64,000 nucleotides of DNA from Bacteroidota bacterium (GTDB lineage: Bacteria > Bacteroidota > Ignavibacteria > Ignavibacteriales > Melioribacteraceae), in contig JAKAEE010000008.1 of NCBI GenBank assembly GCA_021820065.1, forward strand, positions 12,488 through 76,487. The letters run 5' to 3'. Both the position numbers and the translations under genes were made by a program. The notes under the pieces are model-generated. The model was given only the letters and a program-made list of their open reading frames with translations. It did not search any database and was not told the origin of the DNA. This document shows, piece after piece, positions 1 to 64,000 of this stretch (positions are counted from its first letter, which is position 1; every line of letters starts with the position of its first letter).

Positions 1-360
1 CCGTTTTAAACCGTTCAGTCCGTTTTCGATTCCGCGTTTCATAATATTTTCCATCGCGGAAATTTCCGACTCGGATGAAGCAACAATTACTTTTCCGCAA
101 ATGTCGTAACGGATTTCATTTTTATTGCAGAAGTCAATCATCATCTTGTAACCGCGAACACAATTCTGAGCTTTCAAACTTCCCGGTTTGTAATAGATGC
201 CGGAATGAATTACTCCGCTGTTGTTTCCGGTTTGATGCTGAGCAACGGAATTCTCTTTCTCCAAAATTAAAAGTTTAAGAGAAGGATTTTTCTCAAGAAT
301 TTTTAGTGAGGTCGCCAGACCAACGATTCCGGCGCCGACCACTACAACATCATATTTCAT
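1..360 (-). CDS. lhgO: L-2-hydroxyglutarate oxidase-like FAD oxidoreductase, N-terminal 120 codons (gene runs off the left edge)
   Basis: Hand translation of the minus strand from ATG 358-360 gives MKYDVVVVGAGIVGLATS (GxGxxG), then QTGNNSGVIHSGIYYKPGSLKA, as in LhgO/YgaF. It is open at the window edge, so it is absent from the ORF track. Its start overlaps the stop of the upstream GT by 11 nt. Confidence 0.7.
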   Translation of the reverse strand, partial: MKYDVVVVGAGIVGLATSLKILEKNPSLKLLILEKENSVAQHQTGNNSGVIHSGIYYKPGSLKAQNCVRGYKMMIDFCNKNEIRYDICGKVIVASSESEISAMENIMKRGIENGLNGLKR

Positions 361-1588
361 TTACATTACTCAACTTTAATAATTCATCATAGAATCTTTT
401 TACGACGAACTTTCGTGAAAAGTTATTATAGGCTTCGGTGCGCCCATTCTTGCCGAGGTTTTTAATCGCACTTTTATTGTTGCGGAAGAAAATTACTTTT
501 TCCGAAAGCATTTGCGCATTCTCCGGCTCAACAAATATTCCGCAGTTTGCTTCTTCCATAATTTTTCTTGCTTCGCCGTCAACGCAAAGTAGTATTGGAA
601 TTTCGGCAGCCATACTTTCATAAAGCTTAGATGGAATTGTGATCCTAAAAATCTCGCGGTGAACAAGCGGAATGATCATTACATCAAACAGCATTATATA
701 TTTTATAACATCGGTTCTGGAAACCGGGGGGATCAATATTACGTTAGTCAAGTTATTGGTTTTAATTTCTTTCTCAATTAATTCTTTTTCAACTCCGTCG
801 CCGATAATAAAATAGACAACCTCTTTGTAGTCTCGTGTTAATTTGGCGGCTTCAGTAATAACTTTCAAACCTTGTGCGCTGCCGATATTACCGGCGTAAC
901 CGAAAACTAATTTGTCGTGGAGCTGATATTTTTCAACCAGTGCTGCGTCACGCGGTTCGTGTTTTATTAAATCCGTGTTAACAAAATTCGGTACGTACAA
1001 AATTTTCTTGATATACGAGTGACTCTTCGATAATCGTTCATTGGTTAGCTTTGTAACAACATTTACCATGTCGGTATGGCGGTAGATCCAATGTTCCAGT
1101 CTTTGTGCAAACTTGATTATTGAATCACTCTTAAGATATCCAAGCGCTGTTGCTGATTCCGGCCAGAGATCACCTATATCAAAAAAGAATTTTGACTTCT
1201 TAAACTTCTTTGCAAACACTCCCGTAATTCCGGTAAACAACGGAGGGGCTATTGTAAGTATGTAATCAATTTTTCCAACTTTGAATAACATTACAATCAG
1301 CGACGAAAGCATGAACGAACCGTAATAGAGAATTCGCTTGATATAATTTCCCCTATCGGATGCATATACAAATGTCCGATAGATCGTGTAACCGTCTTCT
1401 TCTATTTTTTCATAAAGTTTATAATTTGTTTTTACTTCATGTTTGCTCATTAAATAACTGGGATAAGGAGTAATTACAACTATATCCATTCCCAGATCGC
1501 GCAATCCTTCTGCAAAGCCAACGCTTCTTTGAGAACCGCCGCCAATCTCCGGCGGATAATATTGAGTAACAATTACAATTTTTTTCAT
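350..1588 (-). CDS. Glycosyltransferase family 4 (WbuB-like)
   Basis: 412 aa. N-terminus MKKIVIVTQYYPPEIGGGSQR is typical of GT4/WbuB. GT-B C-terminal half with an EX7E-like region (YESMAAEIPIL). Confidence 0.8.
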   Translation of the reverse strand: MKKIVIVTQYYPPEIGGGSQRSVGFAEGLRDLGMDIVVITPYPSYLMSKHEVKTNYKLYEKIEEDGYTIYRTFVYASDRGNYIKRILYYGSFMLSSLIVMLFKVGKIDYILTIAPPLFTGITGVFAKKFKKSKFFFDIGDLWPESATALGYLKSDSIIKFAQRLEHWIYRHTDMVNVVTKLTNERLSKSHSYIKKILYVPNFVNTDLIKHEPRDAALVEKYQLHDKLVFGYAGNIGSAQGLKVITEAAKLTRDYKEVVYFIIGDGVEKELIEKEIKTNNLTNVILIPPVSRTDVIKYIMLFDVMIIPLVHREIFRITIPSKLYESMAAEIPILLCVDGEARKIMEEANCGIFVEPENAQMLSEKVIFFRNNKSAIKNLGKNGRTEAYNNFSRKFVVKRFYDELLKLSNVNEI

Positions 1589-2754
1589 CGGGAATTATTT
1601 TTCTTTTCCAACTCAGTTTTCTGGATTATTTCCGAAATACGCTCTGCGATTGATGTCCACGAGTATTCACGTGCCTTCTCAATCCTTTTCCTATTTCGTT
1701 CGGGTAAATTATCTTCAATTGACCTCTTTATCAACTCCACAAATTCATTATCATCCTTTGCCACAAACACCAAGTCGCTAAATTTTCTAACCTCTGGTAA
1801 ATCGGAAGATACGACGGGAATTCCCATGGACAAATACTCCAGCAGTTTAAGCGGATTTGCGGCAACTGTTAATTCATTCACCTCGAAAGGAATTAATCCC
1901 ACATCAAATATCGAAGCATAATTGGGAAGAATAGAATATTTGATTTCGTCCAAGTAGAAAAAATTTTTGAATTGTTTTAGCGAATCCAAATTACGCAATG
2001 ACTTCCCGATTAAAATGAAAGAATATTGCGGATATGCCTTCACACATTTTTCAATCACTTCTAAATTAATCCATTCGGATATCAGACCAAAAAAACCAAC
2101 GACAGGATGAGGAATGTTTGCTATCTCAGCCGGAATTTGATCAATCCGTTTTTGAAAATGCCCGCAGTCAGCTCCTTGAGGTAGAAAATAACTTTTCCCG
2201 TTTGTAGGTTTTCTTGTATTAACTAAAAGATCTGAAACGGAAAAGCTTGTATCCACTTTTTGAAGCAGTTCGCGTTCAAAATCAACAAGCTCTTTGAACG
2301 TACCCTCCAGCTTAGAATAATCATCCAAACAAAAATAATGCGCCGAGCTTTCGTCAATCTCTCCAACTATATCAGATACCAACGGAGAAGAGGTAAGCAA
2401 AATCGGATTGATAATTTTATGAATTTCTATTTCACGAAATAATTTTTTCTTCAGACTTCTTTTATTAAAGTAACGTATCACTTTATAATTATGAAATGGG
2501 ATGACGAACGGATGAAGTTGGTTTAGAGATTTTTGTTCAGCACCATTTGAGGATTCTTTTTTTGAAAAAACGTTAACCAGTTTATTTACCGCCCGTTTGA
2601 AATCTTTTAGATTAAGATTCGGTTTGCGTAATCCAAGCGAGCCAATCCAAAATATTCTATTTTCTTTTAATAACTCTTTGGCAATATGCTGAAGTGTAGA
2701 AGGTAATCTTCCCCAATCATCACTGAAAATTATTATGTCTCTGTTAGCCAGCAA
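1585..2754 (-). CDS. Glycosyltransferase, GT-B fold (TuaH-like)
   Basis: 389 aa. IIFSDDWGRLPSTLQHIAKEL N-terminus resembles TuaH-type GT1/GT4 enzymes. 4-nt overlap with the downstream GT. Confidence 0.65.
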   Translation of the reverse strand: MLANRDIIIFSDDWGRLPSTLQHIAKELLKENRIFWIGSLGLRKPNLNLKDFKRAVNKLVNVFSKKESSNGAEQKSLNQLHPFVIPFHNYKVIRYFNKRSLKKKLFREIEIHKIINPILLTSSPLVSDIVGEIDESSAHYFCLDDYSKLEGTFKELVDFERELLQKVDTSFSVSDLLVNTRKPTNGKSYFLPQGADCGHFQKRIDQIPAEIANIPHPVVGFFGLISEWINLEVIEKCVKAYPQYSFILIGKSLRNLDSLKQFKNFFYLDEIKYSILPNYASIFDVGLIPFEVNELTVAANPLKLLEYLSMGIPVVSSDLPEVRKFSDLVFVAKDDNEFVELIKRSIEDNLPERNRKRIEKAREYSWTSIAERISEIIQKTELEKKNNSR

Positions 2755-2882
2755 TTGTCAAATCACCTTGTGGTTAATGATGTTTCTTCATTACACTAAC
2801 TATTTTGTGTTACTTTGGGTAAAAGTGAGAAAATTTTGCACCAAATATAACTGTTATCAATTTATGATTTAATCTTTATTTT

Positions 2883-3737
2883 ATGATTACATTTTTGTCC
2901 AACATGAGGTCAATCATGTCACGAACCATGAAGTGCATCTACATATCCTTATTCATAATTATGCCGGTTCAGATTTCCGTGCGTGCTCAATCATCACCCG
3001 TTGGAAAATATGAAGCGGCAGAGGGTAAAATAGTAGGCATCTGGCCGCATAATGATCGATTCAAATCCATCGGCAGTATGAAAGAACTTAACGAACGGTG
3101 GGGATTTAACTACGTTCTTCTTGCGGAAATTTACGGCGTAAAAGAAAAAAAATTACTGGACAATGCCGGCTTTGATTCGCTTCACATTATGCACCAGATC
3201 ATTTTGCCTAATTCCGACAATGAAAGAAATCTTTTGCTGGAAAAGATTCTGAGACTTGGAAAATTGTGGGCTTATTATTTTGACGAGCCGATTAGCCGCG
3301 GGCAATCATTCATCCAATTTTCAAAATTAATTATTGACCTAAGCAATGATGGATTTTTCCCCTACGCAAAATTCATTGCAAGCGAACTCGACGAAAAAAA
3401 AGCCGCTCGCTTATTAAGAATAGTGGATGAAATAATGTACAGCGGGTATGGCTCTTCAGAAAAAATGGGCACTGATCAGGCTAAAACATGGGCGGAGTGG
3501 AAACTATATCTTGGAGAAAAATTCTCGCTGGTCTGGATTAGCGCCGAACAAGATTCTAACGAATACCGAACGCTGTTAAAGTCGGCGAAAGAATTAGGAT
3601 TTAATTCCGTCTGGCTTTATGCGCTTGAACCAATTGCCGAAGGAAAAGAGGTAAGCAACGGCAACTATGAAAAATTTTGCGAGGCGGCGGTTGAATTCGG
3701 CTTTATGAAACTCAAAAAGCAAAATCCCGGCAAATAA
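2883..3737 (+). CDS. Secreted hypothetical protein, the only plus-strand gene inside the EPS locus
   Basis: 284-aa ORF with a signal-peptide-like MKCIYISLFIIMPVQISVRAQ; the likely true start is the internal ATG near 2928. No family recognised; the alternating pattern is vaguely TIM-barrel/hydrolase-like. Confidence 0.5.
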   Translation: MITFLSNMRSIMSRTMKCIYISLFIIMPVQISVRAQSSPVGKYEAAEGKIVGIWPHNDRFKSIGSMKELNERWGFNYVLLAEIYGVKEKKLLDNAGFDSLHIMHQIILPNSDNERNLLLEKILRLGKLWAYYFDEPISRGQSFIQFSKLIIDLSNDGFFPYAKFIASELDEKKAARLLRIVDEIMYSGYGSSEKMGTDQAKTWAEWKLYLGEKFSLVWISAEQDSNEYRTLLKSAKELGFNSVWLYALEPIAEGKEVSNGNYEKFCEAAVEFGFMKLKKQNPGK

Positions 3738-3745
3738 TTTTTTGT

Positions 3746-5152
3746 TTAAGCCAGGTTATATTTTTCAATCAATCTATTTCCAAGTTCTTCTTTGTTTAGA
3801 AGTTTGAAAAAGATCACGAGTTCCTCCTTACCGAACAATCTTATACCGAGCGTTATGAACGCAATAAGGAATGGAGACAAAACTAAATAAGGTATTAACG
3901 GAAGGAACGAAAGCAAATACAAACCGATGCACATAAGCACCGACCAGCCCAAAACTTTATATCTTCCAATCGAAGGTCTGTACCCAAATTTATTTAGTGC
4001 AAAAATAATAAATACAAACGATGCGAAGCTGGCAAACAACTTAGCCAGGGCAGCGCCAAGAAAAGAATATTTTGGTATTAACATAAAGTTGGCGCTGAGA
4101 TTAACTATAACTTGAATTGCGCCGCAAATAAAATTGTAGAACTGCTTATTCTTCGCTACTAACACAGCTAACGAATAGTGAGTGAAAAACAAAAAAATTT
4201 GGCACCAATAAAGAATGGATGAAGGCAATGAAGTTGACGCATAATCACTACCAAAGATCAGATGAACAAGTGAACCGGCTTCAAATGTAAAAACAGCAGC
4301 GATTACAAACGCTATGAAATACAAAAGCTTCACTACCATATTGGAAAGAAAATCCGAACCGACTTGGTCTGTCATTCTCTTAACCAGAATTGGAAATACC
4401 GTTGTTACTATTGCACCCGGAATGATGTTCAAAGGCATAGTTAACCGTATGCCGGCAGAATAAATTCCAACATCAAACGAACCTTTGTAATAATTAAGAA
4501 TAACGATATCGATCTGCATAAATATCGTGGTTAGAATCGCAAAACCAAAAAGTGGGAGCGATTCCTTCAACAGCCAAAACGCACGATGAAGTGTTGCTTC
4601 GAACTTGTAACCAAATTTCTTTTTCAAATAATGGAACGACAGTACAAACCCCGGCAAATTCGAAACAGAATAAGCAATCACAAAATACAAAACAGCATCC
4701 TTAGTGAAAGGAATGTAAAGAACCATAATGAGAAGTATAAGATTGTCCAAAATCGAGAGCGTCATTGGATAATGCATTTTGAGATTTACTTTGAAAGGCG
4801 TTGCAAGAAGATCCCTCACGTTCACTGTTTTCATAGAAAACAGTATTGTCGTGAACAAGATATTGGTAAGCAGAATTTCACCGGTAGAATATTTGAGTAG
4901 CGGTGCAACCAAATTAAAAACTAGAATTAGAATTAGATATAAAACAAATCTTAAAGTCAGTGCGCTGCTGAACAGATGAAAATTTTCTTTGTCTTTGGAA
5001 AACTCTCGGAAGACTATCGGTTCAATGCCGAAATCAACAAACTTTGAAAGAATGCCAACGATAGCAAGTACGCTGCTGAACATGCCGAAGTTTTCAACAC
5101 CCAGGAATCGAGCGGCAAGCACAATGGCAATTACATTTAGAATGAAAGCCAT
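3746..5152 (-). CDS. MOP-superfamily polysaccharide flippase (Wzx-like), N-terminus problematic
   Basis: 468 aa, multi-TM, with the ARFLGVENFG motif after TM1. The conserved N-terminal stretch continues upstream of the first ATG and is closed by an in-frame TAA at 5216-5218 (see findings). Confidence 0.75.
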   Translation of the reverse strand: MAFILNVIAIVLAARFLGVENFGMFSSVLAIVGILSKFVDFGIEPIVFREFSKDKENFHLFSSALTLRFVLYLILILVFNLVAPLLKYSTGEILLTNILFTTILFSMKTVNVRDLLATPFKVNLKMHYPMTLSILDNLILLIMVLYIPFTKDAVLYFVIAYSVSNLPGFVLSFHYLKKKFGYKFEATLHRAFWLLKESLPLFGFAILTTIFMQIDIVILNYYKGSFDVGIYSAGIRLTMPLNIIPGAIVTTVFPILVKRMTDQVGSDFLSNMVVKLLYFIAFVIAAVFTFEAGSLVHLIFGSDYASTSLPSSILYWCQIFLFFTHYSLAVLVAKNKQFYNFICGAIQVIVNLSANFMLIPKYSFLGAALAKLFASFASFVFIIFALNKFGYRPSIGRYKVLGWSVLMCIGLYLLSFLPLIPYLVLSPFLIAFITLGIRLFGKEELVIFFKLLNKEELGNRLIEKYNLA

Positions 5153-5359
5153 TCCCTGTCCAAACGAAAGCGAGAAAACATTTTTGGTTACTTTTTCGAT
5201 GGAATAAATTTTCCTTTAATTAATCATTGCGACAATTTTCAAATGCTTGATCTACTCTAAAAATATTCAATCGACAAAATTGTTCTAAGTATGTTTTTTA
5301 ATTGCTTGTTGTTAGTTGATTTGTCTCTATACACGGATTGGATGTAATACATAGCAATT

Positions 5360-6490
5360 CTATCCAACCATAATCTCATACAATTTTCTATAACTTCTAA
5401 CCATTTTATCAATAGAGAAATTACCTTTCAGTTTTGAATTGGATTCTATGAAACGGTTTCTGTCCTTATGAATTTCTAATAACTTTAATACGTAATCGAT
5501 AGGATCATCTAATCTGAATAATTGATTAGAGCCATTACCAACAATTTCTGAATTTCCACCAACATCGGAAGCAAGTATAGGAATGTCTGCAAATATCGCC
5601 TCAATAAGACTTATCGAAAGTCCCTCATATCTTGAAGGAAGAGTAAAAACGTCAAATGCCTTAATATATCGGTATGATTCTTTGATAGGACCAACTAGAA
5701 AAAAGTCATTCGCAATACCAAGAGTACAAATTTTTTTGCTGAACATGTCGTAATTAGGTCCTTCACCAATAATAATGATTTTGGCTTCCGGAATTTTTTC
5801 TTTGATTAGGGAAAAATTATTTATCAAAAATTCATAGTTTTTTTGATATGCTAACCTGCCTGTAGAGCCTATTAAAAAGGAGTCCGAAAAATCTGTACCA
5901 CATTTATCACAGAAATATTTTCTTGCTTCATCTTTACATAGAAAGGACATTTCTTTTTCATCCAAACCATTATAAATCACTTCTATATTTCGTATGAAGC
6001 CTGACTCATTAGATTCATCAAAATTCAGCTTGCTAACAAAAACAGTTTTATCAACAAATTGTAAAAAAAATCTGAAATACACTTTTGCAAGGAATTTAAT
6101 AGTCCTACTAGTTTTATAATTCTTATCCAACAGAGAAAGACCGTGAAAGGTAAAGAGCGTCCTGGGTTTTTTCTTCAACAAATAGGTAGAAATTGCTCCG
6201 AACAAGGTGTTGGAGCTGTTTAAATGAACTATATCATAGTTATTCCTTTTCAATAATCGATGCAAATCAAAAATAAAGTAGAATGAATTAAGCACGCTAA
6301 AATCTCTCTTCAAAGAGTTCAAATAATGGTACGAAATATTATGCTTTTGAAGTTCCTCAAATAAAAAGTTTCCTTCGCCAGCTGCAACTTCAACATACAA
6401 ACCAGCTTGCTGAAGTGCACGAGCCAAGTTCAGAACAAACACCTGAGCACCACCTATTTCGGATTTTGTTATTACAAGGAGTATTTTCAT
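5360..6490 (-). CDS. Glycosyltransferase family 4
   Basis: 376 aa. MKILLVITKSEIGGAQVFVLNLARAL N-terminus; C-terminal PSRYEGLSISLIEA motif. Confidence 0.8.
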   Translation of the reverse strand: MKILLVITKSEIGGAQVFVLNLARALQQAGLYVEVAAGEGNFLFEELQKHNISYHYLNSLKRDFSVLNSFYFIFDLHRLLKRNNYDIVHLNSSNTLFGAISTYLLKKKPRTLFTFHGLSLLDKNYKTSRTIKFLAKVYFRFFLQFVDKTVFVSKLNFDESNESGFIRNIEVIYNGLDEKEMSFLCKDEARKYFCDKCGTDFSDSFLIGSTGRLAYQKNYEFLINNFSLIKEKIPEAKIIIIGEGPNYDMFSKKICTLGIANDFFLVGPIKESYRYIKAFDVFTLPSRYEGLSISLIEAIFADIPILASDVGGNSEIVGNGSNQLFRLDDPIDYVLKLLEIHKDRNRFIESNSKLKGNFSIDKMVRSYRKLYEIMVG

Positions 6491-6582
6491 AAAAACAGTT
6501 TGTACAAAAATTTATTAATTCTTAACAAAATTAATAAAAACAAATTATTCACATGTACTTCTCATTTTTTATATTATCACAA

Positions 6583-7713
6583 TTACTTTTTAGCAGCAAG
6601 CAATTGATTGAAAATGTGTACGATTTTTTCTGTTGTTTCATTGATGTTAAATTTTTTAGCTTGTTCTAAAGCGTTGTATTTCATCTTATTATAAAATGAT
6701 TGATCATTTTCCAATTTTAATATATCATTAGCAAAAGCCGTATAGTCTTCCGGATCATGCATAAGCCCACCCTTTTCCACGACTTCAACAAGCGCAGAAG
6801 TATTCGATGATAAAACGGGAATGCCACATTGCATAGCTTCTAATGGAGGTATTCCAAACCCTTCATAATAAGAAGGAAATAAAAATGCAAATGCATTGTT
6901 GTAAGTATAAGCCAGAAGTTGATCGTCTAGAAAGCTGAAATACCTTATAACCCCAGTTCTTCTCTTCATTTCCGTCTCAATATTCTTGAAACCATAACCG
7001 GGTTTTCCAACTAAAACTAAGTTCAAATCACTTCCTTTGGCATTTAATATATCCAAAATTTTTAACACGCCTAAAACGTTTTTTCTCTTTTCCACTACGC
7101 CCACATATAACAAGTATTTCTTGGGAAGATTGAGTTCAGAGATGAAATTTGCTTTTTCTAAGTTCAAAATATATGCAGGTTTGAAAATGTTTGAAGCTGT
7201 GTTATAAGCAATGCCTATTTTTTTCTCATCAAGATTATAGATTCTGAGCAAATCATCTTTTGAATGTTGAGAGACGGTGATTACTTTATCGGACTTTTTC
7301 AGTGAACGCGGTAAGAAAAAAGAAAGATACATTCTGTATAAGTAGGGATAATACTTCTCATAGACTCTGGGTATTACATCATGAACCACTGAAACGATTT
7401 TTGTATTCTCAAGACGTACCATGGGGACTAGAATATTGGGTGCGAAGAGAAGATCTATTTTATATTCCTTTAAAAGCCTAGGGAGAACAAAATTCAACCA
7501 GAACGGAGAATATATCTTCACAGGAAGCACTGATAGTTTCAAAGATATTACTTTGAAAAAACTTTTATCGAATGAATAATCCGAATTGGTAAATAAATAA
7601 TATTCATTTTGCTTATCCACATTGGGCAATTCCTGCAACACATTTAACAGGTAACGGCCTGTTCCAGTAATTGCCCTATCTAGTACTCTTGCATCAATTC
7701 CAATTCGCATCAA
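6583..7713 (-). CDS. Glycosyltransferase family 4 (mannosyltransferase-like)
   Basis: 376 aa. MRIGIDARVL...TGTGRY N-terminus; PSYYEGFGIPPLEAMQCGIPV motif. Confidence 0.8.
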   Translation of the reverse strand: MMRIGIDARVLDRAITGTGRYLLNVLQELPNVDKQNEYYLFTNSDYSFDKSFFKVISLKLSVLPVKIYSPFWLNFVLPRLLKEYKIDLLFAPNILVPMVRLENTKIVSVVHDVIPRVYEKYYPYLYRMYLSFFLPRSLKKSDKVITVSQHSKDDLLRIYNLDEKKIGIAYNTASNIFKPAYILNLEKANFISELNLPKKYLLYVGVVEKRKNVLGVLKILDILNAKGSDLNLVLVGKPGYGFKNIETEMKRRTGVIRYFSFLDDQLLAYTYNNAFAFLFPSYYEGFGIPPLEAMQCGIPVLSSNTSALVEVVEKGGLMHDPEDYTAFANDILKLENDQSFYNKMKYNALEQAKKFNINETTEKIVHIFNQLLAAKK

Positions 7714-7720
7714 TAATACC

Positions 7721-8620
7721 CTATTGCTTTTGACCTAGTCTATTCTTAAAATGATCGCTGAACGCTGAATAAACAACTTTTATTGTTTTTACTTTATTTC
7801 TTTTTCTAAAAAGTGACTTAAAAATAAATGCAGTCATCAAATAAAGAATAGTCAAAACATAAGTTAAAGGAAAGTTTTTCTTTGCAAAATACAACCGATT
7901 TCTAATGCTATAATATGTTGGAAGTAATTTATCTTTACTTGATGTGGTAGCACCTACTTTGTGATAAATAACGCTGCTTCCAGCATAAAGTATCCTATAT
8001 CCAGAATCTATTACCCTTTTAGAATAGTCTGTATCTTCTAGGTACAAGAAATATTTTTCATCTAGTAATCCCACTTTACGTATAACGTCACAGTTAATTA
8101 ATAAACAGCACCCAGAACCAAAAGTACAGTATTTATCCTCCTCGAATAAGTTTTCTGTCTTATTATTTCCGAAAGCAAAACCTGATGCTCGTATTTTACT
8201 TATGTAACCGCCCGCAGCCCAAATTAAATTTTTATCGGAAAAATATTTAATCATAGGGGTTAACATACCAATGGTGGGTGAGAGAGTGCTCTTCTTAACA
8301 AGTTCGCTTAGGAAATTGGGCTCTACTATTGTGTCGTTATTTAATAGCAATATGAAAGTTGCACCATTTTGCAAAGCATATTGAATGCCTACATTATTAC
8401 CGCCCGAAAATCCCAAGTTTCGTTTATTTGTAATAATTTGTTTAATAAAATTTCCAAATCGTTCATGAATTATCTTGGCGTCATCGTTGTAAGAATTATT
8501 ATCCACAACTATCACATCATAATTCGGGTAATCAATTTTGCTTAATGATTCCAAACACTCTATTGTGTCAGCAAGTCCATTCCAATTTAGTATTATTATG
8601 CTAACTTTAGGGGTCATCAT
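7721..8620 (-). CDS. Glycosyltransferase family 2
   Basis: 299 aa. VSIIILNWNG...VVDNNS...DTD(Y) is the GT-A DxD layout. 4-nt overlap with the upstream GT2. Confidence 0.8.
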   Translation of the reverse strand: MMTPKVSIIILNWNGLADTIECLESLSKIDYPNYDVIVVDNNSYNDDAKIIHERFGNFIKQIITNKRNLGFSGGNNVGIQYALQNGATFILLLNNDTIVEPNFLSELVKKSTLSPTIGMLTPMIKYFSDKNLIWAAGGYISKIRASGFAFGNNKTENLFEEDKYCTFGSGCCLLINCDVIRKVGLLDEKYFLYLEDTDYSKRVIDSGYRILYAGSSVIYHKVGATTSSKDKLLPTYYSIRNRLYFAKKNFPLTYVLTILYLMTAFIFKSLFRKRNKVKTIKVVYSAFSDHFKNRLGQKQ

Positions 8621-9507
8621 TTAAGAACACTTTGTCGAGAGTTATATTTTAATCTTAGCTTGCCATAACGACCAAGAATAAAATCACGAATTCCCAATAA
8701 TATCATTTTGATTTTTTTTAGTTTCTTTTCCTCGGTAAGCGAAATAGATATAATCTCTCTGCAGAAATGAATAATATCATTAAATACATATAAGGGGTAG
8801 TACCTAATATATTTTTTCCATACAAATAATCTATTTCTTGTTCTATAGTATAATCTTATCGGGATATGATTAGTTGGTTCAAACCTTTTGAATAAAACAT
8901 ATTTAATTTTTCGCTTACCCAACCTATGCATTATTGATACCGAATGATCCTGAATAATCCTATATCCTTTCCTATTTAGTCGTAAGCAAAATTCATGATC
9001 TACATAATCAATAAATAATTTTTCTTCAAAACCACCTATTTCTTTGTAAGCTTTTAAGTTAAGTAAATTACCACAAGTCATAACTGTTAATACATCTTTC
9101 TGTAAGTTATGACGTTTAGTTACATCCCCCACTAAAGTAACATTATGATACGGATATATTATGCCTACTTTAGAATAATTTTCAATTTTATTTAATAACT
9201 CAACTACCATATTATCGGGCAATGCAGTGTCTTGATCCATTGTTAGAAGAAAATCATAATCATCTTCTATTGCTTTTCTAGCAGCTTTATTTAGGGCGGC
9301 AGCTATCTCTATGTTTCCATAATTATCCAATATTCTTATCCGATCATATTCTCTTATTCTACCAATAATTTCCATATTGATTTCCTCCGAGTTATCTATG
9401 ATGTACAATAAATCTATTTGATTGAGATAACTCAGAATATTTAGAATCACTTCTTCACTAGGTTGGTACAATACTGTTACGCCTGCAATCTTCGGCATTT
9501 CATTCAT
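8617..9507 (-). CDS. Glycosyltransferase family 2 (rhamnosyltransferase-like)
   Basis: 296 aa. VTVLYQP...IIDNS...TMDQD...DYVDHEFCLR motifs. Confidence 0.75.
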   Translation of the reverse strand: MNEMPKIAGVTVLYQPSEEVILNILSYLNQIDLLYIIDNSEEINMEIIGRIREYDRIRILDNYGNIEIAAALNKAARKAIEDDYDFLLTMDQDTALPDNMVVELLNKIENYSKVGIIYPYHNVTLVGDVTKRHNLQKDVLTVMTCGNLLNLKAYKEIGGFEEKLFIDYVDHEFCLRLNRKGYRIIQDHSVSIMHRLGKRKIKYVLFKRFEPTNHIPIRLYYRTRNRLFVWKKYIRYYPLYVFNDIIHFCREIISISLTEEKKLKKIKMILLGIRDFILGRYGKLRLKYNSRQSVLK

Positions 9508-9664
9508 TTTCTATAATATTAGTTAGCCTTGCACAAGGTAATATTCAATTGATACAGGTAGTTTGATTATCATAAATTCCTTAAATAAAAGCATGCAATA
9601 TCTTCGGCCTTATTAGCATTTAATTAACTGTACTGTAGTTTAACTCCGTGCTTTAGTCTCTCTT

Positions 9665-10738
9665 TTAAATTACTTTACAAAAAACTTTTCCGGCATCTTC
9701 AAGAAATCTAGCGGGCTCCTCTCTTATGCTTTTTCTATATTCTTCAAAATTTGCAATTGCCTCGTTATAGTTATTCAGACAGTCTTCAATTTTTTTAACT
9801 ATCAACGGAATATTATCTTCTATACTATCAAATTTATAATCCTCAGGAATTGTCATATCTTCTTTTAACCTTGCACCTCCCCTTCTATTTGTTATGACAC
9901 AGCATTTAAGAGAGGCGGCTTCGCGCGGCAGCCTATCGCGGCCCGGATGATTACCAAAATCGATATATACTTTTGCTTTTTGAAGCTGCTTTATAACTTC
10001 AGTCCTGGACATATTTTGTATTGGCACAAAATTCAGATGTTTAGCGGATTCTATAATGCGCCTTGTAAAGCCAACACCTTTTGCAGGATTGTATGCAATA
10101 ATATTTTCTTTTAAGGAGGTGTCTGTTTCAATTTTCAAAAAGTCCTCATTAAGAAGCTCGGAGATGTATATAACATTATTTAGCCCAACACTTCCCAGAT
10201 AATTTTCAACATGTTTTGCCGAACATAAATTTACCAATGCCTGCTTAATTAAATCATCCTCTGAAAAATTATAATTTTTATAATAATCCAAAGCAATTTC
10301 ATTTGTATCAATAATAGAGGTTTTACCGAATTTTTCAAAAAGTTTATTTACCATCCTTAACAGAAGATAAAAAAAACGCTTTTGCATCATAAATCTATTA
10401 ATCAAATAATTGTCAATACTAAGCCACCAAATTACTTTACGAATATTTTTAAATTTCTTTAGAACCTGAACTGTTAGATATATCTCAGGAACAATTAAAA
10501 TATTGTTTTTGTTGTCCTCTATCGAATAAGAAACCGGATTATTGTAGAATTCAAAATCTTTAGGTACCGGCGTGGGATGATCAACAGGGATGGGATAAAT
10601 AAACGCATCAAAATTAAACCGTTTTCTAAAGTAAGAGACAATCTGATGTATTAATTCGGGACCTGCTGTGCGCGCATTTGCTGGAACTGCAAAATATATT
10701 TTCGTTTTATCATTAACCTCTATCACAATATGATCCAT
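9665..10738 (-). CDS. Uncharacterised EPS-locus protein, possible GT-B-like fold
   Basis: 357-aa ORF in operon orientation. The C-terminal half (VYIDFGNHPGRDRLPREAASLKCCVITNRRGGA) resembles a GT-B nucleotide-sugar-binding half. No family recognised. Confidence 0.45.
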   Translation of the reverse strand: MDHIVIEVNDKTKIYFAVPANARTAGPELIHQIVSYFRKRFNFDAFIYPIPVDHPTPVPKDFEFYNNPVSYSIEDNKNNILIVPEIYLTVQVLKKFKNIRKVIWWLSIDNYLINRFMMQKRFFYLLLRMVNKLFEKFGKTSIIDTNEIALDYYKNYNFSEDDLIKQALVNLCSAKHVENYLGSVGLNNVIYISELLNEDFLKIETDTSLKENIIAYNPAKGVGFTRRIIESAKHLNFVPIQNMSRTEVIKQLQKAKVYIDFGNHPGRDRLPREAASLKCCVITNRRGGARLKEDMTIPEDYKFDSIEDNIPLIVKKIEDCLNNYNEAIANFEEYRKSIREEPARFLEDAGKVFCKVI

Positions 10739-10816
10739 TTTATTTATAACCGGTCTGATTTCTAGCTCGCTATTCCATAAAAAAGATTATTACTAAACCT
10801 CTACAAAAAACTTTTG

Positions 10817-12079
10817 TTAGATAAGATTAATATTCTTTCTTTTTAAATATATAAACGTGATTAGCATAATAAATACTTCGGATAATAAAACCGAGATAGA
10901 ACTGCCGATATGTTTATAATAGGGAACCAATAAAAAGGATAATCCTAAATTAAAAATGCCGGCAAAGATGATAATATTTGAAAATGCCTTTTTATAATTG
11001 AATGACAACATTGTCAATGACGTTGTTATAATATTTATTCCGCCAACAAGCGGTATAAATGCCAATATTTTCAAAACAACAATAGATTCAAGATAATGAT
11101 TACCTAACAATATTTGGACGATCCAATTTGTAAATGCTAAAACCACGACGCTAATAATCATCCCAATAAAGCCAACATATCTAACAAGCTTTTTAATAAA
11201 TATTATAGCATCCTGCTTAGATTCAGTATACAACCTGCTTAAATAAGGATATACAGAATAAAAAATAGGGCTTAAAAAATCTTCAATAGCTTTAATTATT
11301 CTCTCAGCAGCTGAATAGTACCCTACAATAATGCTATCGGCAAACAATCCAAGAATAAAGACATTCGAAGTGGTATATAAACTTGTAGCCAAGGTAGAAA
11401 TGAATAGATGCCATCCTTCAACTAATTGATATTTCAAATCAGCAAAAGTTGGAATAATAAATCTTATCTTAAATGTATAGAATGCCACCCATAATGAAAG
11501 TATACCAGCCAATATAAACCCCAAGGAATTTATAATTGGTACGTACAAATAATCATTTGAACTTTTAACAACAACAAATATTGAAATCGTGAATATAATT
11601 CTCGAAATCAAGTTCAATATTGTGATGTATTTCATTTGTTCAATGCCTTGGAAGAACCATCGGGGGAACATGTTTTGCCCGATCACAATTCCAAAAGTAC
11701 AGTAATACAGCAGCCATTCGCTTCTAAGTTTATCAAATGAAAAAATGATTAATGATAAAATGGATAGCGATATAAAAACAAACAAAATTTTTAATGTCAT
11801 TACCGAGCTAAATATTGCCGAGACCTTTTCTTTATTTTGTCTGTAAATTGATATTTCTCTAGTCGCTGAAAAATTAAATCCATAATCTATAAAAACGTTG
11901 AAATATTGAATCAATGCTTGTGCAAATGCCAATAAACCATAGTTTGAAGGTAAAAGTACACGAACAAGGTAAGGCAATGTTATTAAAGGGATAATATAAT
12001 TTGCAATTTGAAGAATACTAAGAGAAAAAAAATTTTCGAGTAATCTTTTATTGACGCCGATATTTAAATACTTTTTCAA
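10817..12079 (-). CDS. wzx: O-unit/polysaccharide flippase (MOP family)
   Basis: 420 aa, about 12 predicted TM segments. N-terminus RLLENFFSLSILQIANYIIPLITLPYLVRVL is typical of Wzx. Confidence 0.8.
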   Translation of the reverse strand: MKKYLNIGVNKRLLENFFSLSILQIANYIIPLITLPYLVRVLLPSNYGLLAFAQALIQYFNVFIDYGFNFSATREISIYRQNKEKVSAIFSSVMTLKILFVFISLSILSLIIFSFDKLRSEWLLYYCTFGIVIGQNMFPRWFFQGIEQMKYITILNLISRIIFTISIFVVVKSSNDYLYVPIINSLGFILAGILSLWVAFYTFKIRFIIPTFADLKYQLVEGWHLFISTLATSLYTTSNVFILGLFADSIIVGYYSAAERIIKAIEDFLSPIFYSVYPYLSRLYTESKQDAIIFIKKLVRYVGFIGMIISVVVLAFTNWIVQILLGNHYLESIVVLKILAFIPLVGGINIITTSLTMLSFNYKKAFSNIIIFAGIFNLGLSFLLVPYYKHIGSSISVLLSEVFIMLITFIYLKRKNINLI

Positions 12080-12156
12080 TTACCGCTATAGAAGATACTT
12101 AAAGGGTTATGCAATCTGAACAAACATTAAAAAAAGAATAGTTAAATAAAGAATAA

Positions 12157-13572
12157 TCATGTTTCACTTACATCACCCAAAATTGAAGCTCTCTCCTCCT
12201 CCCGCAAATCACCAAAGTGTAGAAACATTGCCACAGAAGTCCAAAATACCATCGAAAATTGCCACCCTTCTATGTTTGGCTCTATCATCGAATGTACTAT
12301 AACGCCTAAAAAAGCACTGACAAATGACCAGAGTAATATCTTTAATTTTACGTTCTTTTCATTGATATAATTTTTAATTGCCAAGAACAAGGAGTATCCA
12401 AGAATTGAAAGAAATAGGATCGCACCAATTACGCCGTTTTCTCCCAGCAAGCCAAGTACAATATTATGTGCTGAAGCAGCAGCGTCTGTCAATTTAAATT
12501 GCGAATAAAACCCTAAATTTCCAAAGCCAACACCTGTTATTGGATTTTCAAGAAAAGTTTTCCAAACGTCTTTATAAAAATTAACTCTACTCATGTACGA
12601 AAAGCTGTTTTCAACATTACTAATTCCTTCAAATATTATTCTTGTCATCGGATTTAGAATAACAACAATTGCAACAACAATAACCATGAGCAAAAGAGGA
12701 ATAAATGTACGTCTTTTGACGGCACGTGAGAGAAAGATAAAAAGAGCAACAGTAAGTGATAAAATGCCCCCTCTTGAAAATGTGAGCATTATCGCAGCTG
12801 ACATTAAGAACAAAACACCTAGAAACAATAGTCTTTTTAAAGTTGTTTTCAGCATAAATATAAATCCAATTGTAATCGGAATTAACAACACAAAAAAAGC
12901 AGCCAAATAATTTGATTTACCCCAGGCAACTTCTAAAAGGTTCTTTCTAAAAAATAATCTCACAAGCCCAATATTTACTCCACCCAAAGAGTAGAGGACA
13001 TAAAATTCAATAACTGCTAATGTTAAACCCCATAAGATTAAAGTAATGATCAAACTTTTGACTTTGTTTGTTCTGTTTAGAATAAACAGTGTAAAGACAA
13101 ACATCATGAATCCGGAGAAGTAATTTCTCCAATATGCAATTGAGACTTGCTTATTTATCGAACTAACTGCCACAAAAAAAGTCCAAAGAAAAAACAATGC
13201 GAATAGTATTTTAATCTCAACATGTTTCCCCCTATATATTTCATTTTCATCTAACAAAACTTTCAATAAGAAAATCACTAATAAAATAGGAAGGAATATA
13301 TCTACAAGAGTTATTACAGACGGTTTTTCCCCGATATTAAATGCATCTATACCACTTATAAGTATAGTAAATAAAAACCATTGAAGTAACTTATACGGGT
13401 AATTAAAGAACCAATAAATAAAGAAGACTAGGAAGAAAAATGATATAACTTCCAATGAAATTTTAAACAAACCCATCCCCAAAAATGCAAGCGGAATCAA
13501 TTCAAGAAAGATCAATAAACTAAAACTGCCTATCTTTACGTAAGAATTGTTGTTAGCGAAAATGATTTTCAT
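12157..13572 (-). CDS. wzy: O-antigen polymerase/ligase family protein (Wzy_C)
   Basis: 471 aa, polytopic. TFSRGGILSL motif plus the later HNIVLGLLGENG, characteristic of the Wzy_C/O-antigen ligase domain. Confidence 0.8.
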   Translation of the reverse strand: MKIIFANNNSYVKIGSFSLLIFLELIPLAFLGMGLFKISLEVISFFFLVFFIYWFFNYPYKLLQWFLFTILISGIDAFNIGEKPSVITLVDIFLPILLVIFLLKVLLDENEIYRGKHVEIKILFALFFLWTFFVAVSSINKQVSIAYWRNYFSGFMMFVFTLFILNRTNKVKSLIITLILWGLTLAVIEFYVLYSLGGVNIGLVRLFFRKNLLEVAWGKSNYLAAFFVLLIPITIGFIFMLKTTLKRLLFLGVLFLMSAAIMLTFSRGGILSLTVALFIFLSRAVKRRTFIPLLLMVIVVAIVVILNPMTRIIFEGISNVENSFSYMSRVNFYKDVWKTFLENPITGVGFGNLGFYSQFKLTDAAASAHNIVLGLLGENGVIGAILFLSILGYSLFLAIKNYINEKNVKLKILLWSFVSAFLGVIVHSMIEPNIEGWQFSMVFWTSVAMFLHFGDLREEERASILGDVSET

Positions 13573-14804
13573 TTTTGTCTATTCAAAAAGAACATTTTTC
13601 TTAGAGGTAATACTATTTCTTCATGAACCTTCCTGTATCTAATTTCATCAGCTTGCATCTTACTCCAATTTTCTGCAAACAACATCCATACAAGAGCAAA
13701 AATGAAAGAGATTAAGAAAGCAATTATTATGATGAAAGCTTTTTTAGGACCGGCTTTTTCTTGGGCGGGAACAGCTTTATCAAGGAAAAGACAAACAGGA
13801 ATATCCTTTTTTTCCTCTATCTTCGCTTGTTCATATATCGGTACAATAAATTCTAATATCTTCGCTTGTAACTCGTATTCTCCTTTCAATCTAATGTATT
13901 TTACTCCGACCTCGGGAAGTTCAGAAAAAGGTGTAAATAAATTTACATCTCGTTGTCCATCAATATTCGCATATTTCATTTTATTCAGTTGAGCCTGCAT
14001 TTCATTTATCATCAATTGCTTATCGGCAATTAGCGGATTATCGTTTCCATAACTTTTCTTAAATATATCTAGTTCAATTTTTTGAATTTCAATTTTCGCT
14101 TTTAACTCAGCAGCAATAGTAATAGCTGCTTTAGTTTGCTCTGCTAATGAAAAGACAGAATAATTTCTACTAAAGTTTTTTAACGAATCCTCAGCATTTT
14201 TTATATCGTTAAGAGATTGAATATACCTTTTTTCTATAAATTCCCGGTTATTTTTTGCTTCAGCAGTACCAAGATCAATACTAATCTCATTAAGCACTTC
14301 CACAAAATAATTAGCCATTTCGGCAGCTCTTTGAGGATTGTTATCAGTTACTTTTATTGTAATATTTCCTTCATCTTCAACATTAAATTTTACGTTACTA
14401 TCTAATTCTTTCAGTACACTTTCTATTGGTTCACTTGCCTTAAAATCATAAACCTTCCTAAGGTCAAATTTATTTATGACTTTTTCATAGGATGATCGAC
14501 TTTTCAATATAGCGAGATAATTATAAGCTTCATCAGAAACCGTTCCCAATCTTCCTAACGTTCGTGACAAATCTTTTATAGTGCTTGAAAAACTACCAAT
14601 ATCGCCCAATAGTCCACCCTTTGATTTTGGAGGCATTACACTCGCAGTAGAAGTATACCATTTAGGGATGAAAAAACTAATAATGGTTGCAAGAATAGTT
14701 ATCAATAATACATTGAAAATAATAAACTTACGCCATTTAACAATTAAAATGGCAAAATCAATGAAAGACTTTTCTTGCTTCACAATTTGTTTCGAATTTT
14801 CCAT
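13569..14804 (-). CDS. wzz: Chain-length determinant (Wzz/GumC-like), no kinase domain
   Basis: 411 aa with N- and C-terminal TM helices flanking a coiled-coil periplasmic region. No Walker motifs. Overlaps wzy by 4 nt. Confidence 0.7.
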   Translation of the reverse strand: MENSKQIVKQEKSFIDFAILIVKWRKFIIFNVLLITILATIISFFIPKWYTSTASVMPPKSKGGLLGDIGSFSSTIKDLSRTLGRLGTVSDEAYNYLAILKSRSSYEKVINKFDLRKVYDFKASEPIESVLKELDSNVKFNVEDEGNITIKVTDNNPQRAAEMANYFVEVLNEISIDLGTAEAKNNREFIEKRYIQSLNDIKNAEDSLKNFSRNYSVFSLAEQTKAAITIAAELKAKIEIQKIELDIFKKSYGNDNPLIADKQLMINEMQAQLNKMKYANIDGQRDVNLFTPFSELPEVGVKYIRLKGEYELQAKILEFIVPIYEQAKIEEKKDIPVCLFLDKAVPAQEKAGPKKAFIIIIAFLISFIFALVWMLFAENWSKMQADEIRYRKVHEEIVLPLRKMFFLNRQK

Positions 14805-14851
14805 AGTTTGGTTACCATTAATACAAATTTCGTTTTGTTTTAAATCAAAAT

Positions 14852-16294
14852 TTATTTTTTTGCTTGAACAACTATTAAGATGACTGTTGCCACAGCTGTT
14901 ACTACCGTTGAGACATATCCGAGTGTCCGCATATAATATTCAAACGGCTTTGGAACATTTTTGGGAACGTAAATGAAATCTCCCGGATCAATTTTCGAAT
15001 CACTGTCTGCAGTAATCCACGCATACGATCCGCCTTTAATAATTTTCACTTCGCTTTCGGCACGCTCGCCCAATCCGCCGGCTTTGTTAATGTAATACTT
15101 ATCACTTTTCTGAGGTACATACTCAACATATCCGGGATTTCTAACTTGCCCAAAAACGTAAACCAAATCTTCTCGTTGCGGGATTACAATTATATCTCCG
15201 TCTTGAACGATGTGTTTGCTTTCTGTTGTTGTATCGGAATTGATCTTGGTAAAATCAATTATACTTTTGCTTTGAAGAACCCGTAGAGTGTTGTCAAGAG
15301 CCACTGAAGACGAATCTTCCGCGTACATATCGTTCATGCGCAGCATTTTCATCTGCTCAATAAACACATCGTTCAAATATTTCTCTGTAAGAATCGTATT
15401 GAAATTTCTATCCTTCTCAAATTCATCGCGTAACGCTTTCATCTTCAATACATTTACTTCACTAGTTCCTCGCAGAAGTTCGCTTCTTTCAAGCCAGGCT
15501 TTATCGGTAAATCCGCCTGCTTTAGCAATAACATCTTTTATTGTTGTGTTATCTTTTGTGATGTAAACGTAACCCGGTGTTCTTACTTCGCCCAACACTA
15601 AGGCTTTGTAGGCTTTCTTATCGTTATCCTTAAATAGAATTCTGATCCGATCGCCAATCTGCAGTTTGTAATCATCTTTGATCGGCACATTGATAACATT
15701 TTCTTTATTTCCATCGTTGCTTAGTCTTGAAATTTCCGCGGTTGTAACATTATCGTAAGCGGGATTAATTCCGCCGGCGAACAGAATAGCATCGGAAAGT
15801 TTGTCTCCATCCACAAATTGAAATTTTGTCGGCTTGTTAACGGCGCCGCTAATCTCAACAATACTTCTCTCATCATCGTACGAAGGGAAAATGATAACGT
15901 CGTCATCTTGCAGATACGGATTGTTTGACATATCTCCGGTTAAACGATACTTCAGCAAATCAATTTTTACAGTTTCGCCGTTGCGGTGCTTCAAAGTGAT
16001 ATCGCGCTTGGCATACTTTTCAATTTGCGCCGTGACTTTTTTGATCATATCAATCTGGTTTAGCCCGGAGCGCATATTCAATTCGGCTTCGGTGAATACT
16101 TTTGTGATGAAATGATCAAGACGTTCCGACTTGTACGCCGTGAACGAACCGGTGACTATAAAATCACCGCCGATTGTTACTGTGATCGGTTGAAACATCG
16201 AAAGGTTACTCTGCTTGCTCAATTGCTGGTTATCATCCTGAGCAAACAAAAGAGAAGCGAAACAAACAAAGACAACAACAAATATTTTTTTCAT
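14852..16294 (-). CDS. wza: Polysaccharide export protein (Wza-like, SLBB repeats)
   Basis: 480 aa with a signal peptide. Repeated GxV..PG.Y SLBB-type segments (GEVRTPGYVYI, GQVRNPGYVEY) and a C-terminal TM helix. Confidence 0.75.
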   Translation of the reverse strand: MKKIFVVVFVCFASLLFAQDDNQQLSKQSNLSMFQPITVTIGGDFIVTGSFTAYKSERLDHFITKVFTEAELNMRSGLNQIDMIKKVTAQIEKYAKRDITLKHRNGETVKIDLLKYRLTGDMSNNPYLQDDDVIIFPSYDDERSIVEISGAVNKPTKFQFVDGDKLSDAILFAGGINPAYDNVTTAEISRLSNDGNKENVINVPIKDDYKLQIGDRIRILFKDNDKKAYKALVLGEVRTPGYVYITKDNTTIKDVIAKAGGFTDKAWLERSELLRGTSEVNVLKMKALRDEFEKDRNFNTILTEKYLNDVFIEQMKMLRMNDMYAEDSSSVALDNTLRVLQSKSIIDFTKINSDTTTESKHIVQDGDIIVIPQREDLVYVFGQVRNPGYVEYVPQKSDKYYINKAGGLGERAESEVKIIKGGSYAWITADSDSKIDPGDFIYVPKNVPKPFEYYMRTLGYVSTVVTAVATVILIVVQAKK

Positions 16295-16303
16295 ATAGTT
16301 TTT

Positions 16304-17341
16304 CTAATTCTTATTAAATCTGTGAGCGTATTGTTCGTTATAATAATTTTGATATTCACCCGAGATAATTCTCTCCCACCAATTTTTATTTTGCAGATAC
16401 CAATCGATTGTATCGCTGATGGCATTTTCAAAATTGAATTCCGGTTTCCATCCGAGTTCATTTTGGATTTTCGAAGAGTCGATCGCGTAACGCCTATCAT
16501 GCCCGGGGCGATCTTTAACAAACTCAATCAGTTCTTCACCTTTTCCCAATTTTTTCAGAATCAATTTAACAATCTCTATGTTTTTCATCTCTCGACTGGC
16601 ACCAACATTGTAAACTTCGCCAACTTTTCCGTTTTCAAGAACCAACTCGACAGCTTTATTGTGGTCAACCACGTAAATCCAATCGCGAACATTTAATCCG
16701 TCGCCATAGACAGGCAATTTTTTGTTGTTGAGAGCGTTAATAATCATAAGCGGAATTAGTTTTTCCGGAAATTGAAGCGGGCCATAATTGTTAGAACACC
16801 TTGTAATCACTACCGGCAATCCGTATGTATGATGAAACGCGAGCGCCGCCATATCTGCAGCCGCTTTGCTTGATGAATATGGACTGTTGGGACTTAATGA
16901 CGTTTGCTCTGTGAATAATCCGGTTGGACCAAGACTTCCGTAAACTTCATCGGTTGAGACTTGCAGAAATTTCTCAACGTGATATCGGCGTGACGCTTCT
17001 AACAAAACAGTTGTTCCTATTACGTTTGTTCTGTAGAAAATTTCCGATCCTAAAATGCTCCTATCAACGTGAGATTCTGCGGCGAAATTTACAACAAATT
17101 TTATTTCAAATCTCCTAAAAAGATAGTCCACAAGTTCATTGTTGGTAATATCGCCCTTTATGAAGTTGTAATTATTTTTCCCTTCAACCGGCTTCAAGTT
17201 TTCAAGATTGCCTGCGTAGGTCAGTTTGTCGAGATTAACAATGAAATAATCGTCGCGCTTAGAAAGGATATAATTGATGAAGTTGCTTCCAATGAATCCC
17301 GCGCCGCCGGTAACCAATATTTTTTTCACCTTACCCATCAA
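16304..17341 (-). CDS. rfbB: dTDP-glucose 4,6-dehydratase
   Basis: 345 aa. VTGGAGFIGSNF Rossmann motif, SPYSSSKAAAD catalytic YxxxK, C-terminal DRPGHDRRYAID. Confidence 0.9.
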   Translation of the reverse strand: MMGKVKKILVTGGAGFIGSNFINYILSKRDDYFIVNLDKLTYAGNLENLKPVEGKNNYNFIKGDITNNELVDYLFRRFEIKFVVNFAAESHVDRSILGSEIFYRTNVIGTTVLLEASRRYHVEKFLQVSTDEVYGSLGPTGLFTEQTSLSPNSPYSSSKAAADMAALAFHHTYGLPVVITRCSNNYGPLQFPEKLIPLMIINALNNKKLPVYGDGLNVRDWIYVVDHNKAVELVLENGKVGEVYNVGASREMKNIEIVKLILKKLGKGEELIEFVKDRPGHDRRYAIDSSKIQNELGWKPEFNFENAISDTIDWYLQNKNWWERIISGEYQNYYNEQYAHRFNKN

Positions 17342-18081
17342 AATGCAAACAACCCAAAATAAATACCGGTCTGAATAAAAAATGAATTGCTTTTCAAATC
17401 CGACGGCACTCCTCTCAATATTTGATTGTTGTCAACCTTCCATTCGTTGTTGAAAGAGAAAATATAACCTCCTCCAACTCTGAAGGCGATAAATCTGTTG
17501 AGGGGGATATCAACATTCAATGTTGGTGTTATAGTGAAAAATGTGTTTGTGTATTTTCTGCTAATATTCAAATCATAGACAAGTCTAGAAGAAAGATGTG
17601 GGGGTGATGTAATGCCTTCCCAAATATAATTATCCTGGTTCTTATAGAATTGTATGCTGGATGAGCCTACGCCAATTATGGTTCCAACAGAAACAGCAAT
17701 TCTATTTATAAACGGTAATGTATATTCAACTGTCAATCCACCAAGACCGTAGCTGTAATCAACTTCTTTGTTAAATCCTTCGCTTGTCCCTGTAGTGCTT
17801 ATCGATCCGCTTATTCCCATTCCGCCGATTCTCAAATTGTCTATTATCATAATGTAAGCATAACCGGAGCCGCCCCAGGTAAACATACCGGAGGTAGAAA
17901 GCCCGCTTATACCAAATTGTTTAACGAGATCATTCACGGGATTTACATTTGGAAAAACATAAACCGGAGAAAACCCGCCTGCTGCGCCAAATCTTCCGAC
18001 CCATCCAACCTCATCGCCTTCTTGAGCCGTTACCGGAAGGGCTAAGATTACTAATAAAAATAAGGACAATAACTTTTTCAT
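17338..18081 (-). CDS. Small outer-membrane beta-barrel protein, first gene of the EPS operon
   Basis: 247 aa with a signal peptide (LPVTAQEG). Gly/aromatic-rich alternating strands and a C-terminal ...GLFAF. Confidence 0.55.
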   Translation of the reverse strand: MKKLLSLFLLVILALPVTAQEGDEVGWVGRFGAAGGFSPVYVFPNVNPVNDLVKQFGISGLSTSGMFTWGGSGYAYIMIIDNLRIGGMGISGSISTTGTSEGFNKEVDYSYGLGGLTVEYTLPFINRIAVSVGTIIGVGSSSIQFYKNQDNYIWEGITSPPHLSSRLVYDLNISRKYTNTFFTITPTLNVDIPLNRFIAFRVGGGYIFSFNNEWKVDNNQILRGVPSDLKSNSFFIQTGIYFGLFAF

Positions 18082-18196
18082 AGGGTTTAGATGTGTGACT
18101 TTTTGATTGGTGAAATTAGTAATTCCAAAGACAAAATAAAAATTTAATCCTCATTATGCGAAGAGAAATCCAATTGAGCGCAACGATGTAATGGCA

Positions 18197-18232
18197 CACG
18201 GATGAACACGGATTAAATAGATTAGCACGGAT
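18197..18232. repeat. Three CACGGAT words
   Basis: CACGGAT at 18197, 18207 and 18226. Confidence 0.5.
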
Positions 18233-18401
18233 TTGTGATTCCTTTCATTTGAACGAAAGGAGATGTTTGCTTGATTTCAAAACAACTTCTTTGCGAGAGA
18301 CTTAATAAAATATTCGAAAGGAAAATTCTAAAAAGATTTCTTCTTAGGATAAACAAAAATCTAAATCAAATATTAATTGATGTTACGCAAAATCTATAGA
18401 A

Positions 18402-18474
18402 TGTCATGCTGAACTTGTTTCAGCATCTAGAAACAGCGCAAAAAAAGAGATTCCGAAACAAGTTCGGAATGACA
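18402..18474. repeat. Pair of inverted REP-like hairpins with compensatory stem changes
   Basis: TGTCAT-[GCTGAA-cttgt-TTCAGC]-ATCT ... AGAT-[TCCGAA-acaag-TTCGGA]-ATGACA. The loops and flanks are the same, the stems differ but both pair, and the flanks also pair with each other. Confidence 0.7.
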
Positions 18475-18543
18475 AATGTCCCCTTCTGTGTAACTTCAGT
18501 TATTAAGCAAAGAATTTGAGTGTACGGGTATTGAGTTTTCCAT

Positions 18544-18879
18544 TACTGCAAATCTGTACGTTGGTTTTGCAGACCTGTTAGGTAGCATTGCAAACGGATT
18601 TGTCAACTCTGCAAAGCAATTGTGCGGCGTTAAAATGATGTAAGCAAGCATTGCAATGACATTGTTCAAGTCTGCAACGGGATTTGTAAGTTCTGCAATG
18701 AGACAAGTTGGGCTGGAAATGGCATTAGTAAAGCTTGAAATCGTATTAGTAAACTCTGCAACGGCATTTGTTAGTCTTGCAATGATACATGTTGGTCTTG
18801 CAATGAGATAAGTTTGGCTTGAAATGTCTCAAATTCGTTCAGAAATACGATTAGTTTCGTCAAAGTTGCTTTTTTTTGC
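18544..18879. repeat. About 16 phased, degenerate 21-bp tandem repeats (core TTGCAA)
   Basis: The TGCAA-type anchor recurs at 18547, 18568, 18589, 18610, 18652, 18673, 18694, 18714, 18736, 18757, 18778, 18799, 18820 and 18841. No spacers and no ORF of 60 aa or more. Confidence 0.85.
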
Positions 18880-18949
18880 ATAGAAAGAGGTTTTGAAGGC
18901 AATTAAGGTAGCCTCCATTATCAAACGGCGGCGCACAAAGAATTGTTTA

Positions 18950-20845
18950 TTACTTTGCAACTATCATCTTCTTAATCGACTGGAAATTGCCCGCCGTTAG
19001 TTTGTAAACGTAAGTCCCACTTGAAAGTTTTGAAGCATCAAACTCTGCTTCAAATGTGCCGGCCGGTTTCATTTCATTTACCAAAGTTGAAACTTCTCTA
19101 CCAAGCATATCATAAATTCTCAGCGTTACAAAATTAGCTTCGGGCAAAGAGTAGGAAATCTTTGTTGATGGATTAAACGGATTTGGATAATTCTGATTCA
19201 GCGAGTAGTAAGCCGGAATTTCTTCTTGAGTAGATTCCTTTTCCAGTTTCAGTGCATTGTCATTATTATCCGCAACAATACTTGCTTGCGGCGGAGGGGT
19301 GTTAACAACATCAACATAAAATTCATTTGATACTTTAGTTGTGTTACTTCCGTCGCGAACTGTGCAGCGCAATTTAAAACTTCTTAGGTCATATGGATAA
19401 AAAGGTTTGCTAAATGTTGGAGAGTTTGTTCCAACTGGAACCCATTGACCGCTTATGACAGAGTTGGGACCAATTACTCTACTGGTATTGGCACTTAATA
19501 AATTTGCGCCATTACTGAAATAATATATCTCCCATTGATATGTAAATGGTGAAATACCATCAAGAGGTTGAACCCACCAATGACCAGTTCCTCCTTGATA
19601 AAGAGTGAAGTCCCCAATTAAAGATGCTCCAGATAATGGTTTCGAAAAAAATGACTCTCTTTCGAATAAGTAAAGTAACCCGGCCGTTGCACGAATAGCA
19701 TATATCAACGAATTTGAACCAATACTATTTAACTCATCTGTCCAACTACCAAATTGATTCGGGATGTTATTAATTATGCTTGACATTTCGGAGTAGTCAT
19801 CATTAGTATATTGATCCAATAAGTTAAAAGAACGATTTCCCACAAATGTTTCGTTGCTATATCTGTAGCAATTATAGACATCTGCAATTTGCGCTGTTGT
19901 ATAAAAAAGATATTTCAATGGGTTCTTTTTAGATCAAGCACTTATTACACCTCCTTGATTAATCGCATTTAGATAAGTCCAGTTCTCAGCTGGGAAAGCT
20001 GGTGGGATTGAATTACAACTCGAACCTGCACCCGACCAGTACTTACCGCCAATTTCCATTTCGTATCTATCACCTTTAGCCACATCACATGGATGTGATC
20101 TTATTCTAACATGCGCAGGGACACTCATATCCGCTAAAAGGTGACATAATCTTCCAAGAATGCTACCAGCAAAAATTACGTCATAATAATTATCACTTTG
20201 AACAATTTCAATTGGTTGAGAAAAATTAACTACGCTGTTTTCTGTAACAACTCCAGTAATATAATATCGTCTATTCTTCAATAAGTCCGGGAGTGTGCTA
20301 TATTTTATTTTCATATACAAATAAACCTGAGTCGGGGAAAACCCTTGGGCAACTAATGCTGTTTGTTCTTTTGATGTATAAGGAAAAGAAAAGGGGCCAG
20401 GCATATAAAGATCTTGATTTCCACCCCAAAGAATTTCAGCCTTTTTAAACGCATTTTCAAATTGACCGCTAGCATATTCAAGACTGTTTAAAGAATAGGG
20501 AGCTAAATCTGGATTCCAAAAATGGGAAGCCGAAACAGAAGTACATTATCTGAATGGTATTGGAAAACCACAATATCCAAAAACAATATCAGAATGATCT
20601 TCGGCCCAAGCGCCTCCTAGCGCGTGTGTAATTGAATAATGAGATGGTTCGCCATATGAATAAAAATTTCCATTTGAGTCTCTGAAGTAGCTGTCAAAAA
20701 GGGACGGCATTTGACCATATTGATTTTGTAAAAGTAAATACGCCTGTTTTATAATGTATTGATGTACCCATTCTTTGTGTGCTTTAATTGAGCTGGAACA
20801 AATAATAAATAAGGAAACAGTAATAAGAAAAATCATCTTTTTCAT
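18950..20845 (-). pseudogene. Zinc-dependent phospholipase C-like protein with a T9SS C-terminal sorting domain, interrupted by two in-frame stops
   Basis: The three track ORFs (20546..20902, 19934..20404, 18950..19918) share one frame. Hand translation across the gaps is continuous apart from TAA at 20546-20548 and TGA at 19934-19936. Motifs: signal peptide MKKMIFLITVSLFIICSSSIKA, HKEWVHQ, WAEDHSD, SHFWNPD, HLLADMSVPAHV. C-terminal YPNPFNPSTKISYSLP...LRIYDMLGREV...SGTYVYKL matches the Por sorting domain. Confidence 0.75.
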
Positions 20846-20873
20846 AACGAAACCCCTATATTTAATAAAAAAA

Positions 20874-21425
20874 TCATTTATTAAAATTCCACGATACACC
20901 AATAATTCCGAATGAAATTATTGGCTTATTATTAAATAGACTAATGTCAAGACCTCCTTCTACCTCCAGATTTAACTTGTCGCTTAAGGGTATAGAATAA
21001 GACGGATTAACGCCTACAAATGCAATAAAAGCACCGCCACTAAATTCGATACCTTTTGCAAGTACTAAAGTCAAGCCAGCATGTACATCAACAGCAAGAT
21101 TTCCTTTTAATAAAAGTTTCGGACCAGCTTTCACAAAGATGGAAAAATTTTTAATCCCAAATTCATTTGTCAATCCTATTTGGGGATAAGTTTGATCAAA
21201 AGACTCATCGTCATACCGATAACTTAAATTAATGAACATTTGCACCCCTTCAATAGAAATATAATCGTTGGTTTGCCATTGACTGTTGAATAACATACCT
21301 GAAGACAATATCAGCTTTTCATGTGAGGTATATTTCTCTTCTTCACTCTTTTGCTGAGAAAATACGTTTTGATGTAAAACAACAAATAAAATGAAGATAA
21401 CAAATAAAAAGGCATTGATTTTCAT
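20874..21425 (-). CDS. Small outer-membrane beta-barrel-like hypothetical protein
   Basis: 183 aa with a signal peptide (VVLHQNVFSQQ), alternating strand pattern and aromatic C-terminus (VSWNFNK). Confidence 0.5.
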   Translation of the reverse strand: MKINAFLFVIFILFVVLHQNVFSQQKSEEEKYTSHEKLILSSGMLFNSQWQTNDYISIEGVQMFINLSYRYDDESFDQTYPQIGLTNEFGIKNFSIFVKAGPKLLLKGNLAVDVHAGLTLVLAKGIEFSGGAFIAFVGVNPSYSIPLSDKLNLEVEGGLDISLFNNKPIISFGIIGVSWNFNK

Positions 21426-21760
21426 AATTATCCCTTAGTTTTAAAGTAATGTAAAAGAGTTTTGCACTATGTAAACCCAACAGAATATTTATTTAGAAAT
21501 CCCAGGCTGGAGAAATTAATTTCATCTGCAGAAAAAATAAAGAAGCAACAGAAAACAGGTATCAACTTACCCCCTGTTAAAAAATTATCACTTCATTAAT
21601 TGTAAAACCAATTGCGATTCGTCAAACTAATTTCATTTTCGTATTTCATTTTAACTGTCTAATATGTTAATCAACAAATTCTAACACTAATGTAATTCCA
21701 AAGGACATTTCTTTCAAGATAAAATCCGTACACCCAAAATTCTTGCACTCCTGAACAAAA

Positions 21761-21828
21761 TATAAAGACCGCAATGGTTTTCTGATCTGTTCACCACAAC
21801 AAGGCGAAAACCAATTACGGCCTTTATA
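21761..21828 (-). terminator. Long imperfect hairpin about 60 nt downstream of ftsZ (candidate dcw terminator)
   Basis: tataaagaccgcaatggttttc ... gaaaaccaattacggcctttata; on the minus strand it is followed by UAUUUUGUU. Confidence 0.4.
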
Positions 21829-21888
21829 AAGGGCAACATAGGGGAAACTTTATTTCATGCTCTTGCTCTTGTTCTTACTCTTTCGGCA

Positions 21889-23181
21889 TCAATCCATAAT
21901 TTTTCTTAAGAACGACGAACTGTCTTCCTCGTCGCTGTTCTTTTTGTTCGGATTGAAATCGTCATCAGAATAATCAACGTGTTCCGTTCTAAATCCGCTT
22001 TCGATATTTGCGTTCCGTGCAAACAAATCCAGATCGCCTTTATTATATCTAAGAATAGTTGGAATACTTAGGTCTTCGCTGTTTTCAAGATCGGCGCCTT
22101 TCTTTGTTGAAAATGCCGCACCGATGTTGCCGACTTTTTTCTCCGGCTTTCTCTCTGCTTTTTCCGATTTCAAACTACTGATTGGTTTCGAGCTCGCCTT
22201 TGTTTCGAACCCGGTTGCAATAACAGTATATGAAATGTATTCCGTCATCGATTCTTTATTAACGACTCCGAAGATTACATTTGCTTCTTCGCCGGCAGCT
22301 TCAAAGATTACATTGTTTCCGGTTTCAATTTCCTGCATAGTCATGTTTGCCGAACCGCTGACGTTGAGAAGAATATTTTTTGCACCTTTAATTGAAACAC
22401 CTTCAAGGAGCGGTGATGAAATTGCTTTCTGCGCAGCTTCGATGGCGCGGTTTTCTCCGCTTGAAATTCCACATCCCATCAACGCCTGTCCGCTGTCTCT
22501 CATTACGGTGCGGACGTCTGCAAAGTCAACATTAATAATTCCTTTAATTGTAATTATGTCTGCGATGCCGCGTGTAGCTTCATAAAGAATTTCATTCGGC
22601 TTATCGAATGCTGCTCGTGCAGCAGTTGCCGTATCGATTATGCTGAGAATCCTGCTGTTCGGAATAACAATCAACGAATCAACATACTGACGAAGTTCTG
22701 CAATTCCTTCGTCGGCATTTTTCATTCTTTGTTTTCCTTCCCATGTGAACGGTTTGGTAACGATACCGATCACGAGAGCGCCCAAACTTTTTGCAATCGA
22801 TGCAACTATTGGAGCTCCGCCCGTTCCCGTTCCGCCTCCCATACCGGCGGTAACAAAAACCATATCCGAGCCATCGAGAATATGAGTAATTTTTTCGCGG
22901 TCTTCTTCTGCGGCTTTCTTACCAACGTTTGGATCTGCACCGGCACCGAGCCCTCGTGTTACGTTTGTGCCGATTTGAATTTTGTGCAGCGCCGAACTTT
23001 CCTCCAGCACTTGCGCATCAGTATTGACAGCAACGAATTCAACCCCGTTCAAACCGCGGTTGATCATACTATCAATAGCATTGCAGCCGCCGCCCCCTAC
23101 TCCAACGACTTTAATTTGAGCAGACAATGGTCTTTGTGTTTCAAGAGTAAAAAAACGTGGCCGTTTTTCCATAGTTGACAT
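21889..23181 (-). CDS. ftsZ: Cell division GTPase FtsZ
   Basis: 430 aa. GVGGGGCNA and GGGTGTG tubulin signature; conserved C-terminal peptide region. Confidence 0.97.
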
Positions 23182-23207
23182 GATTCCTCCTTGTTGTGGT
23201 ATTTTAT

Positions 23208-24449
23208 TTATAGCTTGTCAAAAAATTCTTGTACTCTTTTGAACAGCTTGTTCACATTGAATTTGCTTTCCGTACTCGTACTCTTACCGACAGAAAAACT
23301 ATCCGATGCTTTTCCGGGAACGCCGCGGATTAATCCGGCAACTGTTGCAAACTCCGGACTTTCGACTTCGTTCGATAAACCGGAACCGAGATCGAGCGGA
23401 ACACCGATGCGTGCAGGCATTCCAAAAACTTCTTCAGCCAATTCCGTACTTCCTTTGAGAAGCGAGCCGCCGCCGGTTAATACGACACCGGCTTTAATCT
23501 TATTTTTGAATCCGGTGTGGCGCAGTTCGTTATCGATGATCGAGAAAAGTTCTTTCATTCTAATACTAATGATTTGTGTTAACAGCGAGAGAGGTATTTT
23601 GATGTTTCCTCTTCCGCCTATGCCCTTTATATATAAGTCTTCTTCTTTGATCATCGCTTGTTCGGTTGCGTAACCGTGTTCGCGTTTTAATTTTTCCGCA
23701 TCTGCAGTAACGATGCCGAGTGTTTCGCGGATATCGTTTGTAACTTGATTGCCCGCAACTCCAATTACTTTTGTATGCTTGATTGCTTTCTTGTGAAAGA
23801 CTGCCAAATCGGTTGTTCCGCCGCCGATATCAATCAACAAAACGCCTAAATCTTTTTCGTTTTCTTCCAGCACTGCATAGCTCGATGCAATCGGTTGAAG
23901 CACGTAATCTTTCACAACGTATCCCGCGCGCTCAACGGATTTTTTTATATTTTGAATTGCGGCAATAGAAGCAAGTACAACATGATTTACCGCTTCCAAT
24001 CTTGAGCCGCTCATTCCTATCGGATCGTCAATACCGCCCTGGTAATCCACAAAATATTCTTCCGGAATGATGTGAAGTATCTGGCGGTCTGAAGGAATTC
24101 TTATCGTCTGAACATCGCTTCTCAACCGGTCGAGATCGTCTTGTGTAATTTCTTTTTCAGGGTTGCTGATGGTTACATAATTTCTGTGACGTAAACTCGT
24201 AATATGTTCGCCCGCAACGCCTACGTTAAGTTCCTTAACCGACAAACCGGCTCTGTTGAGTGCAATGCTCATTGCCTGATTAATTGCTTCGGCAGTTTTG
24301 GAAATATTGGCTACCAATCCGCGGTTTAATCCTTCCGAAGGGGCAACGCCGAATCCGAGAATATTCATATTCGATTCAGATTGTTCCGCAATGACGGCAC
24401 AAACTTTTGTTGTGCCGAGATCGAGTCCTGCTATTATATTTTTCTTCAT
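23208..24449 (-). CDS. ftsA: Cell division protein FtsA
   Basis: Actin-like ATPase (GLDLGTTKVCAVIAE, DIGGGTTD). Start placed at the internal ATG (MKKNIIAGLDLG), just after the ftsQ stop at 24457. Confidence 0.93.
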   Translation of the reverse strand: MKKNIIAGLDLGTTKVCAVIAEQSESNMNILGFGVAPSEGLNRGLVANISKTAEAINQAMSIALNRAGLSVKELNVGVAGEHITSLRHRNYVTISNPEKEITQDDLDRLRSDVQTIRIPSDRQILHIIPEEYFVDYQGGIDDPIGMSGSRLEAVNHVVLASIAAIQNIKKSVERAGYVVKDYVLQPIASSYAVLEENEKDLGVLLIDIGGGTTDLAVFHKKAIKHTKVIGVAGNQVTNDIRETLGIVTADAEKLKREHGYATEQAMIKEEDLYIKGIGGRGNIKIPLSLLTQIISIRMKELFSIIDNELRHTGFKNKIKAGVVLTGGGSLLKGSTELAEEVFGMPARIGVPLDLGSGLSNEVESPEFATVAGLIRGVPGKASDSFSVGKSTSTESKFNVNKLFKRVQEFFDKL

Positions 24450-24456
24450 AATTTCT

Positions 24457-25266
24457 TCAACCCTGCCTGCCGGCTGGCAAGCCTTCATTTGAATTCGTCT
24501 CTGCTTTTCCGTTGGACGATTCTAAAATTCCAAGGTAAACGTGCCCGCCGTAACGCAGATCAACGTAATCCAAGTATTGATTAATTTCTTTCCCTTTCAA
24601 ATAATTCCAGAGATTATTTAGGTAAACAATTTTTCTAATCTCGCTTCCGCGACCGATTCTGATCGGATAATTGACCGACGAAAGATTTAGAATAATGTCG
24701 CCGCCGTTTTCCAGATCGATGGAAGAGAGTGAATCGTACAATTCCGGATTCAAAAGTTTAACCGACGAAATAATTTTTGCAGCGGTTACCACATCAAAAT
24801 TATTTCTCATCGAAGACAACGGTTGAACTGCTCCGTTAACGTTTGTGTTTGCGATGATCGGGTAATCAATTTTCTTTGTTTGATCAAATACCGGCAGCAC
24901 TTGCAGTTTATCAGTCACGATAAACTGGTTGTCGTCATTCAATAAAATAGCGATAAACGATTTTTCCGTAATCCTAATCGAGACTTGACCGTTTCCATCG
25001 TATCTGACATCAGCGCGTTCAACGTAAGGATGTTTTTCAATTCTATCTTTTATTACCTGCAAAGAAAGACCGGCGTAGTTATTTCTATCGAGCAAGTTCG
25101 CGTAACTCAGATACTGTTCCTTCGTAAGATGAACGTTTCCTTCCATCGCAATTATCTGAATGCTGTAACCGTTACCCGACTTTAGATTGACGGACAAATA
25201 AACAACCAAACCGAGTGTAACGACCAGAAAAATTGCGCTTATTATTTTTCCCAAAGCTTTCATCAA
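24457..25266 (-). CDS. ftsQ: Cell division protein FtsQ (POTRA)
   Basis: 269 aa. N-terminal TM helix followed by a POTRA-like region. Lies in the conserved position between murC and ftsA. Confidence 0.8.
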   Translation of the reverse strand: MMKALGKIISAIFLVVTLGLVVYLSVNLKSGNGYSIQIIAMEGNVHLTKEQYLSYANLLDRNNYAGLSLQVIKDRIEKHPYVERADVRYDGNGQVSIRITEKSFIAILLNDDNQFIVTDKLQVLPVFDQTKKIDYPIIANTNVNGAVQPLSSMRNNFDVVTAAKIISSVKLLNPELYDSLSSIDLENGGDIILNLSSVNYPIRIGRGSEIRKIVYLNNLWNYLKGKEINQYLDYVDLRYGGHVYLGILESSNGKAETNSNEGLPAGRQG

Positions 25267-26649
25267 CTATTTCTGCTTCTCTTTTAGAAATTGAACAAAC
25301 TTTTCGCCGAACTTCCATATATCGCCGGCGCCCATTGTAATTACGATATCACCCTTCTTGTAAATTTTTTGAAGCAGTTCCGGCACTTTAGTTTTATCCG
25401 GTTCATAGTAAACATGTTTGTGACCGAACTTTTTTGCAGTGTCGGCGATGAGCGAACCGTTAATTCCCTCAATCGGTTTTTCGCGCGCCGGGTAAACATC
25501 GGTGCAAATGAAAACATCAGAGTTCAAAAACGATCTTCCGAACTCGGCATAAAAATCGCGTGTGCGCGAAAACAGATGCGGCTGGAATACTGCAACCAAT
25601 CTTCTGTTCCATCCGCGGCGAATTCCGTCAAGCGTTACATTTATTTCCGTCGGATGATGGCCGTAGTCGTCAATCACCATCACGTCGTTATCGTATTTTT
25701 TCTCGAACCGGCGGTAAACACCGTTGAATGATTCGAGAGCTTTCTTGATCACGTCGAACTCAACACCCATTTGTTTTGCGATTGTAACTGCAACCAGAGA
25801 ATTTTTCACGTTGTGCAAGCCGGGGATGTTGATTCTCAATTTTCCGAGTTCTTTGCTGAGATATACCACAGTGAACTCGGAATAATTTTGCGAATGAGTA
25901 ATGTTTGCAGCACGAACATCAGCTTGCGGAGATAATCCGTAAGTAAAAATTTTCTTGTTGATTTGCGGAATTACATCCTGAAGCGCGGGTTCATCGAGAC
26001 ATAAAACTACAAATCCGAAGAAAGGAACTTTGTTCGCAAATTCTACAAAAGCTAATTTTATGTCATCCAAATCTTTGTATGTATCAAGATGTTCTTTTTC
26101 CAAAGTTGTAAGAGCGGCAATTGTGGGAGTTAATTTCAAAAATGTTCTGTCGAATTCGTCAGCTTCAACAACAATGTACTCGCCCTGACCGAGCCGCGCA
26201 TTTGTTCCGCCGAGTGAGCTAAGTTTTCCGCCGACAATAATTGTTGGATCAATTCCGGCTTCTGTTAATACTAAGCCAACCATCGAAGTCGTAGTAGTTT
26301 TTCCATGCGTTCCGGCAATTCCGATTCCATATTTCATTCTCATACATTCTGCTAACATTTCCGAACGCTTGATCACCGGAATTTTTCTTGCAAGGGCTTC
26401 TTTCACTTCCGGGTTTTCCAAATTCACCGCCGAGGAGTAAACGACAACATCCGCGTCTTTCAAATTATCAGATGAATGTCCTTCAAAAACTTTTATTCCC
26501 AAACTTTCGAGCCGGTCGGTCACTTCCGTTTTGTTCAGATCGGAACCGGTGATTGTGAATCCTTGACTCAATAAAATTTCAGCAATGCCGCTCATACCGA
26601 TTCCGCCGATACCGACAAAGTGAACATTTTTAACCGTCTTCATCATCAT
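25267..26649 (-). CDS. murC: UDP-N-acetylmuramate--L-alanine ligase
   Basis: 460 aa. HFVGIGGIGMSGIAE and GTHGKTTTTSM motifs. Confidence 0.95.
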   Translation of the reverse strand: MMMKTVKNVHFVGIGGIGMSGIAEILLSQGFTITGSDLNKTEVTDRLESLGIKVFEGHSSDNLKDADVVVYSSAVNLENPEVKEALARKIPVIKRSEMLAECMRMKYGIGIAGTHGKTTTTSMVGLVLTEAGIDPTIIVGGKLSSLGGTNARLGQGEYIVVEADEFDRTFLKLTPTIAALTTLEKEHLDTYKDLDDIKLAFVEFANKVPFFGFVVLCLDEPALQDVIPQINKKIFTYGLSPQADVRAANITHSQNYSEFTVVYLSKELGKLRINIPGLHNVKNSLVAVTIAKQMGVEFDVIKKALESFNGVYRRFEKKYDNDVMVIDDYGHHPTEINVTLDGIRRGWNRRLVAVFQPHLFSRTRDFYAEFGRSFLNSDVFICTDVYPAREKPIEGINGSLIADTAKKFGHKHVYYEPDKTKVPELLQKIYKKGDIVITMGAGDIWKFGEKFVQFLKEKQK

Positions 26650-26660
26650 AACTAATTTCC

Positions 26661-27761
26661 TTAAAGCATCTCGGCAAAATTAATTGCGCTCTCAGCAATT
26701 ACTTTTGCCGCTAATGGTTTTGCAAACTCCGAAATATTTTTTTTCAATTTTTCCTGCCGGACTTCATTGGACATAAGTTCATTCACGACGGGCAAAAACT
26801 CCGCCTCAACATTTTTATCTTCTATCAGTTCGGCTGCATTTGATTCTTTCATCGCTTTCGCATTCAGATACTGATGATTAGCCGCAACATTAGGCGACGG
26901 AACGAAAATAACCGGAAGCGTAAGAAACGAAACCTCTGCGATTGTCGTTGCACCGGCGCGCGCAAGCACAACATCGCTCGCAGAATATGCCGCCGACATA
27001 TCTCTAATAAACGGCATCACTTTCACAGAATCGTTCTCAAGATTTTTGTACTGATCAAAGTAAAACTGTCCCGTCTGCCAGATAACTTGAATTCCGTTTT
27101 CGTTTAATCCTTTTATGTTTCGTGCGACGGCTTGATTAATGGACCGCGCACCGCCGCTTCCGCCGATAATCAACAAAACTTTTTGGGCGGGGTTCAACGC
27201 GAAACTTTTTTTGGCGCTTGATTTATCAGCGAGCTTCAAGTTCACCCTTATCGGGTTGCCTGTAACTTTTAATTTCGATTGATCTCTAAAATATTTTTTA
27301 GATTCTTCGAACGTTAAATGAATTTCGTTCGCTTTCTTTTCAAGCATTCTGTTTGCAACGCCGGGATAACTGTTCTGCTCAAGCAGAATCACTTTTGCGC
27401 CGAGAACCGATGCCGCCCAAATGACGGGACCGGATACATATGCGCCGCTTCCGACTGCAACGCGCGGCTTGAACGAGAAACAAATCCCCAGCGATTGTAT
27501 CGCGGAGACAAAAAGTTTTATTGGGAAAAGAAGATTGCCCAGATTCAGTTTTCTGGAAAAGCCGCTGATCCAGATTGACTTGAAATCAAATTTGTATTCG
27601 GGAACGACACGCGATTCAATTTTGCTGTTTGCGCCGACGAACAAAATTTCTGCCTCCGGTTTCATAATTTGAATCTGCTGTGCAACGGCAAGCGCGGGAT
27701 ACAAATGTCCGCCCGTTCCGCCGCCCGCAAATACAAAACGATATGGAGTTTTACTTGTCAT
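26661..27761 (-). CDS. murG: Undecaprenyl-PP-MurNAc-pentapeptide GlcNAc transferase
   Basis: 366 aa. AGGGTGGHLYPALAVA N-terminus and GGSGGA motif. Confidence 0.95.
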   Translation of the reverse strand: MTSKTPYRFVFAGGGTGGHLYPALAVAQQIQIMKPEAEILFVGANSKIESRVVPEYKFDFKSIWISGFSRKLNLGNLLFPIKLFVSAIQSLGICFSFKPRVAVGSGAYVSGPVIWAASVLGAKVILLEQNSYPGVANRMLEKKANEIHLTFEESKKYFRDQSKLKVTGNPIRVNLKLADKSSAKKSFALNPAQKVLLIIGGSGGARSINQAVARNIKGLNENGIQVIWQTGQFYFDQYKNLENDSVKVMPFIRDMSAAYSASDVVLARAGATTIAEVSFLTLPVIFVPSPNVAANHQYLNAKAMKESNAAELIEDKNVEAEFLPVVNELMSNEVRQEKLKKNISEFAKPLAAKVIAESAINFAEML

Positions 27762-28870
27762 CCTACCTGCGCAATTTTTAATTCTGTTGTTTTAACTGTT
27801 TGTCGTCCAACATTCACAATTATTCCAATCGATACCGCAAAAAGGATAATTGAAGTACCGCCAAAACTTATGAACGGAAGCGTGATGCCGGTCGTAGGAA
27901 GCAAACCGGTTACCACCCCAGCATTTATAAATGCGCTTACAATAATGTTGAATCCCAAACCAAGAACGAGAAGCTGACCGAATCTGTCTTGAGCTTTCTT
28001 TGCAATTATAAGACAAGTGAGAAATAAAACGAGATACAAAAACAAAATCGTCACGGCGCCAACAAATCCCATCTGCTCGCCGAGAATTGAAAAAATAAAA
28101 TCGCCATACGATTCGGGTAGAAATAAATCGCTTTGCCTGCTGTGTCCTAGTCCTACGCCTAAAAGTCCGCCGCTGCCCAATGCAATTTTTGCCTGTTTAA
28201 CTTGAATGTTTATGTCGCCGCCGTTAATCAAACTTTCTATAAAAGTGATTACCCTTTCGCGGGAGTGCTTAAACAACATAATTGCAGCGCTCATCACAAA
28301 ACCCGCTGAAAAAATTATTCCGAAGATGTGTCTCAATCTCGCGCCGCCTGCAAACAAAAGAGCAAAACCGGTTATTGCAATAATCAAACTTGTGCTCACG
28401 TTCGGCTGAATCAAAACCAGCCCGCTTATTATTCCAATCCATATCAGGGGAAACTTGAAGCCTTTATTGAAATCTTTCAGGTCGTCGCCCATTTTTTCCA
28501 TCATCATTGCCAGGTGCATAATCAAGAAAACTTTTGCAGCTTCCGAAGGTTGAAACTGGAAGAATCCGAGATCGATCCATCTTGAAGCGCCTTTTACTTT
28601 CGGCGCGAACAAAAACGTTAACACTAAAACCGCGATGATGAAGAACATAAGTTTTTTGCTGTGATCGCGGTATTTATCATAAGGAATCAGTGAACAAACA
28701 ATCATTGCAACAATTGCTGCGAGAACTTTCCATAGGTGCGACTTGAATAAGAAATACAAATTGTTGAACCGCGTTAAGCTGTACGTTCCGCTTGCGGTGA
28801 ATACAATGATTGCGCCAAGCGAAATCATTATCACGACAAGAATGATCAATATTTTAACAAGAGTATTCAT
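27758..28870 (-). CDS. ftsW: Lipid II flippase/peptidoglycan polymerase FtsW (SEDS)
   Basis: 370 aa, polytopic. FQPSEAAK and LPTTGITLPFISFGG SEDS motifs. Confidence 0.93.
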   Translation of the reverse strand: MNTLVKILIILVVIMISLGAIIVFTASGTYSLTRFNNLYFLFKSHLWKVLAAIVAMIVCSLIPYDKYRDHSKKLMFFIIAVLVLTFLFAPKVKGASRWIDLGFFQFQPSEAAKVFLIMHLAMMMEKMGDDLKDFNKGFKFPLIWIGIISGLVLIQPNVSTSLIIAITGFALLFAGGARLRHIFGIIFSAGFVMSAAIMLFKHSRERVITFIESLINGGDINIQVKQAKIALGSGGLLGVGLGHSRQSDLFLPESYGDFIFSILGEQMGFVGAVTILFLYLVLFLTCLIIAKKAQDRFGQLLVLGLGFNIIVSAFINAGVVTGLLPTTGITLPFISFGGTSIILFAVSIGIIVNVGRQTVKTTELKIAQVG

Positions 28871-30219
28871 TAAGCTAATTTGTTAACCGCTTCTTTAAAA
28901 ACTTTGCCGCGATGTTCGTAATTGTCGAACATATCGAAACTTGCGCAAGCCGGAGACAGCAAAACTATTGTTCCCTTCTCTGCTTCTTTTCTTCCCGCCG
29001 TCACACAACTTTCCATCGAGTCTTTGAACTCGGTAGGAACAATTGTGTGAAAGTAATCGTAAACTTTTTGTGCCGAGGAGCCGATCGCGTAGATTTTCTT
29101 CACGTTTTTTTTAACCAAATCTTTCAGGCGGTCGTAATCGTTTCCTTTGTCTTTTCCGCCGAGAATCAAATACAAAGGTTTGTCAAAACTTCTTAGCGCG
29201 TACCAAACCGAATCAACGTTTGTCGCTTTGGAATCGTTAACGAATTCGACTCCATCAAGCTCGCGAACAAATTCGAGACGATGTTCTACACCCTGAAATG
29301 ACGAAAACGCTTCTCGTATTTTTTGATTCGGTATGTGCAGAAGTTTTGCAACGGCAAGCACAGCAAGAGCATTCGCTAAATTATGTTCGCCTTTAATGTA
29401 CAAGTCTGTACCCGATGCAACTTCTTCAACTGTTCCAGACCACGCAAAGAACAACTTGCCTTCTTTATAAAAGGCGCCGGCTGGTAATTCGTCTTTCAAG
29501 GAGAAGGCAAGTCTCTGAACTTTTTTGTTCTTCAAATTTGCACTGATGTACTGATCGTCTGCGTTATATATGAAATAATCTTCTTCATTTTGATTTGCTG
29601 CGACTTTCAGTTTCGATTCGATGTACTCGTCAAAATTATTATGATACCGGTCGAGATGATCCGGCGTGATATTCAGTATCAATGCAAAGCGCGGTTTGAA
29701 TCCATCAATATGATCCAATTGAAAACTGGAAGTCTCAAGCGCAACGTACTCGTTTTCATTCACCAATGGAGCGGTTTCAGAAAAAGCATCGCCGATATTT
29801 CCCGCCGCGAAAGTTTTAATTCCAGCCAAGTTAAGCGTGTACGCCATCAGAGTAGTCGTTGTTGTCTTTCCGTTTGTTCCTGTGATCGAAATAACTTCGC
29901 CTTTGCAGAACCACGAAGCAAATTCGACTTCGCTGAAAATCTTAATTTTCTTTTCGATTGCTTTCAAAAGAACAGGTGAATCGCTGGGAACGCCGGGACT
30001 TGTAACAATGAAATGGCAATCGTAAACTTTTTCCGAATGAGCGCCGCACTCGTAAGCAATTCCTTCGGCTTCAAAAACCGAAACTGATTTTCCGAGTTTG
30101 TCTATTGGACTGCTGTCGCTCACAAACGGAACGGCTCCAAATTGTTTAGCAAGTTTCGCCGCGCCGATTCCGCTTCTAACTGCGCCAATGATCGATATTT
30201 TTTTCCCGCGTATATCCAT
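28870..30219 (-). CDS. murD: UDP-N-acetylmuramoylalanine--D-glutamate ligase
   Basis: Start trimmed to MDIRGKKISIIGAVRSG (ATG 30217-30219, a TAATG overlap with the mraY stop). GTNGKTTTT motif. Confidence 0.93.
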   Translation of the reverse strand: MDIRGKKISIIGAVRSGIGAAKLAKQFGAVPFVSDSSPIDKLGKSVSVFEAEGIAYECGAHSEKVYDCHFIVTSPGVPSDSPVLLKAIEKKIKIFSEVEFASWFCKGEVISITGTNGKTTTTTLMAYTLNLAGIKTFAAGNIGDAFSETAPLVNENEYVALETSSFQLDHIDGFKPRFALILNITPDHLDRYHNNFDEYIESKLKVAANQNEEDYFIYNADDQYISANLKNKKVQRLAFSLKDELPAGAFYKEGKLFFAWSGTVEEVASGTDLYIKGEHNLANALAVLAVAKLLHIPNQKIREAFSSFQGVEHRLEFVRELDGVEFVNDSKATNVDSVWYALRSFDKPLYLILGGKDKGNDYDRLKDLVKKNVKKIYAIGSSAQKVYDYFHTIVPTEFKDSMESCVTAGRKEAEKGTIVLLSPACASFDMFDNYEHRGKVFKEAVNKLA

Positions 30220-31328
30220 TACCTTATCTTGAACGATGCCAAACTGATTATTGCCAAAATTATTGTGATGATGTAAAACCGGATTACAATTTTCGGTTCC
30301 GCCCAATCCAATTGTTCAAAGTGATGATGAATAGGCGCCATCTTGAAAACGCGGCGTCCTTCACCGTATTTTTTCTTCGTGTATTTGAAATAAAGCCGTT
30401 GAATGATAACCGAAAGAGTTTCGACAAAATAAATTCCGCCGAGAATTGGAATAAGCAAATCTTTCTTGATCAATATCATCATAACGCCGAAAGCTCCGCC
30501 GAGTGCGAGCGAGCCGGTGTCTCCCATGAAAACTTGAGCGGGATAAAAATTGAACCATAAGAATCCGAGTCCAGCACCGATCAATGCAGCAATAAAAACC
30601 GTCAACTCTCCCGATCCCGGCAGATACATGATGTTCAGGTAATCTGCGTAGATCACGTTTCCGCTGATGTAGCTAATAATTGCCAGCGCCAGCATCACAA
30701 TTATAATTGTTCCAATGGCAAGGCCGTCTAGTCCATCAGTAAGATTGACAGCGTTGGAAATTGCGGTGATGATAAACACGACCCACGGAATATAGAGATA
30801 CGAAAAATCCCAATTCAAATTTTTGAAGAACGGCAATGTTGTTTGCGTATTGAACTGCGCAAACTCCGGCAAGAAATAAATTGCAAGACCAACAACCAAT
30901 CCAACAAAAATTTGACCGATTAATTTGTATCGCGCAATTAATCCTTTGGGAAGTTTTTTAACTACTTTTAAGTAATCGTCAAGAAATCCGACAGCGCCCA
31001 AAAAAATCGTTCCGAACAAGACAAGGATTATGTATGTGCTTTTTATATTGCTCCATAATAGAACGGGTACTACAACCGAAAATAAAATTATCAATCCGCC
31101 CATTGTTGGAGTGCCTGCTTTTTTCTTGTGCGTCGTTGGTCCGTCGTCGCGTATCGGCTGATCAACTTGCTGCTTTTTTAATCTATCAATGATTTTCGGT
31201 CCGATGTAAAGAGACATTACAAGCGCAGTAATTGCCGCGAGCGCCGACCGAAAAGTTAGAAACCGGAATATGTCGAATCCCGGCGGACTAAAACGTTGAT
31301 TTATCCAATCAAAGAGATAGTAAAACAT
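30219..31328 (-). CDS. mraY: Phospho-N-acetylmuramoyl-pentapeptide transferase
   Basis: 369 aa, polytopic. NLTDGLDGLA and MGDTGSLALGG motifs. Confidence 0.96.
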   Translation of the reverse strand: MFYYLFDWINQRFSPPGFDIFRFLTFRSALAAITALVMSLYIGPKIIDRLKKQQVDQPIRDDGPTTHKKKAGTPTMGGLIILFSVVVPVLLWSNIKSTYIILVLFGTIFLGAVGFLDDYLKVVKKLPKGLIARYKLIGQIFVGLVVGLAIYFLPEFAQFNTQTTLPFFKNLNWDFSYLYIPWVVFIITAISNAVNLTDGLDGLAIGTIIIVMLALAIISYISGNVIYADYLNIMYLPGSGELTVFIAALIGAGLGFLWFNFYPAQVFMGDTGSLALGGAFGVMMILIKKDLLIPILGGIYFVETLSVIIQRLYFKYTKKKYGEGRRVFKMAPIHHHFEQLDWAEPKIVIRFYIITIILAIISLASFKIR

Positions 31329-32713
31329 TATTCAAACCTTGTCTCCAAAATGTTAACGAATTCTTCCATCTTCATTCCGCGCGATCCTTTAACAAGAATC
31401 ACGGAATCTTCTATCTCTTCATATTTCAAATAGAGCGATAAAGCTTCGCGAAGATGGAAATGAATTGATCTTACTTTCATCTTTCTTAATTCTTTGTGCA
31501 GATTTTTCATCATTGCGCCGACAGTAAGCACAGTGATGTTTTTGCTCGGCGAAAAATTTCTGGCTAACGAAGCGTGAAGCTTTGCCGATTGACCGCCCAG
31601 CTCGAACATATCTCCAAGTACAAACAATTTTTTCTTAAACGTTTTAACTTTTTGAACCAGATCGATCGCAGATTCCGTCGATGCCGGACTCGCGTTGTAT
31701 GTGTCGTCGATTACAACTGCGTGTTTGAATTTTTTCACTTCAAGCCTCCCGTGAACCGATTTTAATTTCTTAGAACCGTTAACGATTTGCTTTGGTGTTA
31801 ATCCCAACTCTATTGCCACAGCCGATGAAGTCAGAAAATTTTTTGCATTCGATTCTCCATAAACCGGAAGAATTGTCTCAAACTTCTTGCCGTTACGAAT
31901 TTCAATTTTTGTTCTGCCGTCGTTCGTAAAGCCCAAAATTTTCCCTTTAACATCTGCAGAACCTTTGAATCCAAACGTAATTTTGTCTTTATATTTTTTG
32001 GTTCGGGCGCTAATTATCGGGTCGTCACCGTTCACCAGAATTTTTCCGCCGTGATTTTTCGTCACTGCAAACAAAGCAGATTTTTCCTTGTACACGCCTT
32101 CGCGGTTTTTCAAAAATTCCAGGTGAGAATCACCAATGTTGGTTATCAGCGCATAATCCGGCTGCGAAATTGCCGCCGAGTATGCTATCTCGCCGAAATG
32201 ATTTGTCCCTTGTTCAAGAACCAGCGCTTCACATTTTTCATCGGAACTTAATATTGTAAGCGGAACGCCAATATGATTGTTGTTGTTCGCTTCGGTTTTG
32301 ACTACGGAATATTTTTCGCCTAGAATAGTTGCTATCATTTCCTTCACAGTAGTTTTACCGTTACTGCCAGTAATTGAAATTACTTTTGCGTTCAATTTAT
32401 TTCGCCATGTCTTGGCAATTTCTCCGAATGCTTTCGTCGTGTCGCTTACCGTTACGACAGGTATGTTCAGCGAATCAAATCTTTTAAACTTCTTTACATC
32501 AATTACTATTGCACTCGCACCGTTTTTAACCGCGCCAAAAACAAATTCGTGTCCGTCAAATTTTTCTCCCTTTATCGCTACGAACAAACATCCTCTCTTT
32601 ACTTTTCTTGAATCGATTACAACCGAAGAAACGGGGTGGTATCCGTCGGGATTATAAATCACCGCGCTTGGAATGTTGAACAAATCTTCAATTGTAATTT
32701 TTATCTTGCCCAT
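31328..32713 (-). CDS. murF: UDP-MurNAc-tripeptide--D-Ala-D-Ala ligase
   Basis: 461 aa. ITGSNGKTTVKEM motif; Mur ligase order in the cluster. Confidence 0.93.
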   Translation of the reverse strand: MGKIKITIEDLFNIPSAVIYNPDGYHPVSSVVIDSRKVKRGCLFVAIKGEKFDGHEFVFGAVKNGASAIVIDVKKFKRFDSLNIPVVTVSDTTKAFGEIAKTWRNKLNAKVISITGSNGKTTVKEMIATILGEKYSVVKTEANNNNHIGVPLTILSSDEKCEALVLEQGTNHFGEIAYSAAISQPDYALITNIGDSHLEFLKNREGVYKEKSALFAVTKNHGGKILVNGDDPIISARTKKYKDKITFGFKGSADVKGKILGFTNDGRTKIEIRNGKKFETILPVYGESNAKNFLTSSAVAIELGLTPKQIVNGSKKLKSVHGRLEVKKFKHAVVIDDTYNASPASTESAIDLVQKVKTFKKKLFVLGDMFELGGQSAKLHASLARNFSPSKNITVLTVGAMMKNLHKELRKMKVRSIHFHLREALSLYLKYEEIEDSVILVKGSRGMKMEEFVNILETRFE

Positions 32714-34179
32714 TCTGCCAAATATTTTTGTGCAATCTCTTTATCTGAAAAATGCTTTCGTACTCCGTTTACTTCTTGGTAGTTCTCGTGTCCCTTGCCT
32801 GCGATTAAAATCACGGCATTGTCTTCGCTTTCAAAAACTGCAGATCGAATTGCTTCTTCGCGGTTTTCGATAACACGGTAATTATTGGTTTTGATGCCTT
32901 TCAGAATTTCATCGATAATTTGAAAAGGGTCTTCCGTGCGCGGATTATCCGACGTTACGTAAACACGATCACTCATCGATGCAGCAATATTTCCCATCAC
33001 GGGACGTTTTGTTGCGTCGCGGTCGCCGCCGCATCCGAACACCGTGTAAACCGGTCGATCTTTTTTAACTATGTGATGAACTGCTCTTAACGCCTGCAGC
33101 AGCGAATCCGATGTATGAGAATAATCAACAATCACTTTTTTATTTTTTTCGGAAACAACTTCAAACCTTCCCGGAACTTGCGGGGTTGTTTGGATTCCCT
33201 TGATCGCAGTGTCGGCATCGATTCCGCTGACGATTGCGGTAACGAAAGCCGCTGAAGCATTGTAAGCATTAAAATGCCCAACCAAACTTGTCGTTAAATG
33301 ATAATCTTCGCCGATGTAATTAAGAATGAAACTTGTTCCGTCGAGTGTGAATTCAATGTTGCTTAGAACAAAATCGCCAATTGAAACCGAACCGTAAGAA
33401 TATTTTTTCGCTTTGGAATCTTTGATAATTGACTTTGAACTCGGGTCGTCGGCATTGAAAATAATTTTTCCACTCGGAGGAATCATATCGAACAAAATCT
33501 TTTTTGATTCGAGATAATGATCGAATGTTTTATGATAGTCCATGTGATCGGAAGTAATGTTGGTAAAGATTCCGGCGCCGAAATTCAGGTAATCAACTCT
33601 GTTCAGGCGTAATGCGTGAGACGAAACTTCCATCACGCAGTGAGTGCATCCTTCCGAAACCATCTGCGAAAGCAGCGCATTAATTTCATTTGCCTGCGGT
33701 GTCGTCAATAAAGTTTTGACTTCACGTTCGCCGATATAATTTGCAATCGTACCGATCAATCCGGTCTTGAATCCGGCTTGCTGAAAAACATTCTTCATGT
33801 AAAACGCTGTAGTTGTTTTTCCTTTTGTTCCTGAAATTCCAACGAGCATAAGTTTTTTGGATGGTTCACCGTAAAAAATGTTGGACATTTCTGCCAAGGA
33901 TTTTCTGCTGTCACTTACAACAATCTTCACGCAACGGGCATGAGCAAATATTTGATCGGGCACTGCATCTGCTTTTTGCAGAACAACGCCGCTTGCGCCT
34001 TGATTAATTACATCCTGAATAAATTTATGTCCGTCTGTTTTGAAACCTTCGATTGCAAAAAAGAGCGAGTTCTTGCCGGCAATTCTCGAGTCAATTGTAA
34101 TGCTGGTAATCTCCTTCAACTCAGCATTTCCAATTACCTGAATGGCTTTAACCTTATTTAGCAGCTCGCTTAACTTCAT
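32701..34179 (-). CDS. murE: UDP-MurNAc-L-Ala-D-Glu--2,6-diaminopimelate (or Lys) ligase
   Basis: 492 aa. GISGTKGKTTT motif and a DNPR motif near the C-terminus (TSDNPRTEDP). Confidence 0.93.
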   Translation of the reverse strand: MKLSELLNKVKAIQVIGNAELKEITSITIDSRIAGKNSLFFAIEGFKTDGHKFIQDVINQGASGVVLQKADAVPDQIFAHARCVKIVVSDSRKSLAEMSNIFYGEPSKKLMLVGISGTKGKTTTAFYMKNVFQQAGFKTGLIGTIANYIGEREVKTLLTTPQANEINALLSQMVSEGCTHCVMEVSSHALRLNRVDYLNFGAGIFTNITSDHMDYHKTFDHYLESKKILFDMIPPSGKIIFNADDPSSKSIIKDSKAKKYSYGSVSIGDFVLSNIEFTLDGTSFILNYIGEDYHLTTSLVGHFNAYNASAAFVTAIVSGIDADTAIKGIQTTPQVPGRFEVVSEKNKKVIVDYSHTSDSLLQALRAVHHIVKKDRPVYTVFGCGGDRDATKRPVMGNIAASMSDRVYVTSDNPRTEDPFQIIDEILKGIKTNNYRVIENREEAIRSAVFESEDNAVILIAGKGHENYQEVNGVRKHFSDKEIAQKYLAEWAR

Positions 34180-36203
34180 CAGTTTGAACTCGTCAATGAT
34201 TTTTTGATAGACTGCTCACACTTGAGAACGCAGACGGAACCTTGTGTTATCTGTGAACCCGGTTCCAGGCTTTGCCAAACAACTTTTCCGATTCCATTAA
34301 TTCTGTACTGCACTCCCAGTTGATTAAGCAACGCAACAGCATCTCTTACAGATTGGTTGACCAGGTTCGGTACAACATTTTTATTCCCATCTATCGAGAA
34401 TCGTTGATGAAAACTTTCCGTTTTTTTCTCGGGTGCATCTTGATACGATCTTGCGACAGACTTCGGTGCGGTTTTCAAATCAGCCATTAGTTGGTCAACG
34501 AGATTTTGTTTCCTTTCAATTTTTTTTCTGTTCGGTGCTAGATTCAAGTCCGCTTGCAGCATTCGTTTTGCTACTTCATGAAAAATCGGCGCTGAAACCA
34601 ATCCGCCGTACTGACCAATTTTAGGTGCGCTAACTTCGATCAAGCAAACTATCTGCGGATGATCGGCAGGAAAAAATCCGACGAATGTTGAGTTGTGCTG
34701 ACTCCCGGAATAATTATTGTTGACCAATCGTTGTGAAGTTCCGGTTTTACCGCCGACTAAAACGTTATCAAGCTGCGCCTCTTTACCGGTGCCGTTTTCT
34801 ACAACTCCAACCATAAGTTTCTTAAGTTCATCTGAAGTTTGTTGACTGATGACGGTTCTAATTTTTTCGGTTTGTCCTTCAAAAATTGTTTTGCCGTTGT
34901 TGTCGGTAATCGATTTCACAACATACGGCTTTAACAATGTCCCGCCGTTTATTACCGCGCAGTAGGCTGTGATCAGCTGCAGCGGTGTCACTGCAACTTC
35001 ATAACCAAACGACATAAATGCTTTTGATATAGCAGAAAAGTTTGCCGGATTTTTCAAAAAACCGTCAGCTTCACCGGGTAAGTCAACTGCTGTTGCATTA
35101 CTAAATCCAAAATCTCTCAAATATTTATAAAGCATCTCGTCAGGAATTCTCGCGGAAAGTTTTGCCATTCCGATGTTGCTCGATTGCTCTAAAACTTCGC
35201 GCACAGTCAGCTTATCGTGTTTATGTGTATCGAGTATCGGAACATTTTTTAATCTGTACGTTCCGTTTTCGGTATCGATGACTTCGTTTTCTTTCACCAA
35301 ATTATTTTCGAACAGGATCGACATCACCATTGGTTTCATTGTTGAACCCGGTTCATATGTATCGGTGATTGCCCTGTCTTTCCTCGCTTCTGCCGGAAAC
35401 AAATCGTAATTAGCCGGATCATAGTCCGGTGAATTTGCCAAAGCATAAATTTCACCCGTGTTCGGATTCATTATGATGCCAACTGCTGATACGCCTCCGT
35501 ATTTCTGCTGACCGGCTGCAAGTTCTTCTTCTAAAATTTTTTGGTATGTCTTATTAATGGTGAGTGTTACCGTATTTCCGGGTATCGGCGCTTGAGATTG
35601 TTTTTCATCTACCGACAAAATTCTTCCCATCACGTCGCGCTCGTAAACATAATTACCATCAATGCCGGTTAAGTTTTTATCGTAAATTTTTTCAATCCCT
35701 TCTATTCCCTTCATATCGTTCTTGTTAACAAACCCAAGCACGTGAGAGGCAAGACTGCCGTACGGATAAACTCTGGTGAAGTCTTCTTGCGAGAATAATC
35801 CGTCAACAACAACTTTTCGCAATTCCAAAGCTTTATCCATGCTTATTTTTTTCTCGAGACAAACGTTATTAACGCCCTCGTCAATTAATTTCTTATAAAA
35901 TTCTTTAGGTTTACCAAACACTTTTGAAAACGCTGAAGATATTTCACTTACCTTTTGTTGAGTCATCATTCTTCTATCTGCGTAAAACGAAATATTGTCT
36001 CGCGTGTAACTTAGAACCTCACCGTTACAGTCTTTAATTATCCCGCGTTCGGCTTTCACAGTTTGCGGTTTGTTCTGCTGACGTTCAGCTACCAGAGAAA
36101 AATACTCGTGGTTTGTAATCTGAATCGTAAACAGTTTTGCAACCAGCAAAAGAAACATCAGCAATAATCCGGCAGTCATTATAAGTGCGCGCGAGTTAAT
36201 CAT
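34179..36203 (-). CDS. ftsI: Division transpeptidase FtsI/PBP3 with a C-terminal PASTA-like domain
   Basis: 674 aa. N-terminal TM helix; STMKP (SxxK), SSN and KTGT motifs. C-terminus VPNLVNQSVRDAVALLNQLGVQYRINGIGKVVWQSLEPG looks like PASTA. Confidence 0.9.
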   Translation of the reverse strand: MINSRALIMTAGLLLMFLLLVAKLFTIQITNHEYFSLVAERQQNKPQTVKAERGIIKDCNGEVLSYTRDNISFYADRRMMTQQKVSEISSAFSKVFGKPKEFYKKLIDEGVNNVCLEKKISMDKALELRKVVVDGLFSQEDFTRVYPYGSLASHVLGFVNKNDMKGIEGIEKIYDKNLTGIDGNYVYERDVMGRILSVDEKQSQAPIPGNTVTLTINKTYQKILEEELAAGQQKYGGVSAVGIIMNPNTGEIYALANSPDYDPANYDLFPAEARKDRAITDTYEPGSTMKPMVMSILFENNLVKENEVIDTENGTYRLKNVPILDTHKHDKLTVREVLEQSSNIGMAKLSARIPDEMLYKYLRDFGFSNATAVDLPGEADGFLKNPANFSAISKAFMSFGYEVAVTPLQLITAYCAVINGGTLLKPYVVKSITDNNGKTIFEGQTEKIRTVISQQTSDELKKLMVGVVENGTGKEAQLDNVLVGGKTGTSQRLVNNNYSGSQHNSTFVGFFPADHPQIVCLIEVSAPKIGQYGGLVSAPIFHEVAKRMLQADLNLAPNRKKIERKQNLVDQLMADLKTAPKSVARSYQDAPEKKTESFHQRFSIDGNKNVVPNLVNQSVRDAVALLNQLGVQYRINGIGKVVWQSLEPGSQITQGSVCVLKCEQSIKKSLTSSN

Positions 36204-36516
36204 ATTTATCGTTTACAAGTTTTTCAATTTGCTTTATCTGTTCTTTTGAAACTTGAATTGCATCCAGATTATCATTGGGTCTTACCATTCCCAACGAATC
36301 TTGAGCAAACTTCACAATTCTATCTTCCGATGTCAGCTTTTGAATTTCCACAACTTTAGCTTCAATTCTATTTCTTCTTTCGTTAAGAACTTGCTGTTTG
36401 TAAATTTTTTCTTTGTTAATTCTTTTAATTTCCGTCAGGGTAACGACGTACGTAAACAACAGTAACGCTACAGCAACAACTATCACTATAAAATTCTTTA
36501 ATGATGATACTTTCAT
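36196..36516 (-). CDS. ftsL: Cell division protein FtsL-like
   Basis: 106 aa. One TM helix plus a coiled coil. Lies in the canonical position between rsmH and ftsI. Confidence 0.7.
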   Translation of the reverse strand: MKVSSLKNFIVIVVAVALLLFTYVVTLTEIKRINKEKIYKQQVLNERRNRIEAKVVEIQKLTSEDRIVKFAQDSLGMVRPNDNLDAIQVSKEQIKQIEKLVNDKYD

Positions 36517-36519
36517 TTG

Positions 36520-37440
36520 TCATACTCTTTCGGCAACGCGCAGTTTTGCGCTCCTCGATCGTTTATTCAAAATTATTTCTTCGTTCGATGGAACTATTGG
36601 TTTATGTGTTATCAATTTCAAACGTTGTTTCTTCCCGCAAATACAAATCGGTGTTCCCGGCGGACAAACACACGTTAACGTTTCATATTTGAATTTTTCT
36701 TTCACAATCCGGTCTTCTAGAGAGTGATAAGATAAAAGAACAATTCTTCCTCCTGCCTTTAGCAGAGGTATAGATCTATCCAGAAAAACTTTCAAATCTT
36801 CCAGTTCATTGTTCACATATATTCTGAGGGCTTGAAATATTCGTGACAATGATTTGGTCAGATATCTTTGAGGTGTTATAGTTTCAACGATACTTCTAAG
36901 CTGAGAAGTGCGCAAGATTTTTTCTTTTTGTCTGGCTTCAATTATTTTCTTTGCGATCAGCTTCGAATTTTTTTCTTCCCCATATTCAAACAAAATATTG
37001 GCAATCTCGTCTTGTGAAAAACCGTTCAAGACATCTGCGGCTGATAACCCTTCGTTTTTATTCATCCTGAGATCAAGTAGAGTGTCTTCTCGGAACGTGA
37101 ATCCCGAATCAGCATTATCTAACTGATATGAAGAAACTCCCAAGTCTGCGAAGATGCCGTCAAATTCTTCAATGAACTCAATTTTTGATATTGAATTAAT
37201 ATTTGTGAAACTGGTGTGATAGATTGAAAATCTAGTATCGGGTTCGAATCTGTTTTTACAATATTCAAATGCTGATTGGTCTTTGTCTGTTGCAATCAGT
37301 TTGCCCTTTATATTTAATCTGTTTAGAATCTCTTGTGAATGACCGCCAAATCCTACCGTGCCGTCAAAGTAGCATCCGTCTTCCTTTGTAACCAAATACT
37401 CAATACTTTCCTTAAGTAAAACTGGTACATGAAAAATCAT
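36520..37440 (-). CDS. rsmH: 16S rRNA m4C1402 methyltransferase
   Basis: 306 aa. HVPVLLKE, DGTVGFGGHS and FADLGVSSYQLD motifs. Confidence 0.95.
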   Translation of the reverse strand: MIFHVPVLLKESIEYLVTKEDGCYFDGTVGFGGHSQEILNRLNIKGKLIATDKDQSAFEYCKNRFEPDTRFSIYHTSFTNINSISKIEFIEEFDGIFADLGVSSYQLDNADSGFTFREDTLLDLRMNKNEGLSAADVLNGFSQDEIANILFEYGEEKNSKLIAKKIIEARQKEKILRTSQLRSIVETITPQRYLTKSLSRIFQALRIYVNNELEDLKVFLDRSIPLLKAGGRIVLLSYHSLEDRIVKEKFKYETLTCVCPPGTPICICGKKQRLKLITHKPIVPSNEEIILNKRSRSAKLRVAERV

Positions 37441-37886
37441 TTCTGTTTTTTCTGCATTATAGATTTTGCTATTTCTGCAAATGGTTTTACGTTTTCTTTC
37501 TTGTGCAACTCATAAATCTCCGGATTCCAAATTTCAATCTTTTTGTTTTGACCAAGAATAAATACTTCTCTTTCTATTCCGGCAAACTCTAAAAGATTTT
37601 TGGGAACAAGTAATCTTGATTGAGAATCAAGTTTGTCTTCGGCAGCTAATTCAAACAACATCCTTTTGAATGCAGCTTCATCAGGATCAAAATCATCGAG
37701 TTGATTTATGCGGGTTAGAACTTCTTCCTTCCAAAAATCTTGAGGATAAACATCAATGCATTGGACAATTCCGCGCGTCATCACAAACGTATCATTAGCT
37801 TCTTGAGTAACATATTTTTTGAATCTGGCGGGAATGCTTATTCTGCCTTTTACATCTACAGAGTATTTGAAACTACCGATAAACAT
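37437..37886 (-). CDS. mraZ: Transcriptional regulator MraZ
   Basis: 149 aa. MFIGSFKYSVDVKGRISIPARF with duplicated SpoVT/AbrB-like halves. Confidence 0.93.
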   Translation of the reverse strand: MFIGSFKYSVDVKGRISIPARFKKYVTQEANDTFVMTRGIVQCIDVYPQDFWKEEVLTRINQLDDFDPDEAAFKRMLFELAAEDKLDSQSRLLVPKNLLEFAGIEREVFILGQNKKIEIWNPEIYELHKKENVKPFAEIAKSIMQKKQK

Positions 37887-38068
37887 TAATAGAATCCTCT
37901 TTTGGGAAAATTAAACACAATTACCCACTTGATTGCAAAATAATGGTTTTTATATGGGATTGTCAAGGTTTTTTTATGACAAAATTCCAAAAAAATGCTC
38001 TTGAGCAAACAATTGAAGGCAGTTAGAATTAAATGATAGGAAATACTATTGATCTGTGGAAAGATTAG

Positions 38069-38141
38069 AGCCACCTGGGAGACTTGAACTCCCGACCCGC
38101 GCATTACGAATGCGCTGCTCTACCAACTGAGCTAAGGTGGC
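38069..38141 (-). tRNA. tRNA-Thr (anticodon CGT)
   Basis: Hand-folded cloverleaf: GCCACCT/AGGTGGC acceptor, GCTC/GAGC D stem, GCGCA-TTCGTAA-TGCGC anticodon arm, GGGAG-TTCAAGT-CTCCC T arm, discriminator T. No encoded CCA. Confidence 0.9.
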
Positions 38142-38152
38142 TTATGAAATTG

Positions 38153-38248
38153 TTATCTCAATTTCTTTTTGTGTCTGTTCTTTCTCAAGCGTTTTTTTCG
38201 CTTGTGAGTTGCCATTTTATGGCGTTTTCTTTTTCTACCACAGGGCAT
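38153..38248 (-). CDS. 31-aa Arg/Lys-rich micro-protein (bS22/AURKAIP1-COX24-like tiny ribosomal-type protein?)
   Basis: Not in the ORF track because it is under 60 aa. Hand translation gives MPCGRKRKRHKMATHKRKKRLRKNRHKKKLR*, preceded by AAGGAGAAACAA (a strong SD, 6 nt before the ATG). It lies 12 nt after the TPR gene stop and 11 nt before tRNA-Thr. Confidence 0.55.
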   Translation of the reverse strand: MPCGRKRKRHKMATHKRKKRLRKNRHKKKLR

Positions 38249-38260
38249 TTGTTTCTCCTT

Positions 38261-39040
38261 CTAATGTGACTTAATTAAATCTTTGGCTTTCTGTCCAATC
38301 TCGTTAGTTGAATCAATTTCAATTGCTTTCTGCAAATATTTGATAGCGATGGCTCTATTGCCGGCAGTCATATTTACAATCCCCAAATTCAGATTTCCTA
38401 TTTGATGTTTCGGTTGAATCTTTATTGCGCGTTCCATCGAATTAATTGCTTCCTGGTTTTTGCCGGTCTCGTAGTAACAAACTCCCATATCTACCCACAC
38501 GTCTGCATTCTTAGGATCCATTTTCAAGTATTTCTGGTATTCTTCTATGGCTCTGGTTTTCAATCCCGAATCGTTTAACAAATGAGCCAACTGCAATTCC
38601 AGCTCTTTGTTATTGGGATCATTTTTGACTTTCTCTTCTAGCGTATTAATTTGTTCTAAACTACTAAGATCAACACCGGAGTGCGGATTGTTGTTATTAT
38701 TGTTACTGAAGTCTTGAGTCTGGGTGACAACGGGCTGATCAAAAACTCCCGATGCGTACAAAATTAATCCACCGACAAGAATCAAAACAAAAAGTAAATA
38801 GAACAACTTAGTTTTGGAAACTTCTTTTGGTTTTGCCTCAACATCCTTTTGATTAGCGTTTTTTTGTTTTTTATTCTTCTCAGAAAATTTCGACTTAGCA
38901 CCGCTGTCTTTCTTCTTTTCAACTACATTTTCAATCTCATCTTGCTTATTTGTCGAAATCAATGGGGCGCCGCAACTTGCACAAAAAACCGCATTTGCTA
39001 AATTCATTTCCCCGCAAACATTGCACTTCACTTCGTTCAT
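38261..39040 (-). CDS. Zinc-ribbon / TM / TPR-repeat protein
   Basis: 259 aa. CNVCGEMN...CASCGAP zinc ribbon, one TM helix, and C-terminal TPR repeats (AIEEYQKYLKMDPKNADVWVDMGVCYYETGK...). Confidence 0.7.
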   Translation of the reverse strand: MNEVKCNVCGEMNLANAVFCASCGAPLISTNKQDEIENVVEKKKDSGAKSKFSEKNKKQKNANQKDVEAKPKEVSKTKLFYLLFVLILVGGLILYASGVFDQPVVTQTQDFSNNNNNNPHSGVDLSSLEQINTLEEKVKNDPNNKELELQLAHLLNDSGLKTRAIEEYQKYLKMDPKNADVWVDMGVCYYETGKNQEAINSMERAIKIQPKHQIGNLNLGIVNMTAGNRAIAIKYLQKAIEIDSTNEIGQKAKDLIKSH

Positions 39041-39061
39041 TCTGTTATCGTCTTTTCTTCT

Positions 39062-39364
39062 TTATTCACTAGAATTGTTTTCTTTCATACCTGAATCGAC
39101 AGCATCCTTGAAATCTTTTGAGAACTTAAATACAGGAACATAATGTTCGCCAACATAAACCTTCTCACCGGTTCTTGGGTTTCTAGCATAACGGGCCTTT
39201 TTCTTTTTAACACGATAGCTTCCAAATCCACGAATTTCGATGCCCCTGCCTTCTCGTAGCGCATGAATTACCGTTGTCAAGAATCCTTCAACAATAGCTT
39301 CGGTCTCCAGTTTAGTCAGTCCGGTTCCAATGGCTATTTTTTCGACTATGTCAGCCTTCGTCAT
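39062..39364 (-). CDS. HU/IHF-family DNA-binding protein
   Basis: 100 aa. MTKADIVEKIA...IRGFGSY...RNPRTGE arm motif. Confidence 0.9.
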   Translation of the reverse strand: MTKADIVEKIAIGTGLTKLETEAIVEGFLTTVIHALREGRGIEIRGFGSYRVKKKKARYARNPRTGEKVYVGEHYVPVFKFSKDFKDAVDSGMKENNSSE

Positions 39365-39615
39365 CCTAACCTCAAATATTTAAGTAAGTTACAGAATTTA
39401 GCGGGGCTAAAGTTATTAAAAACTATAATAAAAACAAAAAAAACAGCGTATTAACATTTCAAAAAGTCAAACCGGTCTCATCTTTCTTTGCTGTCTCACT
39501 TTCATACAAATCGGGCCGGAATGTAAAACGAAAAAGTTGCAATTCAAGAAAAATTACGTGTTTTGGTGTGGTATAATGTTTGTTTTCATAAAGCCATGAA
39601 ATCAAAGGAATTGAA

Positions 39616-40182
39616 ATGACACTCGTACCAATCATCTATACAAGTTTAATCATCTTTTCAGTACTGCTTTTTTCTGTGATCATAATTTCATACTTGTCTT
39701 TCAAGATTAGATCAAGGAACAGAAAAAATTTACCTTCCGAAAGAATCGCATTGACAAATAGCATGAACATTTCAAGACCTATTGCTTTGAGCGTTCCTAA
39801 ATTGAATGTGAATCCGCCGCCAGCACATTCTCACTACAACAATAAACCTAAATACAACGACCAAGTAATTATGAACGAGAGAAAGGTCAGAAAAAATAGT
39901 CTTTCTTACACCCAATCGACCAATCGAAAAGATTCCTTCAACAAGAATGAAGAAAGCCGACCGCACAGACATAATGAAAGGACCAGTTTAAGAGCAACCC
40001 GTCTTGAAATAATGAATGAGTCTAATTCGTTTAGAAAAACATCGGAGTTGCATAGCGAGTCAAATCATCAGAGCTACGACCGAGACAAAATGGTTGAAGC
40101 CAATCTATTCAGTTATTATGACAATGACACTGAATCGGATTTTGTTTTGATGGATACAACTCTTCTTCGTCAGGCACAGTAA
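39616..40182 (+). CDS. Single-TM protein with a long low-complexity basic/His-containing tail (paralogue 1)
   Basis: 188 aa. The MTLVPIIYTSLIIFSVLLFSVIIISYLSF anchor is homologous to the N-terminus of the next ORF. Confidence 0.55.
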   Translation: MTLVPIIYTSLIIFSVLLFSVIIISYLSFKIRSRNRKNLPSERIALTNSMNISRPIALSVPKLNVNPPPAHSHYNNKPKYNDQVIMNERKVRKNSLSYTQSTNRKDSFNKNEESRPHRHNERTSLRATRLEIMNESNSFRKTSELHSESNHQSYDRDKMVEANLFSYYDNDTESDFVLMDTTLLRQAQ

Positions 40183-40248
40183 TCTAATTTCAACCGAAAC
40201 AAGTTTACGCATCATTGTTGAGAAGGTGATTATTTCCTATTTTAAATT

Positions 40249-40779
40249 ATGGAATTAGTACCGCTCATATATACAATTCTAAAGGTTGTGGCAGTTCTAG
40301 CAATTGCGACACTAATCATATCATATATTTCTTTCCGCAATAAACTCAAGAATGGAACTCTGGATCAACCTGCTTCAAATAACGAACAAAGAAATATATC
40401 ACCAGTTGTCGTTCCGTCAATTAGGAAAGTTCTAAACAACGACGAGCTTTTATCCGAACCGGTAATGAAAAAAGTTGTTGCGGAAGAAAGTCCTAGACCA
40501 AAAGAACATCTTAGAAAAGAATCATCAAAAGAGAAATCAACTTCTAGGAAAACCAAGACCGGAAAAACCAGTCATTCAAAAAGATTGCAGATAATCAAAG
40601 AACTTCAGCCGATTAAGAACAAAGAAACCGAATCAAAAGAAGAATTGCAACCTACACAAAAAACAGGTGAATCATTAAAGTCGCTCGATGAGGATATCAT
40701 CAGCAAATATGATGAACAAGATGAAAATGGTTTTCATGTTTTAAGTGTAAATGATCGAAAGGATAAACACACCAAGTGA
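40249..40779 (+). CDS. Single-TM protein with a long low-complexity basic tail (paralogue 2)
   Basis: 176 aa with a MELVPLIYTILKVVAVLAIATLIISYISF anchor. Its stop overlaps the GTG start of the AraC-HMA regulator (GTGA). Confidence 0.55.
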   Translation: MELVPLIYTILKVVAVLAIATLIISYISFRNKLKNGTLDQPASNNEQRNISPVVVPSIRKVLNNDELLSEPVMKKVVAEESPRPKEHLRKESSKEKSTSRKTKTGKTSHSKRLQIIKELQPIKNKETESKEELQPTQKTGESLKSLDEDIISKYDEQDENGFHVLSVNDRKDKHTK

Positions 40780-41378
40780 ACCGTCTTGAAACCACCAGGA
40801 ATACCGGAAATATTTTTTACATAAAGAATATGGTATGCAACCGATGCATTAAAGTTGTTAAAGATGAGTTAACCAAATTAAAAGTAAACGTGCGAAATAT
40901 TTCTTTGGGTGAAGTGGAAACTGCCCTGCCATTAAGCAAACTGCCTCTTAAGGCAATCAAAGAAGCGTTGGAAAAAAACGGCTTCGAGTTGATTGAAGAC
41001 AAGAAAGTAAAAGTGATAGAGAAAATTAAGAGCTTTATCATCAAAACGATTTATGAAAAAGAAACTCTTCTTAGCGAAAACGTTAAGTTTTCAACTTTGC
41101 TCGAAAAAGAACTTGGATTAGAGTATCACTACCTAAGCAATTTATTTTCTTCACAGGAAAGTATCACAATAGAGCAATATATTATTCTTCAAAAAATTGA
41201 ACGCGCTAAAGAGCTGCTTAAATACGGTGAGCTAACATTAAGCGAGATTGCATATAAACTTGGTTACAGCAGTGTGCAGCATTTATCCAATCAATTTCAC
41301 AAAGTGACTGGATTTTCGGCTAGTCAATTCAAGAACCTTACAAATAACATGCGTAAATCTCTCGACAAAGTCGGCTAA
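40776..41378 (+). CDS. AraC-family regulator with an N-terminal HMA-like metal-binding domain
   Basis: 200 aa. NMVCNRC (MxCxxC-like) in a ferredoxin-like N-domain; C-terminal AraC HTH (LSEIAYKLGYSSVQHLSNQFHKVTGFSASQF). GTG start. Confidence 0.75.
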   Translation: MNRLETTRNTGNIFYIKNMVCNRCIKVVKDELTKLKVNVRNISLGEVETALPLSKLPLKAIKEALEKNGFELIEDKKVKVIEKIKSFIIKTIYEKETLLSENVKFSTLLEKELGLEYHYLSNLFSSQESITIEQYIILQKIERAKELLKYGELTLSEIAYKLGYSSVQHLSNQFHKVTGFSASQFKNLTNNMRKSLDKVG

Positions 41379-41400
41379 CTTATTCCCTTTCCATTCTGCA

Positions 41401-41435
41401 TCATAAAATTGTGTAACATTATTTCATGAAATTGT
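41401..41435 (+). promoter_or_regulatory. Direct repeat TCAT[A/G]AAATTGT x2 upstream of copZ (candidate AraC-type operator)
   Basis: 12-mers at 41401-41412 and 41424-41435, 11/12 identical, 23-nt spacing, 57-92 nt upstream of the copZ ATG. Confidence 0.4.
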
Positions 41436-41492
41436 AACGCACTTTAAGATTTGCATATTTAATTTTGATTAACAAATAAACATGGAGAAGTT

Positions 41493-41711
41493 ATGACGGC
41501 TAAGAATTATAAAATAAAAGGCATGACTTGCATGCACTGTGTGATGGCTGTAAAGAAAGAATTATCAAAAGTTGGGTTAGAATCTTTTGAAGTTGAAATC
41601 GGATCGGCAAAAGTAAAGTACGACGAATCGAAGGTAGATTCTAAAATGGTTGACAGCGCAATTATTGAAGCAGGCTACCAAATTGAAGAAGTGAGCGATG
41701 AAAAGTTATAA
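41493..41711 (+). CDS. copZ: Copper chaperone (HMA domain)
   Basis: 72 aa with a GMTCMHCVMAVKKEL motif. Overlaps copA by 14 nt. Confidence 0.9.
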   Translation: MTAKNYKIKGMTCMHCVMAVKKELSKVGLESFEVEIGSAKVKYDESKVDSKMVDSAIIEAGYQIEEVSDEKL

Positions 41712-43929
41712 TATTCCAGTAGAGGGAATGACATGCGCTAGCTGTGTAAGACGGGTCGAAAAAGTCATAAGCAAATTTGAAGGAGTTAAAAACGTCAGCG
41801 TGAATCTTGCAACTGAGCACGTAACGTTCGAGACCGATAACGATTTCACCGAACTTGATGCAATAGCAAATGCAGTTCAAGATTACGGTTACAAGTTGGA
41901 TATTGATGCAATCGCAAATCAGAAATCTGAAAAAACCGGAATTGATTCAACCGATAATCAAAAAGATGAATACTTCGATTTGCTGAAAAAGGATTTCGTT
42001 CTTGCTGTTGTGTTTACAGTGCCGATTTTTTTGGTAAGCATGCTTTACGAATTCGATTTCTTCAAAAATTTCTGGCCGTTTACAGCAGACTACACTCACA
42101 AGATTCTGCTGATACTTACAACGCCGATTGTTTTTATCAGCGGTAAAAGATTCTACAAAGTATTTTGGACAAACTTAAAACATTTTTCTGCCGAGATGAA
42201 TTCGTTGGTTGCAATAGGAACCGGCGCCGCTTATGTATACAGCACACTAGCGACTCTTTTCCCCGATTCAATTTCAATACATGGCGAACTTCCACATGTG
42301 TACTTCGAAACAGTCGGTGTGATAATAACTTTGATTCTGATGGGCAAATTGCTAGAGCACCAGGCGAAACGAAAAACCAATTCGGCAATAAAAAAATTGA
42401 TGGAGCTCAAACCGAAAACAGCTAGGGTGTTAATCAACAATGCGGAAAAAGAAATCAGCATTTCGGAATTGAGAAAAGATCTCGTCGTTGTAATTAAGCC
42501 GGGCGAAAAAATTCCGGCTGATGGAATAATCGTTTGGGGAAATTCTGCTGTTGATGAATCGATGATCACAGGTGAAAGCATACCGGTTGAAAAAGCTGTC
42601 GGTTCAAAAATCATCGGCGGCACTATTAATAAGAACGGCACTTTTAATTTCAAAGTAACTGAAGTCGGAGATAATTCCATACTCGGACAAATAATTCGAC
42701 TGGTCGAACAAGCGCAGGCAACCAAACCGCCGATTCAAAAACTCGTCGATAAAATTGCCGGGATATTCGTCCCTGTGGTGATTGGAATCGCGTTCATTAC
42801 ATTTATCGTATGGTTATTCGTTGGGCAGCAAAACGTATTCACCACAGCGTTAATTAATTTTGTCGCCGTATTAATTATCGCGTGTCCGTGCGCGCTTGGT
42901 CTTGCAACGCCGACAGCAATAATTGTAGGAACCGGACTTGGCGCTTCGAATGGAATTTTAATTCGCAATGGAGAAAGCTTAGAACTCGCACAAAAAATCT
43001 CCACAGTCATTTTCGATAAAACCGGAACGATCACCGAAGGCAAACCCGATGTTTCTGATATCAGAACAAATAATATTGCGGAAGATGATCTAATCCAATT
43101 GGCTGCTTCGCTGGAATCAAAATCGGAACATCCGCTTGCCTCGGCAATTTTAGAAAAAGCAAAATCAAAAAATATTTCTTTGATGCAGCCGGATTCGTTT
43201 CAAAGCTTGAGCGGCTTCGGACTTACAGGCATTGTCAATAGTAAAACAGTAGTGATCGGCAGATTTGATTTGATGAAAGAATATTCGATTAAAACCGACT
43301 CAATGGAAAAATTATTTAGAGAGTTAACGAACAACGGCAGCACCGTTATCTGCATTGGTGTTGAGGGCAATTTAGTTGGTCTTTTCGCCATCGAAGACAA
43401 ATTAAAGAATACTTCAACCGATGCGGTCCAAGAATTGAATCGACTCGGAATAAAAACCGTTATGCTGACTGGTGACAATTCTAAGATCGCGGAAATTATT
43501 GCGCAGAAGATCGGTATAACGGAATTCAAGTCGGAAGTTTTGCCGGATGAAAAAGCAAACGTAGTAAAAGAGTATCAATCAAAAGGAAACGTTGTTGCAA
43601 TGGTTGGGGACGGAATAAACGATTCACCGGCGCTTGCACAAGCCGACGTTGGTATTGCAATTGGAACAGGTACCGATGTTGCAATTGAAACTGCTCAAAT
43701 AACTTTAGTGCAAGGAAATTTACGTTCGGTTGCAAAAGCCGTGAACCTTTCAAAGCACACAATAAAAACCATCAAACAAAATTTATTCTGGGCATTTATT
43801 TATAACACAATCGGAATTCCGCTTGCAGCACTTGGAATGCTGAATCCTATGATTGGCGCGCTGGCTATGTCGCTCAGTTCGGTTTCGGTTGTAACCAATT
43901 CCTTACGGTTGAAGAGAGCAAAAATTTGA
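41698..43929 (+). CDS. copA: Copper-translocating P1B-type ATPase
   Basis: 743 aa. N-terminal GMTCASC HMA domain, CPC in TM6 (IACPCALGLATP), DKTGTIT, and a GDGINDSPAL hinge. Confidence 0.95.
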   Translation: MKSYNIPVEGMTCASCVRRVEKVISKFEGVKNVSVNLATEHVTFETDNDFTELDAIANAVQDYGYKLDIDAIANQKSEKTGIDSTDNQKDEYFDLLKKDFVLAVVFTVPIFLVSMLYEFDFFKNFWPFTADYTHKILLILTTPIVFISGKRFYKVFWTNLKHFSAEMNSLVAIGTGAAYVYSTLATLFPDSISIHGELPHVYFETVGVIITLILMGKLLEHQAKRKTNSAIKKLMELKPKTARVLINNAEKEISISELRKDLVVVIKPGEKIPADGIIVWGNSAVDESMITGESIPVEKAVGSKIIGGTINKNGTFNFKVTEVGDNSILGQIIRLVEQAQATKPPIQKLVDKIAGIFVPVVIGIAFITFIVWLFVGQQNVFTTALINFVAVLIIACPCALGLATPTAIIVGTGLGASNGILIRNGESLELAQKISTVIFDKTGTITEGKPDVSDIRTNNIAEDDLIQLAASLESKSEHPLASAILEKAKSKNISLMQPDSFQSLSGFGLTGIVNSKTVVIGRFDLMKEYSIKTDSMEKLFRELTNNGSTVICIGVEGNLVGLFAIEDKLKNTSTDAVQELNRLGIKTVMLTGDNSKIAEIIAQKIGITEFKSEVLPDEKANVVKEYQSKGNVVAMVGDGINDSPALAQADVGIAIGTGTDVAIETAQITLVQGNLRSVAKAVNLSKHTIKTIKQNLFWAFIYNTIGIPLAALGMLNPMIGALAMSLSSVSVVTNSLRLKRAKI

Positions 43930-43937
43930 CGGACCAT

Positions 43938-43960
43938 GCCGAGAAAATTATTTTCTCGGC
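43938..43960. terminator. Bidirectional hairpin between convergent copA and the GMP-reductase-like gene
   Basis: gccgagaaaa-tta-ttttctcggc, a perfect 10-bp stem. It overlaps the last codons of the minus-strand gene. Confidence 0.55.
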
Positions 43961-44988
43961 AGCCGCTCCAAATAAGAACTAGTGCTCAACACTGCAAACT
44001 TATCTTTTTGTTTTAGTTCGCCAAGTGATTCACAATTCAAGTAACTCATTGCACTTTTCAATCCGTCGCTAATCGCGTTGATAACACTTTTAACCGCGCC
44101 TTTATAAGGCACCATCGTTTCTTCCCCTTCGATAAACTCACCTTTCATTTTTACACCGAACGATGCGGAACCGCGATATTTTTTCCAAAGTTGATCGGCA
44201 TATTTTATTACTTCGCCCGGAGTTTCTTTTGTTCCGGCTAACATTCTTCCAAGCATCACTGCATCAGCGCCGGCGGAAAGCGCTTTCGTTACATCTCCTG
44301 CACTTTTAATTCCGCCGTCTGCAATCAATTCGATTTTCAGTTTCTGATCTTCACGTGTGAAGTAACAATCTATTAAAGAAGAGACTTGCCCGATTCCAAT
44401 TCCGGTTTGGATTGAAGTTGTGCAAACGCTTCCGCCGCCTATTCCGATTCGCACTGCATCTGCACCGGCATCAACAAGTCGTTTCAATGTTCCGCCGTGC
44501 GCAATATTTCCAACAATCACTTTCACCTTGTATTTCTTTTTGATCTCTTCGCATTTGTTCAGCACATGTGCATTGTTCGCATTAGCCGTGTCAATACAAA
44601 CGATCAAATTGTTCGAAGCAATTTTTTCCAGCAACAAATCGTCAGCAGTTAAACTCACTGAAACTGCCTGAACACCTTCCACAACATTTCCGTTTGAAAA
44701 AAGTTCGGTCAGCGATGAATCGAACCTGTTCACAATTCCAAGACAACCCGAGTTGGACAATTCTTTTGCCATCGCAATCCCGGTAACGGTATCCATCGGA
44801 CTGGATACGACAGGAACGGCAAGATCGATTCCAAGAAATTTGGATTTGATATTAACTTCGCTTCTCGTTTTAACTCGCGAAATTTCTGTCGGTATCAGAC
44901 TGACATCGTCATAAGTCAATGATAAAGAGTATTCGTTTAACTCACGTTTGGAAAAGATTCTCATTTCAATCTCCGTTTTTAACAGCAT
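43948..44988 (-). CDS. guaC: IMPDH/GMPR-family oxidoreductase without a CBS insert (GMP reductase-like)
   Basis: 346 aa. [20 protein letters not shown] catalytic loop and [25 protein letters not shown]. The true start may be the internal MRIFSK at 44964. Confidence 0.75.
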
Positions 44989-45149
44989 TAATAATGTGGT
45001 GCTGATTTTCCAACGAGGAATCTATATAATTTTTTTGTTCAAATCTTCGAATCGAAGAAAATTTCTTTTTATAAATTTTTGCTTCCCTTTTGAGGGCAAC
45101 TGAAAATGTTTTTTTCTAACTTGCGGCAAATTTAATCTTCGGAAAAATT

Positions 45150-46493
45150 ATGACTGAAACCACTCAACAAAAAATCGGCTGGAAATTCCCGAAAGAATTT
45201 TGGCTTGCAAATTTTATGGAACTCTGCGAACGAGCCGCTTACTATGGGTTCTTTATCGTTCTTACACTTTATTTAACTGACTTAGTCGGATTCACCGATA
45301 CAGAAACCGGCGTTGTTGCCGGAGTATTTTATGCCGGTCTTTATCTTCTTCCGCCGTTTGCCGGGGCTGTGTCAGATAAAATCGGTTTCAAAAACGGACT
45401 TATACTTGCTTTCGCGCTTCTTACAATCGGTTATGCTTTGCTTGGAATGTTTCATACAAAAATGCTGGTGCTGTTTTTCCTTTTCATTGTTCTCGTCGGC
45501 GGATCGTTTATCAAACCACTAATCACCGGAACGGTTGCCAAGACAACTAACGAAGACAATCGCGCGCGAGGTTATGCGTTGTTCTATTGGGTTGTTAACA
45601 TCGGCTCGTTCAGCGGCAAAACTCTTGTTCCGTATATTCGTCAAGGCGTAGGCGTTGAGTACGTTAATTTTTTCTCTGCTGGGATGTCTTTGCTTGCAAT
45701 GTTTTTTGCAATTTTTTTCTACAAACAATCGGACAGATCTTTTGAATCAAAAAAAATCTCAGATGTAATGCTTTCTCTCAAAAAAATTCTTTTCACACCG
45801 CGACTTTTATTTCTGATTCTCATCGTTTCCGGTTTTTGGATTATCCAGCAGCAGCTTTATGCAACAATGCCGAAGTATGTCATTCGTTTGCGAGGAGCCG
45901 AAGCGCGACCCGAATGGCTGGCAAATATTAACCCGGCGGTTGTTGTTCTTTTCGTTGTACTGGTAACCAACTTAATGAAAAAACGGAAAGCCATTACATC
46001 AATGTTCGTCGGTATGATTCTAATGCCGCTTTCGGCTTTTGCAATGTCGTTCAGTCAAACTCTCGAAAGTTTTGCCGGCTCAAATATATCCATCTTCGGT
46101 GTGCTGGCATTTCACCCGATAACACTCATGCTTATCATCGGCATTGCGATACAAGGTTTGGCGGAGTGTTTTATCTCGCCGAGATTTTTAGAATATTTTT
46201 CTTTTCAAGCGCCGAAAGGTGAAGAAGGTGTTTACCTTGGATTTAGTCACCTGCATTCTTTTATCAGCGCGCTTGTTGGATTTATTATGTCCGGATTTTT
46301 ACTTGACAAATATTGTCCGGATCCGAAAACACTTCCGGCTGGATTAACCGAAATTCAGAGAGCGGCATATTATACCGATGCGCATTTGATTTGGTATTAC
46401 TTTTTGGCGATAGGATTTGTAGCCGCTATTGCACTGTTCATTTTCAAGATAGTAACCGAGAGAATTGATAAACGGAACGCTGCACTCAAATAA
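45150..46493 (+). CDS. POT/PTR2-family (MFS) peptide transporter
   Basis: 447 aa, polytopic. ELCERAAYYGFFIVLTLYL corresponds to the ExxERFxYY POT signature. Confidence 0.75.
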   Translation: MTETTQQKIGWKFPKEFWLANFMELCERAAYYGFFIVLTLYLTDLVGFTDTETGVVAGVFYAGLYLLPPFAGAVSDKIGFKNGLILAFALLTIGYALLGMFHTKMLVLFFLFIVLVGGSFIKPLITGTVAKTTNEDNRARGYALFYWVVNIGSFSGKTLVPYIRQGVGVEYVNFFSAGMSLLAMFFAIFFYKQSDRSFESKKISDVMLSLKKILFTPRLLFLILIVSGFWIIQQQLYATMPKYVIRLRGAEARPEWLANINPAVVVLFVVLVTNLMKKRKAITSMFVGMILMPLSAFAMSFSQTLESFAGSNISIFGVLAFHPITLMLIIGIAIQGLAECFISPRFLEYFSFQAPKGEEGVYLGFSHLHSFISALVGFIMSGFLLDKYCPDPKTLPAGLTEIQRAAYYTDAHLIWYYFLAIGFVAAIALFIFKIVTERIDKRNAALK

Positions 46494-46494
46494 G

Positions 46495-47562
46495 TTAATC
46501 TTTCAATGTTGCATCCAGCGAATCGGAAATAACAATTTCTTTATGATACGGGAACGAGTGGTTCCCGTTTTTATTTGCGGCAATCACGCGCATTGGAAAA
46601 ACGCCTTTAACTATCGGAGTGATTTCTACTGAAACAATATTGTTCGTTTTATCGAAACGAAAATCTTTTTCTTCATTGTTAAAAAAGATCTGAATTGTTT
46701 TCGGATTGATTCCGATTGAATCACGAAGACTAAACGCAGCGTGCAGTGTGTCGTTTTGAATCCTCAAACTGTCGGGAAGAAAAATAATTTCCGGTCTGCC
46801 CGCTCTAAAATATTTTGCCAATCCTCGAAAAATTCCCCATGCTTGAATTTCGTTGAACTCTTCGTTGTTAAGCCGCAGCTCTTCCCAATGACTGGTATGA
46901 AAAGCGCATTCGATAAGCACCGCCGGAATGTTTGTTTTTCTAAGAACGGAAAATCCTTCGCCTGGATAAATATTATAATCGGAATAAGTGCCGTCGAACG
47001 AGCCGAGCCCGCCGGAGTTTCTCATTACATACGCAAGATCGCGTTCGATGAATTTTGCAATGTCGTGATTACACGGTTCGTATTCGTAGTTCACATCTTT
47101 CGCGTGATAATAAGCCGCAGTATAGTCTGTGTAATCGTCTTCCGTTTTGCCGGGCGCGTTATGATGAATGCTTATAAAAATTTCTGCGCCGCTTTTGTTT
47201 GCTAATTCGGAACGATCTGCAAGCGGAACGGTTTTATCAACGTCGCGCGAAATGAAAACTTTTGCACCGGCTTCTTCAAGATACTTTTTTAGATTCAGCG
47301 CAACGCGAAGGTTTACATCGGCTTCAATAATCTTTCCGTCTCGGCTTTTATTTTTTCTGTCTTCGCCGCCATGACCGGGATCTAAAAATATTTTTCTTCC
47401 AGTTAGATACTTCGAATATTCCTTGATTGCATTTTTGCGATCAGCCGGATTTTTCCAATCGGTCGGATATTCATAAAGCGGAATAACCGGCGCCGTTGAG
47501 CACGAAACCAGCACTAGCAGAAAAACGAGCGAAAGTAAATTCAAGAAAAATTTTTTATGCAT
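46495..47562 (-). CDS. N-acetylmuramoyl-L-alanine amidase (Amidase_3) lipoprotein
   Basis: Start placed at MHKKFF...LVSCS (lipobox). IFLDPGHGGED, EADVNLRVAL and SIHHNA zinc-amidase motifs. Overlaps the end of the helicase gene. Confidence 0.85.
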   Translation of the reverse strand: MHKKFFLNLLSLVFLLVLVSCSTAPVIPLYEYPTDWKNPADRKNAIKEYSKYLTGRKIFLDPGHGGEDRKNKSRDGKIIEADVNLRVALNLKKYLEEAGAKVFISRDVDKTVPLADRSELANKSGAEIFISIHHNAPGKTEDDYTDYTAAYYHAKDVNYEYEPCNHDIAKFIERDLAYVMRNSGGLGSFDGTYSDYNIYPGEGFSVLRKTNIPAVLIECAFHTSHWEELRLNNEEFNEIQAWGIFRGLAKYFRAGRPEIIFLPDSLRIQNDTLHAAFSLRDSIGINPKTIQIFFNNEEKDFRFDKTNNIVSVEITPIVKGVFPMRVIAANKNGNHSFPYHKEIVISDSLDATLKD

Positions 47563-50500
47563 TGATTCCTTTCCAAAGCGAAATGACACTTTGAACAATG
47601 ATTGAGATTCGGTTCAAATTTATTTGAATGAATGTTCCGGATTGAAAGCGTTAATTCCTTTCCGAATGATTTCAGCTCATCACGCAAAATTTCTTTTGCA
47701 GCAACCTGATCTACTTGTTTTAGGAAAATTAATCTAAGCTCAAACCGGTTGTATTCCTTGTAAAGCTTCGACAAAATATAAGCATAAAATTTCAGCTGAG
47801 GTAAATAGTCACTCATTCGACTTGCCAACTGCTGCGGCGTAATATTATCTGTTTTGTAATCGACGATGGTCAACCGATCTCTTTCAATTATCAGTTTGTC
47901 AATTATTCCGTAGAGATAGTGATCTCCTTCTTCGCAGTAAATCTCAAATTCATTTCGGTAATTTTTGTGAGGAAGAATCGATCTGTAAGTTTCGGAATCA
48001 TAGTACCGAACGATGTCGTCACGAACCGAGAGCAAAAGTTTATCGCGATCTGATTCCTCGACGGAAATTTCGGCTGTTAATTTCCTTTTAAAAAATTCTG
48101 TGAGATCATTCTCATTCAATTCTTCTTTTAACGCTTGATGAATCAATTTCCCGCGAAGCTGTGCGTACGGTTTCAACTCCTCGTCTTCGTTGGAGTTGAA
48201 TTCGTATTCATTGATCTCTTCCTTCATCAATTTGTAGATCGTTGAATATCCCAACTCGTAAGTAAACTGATACTTTACCGGGCACTGCGAGTACATCGAT
48301 ATTTTTGTTGCCGAAATTATTTCCTTCTTCGGAACGTCGGATATCTTCGAAGTTATGATTACGGGTTTTTTCTTTTGATTGACGACCAGATTTTCTTTTG
48401 CCGGAAGATCGACCATTTTGTTTGCAACCGGAACAAAAAGTGAAATACGCTTGGAATAAAAATCGTATTTCTCTCCGGTGAGTTTCATAAACTCGACATT
48501 GCCGTTAATTGGAATTGTACCGGGTTTCAATTCACTGTCCAATCCTTCCGCAAATAAATCCATGAACGAGCCGGGTTTTATTTTCTCATTCTTTATCGAA
48601 CCTGATATAAAAAGATTTTCCTTCGCTCGTGTAGCGGCGACGTACAAAAGCCTTTTGGTTTCCGCCGAATTTTTTCTTTGAATTATATAGTTGTACAAAA
48701 GAACAATTGGCGCAGCGGAATATTTGTTGAAGTAGTTTTGATCGAGCGGCACTTTTGTTAGAATGCCGAAGTTCTTATCGAAGCTTATTGACTTTGCCCT
48801 TGCGCTGTCTTCCATTGCTTTCTCGTTGCAGCCGAACAGAAAAACATTTTTGAACTCCAATCCTTTGGCTTGGTGAACGGTCAATATTTTAACCGTGTTC
48901 TCGTCATGAACGACTTGCGCTTGTCCCTCTTCTTCATATCCCTCGATTGATTCGCGAAGGAAAATCGTAAAGTCGTATAAATTTTTGAAACTCTTCTTCG
49001 AAAAATTCCGCGCAAGAGAAAGCAGTTTTTCTATGTTGGCAATTTCTTGCGTTGAATTTCTTTTTGCAGCCGAAACAGACCAGTACCCGCTCTCAATCAA
49101 AATCTTTCTGATGAGAGCGTACACATCACCTCCTAAAGCCGCGTTAAAGTTGGATTCAAGAGCTCTGCAGATATCAGCCAGAGTTTTAATCTTGCCGGAA
49201 GCGTTGTTCAGTTTTTCATAAAACGTTTTCCCCTCTTCACGCGAGATCAGGTACAATTGCAAATCGGAAACATTGAAGAACGATGAACGAAGTATTCCTG
49301 TCAGCGCCGTATCGTTGTCTTTGTTGAGAAGGAACGAGAGGTAATTGTAAATGTCATAAATTGCTTGGCGTTGGAAAAATCCTTTCCCGCCTATTATAGA
49401 ATATGGAATTCCATGCTGGACAAATGATTTTTCCAGTTCGGCAAATGAGTCGCGTTTGCGGCACAGCACCGCAACGTCTTGAAACTTGTTTGGAGAGTGT
49501 TCATCGCCGGAGACGATTTGAAGAATTTTGTTTGCGACCAATTCGCTTTCAGGAATTTCATTATCCAGCGCGATAAGTATTTCAACACTTCCTTTTTCAG
49601 TTTCATCTTTGGAACAGATCAAATCGCTGTGAGCAACTTCATTAAAAAAAGGATTGGCGTTCTTAAACAAATTTTTGAAAAGATGATTTGTGAATAGAAC
49701 GAGCGGTGGCGACATCCTGAAACTGTGCGGCAAATTAAGAAGCTGTCCGCCGCCGGCAGTTGCGCTTATTTCATCTTTTGTCTTGTCAAAAATTTCAGGT
49801 TCGGCATTCCTGAACATGTAAATACTTTGCTTCTCATCTCCAACAACAAACAAGTTTCCGCTTTTCAGTCCGTCCAGTATCGGCATAAATATTTCGTACT
49901 GAAGTTCGTTCGTGTCCTGATACTCATCAATCATAATGTAGCGGAATTTTCCCGTCAGATAATTTTTCACTTCCGGAATTTGTATGATCTCCTGAGTAAA
50001 TAACAGAATGTCCTCGAAATCGAGAAAACCTTTTTGTTTTTTCTTTCTAGCGTACATGTCGGCGGTATAACCGAATATTTTGACAAACGATTTTCCGAGT
50101 TGAGCTAATTCTTTTTCTGCTGTCGCCGCATTTCCCATCGCAAAGAAAATACTTATCTCTGAAAAGAATGCTTCGGCAGATTCTATCTCTTCCGCCAAAT
50201 CTTCTCTTTCAAAACTTAAGTAACCGCGGCTGCGAACCTTGCCCTCGGATTTCGTTAGAAACAACCCGGCGATTTCGTTCAGACATTGAATTTTCTCAAG
50301 GGAGGTTTTTTGATCGGAATATTTGTGCAGAAGTGCATGTATATTGATTGCATCTGAATTATCGCCCTTCTTAGCGAGAACTCTTTTGTTTATTAATTCA
50401 ACAACTGACAATCCTTTCTTCAACTCTAATGAAAATATTTCATCAAAAATTTTTTCAAAGGTGCTACGGAAAAATCCGGCAATTTCTTTTTCAGTTTGAT

Positions 50501-51077
50501 TATAGAGCTCATTCTTCAGCCGCGAAATGATACGTCTATGCTGAATTGATTTTTCGAGCTCGGCAGATAAAATTCTTTTCGAACCGAAGAAACGCATTAA
50601 GTATTTCAGTTCATCTTTGTAATCGTTGCGTTCAATTAAACCGCCGATTGTTTCTTCGATGCTGAGTTGTATCAACTCGTCTGATGTAGGACGGTCGATC
50701 GGGACAAAATTCGCATCGATCCCGGCTTCGGGCGCAAATTCTTTGAGAACGTTTATACAAAATGAATGAATGGTAGAAATGTTTGCAGAAACCAATTGGC
50801 GGCGGAACGACTCAAGCCGTTTTCTTTTTTCCGGATTTGCTTCTTCTATAATCCGTTCTTCAATTTCGCCAGCGATTTTTTTGTTCAGTTCTCCGGCGGC
50901 TTTATCTGTGAACGTAATCGCGACAACGGAATTCAAATCAACATCTTCATCAAGAATAATTTCTACAAAACGTTTTGATAAGACAAAAGTTTTGCCGGAA
51001 CCGGCGTTTGCTGTTAATGAAATGTGAGTCTTGCGATCTAACGCTTTTACCTGATGCGGAGTTAATTGAGTCATCAT
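47541..51077 (-). CDS. UvrD/AddA-type SF1 helicase fused to a PD-(D/E)XK nuclease with a Cys cluster
   Basis: 1178 aa. Walker A (ANAGSGKT), DEYQDT, C-terminal GIIDKL...IVDYKT nuclease core, and Cys at SQCPVKY plus CSKCHFALERNQC. Confidence 0.85.
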   Translation of the reverse strand: MMTQLTPHQVKALDRKTHISLTANAGSGKTFVLSKRFVEIILDEDVDLNSVVAITFTDKAAGELNKKIAGEIEERIIEEANPEKRKRLESFRRQLVSANISTIHSFCINVLKEFAPEAGIDANFVPIDRPTSDELIQLSIEETIGGLIERNDYKDELKYLMRFFGSKRILSAELEKSIQHRRIISRLKNELYNQTEKEIAGFFRSTFEKIFDEIFSLELKKGLSVVELINKRVLAKKGDNSDAINIHALLHKYSDQKTSLEKIQCLNEIAGLFLTKSEGKVRSRGYLSFEREDLAEEIESAEAFFSEISIFFAMGNAATAEKELAQLGKSFVKIFGYTADMYARKKKQKGFLDFEDILLFTQEIIQIPEVKNYLTGKFRYIMIDEYQDTNELQYEIFMPILDGLKSGNLFVVGDEKQSIYMFRNAEPEIFDKTKDEISATAGGGQLLNLPHSFRMSPPLVLFTNHLFKNLFKNANPFFNEVAHSDLICSKDETEKGSVEILIALDNEIPESELVANKILQIVSGDEHSPNKFQDVAVLCRKRDSFAELEKSFVQHGIPYSIIGGKGFFQRQAIYDIYNYLSFLLNKDNDTALTGILRSSFFNVSDLQLYLISREEGKTFYEKLNNASGKIKTLADICRALESNFNAALGGDVYALIRKILIESGYWSVSAAKRNSTQEIANIEKLLSLARNFSKKSFKNLYDFTIFLRESIEGYEEEGQAQVVHDENTVKILTVHQAKGLEFKNVFLFGCNEKAMEDSARAKSISFDKNFGILTKVPLDQNYFNKYSAAPIVLLYNYIIQRKNSAETKRLLYVAATRAKENLFISGSIKNEKIKPGSFMDLFAEGLDSELKPGTIPINGNVEFMKLTGEKYDFYSKRISLFVPVANKMVDLPAKENLVVNQKKKPVIITSKISDVPKKEIISATKISMYSQCPVKYQFTYELGYSTIYKLMKEEINEYEFNSNEDEELKPYAQLRGKLIHQALKEELNENDLTEFFKRKLTAEISVEESDRDKLLLSVRDDIVRYYDSETYRSILPHKNYRNEFEIYCEEGDHYLYGIIDKLIIERDRLTIVDYKTDNITPQQLASRMSDYLPQLKFYAYILSKLYKEYNRFELRLIFLKQVDQVAAKEILRDELKSFGKELTLSIRNIHSNKFEPNLNHCSKCHFALERNQCIKNFS

Positions 51078-54000
51078 TCCGCCAACGGAAAAGTTAATTG
51101 AAACGCAGTGCCTTCTTTCGAGGATTTTTCAATTTGGATTGTGCCGCCGATGCTTTCGATGAAACGTTTCGCTAAACTCAACCCTAAACCCATTCCTCCG
51201 GTTTTTGTTGTGAAACTGTCGTCGAATACTTTTTCGATGTTTTCTCGATCTATGCCCACGCCGTCATCTTCAATGTTTATTTTGCAATCGTTTTCTTCCT
51301 TTGCGATCGTCACCGATATTTTCTGCGCCTCAGCTTGAATTGAGTTTCTGATCATATTTACAAGTGTGCGTTTTAACTGATCCTGATCAGCATTAATATA
51401 CACAACGGTTTCCGAAGCAGAAAAGTTTATCGTTTTGTTTTCGTTTGAAAACAAGTTGAGAACTTCACTGATTGAAGCAACTATGTTCACTCTTTCAATA
51501 TTCAATCTCGGCATGCGCGCAAAATTGGAAAACTCGGAAGCGATGTTTTTCAAGATTTCTATTTGAGCCGCGACAGTTTCGGTAACTTTTTCAAAGATCG
51601 AATCGAACTTTGGCGATTTATCTTTGTACGCGGCAATAAGCTGCTGAATAGAAAGTTTCATCGGCGTAAGAGGATTTTTTATTTCATGCGCAACTTGTTT
51701 TGCCATTTCCTTCCATGCTGCTTCGCGTTCAAACTGCGCGATGTCCGTTTGACTCTGTTTAATTCTGTTCACCATCTGGTTGAATCCATCCACCAAGTCG
51801 CTGATCTCGCTTTTTGTTTGGTAACTTATCTCAACGTTTAAGTCGCCGTTGCTAATAGATTTTGTTGCAGCTGTTAATTTTCTCACCGGTAGAGAAATCT
51901 GCTCGGCAAGTAATGTGCTGAACAAAATCAGAAGTAAAACAGCGAGAGAGAAAATTCCGAATAAGAAAAAATCGAGATCAACATCAGAGAATGGGTAAGA
52001 CACAACATTCATCAGATCGTTAACGCTGATAATATAGTTCGCGCCGTTAATCCCTTCTTTGGTATAGATCGAGTTATACCGAGTTCCGTCAAAATTTTCT
52101 TGTTCAAAAATTTTCTGATACTTGCCGACAACACAATTGCGATAGACATCCGAAGAAAGCGTAATCGGGAATAAACCGGTGTTCACAAAATCATTTTGCG
52201 GACTGTAAATAAGACTTCCGTTTTCATAGACAGAAAAATTTATTCCCAGGTCGTGAGACGCTTTATCAAAAATCGTTACCGGATTCAATGAAGTTTCGTT
52301 GGTGTAGGTGTTTATGTACGTTTCAACCTGACCGGTGAGTTCATTCAGTCTTCTTTGTATCAGCTCGGAATTTTTTTCTTCCGTTAAATTTCTAAAATAG
52401 AACGCAATTACAATCAATGGGATGATTGACACGACGAGAAATGCGCCGATCAATCTTGTACGGAACGAGCGAAGCACTCCGCCTAATTGCCGCAACTTAA
52501 AAGTTAGGAATATGAACAAGATGATCGCAATGATGAGTGTGTGAATAAAAAATATTTTGAAAAAGTTTGAAAGGTTCCAAGAATATTTTTTCAATTCGAG
52601 AGCAATCGCTAAGACTTTATTCCTTCCAGGCGAACTTACTTTTAACGCATACACTAAATTCTCTTCGCCGTTCATCGTCATGTTCAACCAGGCTTCGTTG
52701 TAACTGCTGAAATCGGCGTTCAAAATTGATTTCTGATCTTCATCGGACAACGAAACGTCGCCGAACGAACGGACAAGTTCGTTGTCGTGAAAATCAAAAA
52801 CTCTGAGTTTACTTAAATCCAGCGCGGATGAAATGCCGGATCGCTGCGCAATCAAAAAATCTGGCAAGTACGAAAAGTTGAAATAGTCTTCATCGTAGAT
52901 AGCTGAAACCACCATGTAGCCGATCAAATTATTGCCTTCTTTTAACGGGGACACGCCAACTAAAGTTATTTCGTCTCCGAAGAGATTAGCTTGCTTGAAA
53001 ATTTTGGTGCTGTCGGCAGTTCCTTCTAAGTAATTCTCGAAAGGTTCGGTGTAAAACTCTTTGTTGGTCTGGAAACCGCCGACATATTTTTTTTCTGAAT
53101 TGTAAAACTCAATTGCGGAACGGACGCTTTCGCGGTAGAACAAACTGTTTGTCCAGAGAACAAATGCATCTGGTGAAAGATCTTCCTTCTGATTGAATGC
53201 CTCCAGTATCTCGTCGTTCTGCTGAATTTGCGTCATCGTTTGAAGAACCATAAACTCGACAACATTTTCGTTCGTCCGGGTTAACTCATGTGCGGTGGTC
53301 TTCAAAGATTCACGTTCGATTTCATAGTTGTAATAGCTAAGAAGACTAACTGAGATGAGTGAAGCCGCAAATGCGTAATAAACGAGAAGAATAAAGCGGC
53401 GTCTTCCCGAAAACACTACAAAATATGCAAAGAGAAAAGTAATGGTTATTGTAAGAATTCTAATTAGCGGTGTGCCTTGCGGTTCACTTTGCAATTCATC
53501 AAGGACCCAACCGAAAAATTGAATTAGCAAAAAGATAAATAAGAAAAAACGAATGTTCTTTTTCTTTTCTTCAAATATCTGTTTTGAAAACAGCAGAACT
53601 AAGAGCATCACTAAGAAAAGAACTACAGAGAATGCCAGAATAAGAATATTTAGATCCATCAAGAAAATCGGTGCAGTGGGAATAAGAGAGAAAACTTTGA
53701 AATACCTAATCGTGGAATCGAAGACAACGCTCCTCATGGCTGCGCCAAGTCCGCGAAGAGAAAGCAAGTAAAGAGGTACAACAATCAAAAAGTGTAAAAA
53801 GAAAAATGAGAGTTTGGTTTTGCTTGCGGTGTTCTGTTCTTCCAGGTAAACCAAAGCGTACTTGTATGAGATCAGCAGACCGATCAGCAGAAACGCTACG
53901 GTGATCGTAAATTCCAGCGGCGATCTTACCATTCCGAAAGCAAAGACAGAAGAAAAATTGGAAGCGTCTGTAAGCGAATTATGAACCAGCGCTGCCGGCA

Positions 54001-54901
54001 AACCGAAAATGAAAAGTGCTACACGCAAAATGGAAAGATAGACAACTATTATTATTAGCCGAACAGTTTGGGTTGGAATTTTTTTGAGCGCGGGGTAACC
54101 CCAAACTCCAATAACGAGTAGAATCATAATAGCTAAGATGCCTTGAAAAATAAAAACATTATTCTTGTCATCGTTCAGTTGTGCTTCAAGCGAAGGTTTA
54201 TCGAATGAAGCAACGGCAATTTTATTCCGGTAGTTATTCAAAATGGAAAAAGAATATTTGCGCCCGTCTTTCGATGGCTGCGCTAATGGCGAGTAATCGA
54301 TCGCTACGTCAACGCCGAGCGCGTCCGACAAAGAATCGGCAGTATTTACAATCGCGTTGTTCTCTTCGGAAAGAGTGTAATGCTTATAAACCGCAGTGCT
54401 TGCTATAATTGTGAATTGAATGTTGTTGAGTGTTACAGTATCAGCGATAGTTAAAAAAGTTACTAGTTTGTGTCCGCTGAAAAAAGTTTGATTCAGGTTA
54501 TCTGCTAACTTTGGAATTTCGCGCCCATAAAAAATTATTTCGGAATTCCACGCATACAAGTTTCCGGTGGAGTCGTAAAGTTGAATCGAGTAGTCGCGGA
54601 ATTTTGAGTTAGAGAACAAATCGAATACAGCTTTCAGATCAAAACCATTTTTCTGAAATTTTGAATGAAGAGCATTTTTTAACTGAGAATCGATTTTGCT
54701 CAACTGATTTGATCTTGCATCGAAGATATTCTGGAATGCATCTTCGACAATATCAATTTTATCAATTAATGTTTTATCCCAATTATTTCTTTCGATGTTA
54801 AGCAAAAGCGGTGATAGTAATCCGGAGAGAAACAGTATCAGCAGAAATGATGCGACTAGAAAAATGAATAATTTGTTTCGTTTGGTAATTTTGCTGATCA
54901 T
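51074..54901 (-). CDS. Very large multi-TM sensor histidine kinase (NtrY-type H-box)
   Basis: 1275 aa. About 12 hydrophobic segments separate three large non-cytoplasmic regions. HAMP-like linker, H-box AHEIKNPLTPMKLSIQQL, and HATPase N/G boxes (DDGVGI, GGMGLGLS). Confidence 0.85.
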   Translation of the reverse strand: MISKITKRNKLFIFLVASFLLILFLSGLLSPLLLNIERNNWDKTLIDKIDIVEDAFQNIFDARSNQLSKIDSQLKNALHSKFQKNGFDLKAVFDLFSNSKFRDYSIQLYDSTGNLYAWNSEIIFYGREIPKLADNLNQTFFSGHKLVTFLTIADTVTLNNIQFTIIASTAVYKHYTLSEENNAIVNTADSLSDALGVDVAIDYSPLAQPSKDGRKYSFSILNNYRNKIAVASFDKPSLEAQLNDDKNNVFIFQGILAIMILLVIGVWGYPALKKIPTQTVRLIIIVVYLSILRVALFIFGLPAALVHNSLTDASNFSSVFAFGMVRSPLEFTITVAFLLIGLLISYKYALVYLEEQNTASKTKLSFFFLHFLIVVPLYLLSLRGLGAAMRSVVFDSTIRYFKVFSLIPTAPIFLMDLNILILAFSVVLFLVMLLVLLFSKQIFEEKKKNIRFFLFIFLLIQFFGWVLDELQSEPQGTPLIRILTITITFLFAYFVVFSGRRRFILLVYYAFAASLISVSLLSYYNYEIERESLKTTAHELTRTNENVVEFMVLQTMTQIQQNDEILEAFNQKEDLSPDAFVLWTNSLFYRESVRSAIEFYNSEKKYVGGFQTNKEFYTEPFENYLEGTADSTKIFKQANLFGDEITLVGVSPLKEGNNLIGYMVVSAIYDEDYFNFSYLPDFLIAQRSGISSALDLSKLRVFDFHDNELVRSFGDVSLSDEDQKSILNADFSSYNEAWLNMTMNGEENLVYALKVSSPGRNKVLAIALELKKYSWNLSNFFKIFFIHTLIIAIILFIFLTFKLRQLGGVLRSFRTRLIGAFLVVSIIPLIVIAFYFRNLTEEKNSELIQRRLNELTGQVETYINTYTNETSLNPVTIFDKASHDLGINFSVYENGSLIYSPQNDFVNTGLFPITLSSDVYRNCVVGKYQKIFEQENFDGTRYNSIYTKEGINGANYIISVNDLMNVVSYPFSDVDLDFFLFGIFSLAVLLLILFSTLLAEQISLPVRKLTAATKSISNGDLNVEISYQTKSEISDLVDGFNQMVNRIKQSQTDIAQFEREAAWKEMAKQVAHEIKNPLTPMKLSIQQLIAAYKDKSPKFDSIFEKVTETVAAQIEILKNIASEFSNFARMPRLNIERVNIVASISEVLNLFSNENKTINFSASETVVYINADQDQLKRTLVNMIRNSIQAEAQKISVTIAKEENDCKINIEDDGVGIDRENIEKVFDDSFTTKTGGMGLGLSLAKRFIESIGGTIQIEKSSKEGTAFQLTFPLAE

Positions 54902-54906
54902 TCTAT

Positions 54907-55377
54907 CTAATTGATGGTTATCTGTGAAATGCGCCAGGTATTATCCGCGTACTGCAGAGAAATAAATACCATGGCAAAACCCCTAATTCCTTTGCTGCTG
55001 TATCTAAGAACTCCAGAGGCAAACGGAGTGCTGGAATCCGCCACAATGTTTGTCAGCTTAAATGTAATCGGCTGATAAATACTAAGATAATCTTTAATAA
55101 CATAGTACGATTGGTTGGCGCTGTAATAACCCGTTGAGCCGTTTCGCAGACTGATGTAATTTCTGCCGGCAAAAAAACTTGAGAACTTATCAATCGTTCC
55201 GGAAGAAAGTCCTTCTTCAAATTGCGAAAAGATTTTTACCACTTCTTTATCATTGCGCTCTTGCGATCGTCCGTAGCTCGGGTAAAGCAACAACAATCCC
55301 AAACCGAGAAAGAGAGCGTTCAAGTATTTTCTATTTTTTTGTCCGCACATTGTAATTCGCACCATTGCTTTCGGCAA
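54907..55377 (-). CDS. Small secreted protein (DUF4783-like)
   Basis: 156 aa with an N-terminal hydrophobic signal. The pattern ...GYYSANQSYYVIKDYLSIYQPITF... resembles DUF4783 from memory. 5-nt gap to the kinase gene. Confidence 0.45.
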   Translation of the reverse strand: MPKAMVRITMCGQKNRKYLNALFLGLGLLLLYPSYGRSQERNDKEVVKIFSQFEEGLSSGTIDKFSSFFAGRNYISLRNGSTGYYSANQSYYVIKDYLSIYQPITFKLTNIVADSSTPFASGVLRYSSKGIRGFAMVFISLQYADNTWRISQITIN

Positions 55378-55390
55378 AATAGTTAAAAGA

Positions 55391-55420
55391 AATAAAAAAG
55401 CATACCGCTTGGGTATGCTT
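55391..55420 (-). terminator. Rho-independent terminator after the FN3 lipoprotein gene
   Basis: The minus strand reads AAGCATACC-caagc-GGTATGCTT followed by TTTTTTATTTCTTTT. Confidence 0.7.
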
Positions 55421-55449
55421 TATTAATCAACAGGATAAGGAGCATCGAA

Positions 55450-56295
55450 TTAGTAATTCTTTATTACCCTTGTCGGCATATTCTTGCGGTCAAAAGAAAT
55501 GCTGCCGCGTTTCAATTCTCTATTGCCTTCAACGGTTTGATATGCCCAATCAAAAATCATCCGGTCACTTATAATGCTGCTGATTCTTACTTTCGCATAA
55601 TGGTTATCGTTTGTCCAGATGACGTATGTGTGTCCGACAATTGCTTTAGTGTATTTAATATTGTCGCCAGTCTGCAGCGGAACCCATCCTCCAGTCGGTG
55701 CAGTTGAAACATCATATATGTCGGTTGTTTGTCCCATATCCTGAATTTCGGAATCTTTCCAAACATCTAAGTAATACTGTCCGTTGTAGTTTTCGAAAAA
55801 CATATCCGCACTCGCGTCATTATAAGGAACAACCAAATAATTCTTAAAATTATAACCTGCATTGTTAGGAACTTTATTGTAGTCGAAAATTGCCTGGTTG
55901 AAACCTTCAGGTCGAGGCGTATCATAAATGACATCTTTACTTAAATCGCTTTCATTGCCATTGAAATCAAACGCGGTAACTGCATAGTAGTAAGTCGTTC
56001 CGTTCGATGCGCCGTTATCAATAAAATAAGTATTCTGCGTTGTGCCGATCAGTGTGTACTTTCCGTTGTATGAGTAAGCATAATAAACGTTATAACCGGC
56101 AACATCTCTTTCCGGATTTTTGTCCCAGTAAATATCAACTCGATTATCGCCGGTAACAGTTCTAAGATTTGTCGGCGGCGAAGGCGGGGTTGTGTCGTAT
56201 GAATCATGAAAATGATCGCATCCGGTAAGAATTAATCCGAGAAAAATTATGCTTCCCGTTAAAATTAATCTTAATGTTTTCATCGCGTCCTCCAT
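55450..56295 (-). CDS. Lipoprotein with a fibronectin type III domain
   Basis: 281 aa. LILTGCDH lipobox. PPSPPTNLRTVTGDNRVDIYWDKNPERDVAGYNVYY is FN3-like. Confidence 0.65.
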   Translation of the reverse strand: MEDAMKTLRLILTGSIIFLGLILTGCDHFHDSYDTTPPSPPTNLRTVTGDNRVDIYWDKNPERDVAGYNVYYAYSYNGKYTLIGTTQNTYFIDNGASNGTTYYYAVTAFDFNGNESDLSKDVIYDTPRPEGFNQAIFDYNKVPNNAGYNFKNYLVVPYNDASADMFFENYNGQYYLDVWKDSEIQDMGQTTDIYDVSTAPTGGWVPLQTGDNIKYTKAIVGHTYVIWTNDNHYAKVRISSIISDRMIFDWAYQTVEGNRELKRGSISFDRKNMPTRVIKNY

Positions 56296-56427
56296 AATGT
56301 TCTGCAGATATAATTACAATCATAGTGCCAAAAGTTTTTCCATAGAATCAGCCGGCAAAACTTAGTTTTTGTGCTATTCTATTGTAAATGCTAGACTTGA
56401 TAAAGATAGAGGCAGTGAGAATAGCCA

Positions 56428-56459
56428 TCAGAGCTGTATTGAATTATATACAGCTCTGA
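56428..56459. terminator. Perfect 12-bp hairpin downstream of pyrC
   Basis: tcagagctgtat-tgaattat-atacagctctga. No clear U-tract on either strand. Confidence 0.4.
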
Positions 56460-56469
56460 ATAGTTTAGA

Positions 56470-57759
56470 CTAAATGGTTACAAATTTGTCTTCGTAAAAC
56501 ATCTTGTTATTGTTGATCACGGCAATGGATTTTCCGGTAAGCAGACGTTGATCAAACGGTGAGTTTTTCGATTTCGATTTGAACTTAGAGACATCCACTG
56601 TCCAAATCATGCTTGGATCGATTATGGAAAGATTAGCTTTCTCACCCACTTTTATTTGGGGAACATGAATATTCAGAATCTTTCTTGGATTTATCGCGAA
56701 CTTTTCTACAAGCTGCATAAGAGAAAGAATTTTTTTCTGAACCAGTTCGGTTATCGCTAAACCGACGGAAGTTTCCAGACCAAGAATTCCGTTTGGAGCA
56801 AAAATAAATTCCATTTCTTTTTCCTCAATTGCATGTGGCGCGTGATCGCTTGCTATGCAATCGATAGTTCCGTCTTTCAGTCCTAAGCGGATTGCGTCCA
56901 CATCTTCCTGAGTTCGCAAAGGGGGATTCATTTTATAATTTGTGTCATAAGTTTTTACGGATTCATCCGTTAATGTGAAGTGATGCGGCGTTGCTTCGGC
57001 AGTAACTTTAATTCCCTTCTTTTTCGCTTGTCTAACCAGCTCAACCGAATTTTTCGAACTTATATGTGCTATGTGAACTTTTCCACCAATAAATTCCGCC
57101 ATCATAATATCGCGCATAACAATTATGTCCTCTGCAACATTCGGAATGCCGGCTAATCCGAGGAGCGTTGAGGTATATCCTTCGTTCATCGCTCCATCGG
57201 AAAGCGATTCGTCTTCACAATGTTCGATGATCGGCGTTCCGAAGTTTCGAGAATACTCAAGAGCGTTTCTAAGTATGCCTGCATTTTTAATGACTGTTCC
57301 GTCATCGGAAAACGCAACTGCACCGGCTTCGAACAATTCATACATTGGAGAAAGCGCTTCTCCTTTTCTTCCGAGAGTTGCAGCTGCAATCGGAAAGACA
57401 TCAACAAGATGATCTTTCGATTTTTCTTTTATGAAACGTACCACCTCGGCAGAATCGATATCGGGATTCGTGTTGGGTAAACACGCAACACCGGTAAATC
57501 CGCCGGCAGCCGCGGCATTGCTTCCGGTCTCAACCGTTTCTTCATCTTCTCTTCCCGGCTCGCGAAGATGAACGTGCATGTCAAAAAATCCCGGCGAGCA
57601 AATTTTGTTTTCTAATTCAAGAACTTGCGATGATTTGAAATCGGTCTCCGTCAATCCGCCGATCTTTTTTATCGTTCCGTCTTCAATTAGAAGATCGTTT
57701 TTCTCATCAAGTTTCTGTTCGGGATTTAACAATCGCACTTGTTTCAGAATTATTTTCAT
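56470..57759 (-). CDS. pyrC: Dihydroorotase
   Basis: 429 aa. DMHVHLREPG metal-binding motif and ASDHAPH. Confidence 0.93.
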   Translation of the reverse strand: MKIILKQVRLLNPEQKLDEKNDLLIEDGTIKKIGGLTETDFKSSQVLELENKICSPGFFDMHVHLREPGREDEETVETGSNAAAAGGFTGVACLPNTNPDIDSAEVVRFIKEKSKDHLVDVFPIAAATLGRKGEALSPMYELFEAGAVAFSDDGTVIKNAGILRNALEYSRNFGTPIIEHCEDESLSDGAMNEGYTSTLLGLAGIPNVAEDIIVMRDIMMAEFIGGKVHIAHISSKNSVELVRQAKKKGIKVTAEATPHHFTLTDESVKTYDTNYKMNPPLRTQEDVDAIRLGLKDGTIDCIASDHAPHAIEEKEMEFIFAPNGILGLETSVGLAITELVQKKILSLMQLVEKFAINPRKILNIHVPQIKVGEKANLSIIDPSMIWTVDVSKFKSKSKNSPFDQRLLTGKSIAVINNNKMFYEDKFVTI

Positions 57760-57773
57760 TGATCACCTTTTTA

Positions 57774-64000: not shown

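Follow-up and report, generated by a model that had tools for sequence, protein, structure and literature searches.

The binding sites of LytTR-type regulators (AgrA, ComE and AlgR) are direct repeats of ~9 bp placed ~12 bp apart, which gives a period of 21 bp. The same period is found in ArgR operators, in which two 18-bp ARG boxes are separated by 3 bp. CRISPR arrays contain repeats of 23-50 bp alternating with unique spacers of similar length, and are usually accompanied by cas genes. The targets of RemA, a LytTR-related ring, are stretches of repetitive DNA with little sequence conservation, located far upstream of the eps promoter in B. subtilis, and the RemA octamer has been proposed to wrap this DNA around itself (PMC8481266). 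BldC is asymmetric and polymerises head-to-tail on direct repeats that lie on one face of the DNA, the number of repeats varying with the target (PMC5859096). Here we compare with these systems a direct-repeat array that lies upstream of an EPS operon in the window, namely the whole stretch of 64,000 nucleotides (64 kb) that was analysed.

The array lies in an 868-bp gap (18082-18949) between a broken T9SS-cargo gene and the minus-strand EPS operon; both the size of the gap and the position of the array are as given in the first-pass annotation. The array contains 15 consecutive units, each of exactly 21 bp, with zero indels in 315 bp (Table 1). In a 21-nt register that starts at 18541, the core TGCAA or TGAAA occupies columns 7-11. 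TGCAA anchors are located at 18547, 18589, 18610, 18652, 18673, 18694, 18757, 18778 and 18799, and degenerate forms at 18568, 18631, 18715, 18736, 18820 and 18841. These are the anchor positions listed originally, with one of them shifted from 18714 to 18715. The self-identity of the array at lag 21 is 0.549, versus 0.264±0.024 (maximum 0.343) in 2000 shuffles, and is 0.51-0.56 at lags 42, 63 and 84. All top-scoring 300-bp windows for lag-21 identity within the 64 kb are over the array, while TRF picks up its better-preserved portion, with periods of 21 and 84.

The edges of the array were defined with a position weight matrix (PWM). In-register scores, from a PWM trained on the same units that it then scored, are 9-23 bits for the 15 units and negative on both sides of the array. 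A supposed 16th unit (18856-18876) scores -8.9. Thus, the array has 15 units with sharp edges, and the strict 21-bp phasing described earlier stands, while the earlier count of about 16 units does not. Because 21 bp corresponds to two turns of B-DNA (2 x 10.5), all 15 sites lie on one helix face. The palindromic core noticed earlier, CATTGCAATG, is indeed located at 18649-18658. However, TTGCAA is a true palindrome in only ~4 units, because nine of the 16 units counted have T at column 6 and seven have C. The case for a dimeric binder made from the palindrome is therefore weak.

Table 1. Features of the array and its surroundings (positions in the window; a dot marks a feature to which no strand is assigned).
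Feature	Position	Strand	Basis or remark
ftsZ	21889-23181	-	ORF scan/Pfam
Lineage-specific insertion	18082-21790	-	from ftsZ terminator hairpin to first EPS gene; relatives, Pfam
T9SS-sorted gene fragments	20546-20902, 19934-20404, 18950-19918	-	Pfam
Non-repeat spacer	18856-18949	-	from stop of T9SS-cargo gene (18950) to array
Haplotype breakpoint, left edge of array	18833-18842	.	comparison with L006
In-frame TGA	18829-18831	-	kept in all three haplotypes
21-bp direct-repeat array	18541-18855	.	15 units; register and column counts, PWM
Array unit consensus, TAGTTTTGCAATGGTATTAGT		+	
Higher-order 84-bp period (4-unit blocks)	18667-18834	.	TRF period 84, 78% matches
Double-hairpin element	18403-18473	-	two 25-nt modules in inverted orientation
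CACGGAT, three copies	18197-18232	+	within 36 bp; 116-151 bp upstream of EPS start codon (18081)

The units are ~53% identical to one another, and a higher-order arrangement is superimposed on them. Specifically, the blocks 18667-18750 and 18751-18834 are 71-78% identical, an older third copy is present at 18583-18666, and unit-by-unit identity at lag 84 reaches 18/21. The two similar 84-bp blocks indicate that the array grew by duplication of 4-unit blocks. Mismatches between these two copies have no adenine specificity, unlike those of a DGR.

The minus strand carries nearly all genes near the array, among them every gene of the dcw-to-EPS stretch. They are arranged in the order murC-ftsQ-ftsA-ftsZ, a 183-aa ORF, three T9SS-gene fragments (the one at 18950-19918 carrying Por_Secre_tail by Pfam), the array and the EPS operon. 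The EPS operon contains, from 18081, a 247-aa gene followed by genes for an RfbB-like dehydratase, SLBB/Wza, Wzz, Wzy, flippases and glycosyltransferases. The nearest genomes are Ignavibacteriota (Melioribacter-like) MAGs, in which the 247-aa protein is 51-57% identical and FtsZ 65-75% identical. In four of the four relatives compared, ftsZ has its conserved terminator hairpin, and only 170-290 bp separate ftsZ from the 247-aa gene's homologue. Neither a match to the inserted ORFs nor 21-bp periodicity nor a copy of the unit is found at the ftsZ-EPS locus of these four Ignavibacteriota relatives. Because ftsZ adjoins the first EPS gene there, the array is located within a lineage-specific insertion of ~3.7 kb, which contains the 183-aa ORF, the three T9SS-sorted gene fragments, the array and a hairpin element. 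An ordinary gene at this position in relatives, which had been considered at the outset, is not what they carry; nothing is there, and ftsZ abuts the EPS gene. The array is dispensable for the EPS operon as such, since the relatives, at 50-57% protein identity, have the operon without it.

The spacer on the T9SS side of the array holds a degenerate copy of a terminator hairpin that is intact in haplotype L006, and an ATG at 18881 starts a 36-codon frame that ends at a TAA stop inside the array. On the EPS side, the first hairpin of the double-hairpin element, read on the minus strand, is followed by a T-run and is terminator-like, 68 nt past the array. The element is a dispersed repeat, found too on Treponema saccharophilum megaplasmids, and a literature search returned no match to its sequence. 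Three of the seven copies of CACGGAT in the whole window are clustered closer to the EPS operon, and this cluster is absent from the relatives. The CACGGAT cluster is a candidate promoter-proximal operator of the EPS operon, likelier in this role than the array, which is 460-775 bp from the EPS start codon with the terminator-like hairpin between.

Five contigs, which come from different samples and were built by different assemblers, are 100% identical over the 868-bp gap. This excludes an assembly artefact, a concern voiced in the first-pass annotation. The NCBI MAG GCA_023381535.1 has two differences in the gap, both outside the array, and the gap has the same length in all six contigs that cover it whole. 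No length change was found among seven assemblies, from three haplotypes, that contain all or nearly all of the array, which argues against the earlier suggestion of a copy-number-variable expression switch. A VNTR or contingency locus is likewise disfavoured, since copy number is constant and the haplotypes in the assemblies compared differ by substitutions only.

Sequence variation is concentrated in the array. Haplotype L012 differs from the window at 26 of 315 array positions (8.3%) versus 2 of 365 flanking positions (0.5%), without indels and without gaps in the array as far as the contig runs, and its upstream T9SS protein is identical to that of the window. In this comparison the array diverges ~15 times faster than its flanks, and 17 of the 26 changes cluster within three adjacent units. 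L006 is ~99% identical to the window from ~18842 rightwards, with no array gap there. To the left of the breakpoint, the T9SS C-terminal-domain gene whose end is present in L006 is a different one, the GC-rich terminator is intact, and ~110 nt have diverged but still include one in-phase unit-like 21-mer. The left edge of the array is thus a recombination breakpoint. Because the haplotypes differ by substitutions only, the array is variable in sequence yet fixed in length and phase.

Conservation is unevenly distributed over the unit. Columns 6-13 (YTGMAATG), 16-18 (ATT) and 20-21 (GT) are conserved, while columns 1-2, 4-5, 14-15 and 19 are variable and near-random. The variance of column match counts is 8.4 versus 3.3 in permutations (p=5e-5), and the heterogeneity has p=0.01 once the recent 84-bp copy is dropped. 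In L012, five changes fall in the eight conserved columns versus 9.9 expected (P=0.033), the conserved columns having been defined on the same array that was then tested, and only one of the five departs from the consensus. Moreover, no indel is present at ~53% unit identity, where neutral decay would normally leave several, judging from typical bacterial indel-to-substitution ratios. The uneven columns, the deficit of L012 changes in conserved columns and the zero indels together point to selection acting on the nucleotide motif and the spacing of the array, as far as can be judged from comparison of units and haplotypes.

These observations bear on the possibility that the array is a functionless minisatellite. 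According to this explanation, slippage or unequal recombination multiplied a 21-bp unit, and later 84-bp blocks, within DNA that was recently inserted and is decaying; the array would be kept because it is harmless, and its conserved columns would reflect shared ancestry and gene conversion, not selection. We regard this as a serious but somewhat doubtful account. It agrees with a lineage-specific array inside an insertion that holds a fragmented gene, with the higher-order 84-bp duplication, and with a hot spot of variation whose changes are clustered as in gene conversion. It also agrees with pattern scans in which metagenomes and viral contigs prove rich in 21-bp arrays of diverse, unrelated types, and with the fact that searches for a partner protein, a promoter and dispersed copies found none. 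In contrast, neutrality predicts several indels among 15 units this diverged, and it does not readily produce column conservation this uneven, haplotype differences that fall in the conserved columns less often than expected and, where they do, mostly bring the sequence back to the consensus, or a copy number that is constant among assemblies. Similarly, the array resembles VNTR loci in having tandem units of ~20 bp, an intergenic location, higher-order duplication and raised local variability, but differs from them in that it has no copy-number polymorphism and its old units are perfectly phased with column-specific conservation.

A single long open reading frame crosses the array. It extends over 111 codons of the minus strand (18828 to 18496), with the heptad x-[L/F/P]-T-[N/C/Y]-x-[I/V/F]-[A/S], and ends 22 nt before the stem of the terminator hairpin, ~47 nt before its T-run. 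The array could accordingly be read as a gene for a heptad-repeat protein, either a relic inactivated by the TGA at the head of the frame or a gene translated through it. The frame is kept open in three haplotypes despite 26 substitutions, and it ends just ahead of a terminator. The heptad pattern also runs upstream through the TGA (DETNRIS, ERI*DIS), which sits where other units have TGT, TAC or AAT, and HMMER finds other predicted small proteins with xxTNxIA heptads.

Nevertheless, the properties of the frame argue against coding. No ATG, GTG or TTG follows the TGA until 18669; the ATG at 18881 is in another frame, whose 36 codons end early; and the L006 sequence upstream of the TGA is unrelated and has many stops. 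Shuffling columns among units yields 0.74 expected stops in the frame versus 1 observed, so the long open frame is what the column composition of the units predicts. Information by codon position is 5.05, 6.15 and 5.29 bits, which shows no 3-base periodicity, and variability falls on pairs of adjacent columns, not on each third base. In addition, synonymous third positions are over-conserved relative to the codon usage of the window (14/15 NTT, p<=0.01; 12/14 NCA, p=2.6e-4; these wobble bases belong to codons 6 and 7 of the heptad), while the first and second positions of the other codons are saturated, and proline is present at core heptad positions in seven units.

Protein searches are consistent with this result. 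The frame-0 peptide has no match in a word-indexed protein search. The HMMER and profile matches are singleton ORFs that overlie other tandem arrays and whose tails are unrelated; most of the HMMER matches come from a dispersed, eukaryotic-looking minisatellite, one match is fused to a reverse transcriptase, and other profile matches come from a cyanobacterial 21-bp array and a GC-rich array. A plus-strand 51-aa ORF predicted by gene callers matches only itself. A protein-coding heptad-repeat gene was thus rejected for its lack of a start codon, its in-frame TGA, the absence of a period of 3 and the absence of protein-family homologues, and the codon-position tests disfavour the repeat-protein relic proposed at first. 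Judged from these patterns, we conclude that the array is no gene and that what is conserved in it today is not a gene's footprint; a relic or read-through gene is improbable.

The terminator-like hairpin raises the question of whether the array acts as RNA. In this alternative, the minus strand would be transcribed as a repeat noncoding RNA, or as the 3' UTR of the upstream gene, ended by the hairpin and T-run at 18470-18440, and its ~15 copies of ACnAAUnnCnUUGCA would either soak up a small RNA or RNA-binding protein, as a sponge, or give it a platform. The hairpin lies on the appropriate strand downstream of the array. In L006 a terminator lies on each side of the array, as in a transcription unit of its own, and a cyanobacterial 21-bp array with a similar unit also precedes a strong hairpin on the same relative strand. 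If transcription read through from the upstream gene, the array would be part of a 3' UTR in the haplotype of the window, whereas L006 has a terminator before the array. However, folding of the array RNA equals that of shuffles on both strands (z = -0.36 and +0.23), and no Rfam family reaches its gathering score, the best E-value matches being far below threshold; a structured noncoding RNA or Rfam family was rejected on these grounds. A Bacteroidota-type promoter, TTTG-N19-TATGTTTG, is present upstream of tRNA-Pro, but the -7 motif TAnnTTTG is absent from the minus strand across the entire gap, in the window as well as in L006, and a sigma-54 promoter scan gives background only. The terminator itself comes from a dispersed repeat and need not be a component of the array, and we know of no RNA-binding precedent for a 21-nt spacing. 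An RNA role for the array is possible, but a repeat RNA of the kind described is, to our judgement, a poor prospect.

The classes of repeat DNA that serve replication, partition or defence fit less well. With its 15 x 21 bp, the array has the form of an iteron set (17-22 bp tandem direct repeats in helical phase), and its phased direct units resemble iterons or parC in general style. An AT-rich stretch ~150 bp away and the location in inserted DNA would also suit an iteron origin, or a partition centromere, of an integrated or former plasmid or phage. However, Pfam finds no rep, par or integrase gene in the ORFs scanned around the array, which cover the EPS cluster, the insertion and further neighbours, and no gene for a parA/parM-type NTPase or its adaptor is present among the scanned neighbours. 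Cumulative GC skew is monotonic over the array site, with no switch, which is not oriC-like. A blastn search of 72,556 plasmid and 50,697 phage records returned the hairpin element and no match to the array. In addition, 15 units are far above typical iteron sets. An origin or centromere, also among the earlier suggestions, is thus unsupported, and we consider it very improbable. The earlier statement that the array is not a CRISPR is borne out by its contiguous 21-mers without spacers and by the absence of cas domains from the scanned neighbours.

DNA curvature had also been suggested as a check. With the wedge parameters used, the ratio of end-to-end distance to contour length is 0.871 for the array, while shuffles give 0.879±0.071 and genomic windows 0.887±0.067. 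The wedge model thus predicts no intrinsic curvature, and phased A-tract curved DNA was rejected because predicted curvature is not above background.

We searched for similar arrays and for proteins that might bind this one. The unit motif is not above background elsewhere in the 64 kb, nor in the ftsZ-EPS intergenic regions of the relatives, and the array is therefore not part of a visible regulon. A pattern of five TGMAA at 21-bp spacing retrieves heterogeneous, unrelated arrays among the matches listed from metagenome and viral contigs, where the best similarity to the consensus, 9 of 14 free columns, is about what chance would give among the 256 arrays listed. The unit of the cyanobacterial array is similar at 15 of 21 positions, which may be chance given the number of arrays searched. 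A blastn search of the array against metagenome and viral contigs returned no matches. Among the Pfam-scanned ORFs of the EPS cluster and its neighbourhood there is no candidate binding protein; the only regulator among them is an unrelated AraC-type gene beside a metal ATPase, and no LytTR or RemA gene is present among the scanned ORFs of the 64 kb.

Of the four options listed in the first-pass annotation, the evidence favours, indirectly, a phased landing pad for a regulator or nucleoid protein. We tentatively propose, from the pattern of the repeats, that the array is noncoding DNA constrained at the nucleotide level and serves as a phased direct-repeat landing pad for an oligomer-forming DNA-binding protein. 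Each site would consist of the 8-bp core YTGMAATG and a second block, ATT.GT, ~9 bp or one helical turn away. A protein that forms oligomers, either a regulator or a nucleoid-associated protein, would bind head-to-tail cooperatively or wrap the array, and the resulting nucleoprotein block would lie where the dcw/ftsZ cluster meets the EPS operon. From there, it could modulate the expression of this operon, ~0.4-0.8 kb downstream, or insulate it. Protein binding, the identity of the binder and the effect on the EPS operon are all what we infer from these features.

A more specific version, rather unlikely in all its parts together, is that an Ignavibacteriota protein polymerises on or wraps ~15 asymmetric sites, arranged in 84-bp modules, to form a boundary or switch that sets EPS expression. 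The array would then be enhancer- or insulator-like, its spacer bases evolving freely while core and phase are fixed.

Several of the results above count against the landing pad. The scanned ORFs offer no binder, and the motif does not recur in the window or the relatives. The EPS start codon is distant and lies behind a hairpin, with the three CACGGAT copies as a nearer operator candidate. The relatives do without the array, and the wedge model gives it no curvature. Finally, divergence ~15 times faster than that of the flanks is unusual for a tightly used operator.

Compared with the known systems, the proposed landing pad has partial likenesses. As with LytTR and RemA sites, the array presents an 8-bp core every 21 bp upstream of an EPS operon, in agreement with the LytTR spacing. 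However, known LytTR sites are paired and within ~160 bp of the promoter, whereas the array has 15 sites, 0.4-0.8 kb off and behind a terminator. To our knowledge, the core of the array does not match the published consensus sites of LytTR or RemA. Like BldC targets, the array consists of direct repeats on one DNA face, but BldC repeats are 9 bp with one-turn spacing and 2-4 per site, whereas the array has one site per two turns and 15 sites.

The array shares with ArgR operators the 21-bp centre-to-centre distance and the single face, and its TG.AA and ATT have the same 9-bp offset as TGAAT....ATTCA, which is a lead only. Other than that, ARG boxes are palindromic with an AT-rich centre, while the array units lack symmetry and keep a G at column 13, and ArgR uses 1-3 boxes versus 15 here, where there is no arginine gene context. 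Iteron and parC arrays likewise are ~20-bp tandem direct repeats on one helical face, known to be bound cooperatively by many copies of one protein. In contrast, the array is chromosomal, between housekeeping and EPS genes, without adjacent initiator or partition genes, with 15 copies versus ~4-10, and without a skew switch or plasmid or phage similarity. Membership of the array in the iteron/parC, LytTR, RemA, BldC or ArgR families is in no case demonstrated.

The array belongs to a familiar class, namely intergenic, degenerate, phased direct-repeat arrays, and the evidence gives nothing categorically new. It is a little unusual in its many units, in its hypervariable sequence at strictly fixed length and core, and in its location at the junction of dcw and T9SS-cargo/EPS genes. 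If a protein coats the array, it would be a clean natural case of a long one-face site array that regulates or insulates, in a little-studied phylum and beside a polysaccharide operon, and three natural haplotypes already reveal which bases can change and which cannot. If the array is only a tolerated minisatellite, it illustrates that a long open "heptad" frame can arise purely from the column composition of repeats, and that gene callers and profile searches then collect spurious look-alike ORFs from unrelated arrays.

Several contigs terminate inside the array or exactly at the downstream hairpin modules, as expected where strains differ or where a repeat is dispersed.

The double-hairpin element near the 21-bp array consists of two 25-nt modules, GTCATGCTGAACTTGTTTCAGCATC and GTCATTCCGAACTTGTTTCGGAATC, which are inverted relative to each other, and GTCATTCCGAACTTGTTTCGGAATC is followed by a T-run. 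A near-identical element is present at several intergenic sites of Treponema saccharophilum megaplasmids, with 82% identity over 73 nt and 97% over 33 nt, and the module order is reversed at one of these sites. Three metagenome contigs of the same species as the window start exactly at a module. Together, the sequences suggest a dispersed REP/MITE-like element or mobile terminator common to different phyla. Rfam holds no matching entry, and a literature search with the element sequence found no paper containing it.

Positions of the features in the window and in the compared sequences.
Feature	Sequence	Position	Strand	Remark
Double-hairpin element	Window	18403-18473		~70 nt
Double-hairpin element	L258 (compared DNA)	1500-1566
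Double-hairpin element	L259 (compared DNA)	1468-1530
Long hairpin just 3' of ftsZ	Window	21791-21850	-
Counterpart of ftsZ hairpin	L014 (related genome)	~5830-5905
Counterpart of ftsZ hairpin	L015 (related genome)	~5850-5925
Counterpart of ftsZ hairpin	L016 (related genome)	~1855-1930
Counterpart of ftsZ hairpin	L017 (related genome)	~5775-5860
CACGGAT, three copies	Window	18197-18232	+	Starts 10 and 19 bp apart
T9SS-sorted gene, three ORFs	Window	18950-20902	-	118 + 156 + 322 aa
Cyanobacterial (HIP1-rich) 21-bp array	L260 (compared DNA)	923-1100
Cyanobacterial (HIP1-rich) 21-bp array	L265 (compared DNA)	534-760
Cyanobacterial (HIP1-rich) 21-bp array	L266 (compared DNA)	150-380

The hairpin downstream of ftsZ is probably the ftsZ terminator. 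It is kept in five Ignavibacteriota genomes (the window and four relatives), and its sequence conservation is unusually high. The inner segment is invariant (CCTTGTTGTGGTG), and the outer stem contains two compensatory pairs. An Rfam search returned no match for this hairpin.

The CACGGAT triplet, which accounts for three of the seven copies of this motif in the whole 64-kb window, lies 116-151 bp before the start codon of the first EPS gene and is likely to be a promoter-proximal operator. It was not found in the corresponding intergenic regions of the four relatives. The G+C content of the EPS cluster (0.30-0.39, window 1-22000) is markedly below that of the adjoining dcw cluster (0.41-0.44, 22000-36000), which fits a polysaccharide island exchanged by horizontal transfer.

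The T9SS-sorted gene is broken up identically in all assemblies; it is therefore a genuine pseudogene or split gene and not a sequencing error. The fragments include a signal peptide and an HxxxDxxxPxH-like motif, which suggest a candidate zinc phospholipase C or S1/P1-type enzyme.

The cyanobacterial arrays form a family and contain 8-10 units of ACAAATGCGATTGCTGAAATA each, and array variants differ by 42 bp in copy number. A 125-nt block upstream of the arrays is conserved. All three keep a start codon in an identical place, and they are followed by a strong hairpin. The cyanobacterial unit matches the minus-strand unit of the window array at 15 of 21 positions, which may reflect homology, convergence or chance.

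Public catalogues contain dozens of singleton 'proteins' with ATNSIANGTNSIAK and unrelated tails (P0005, P0011-P0019, P0024 and others), one of them fused to reverse transcriptase. They evidently arise by translation of a 42-bp dispersed minisatellite located on very long contigs. The precomputed Hep_Hag (PF05658) hit on some of them looks spurious.
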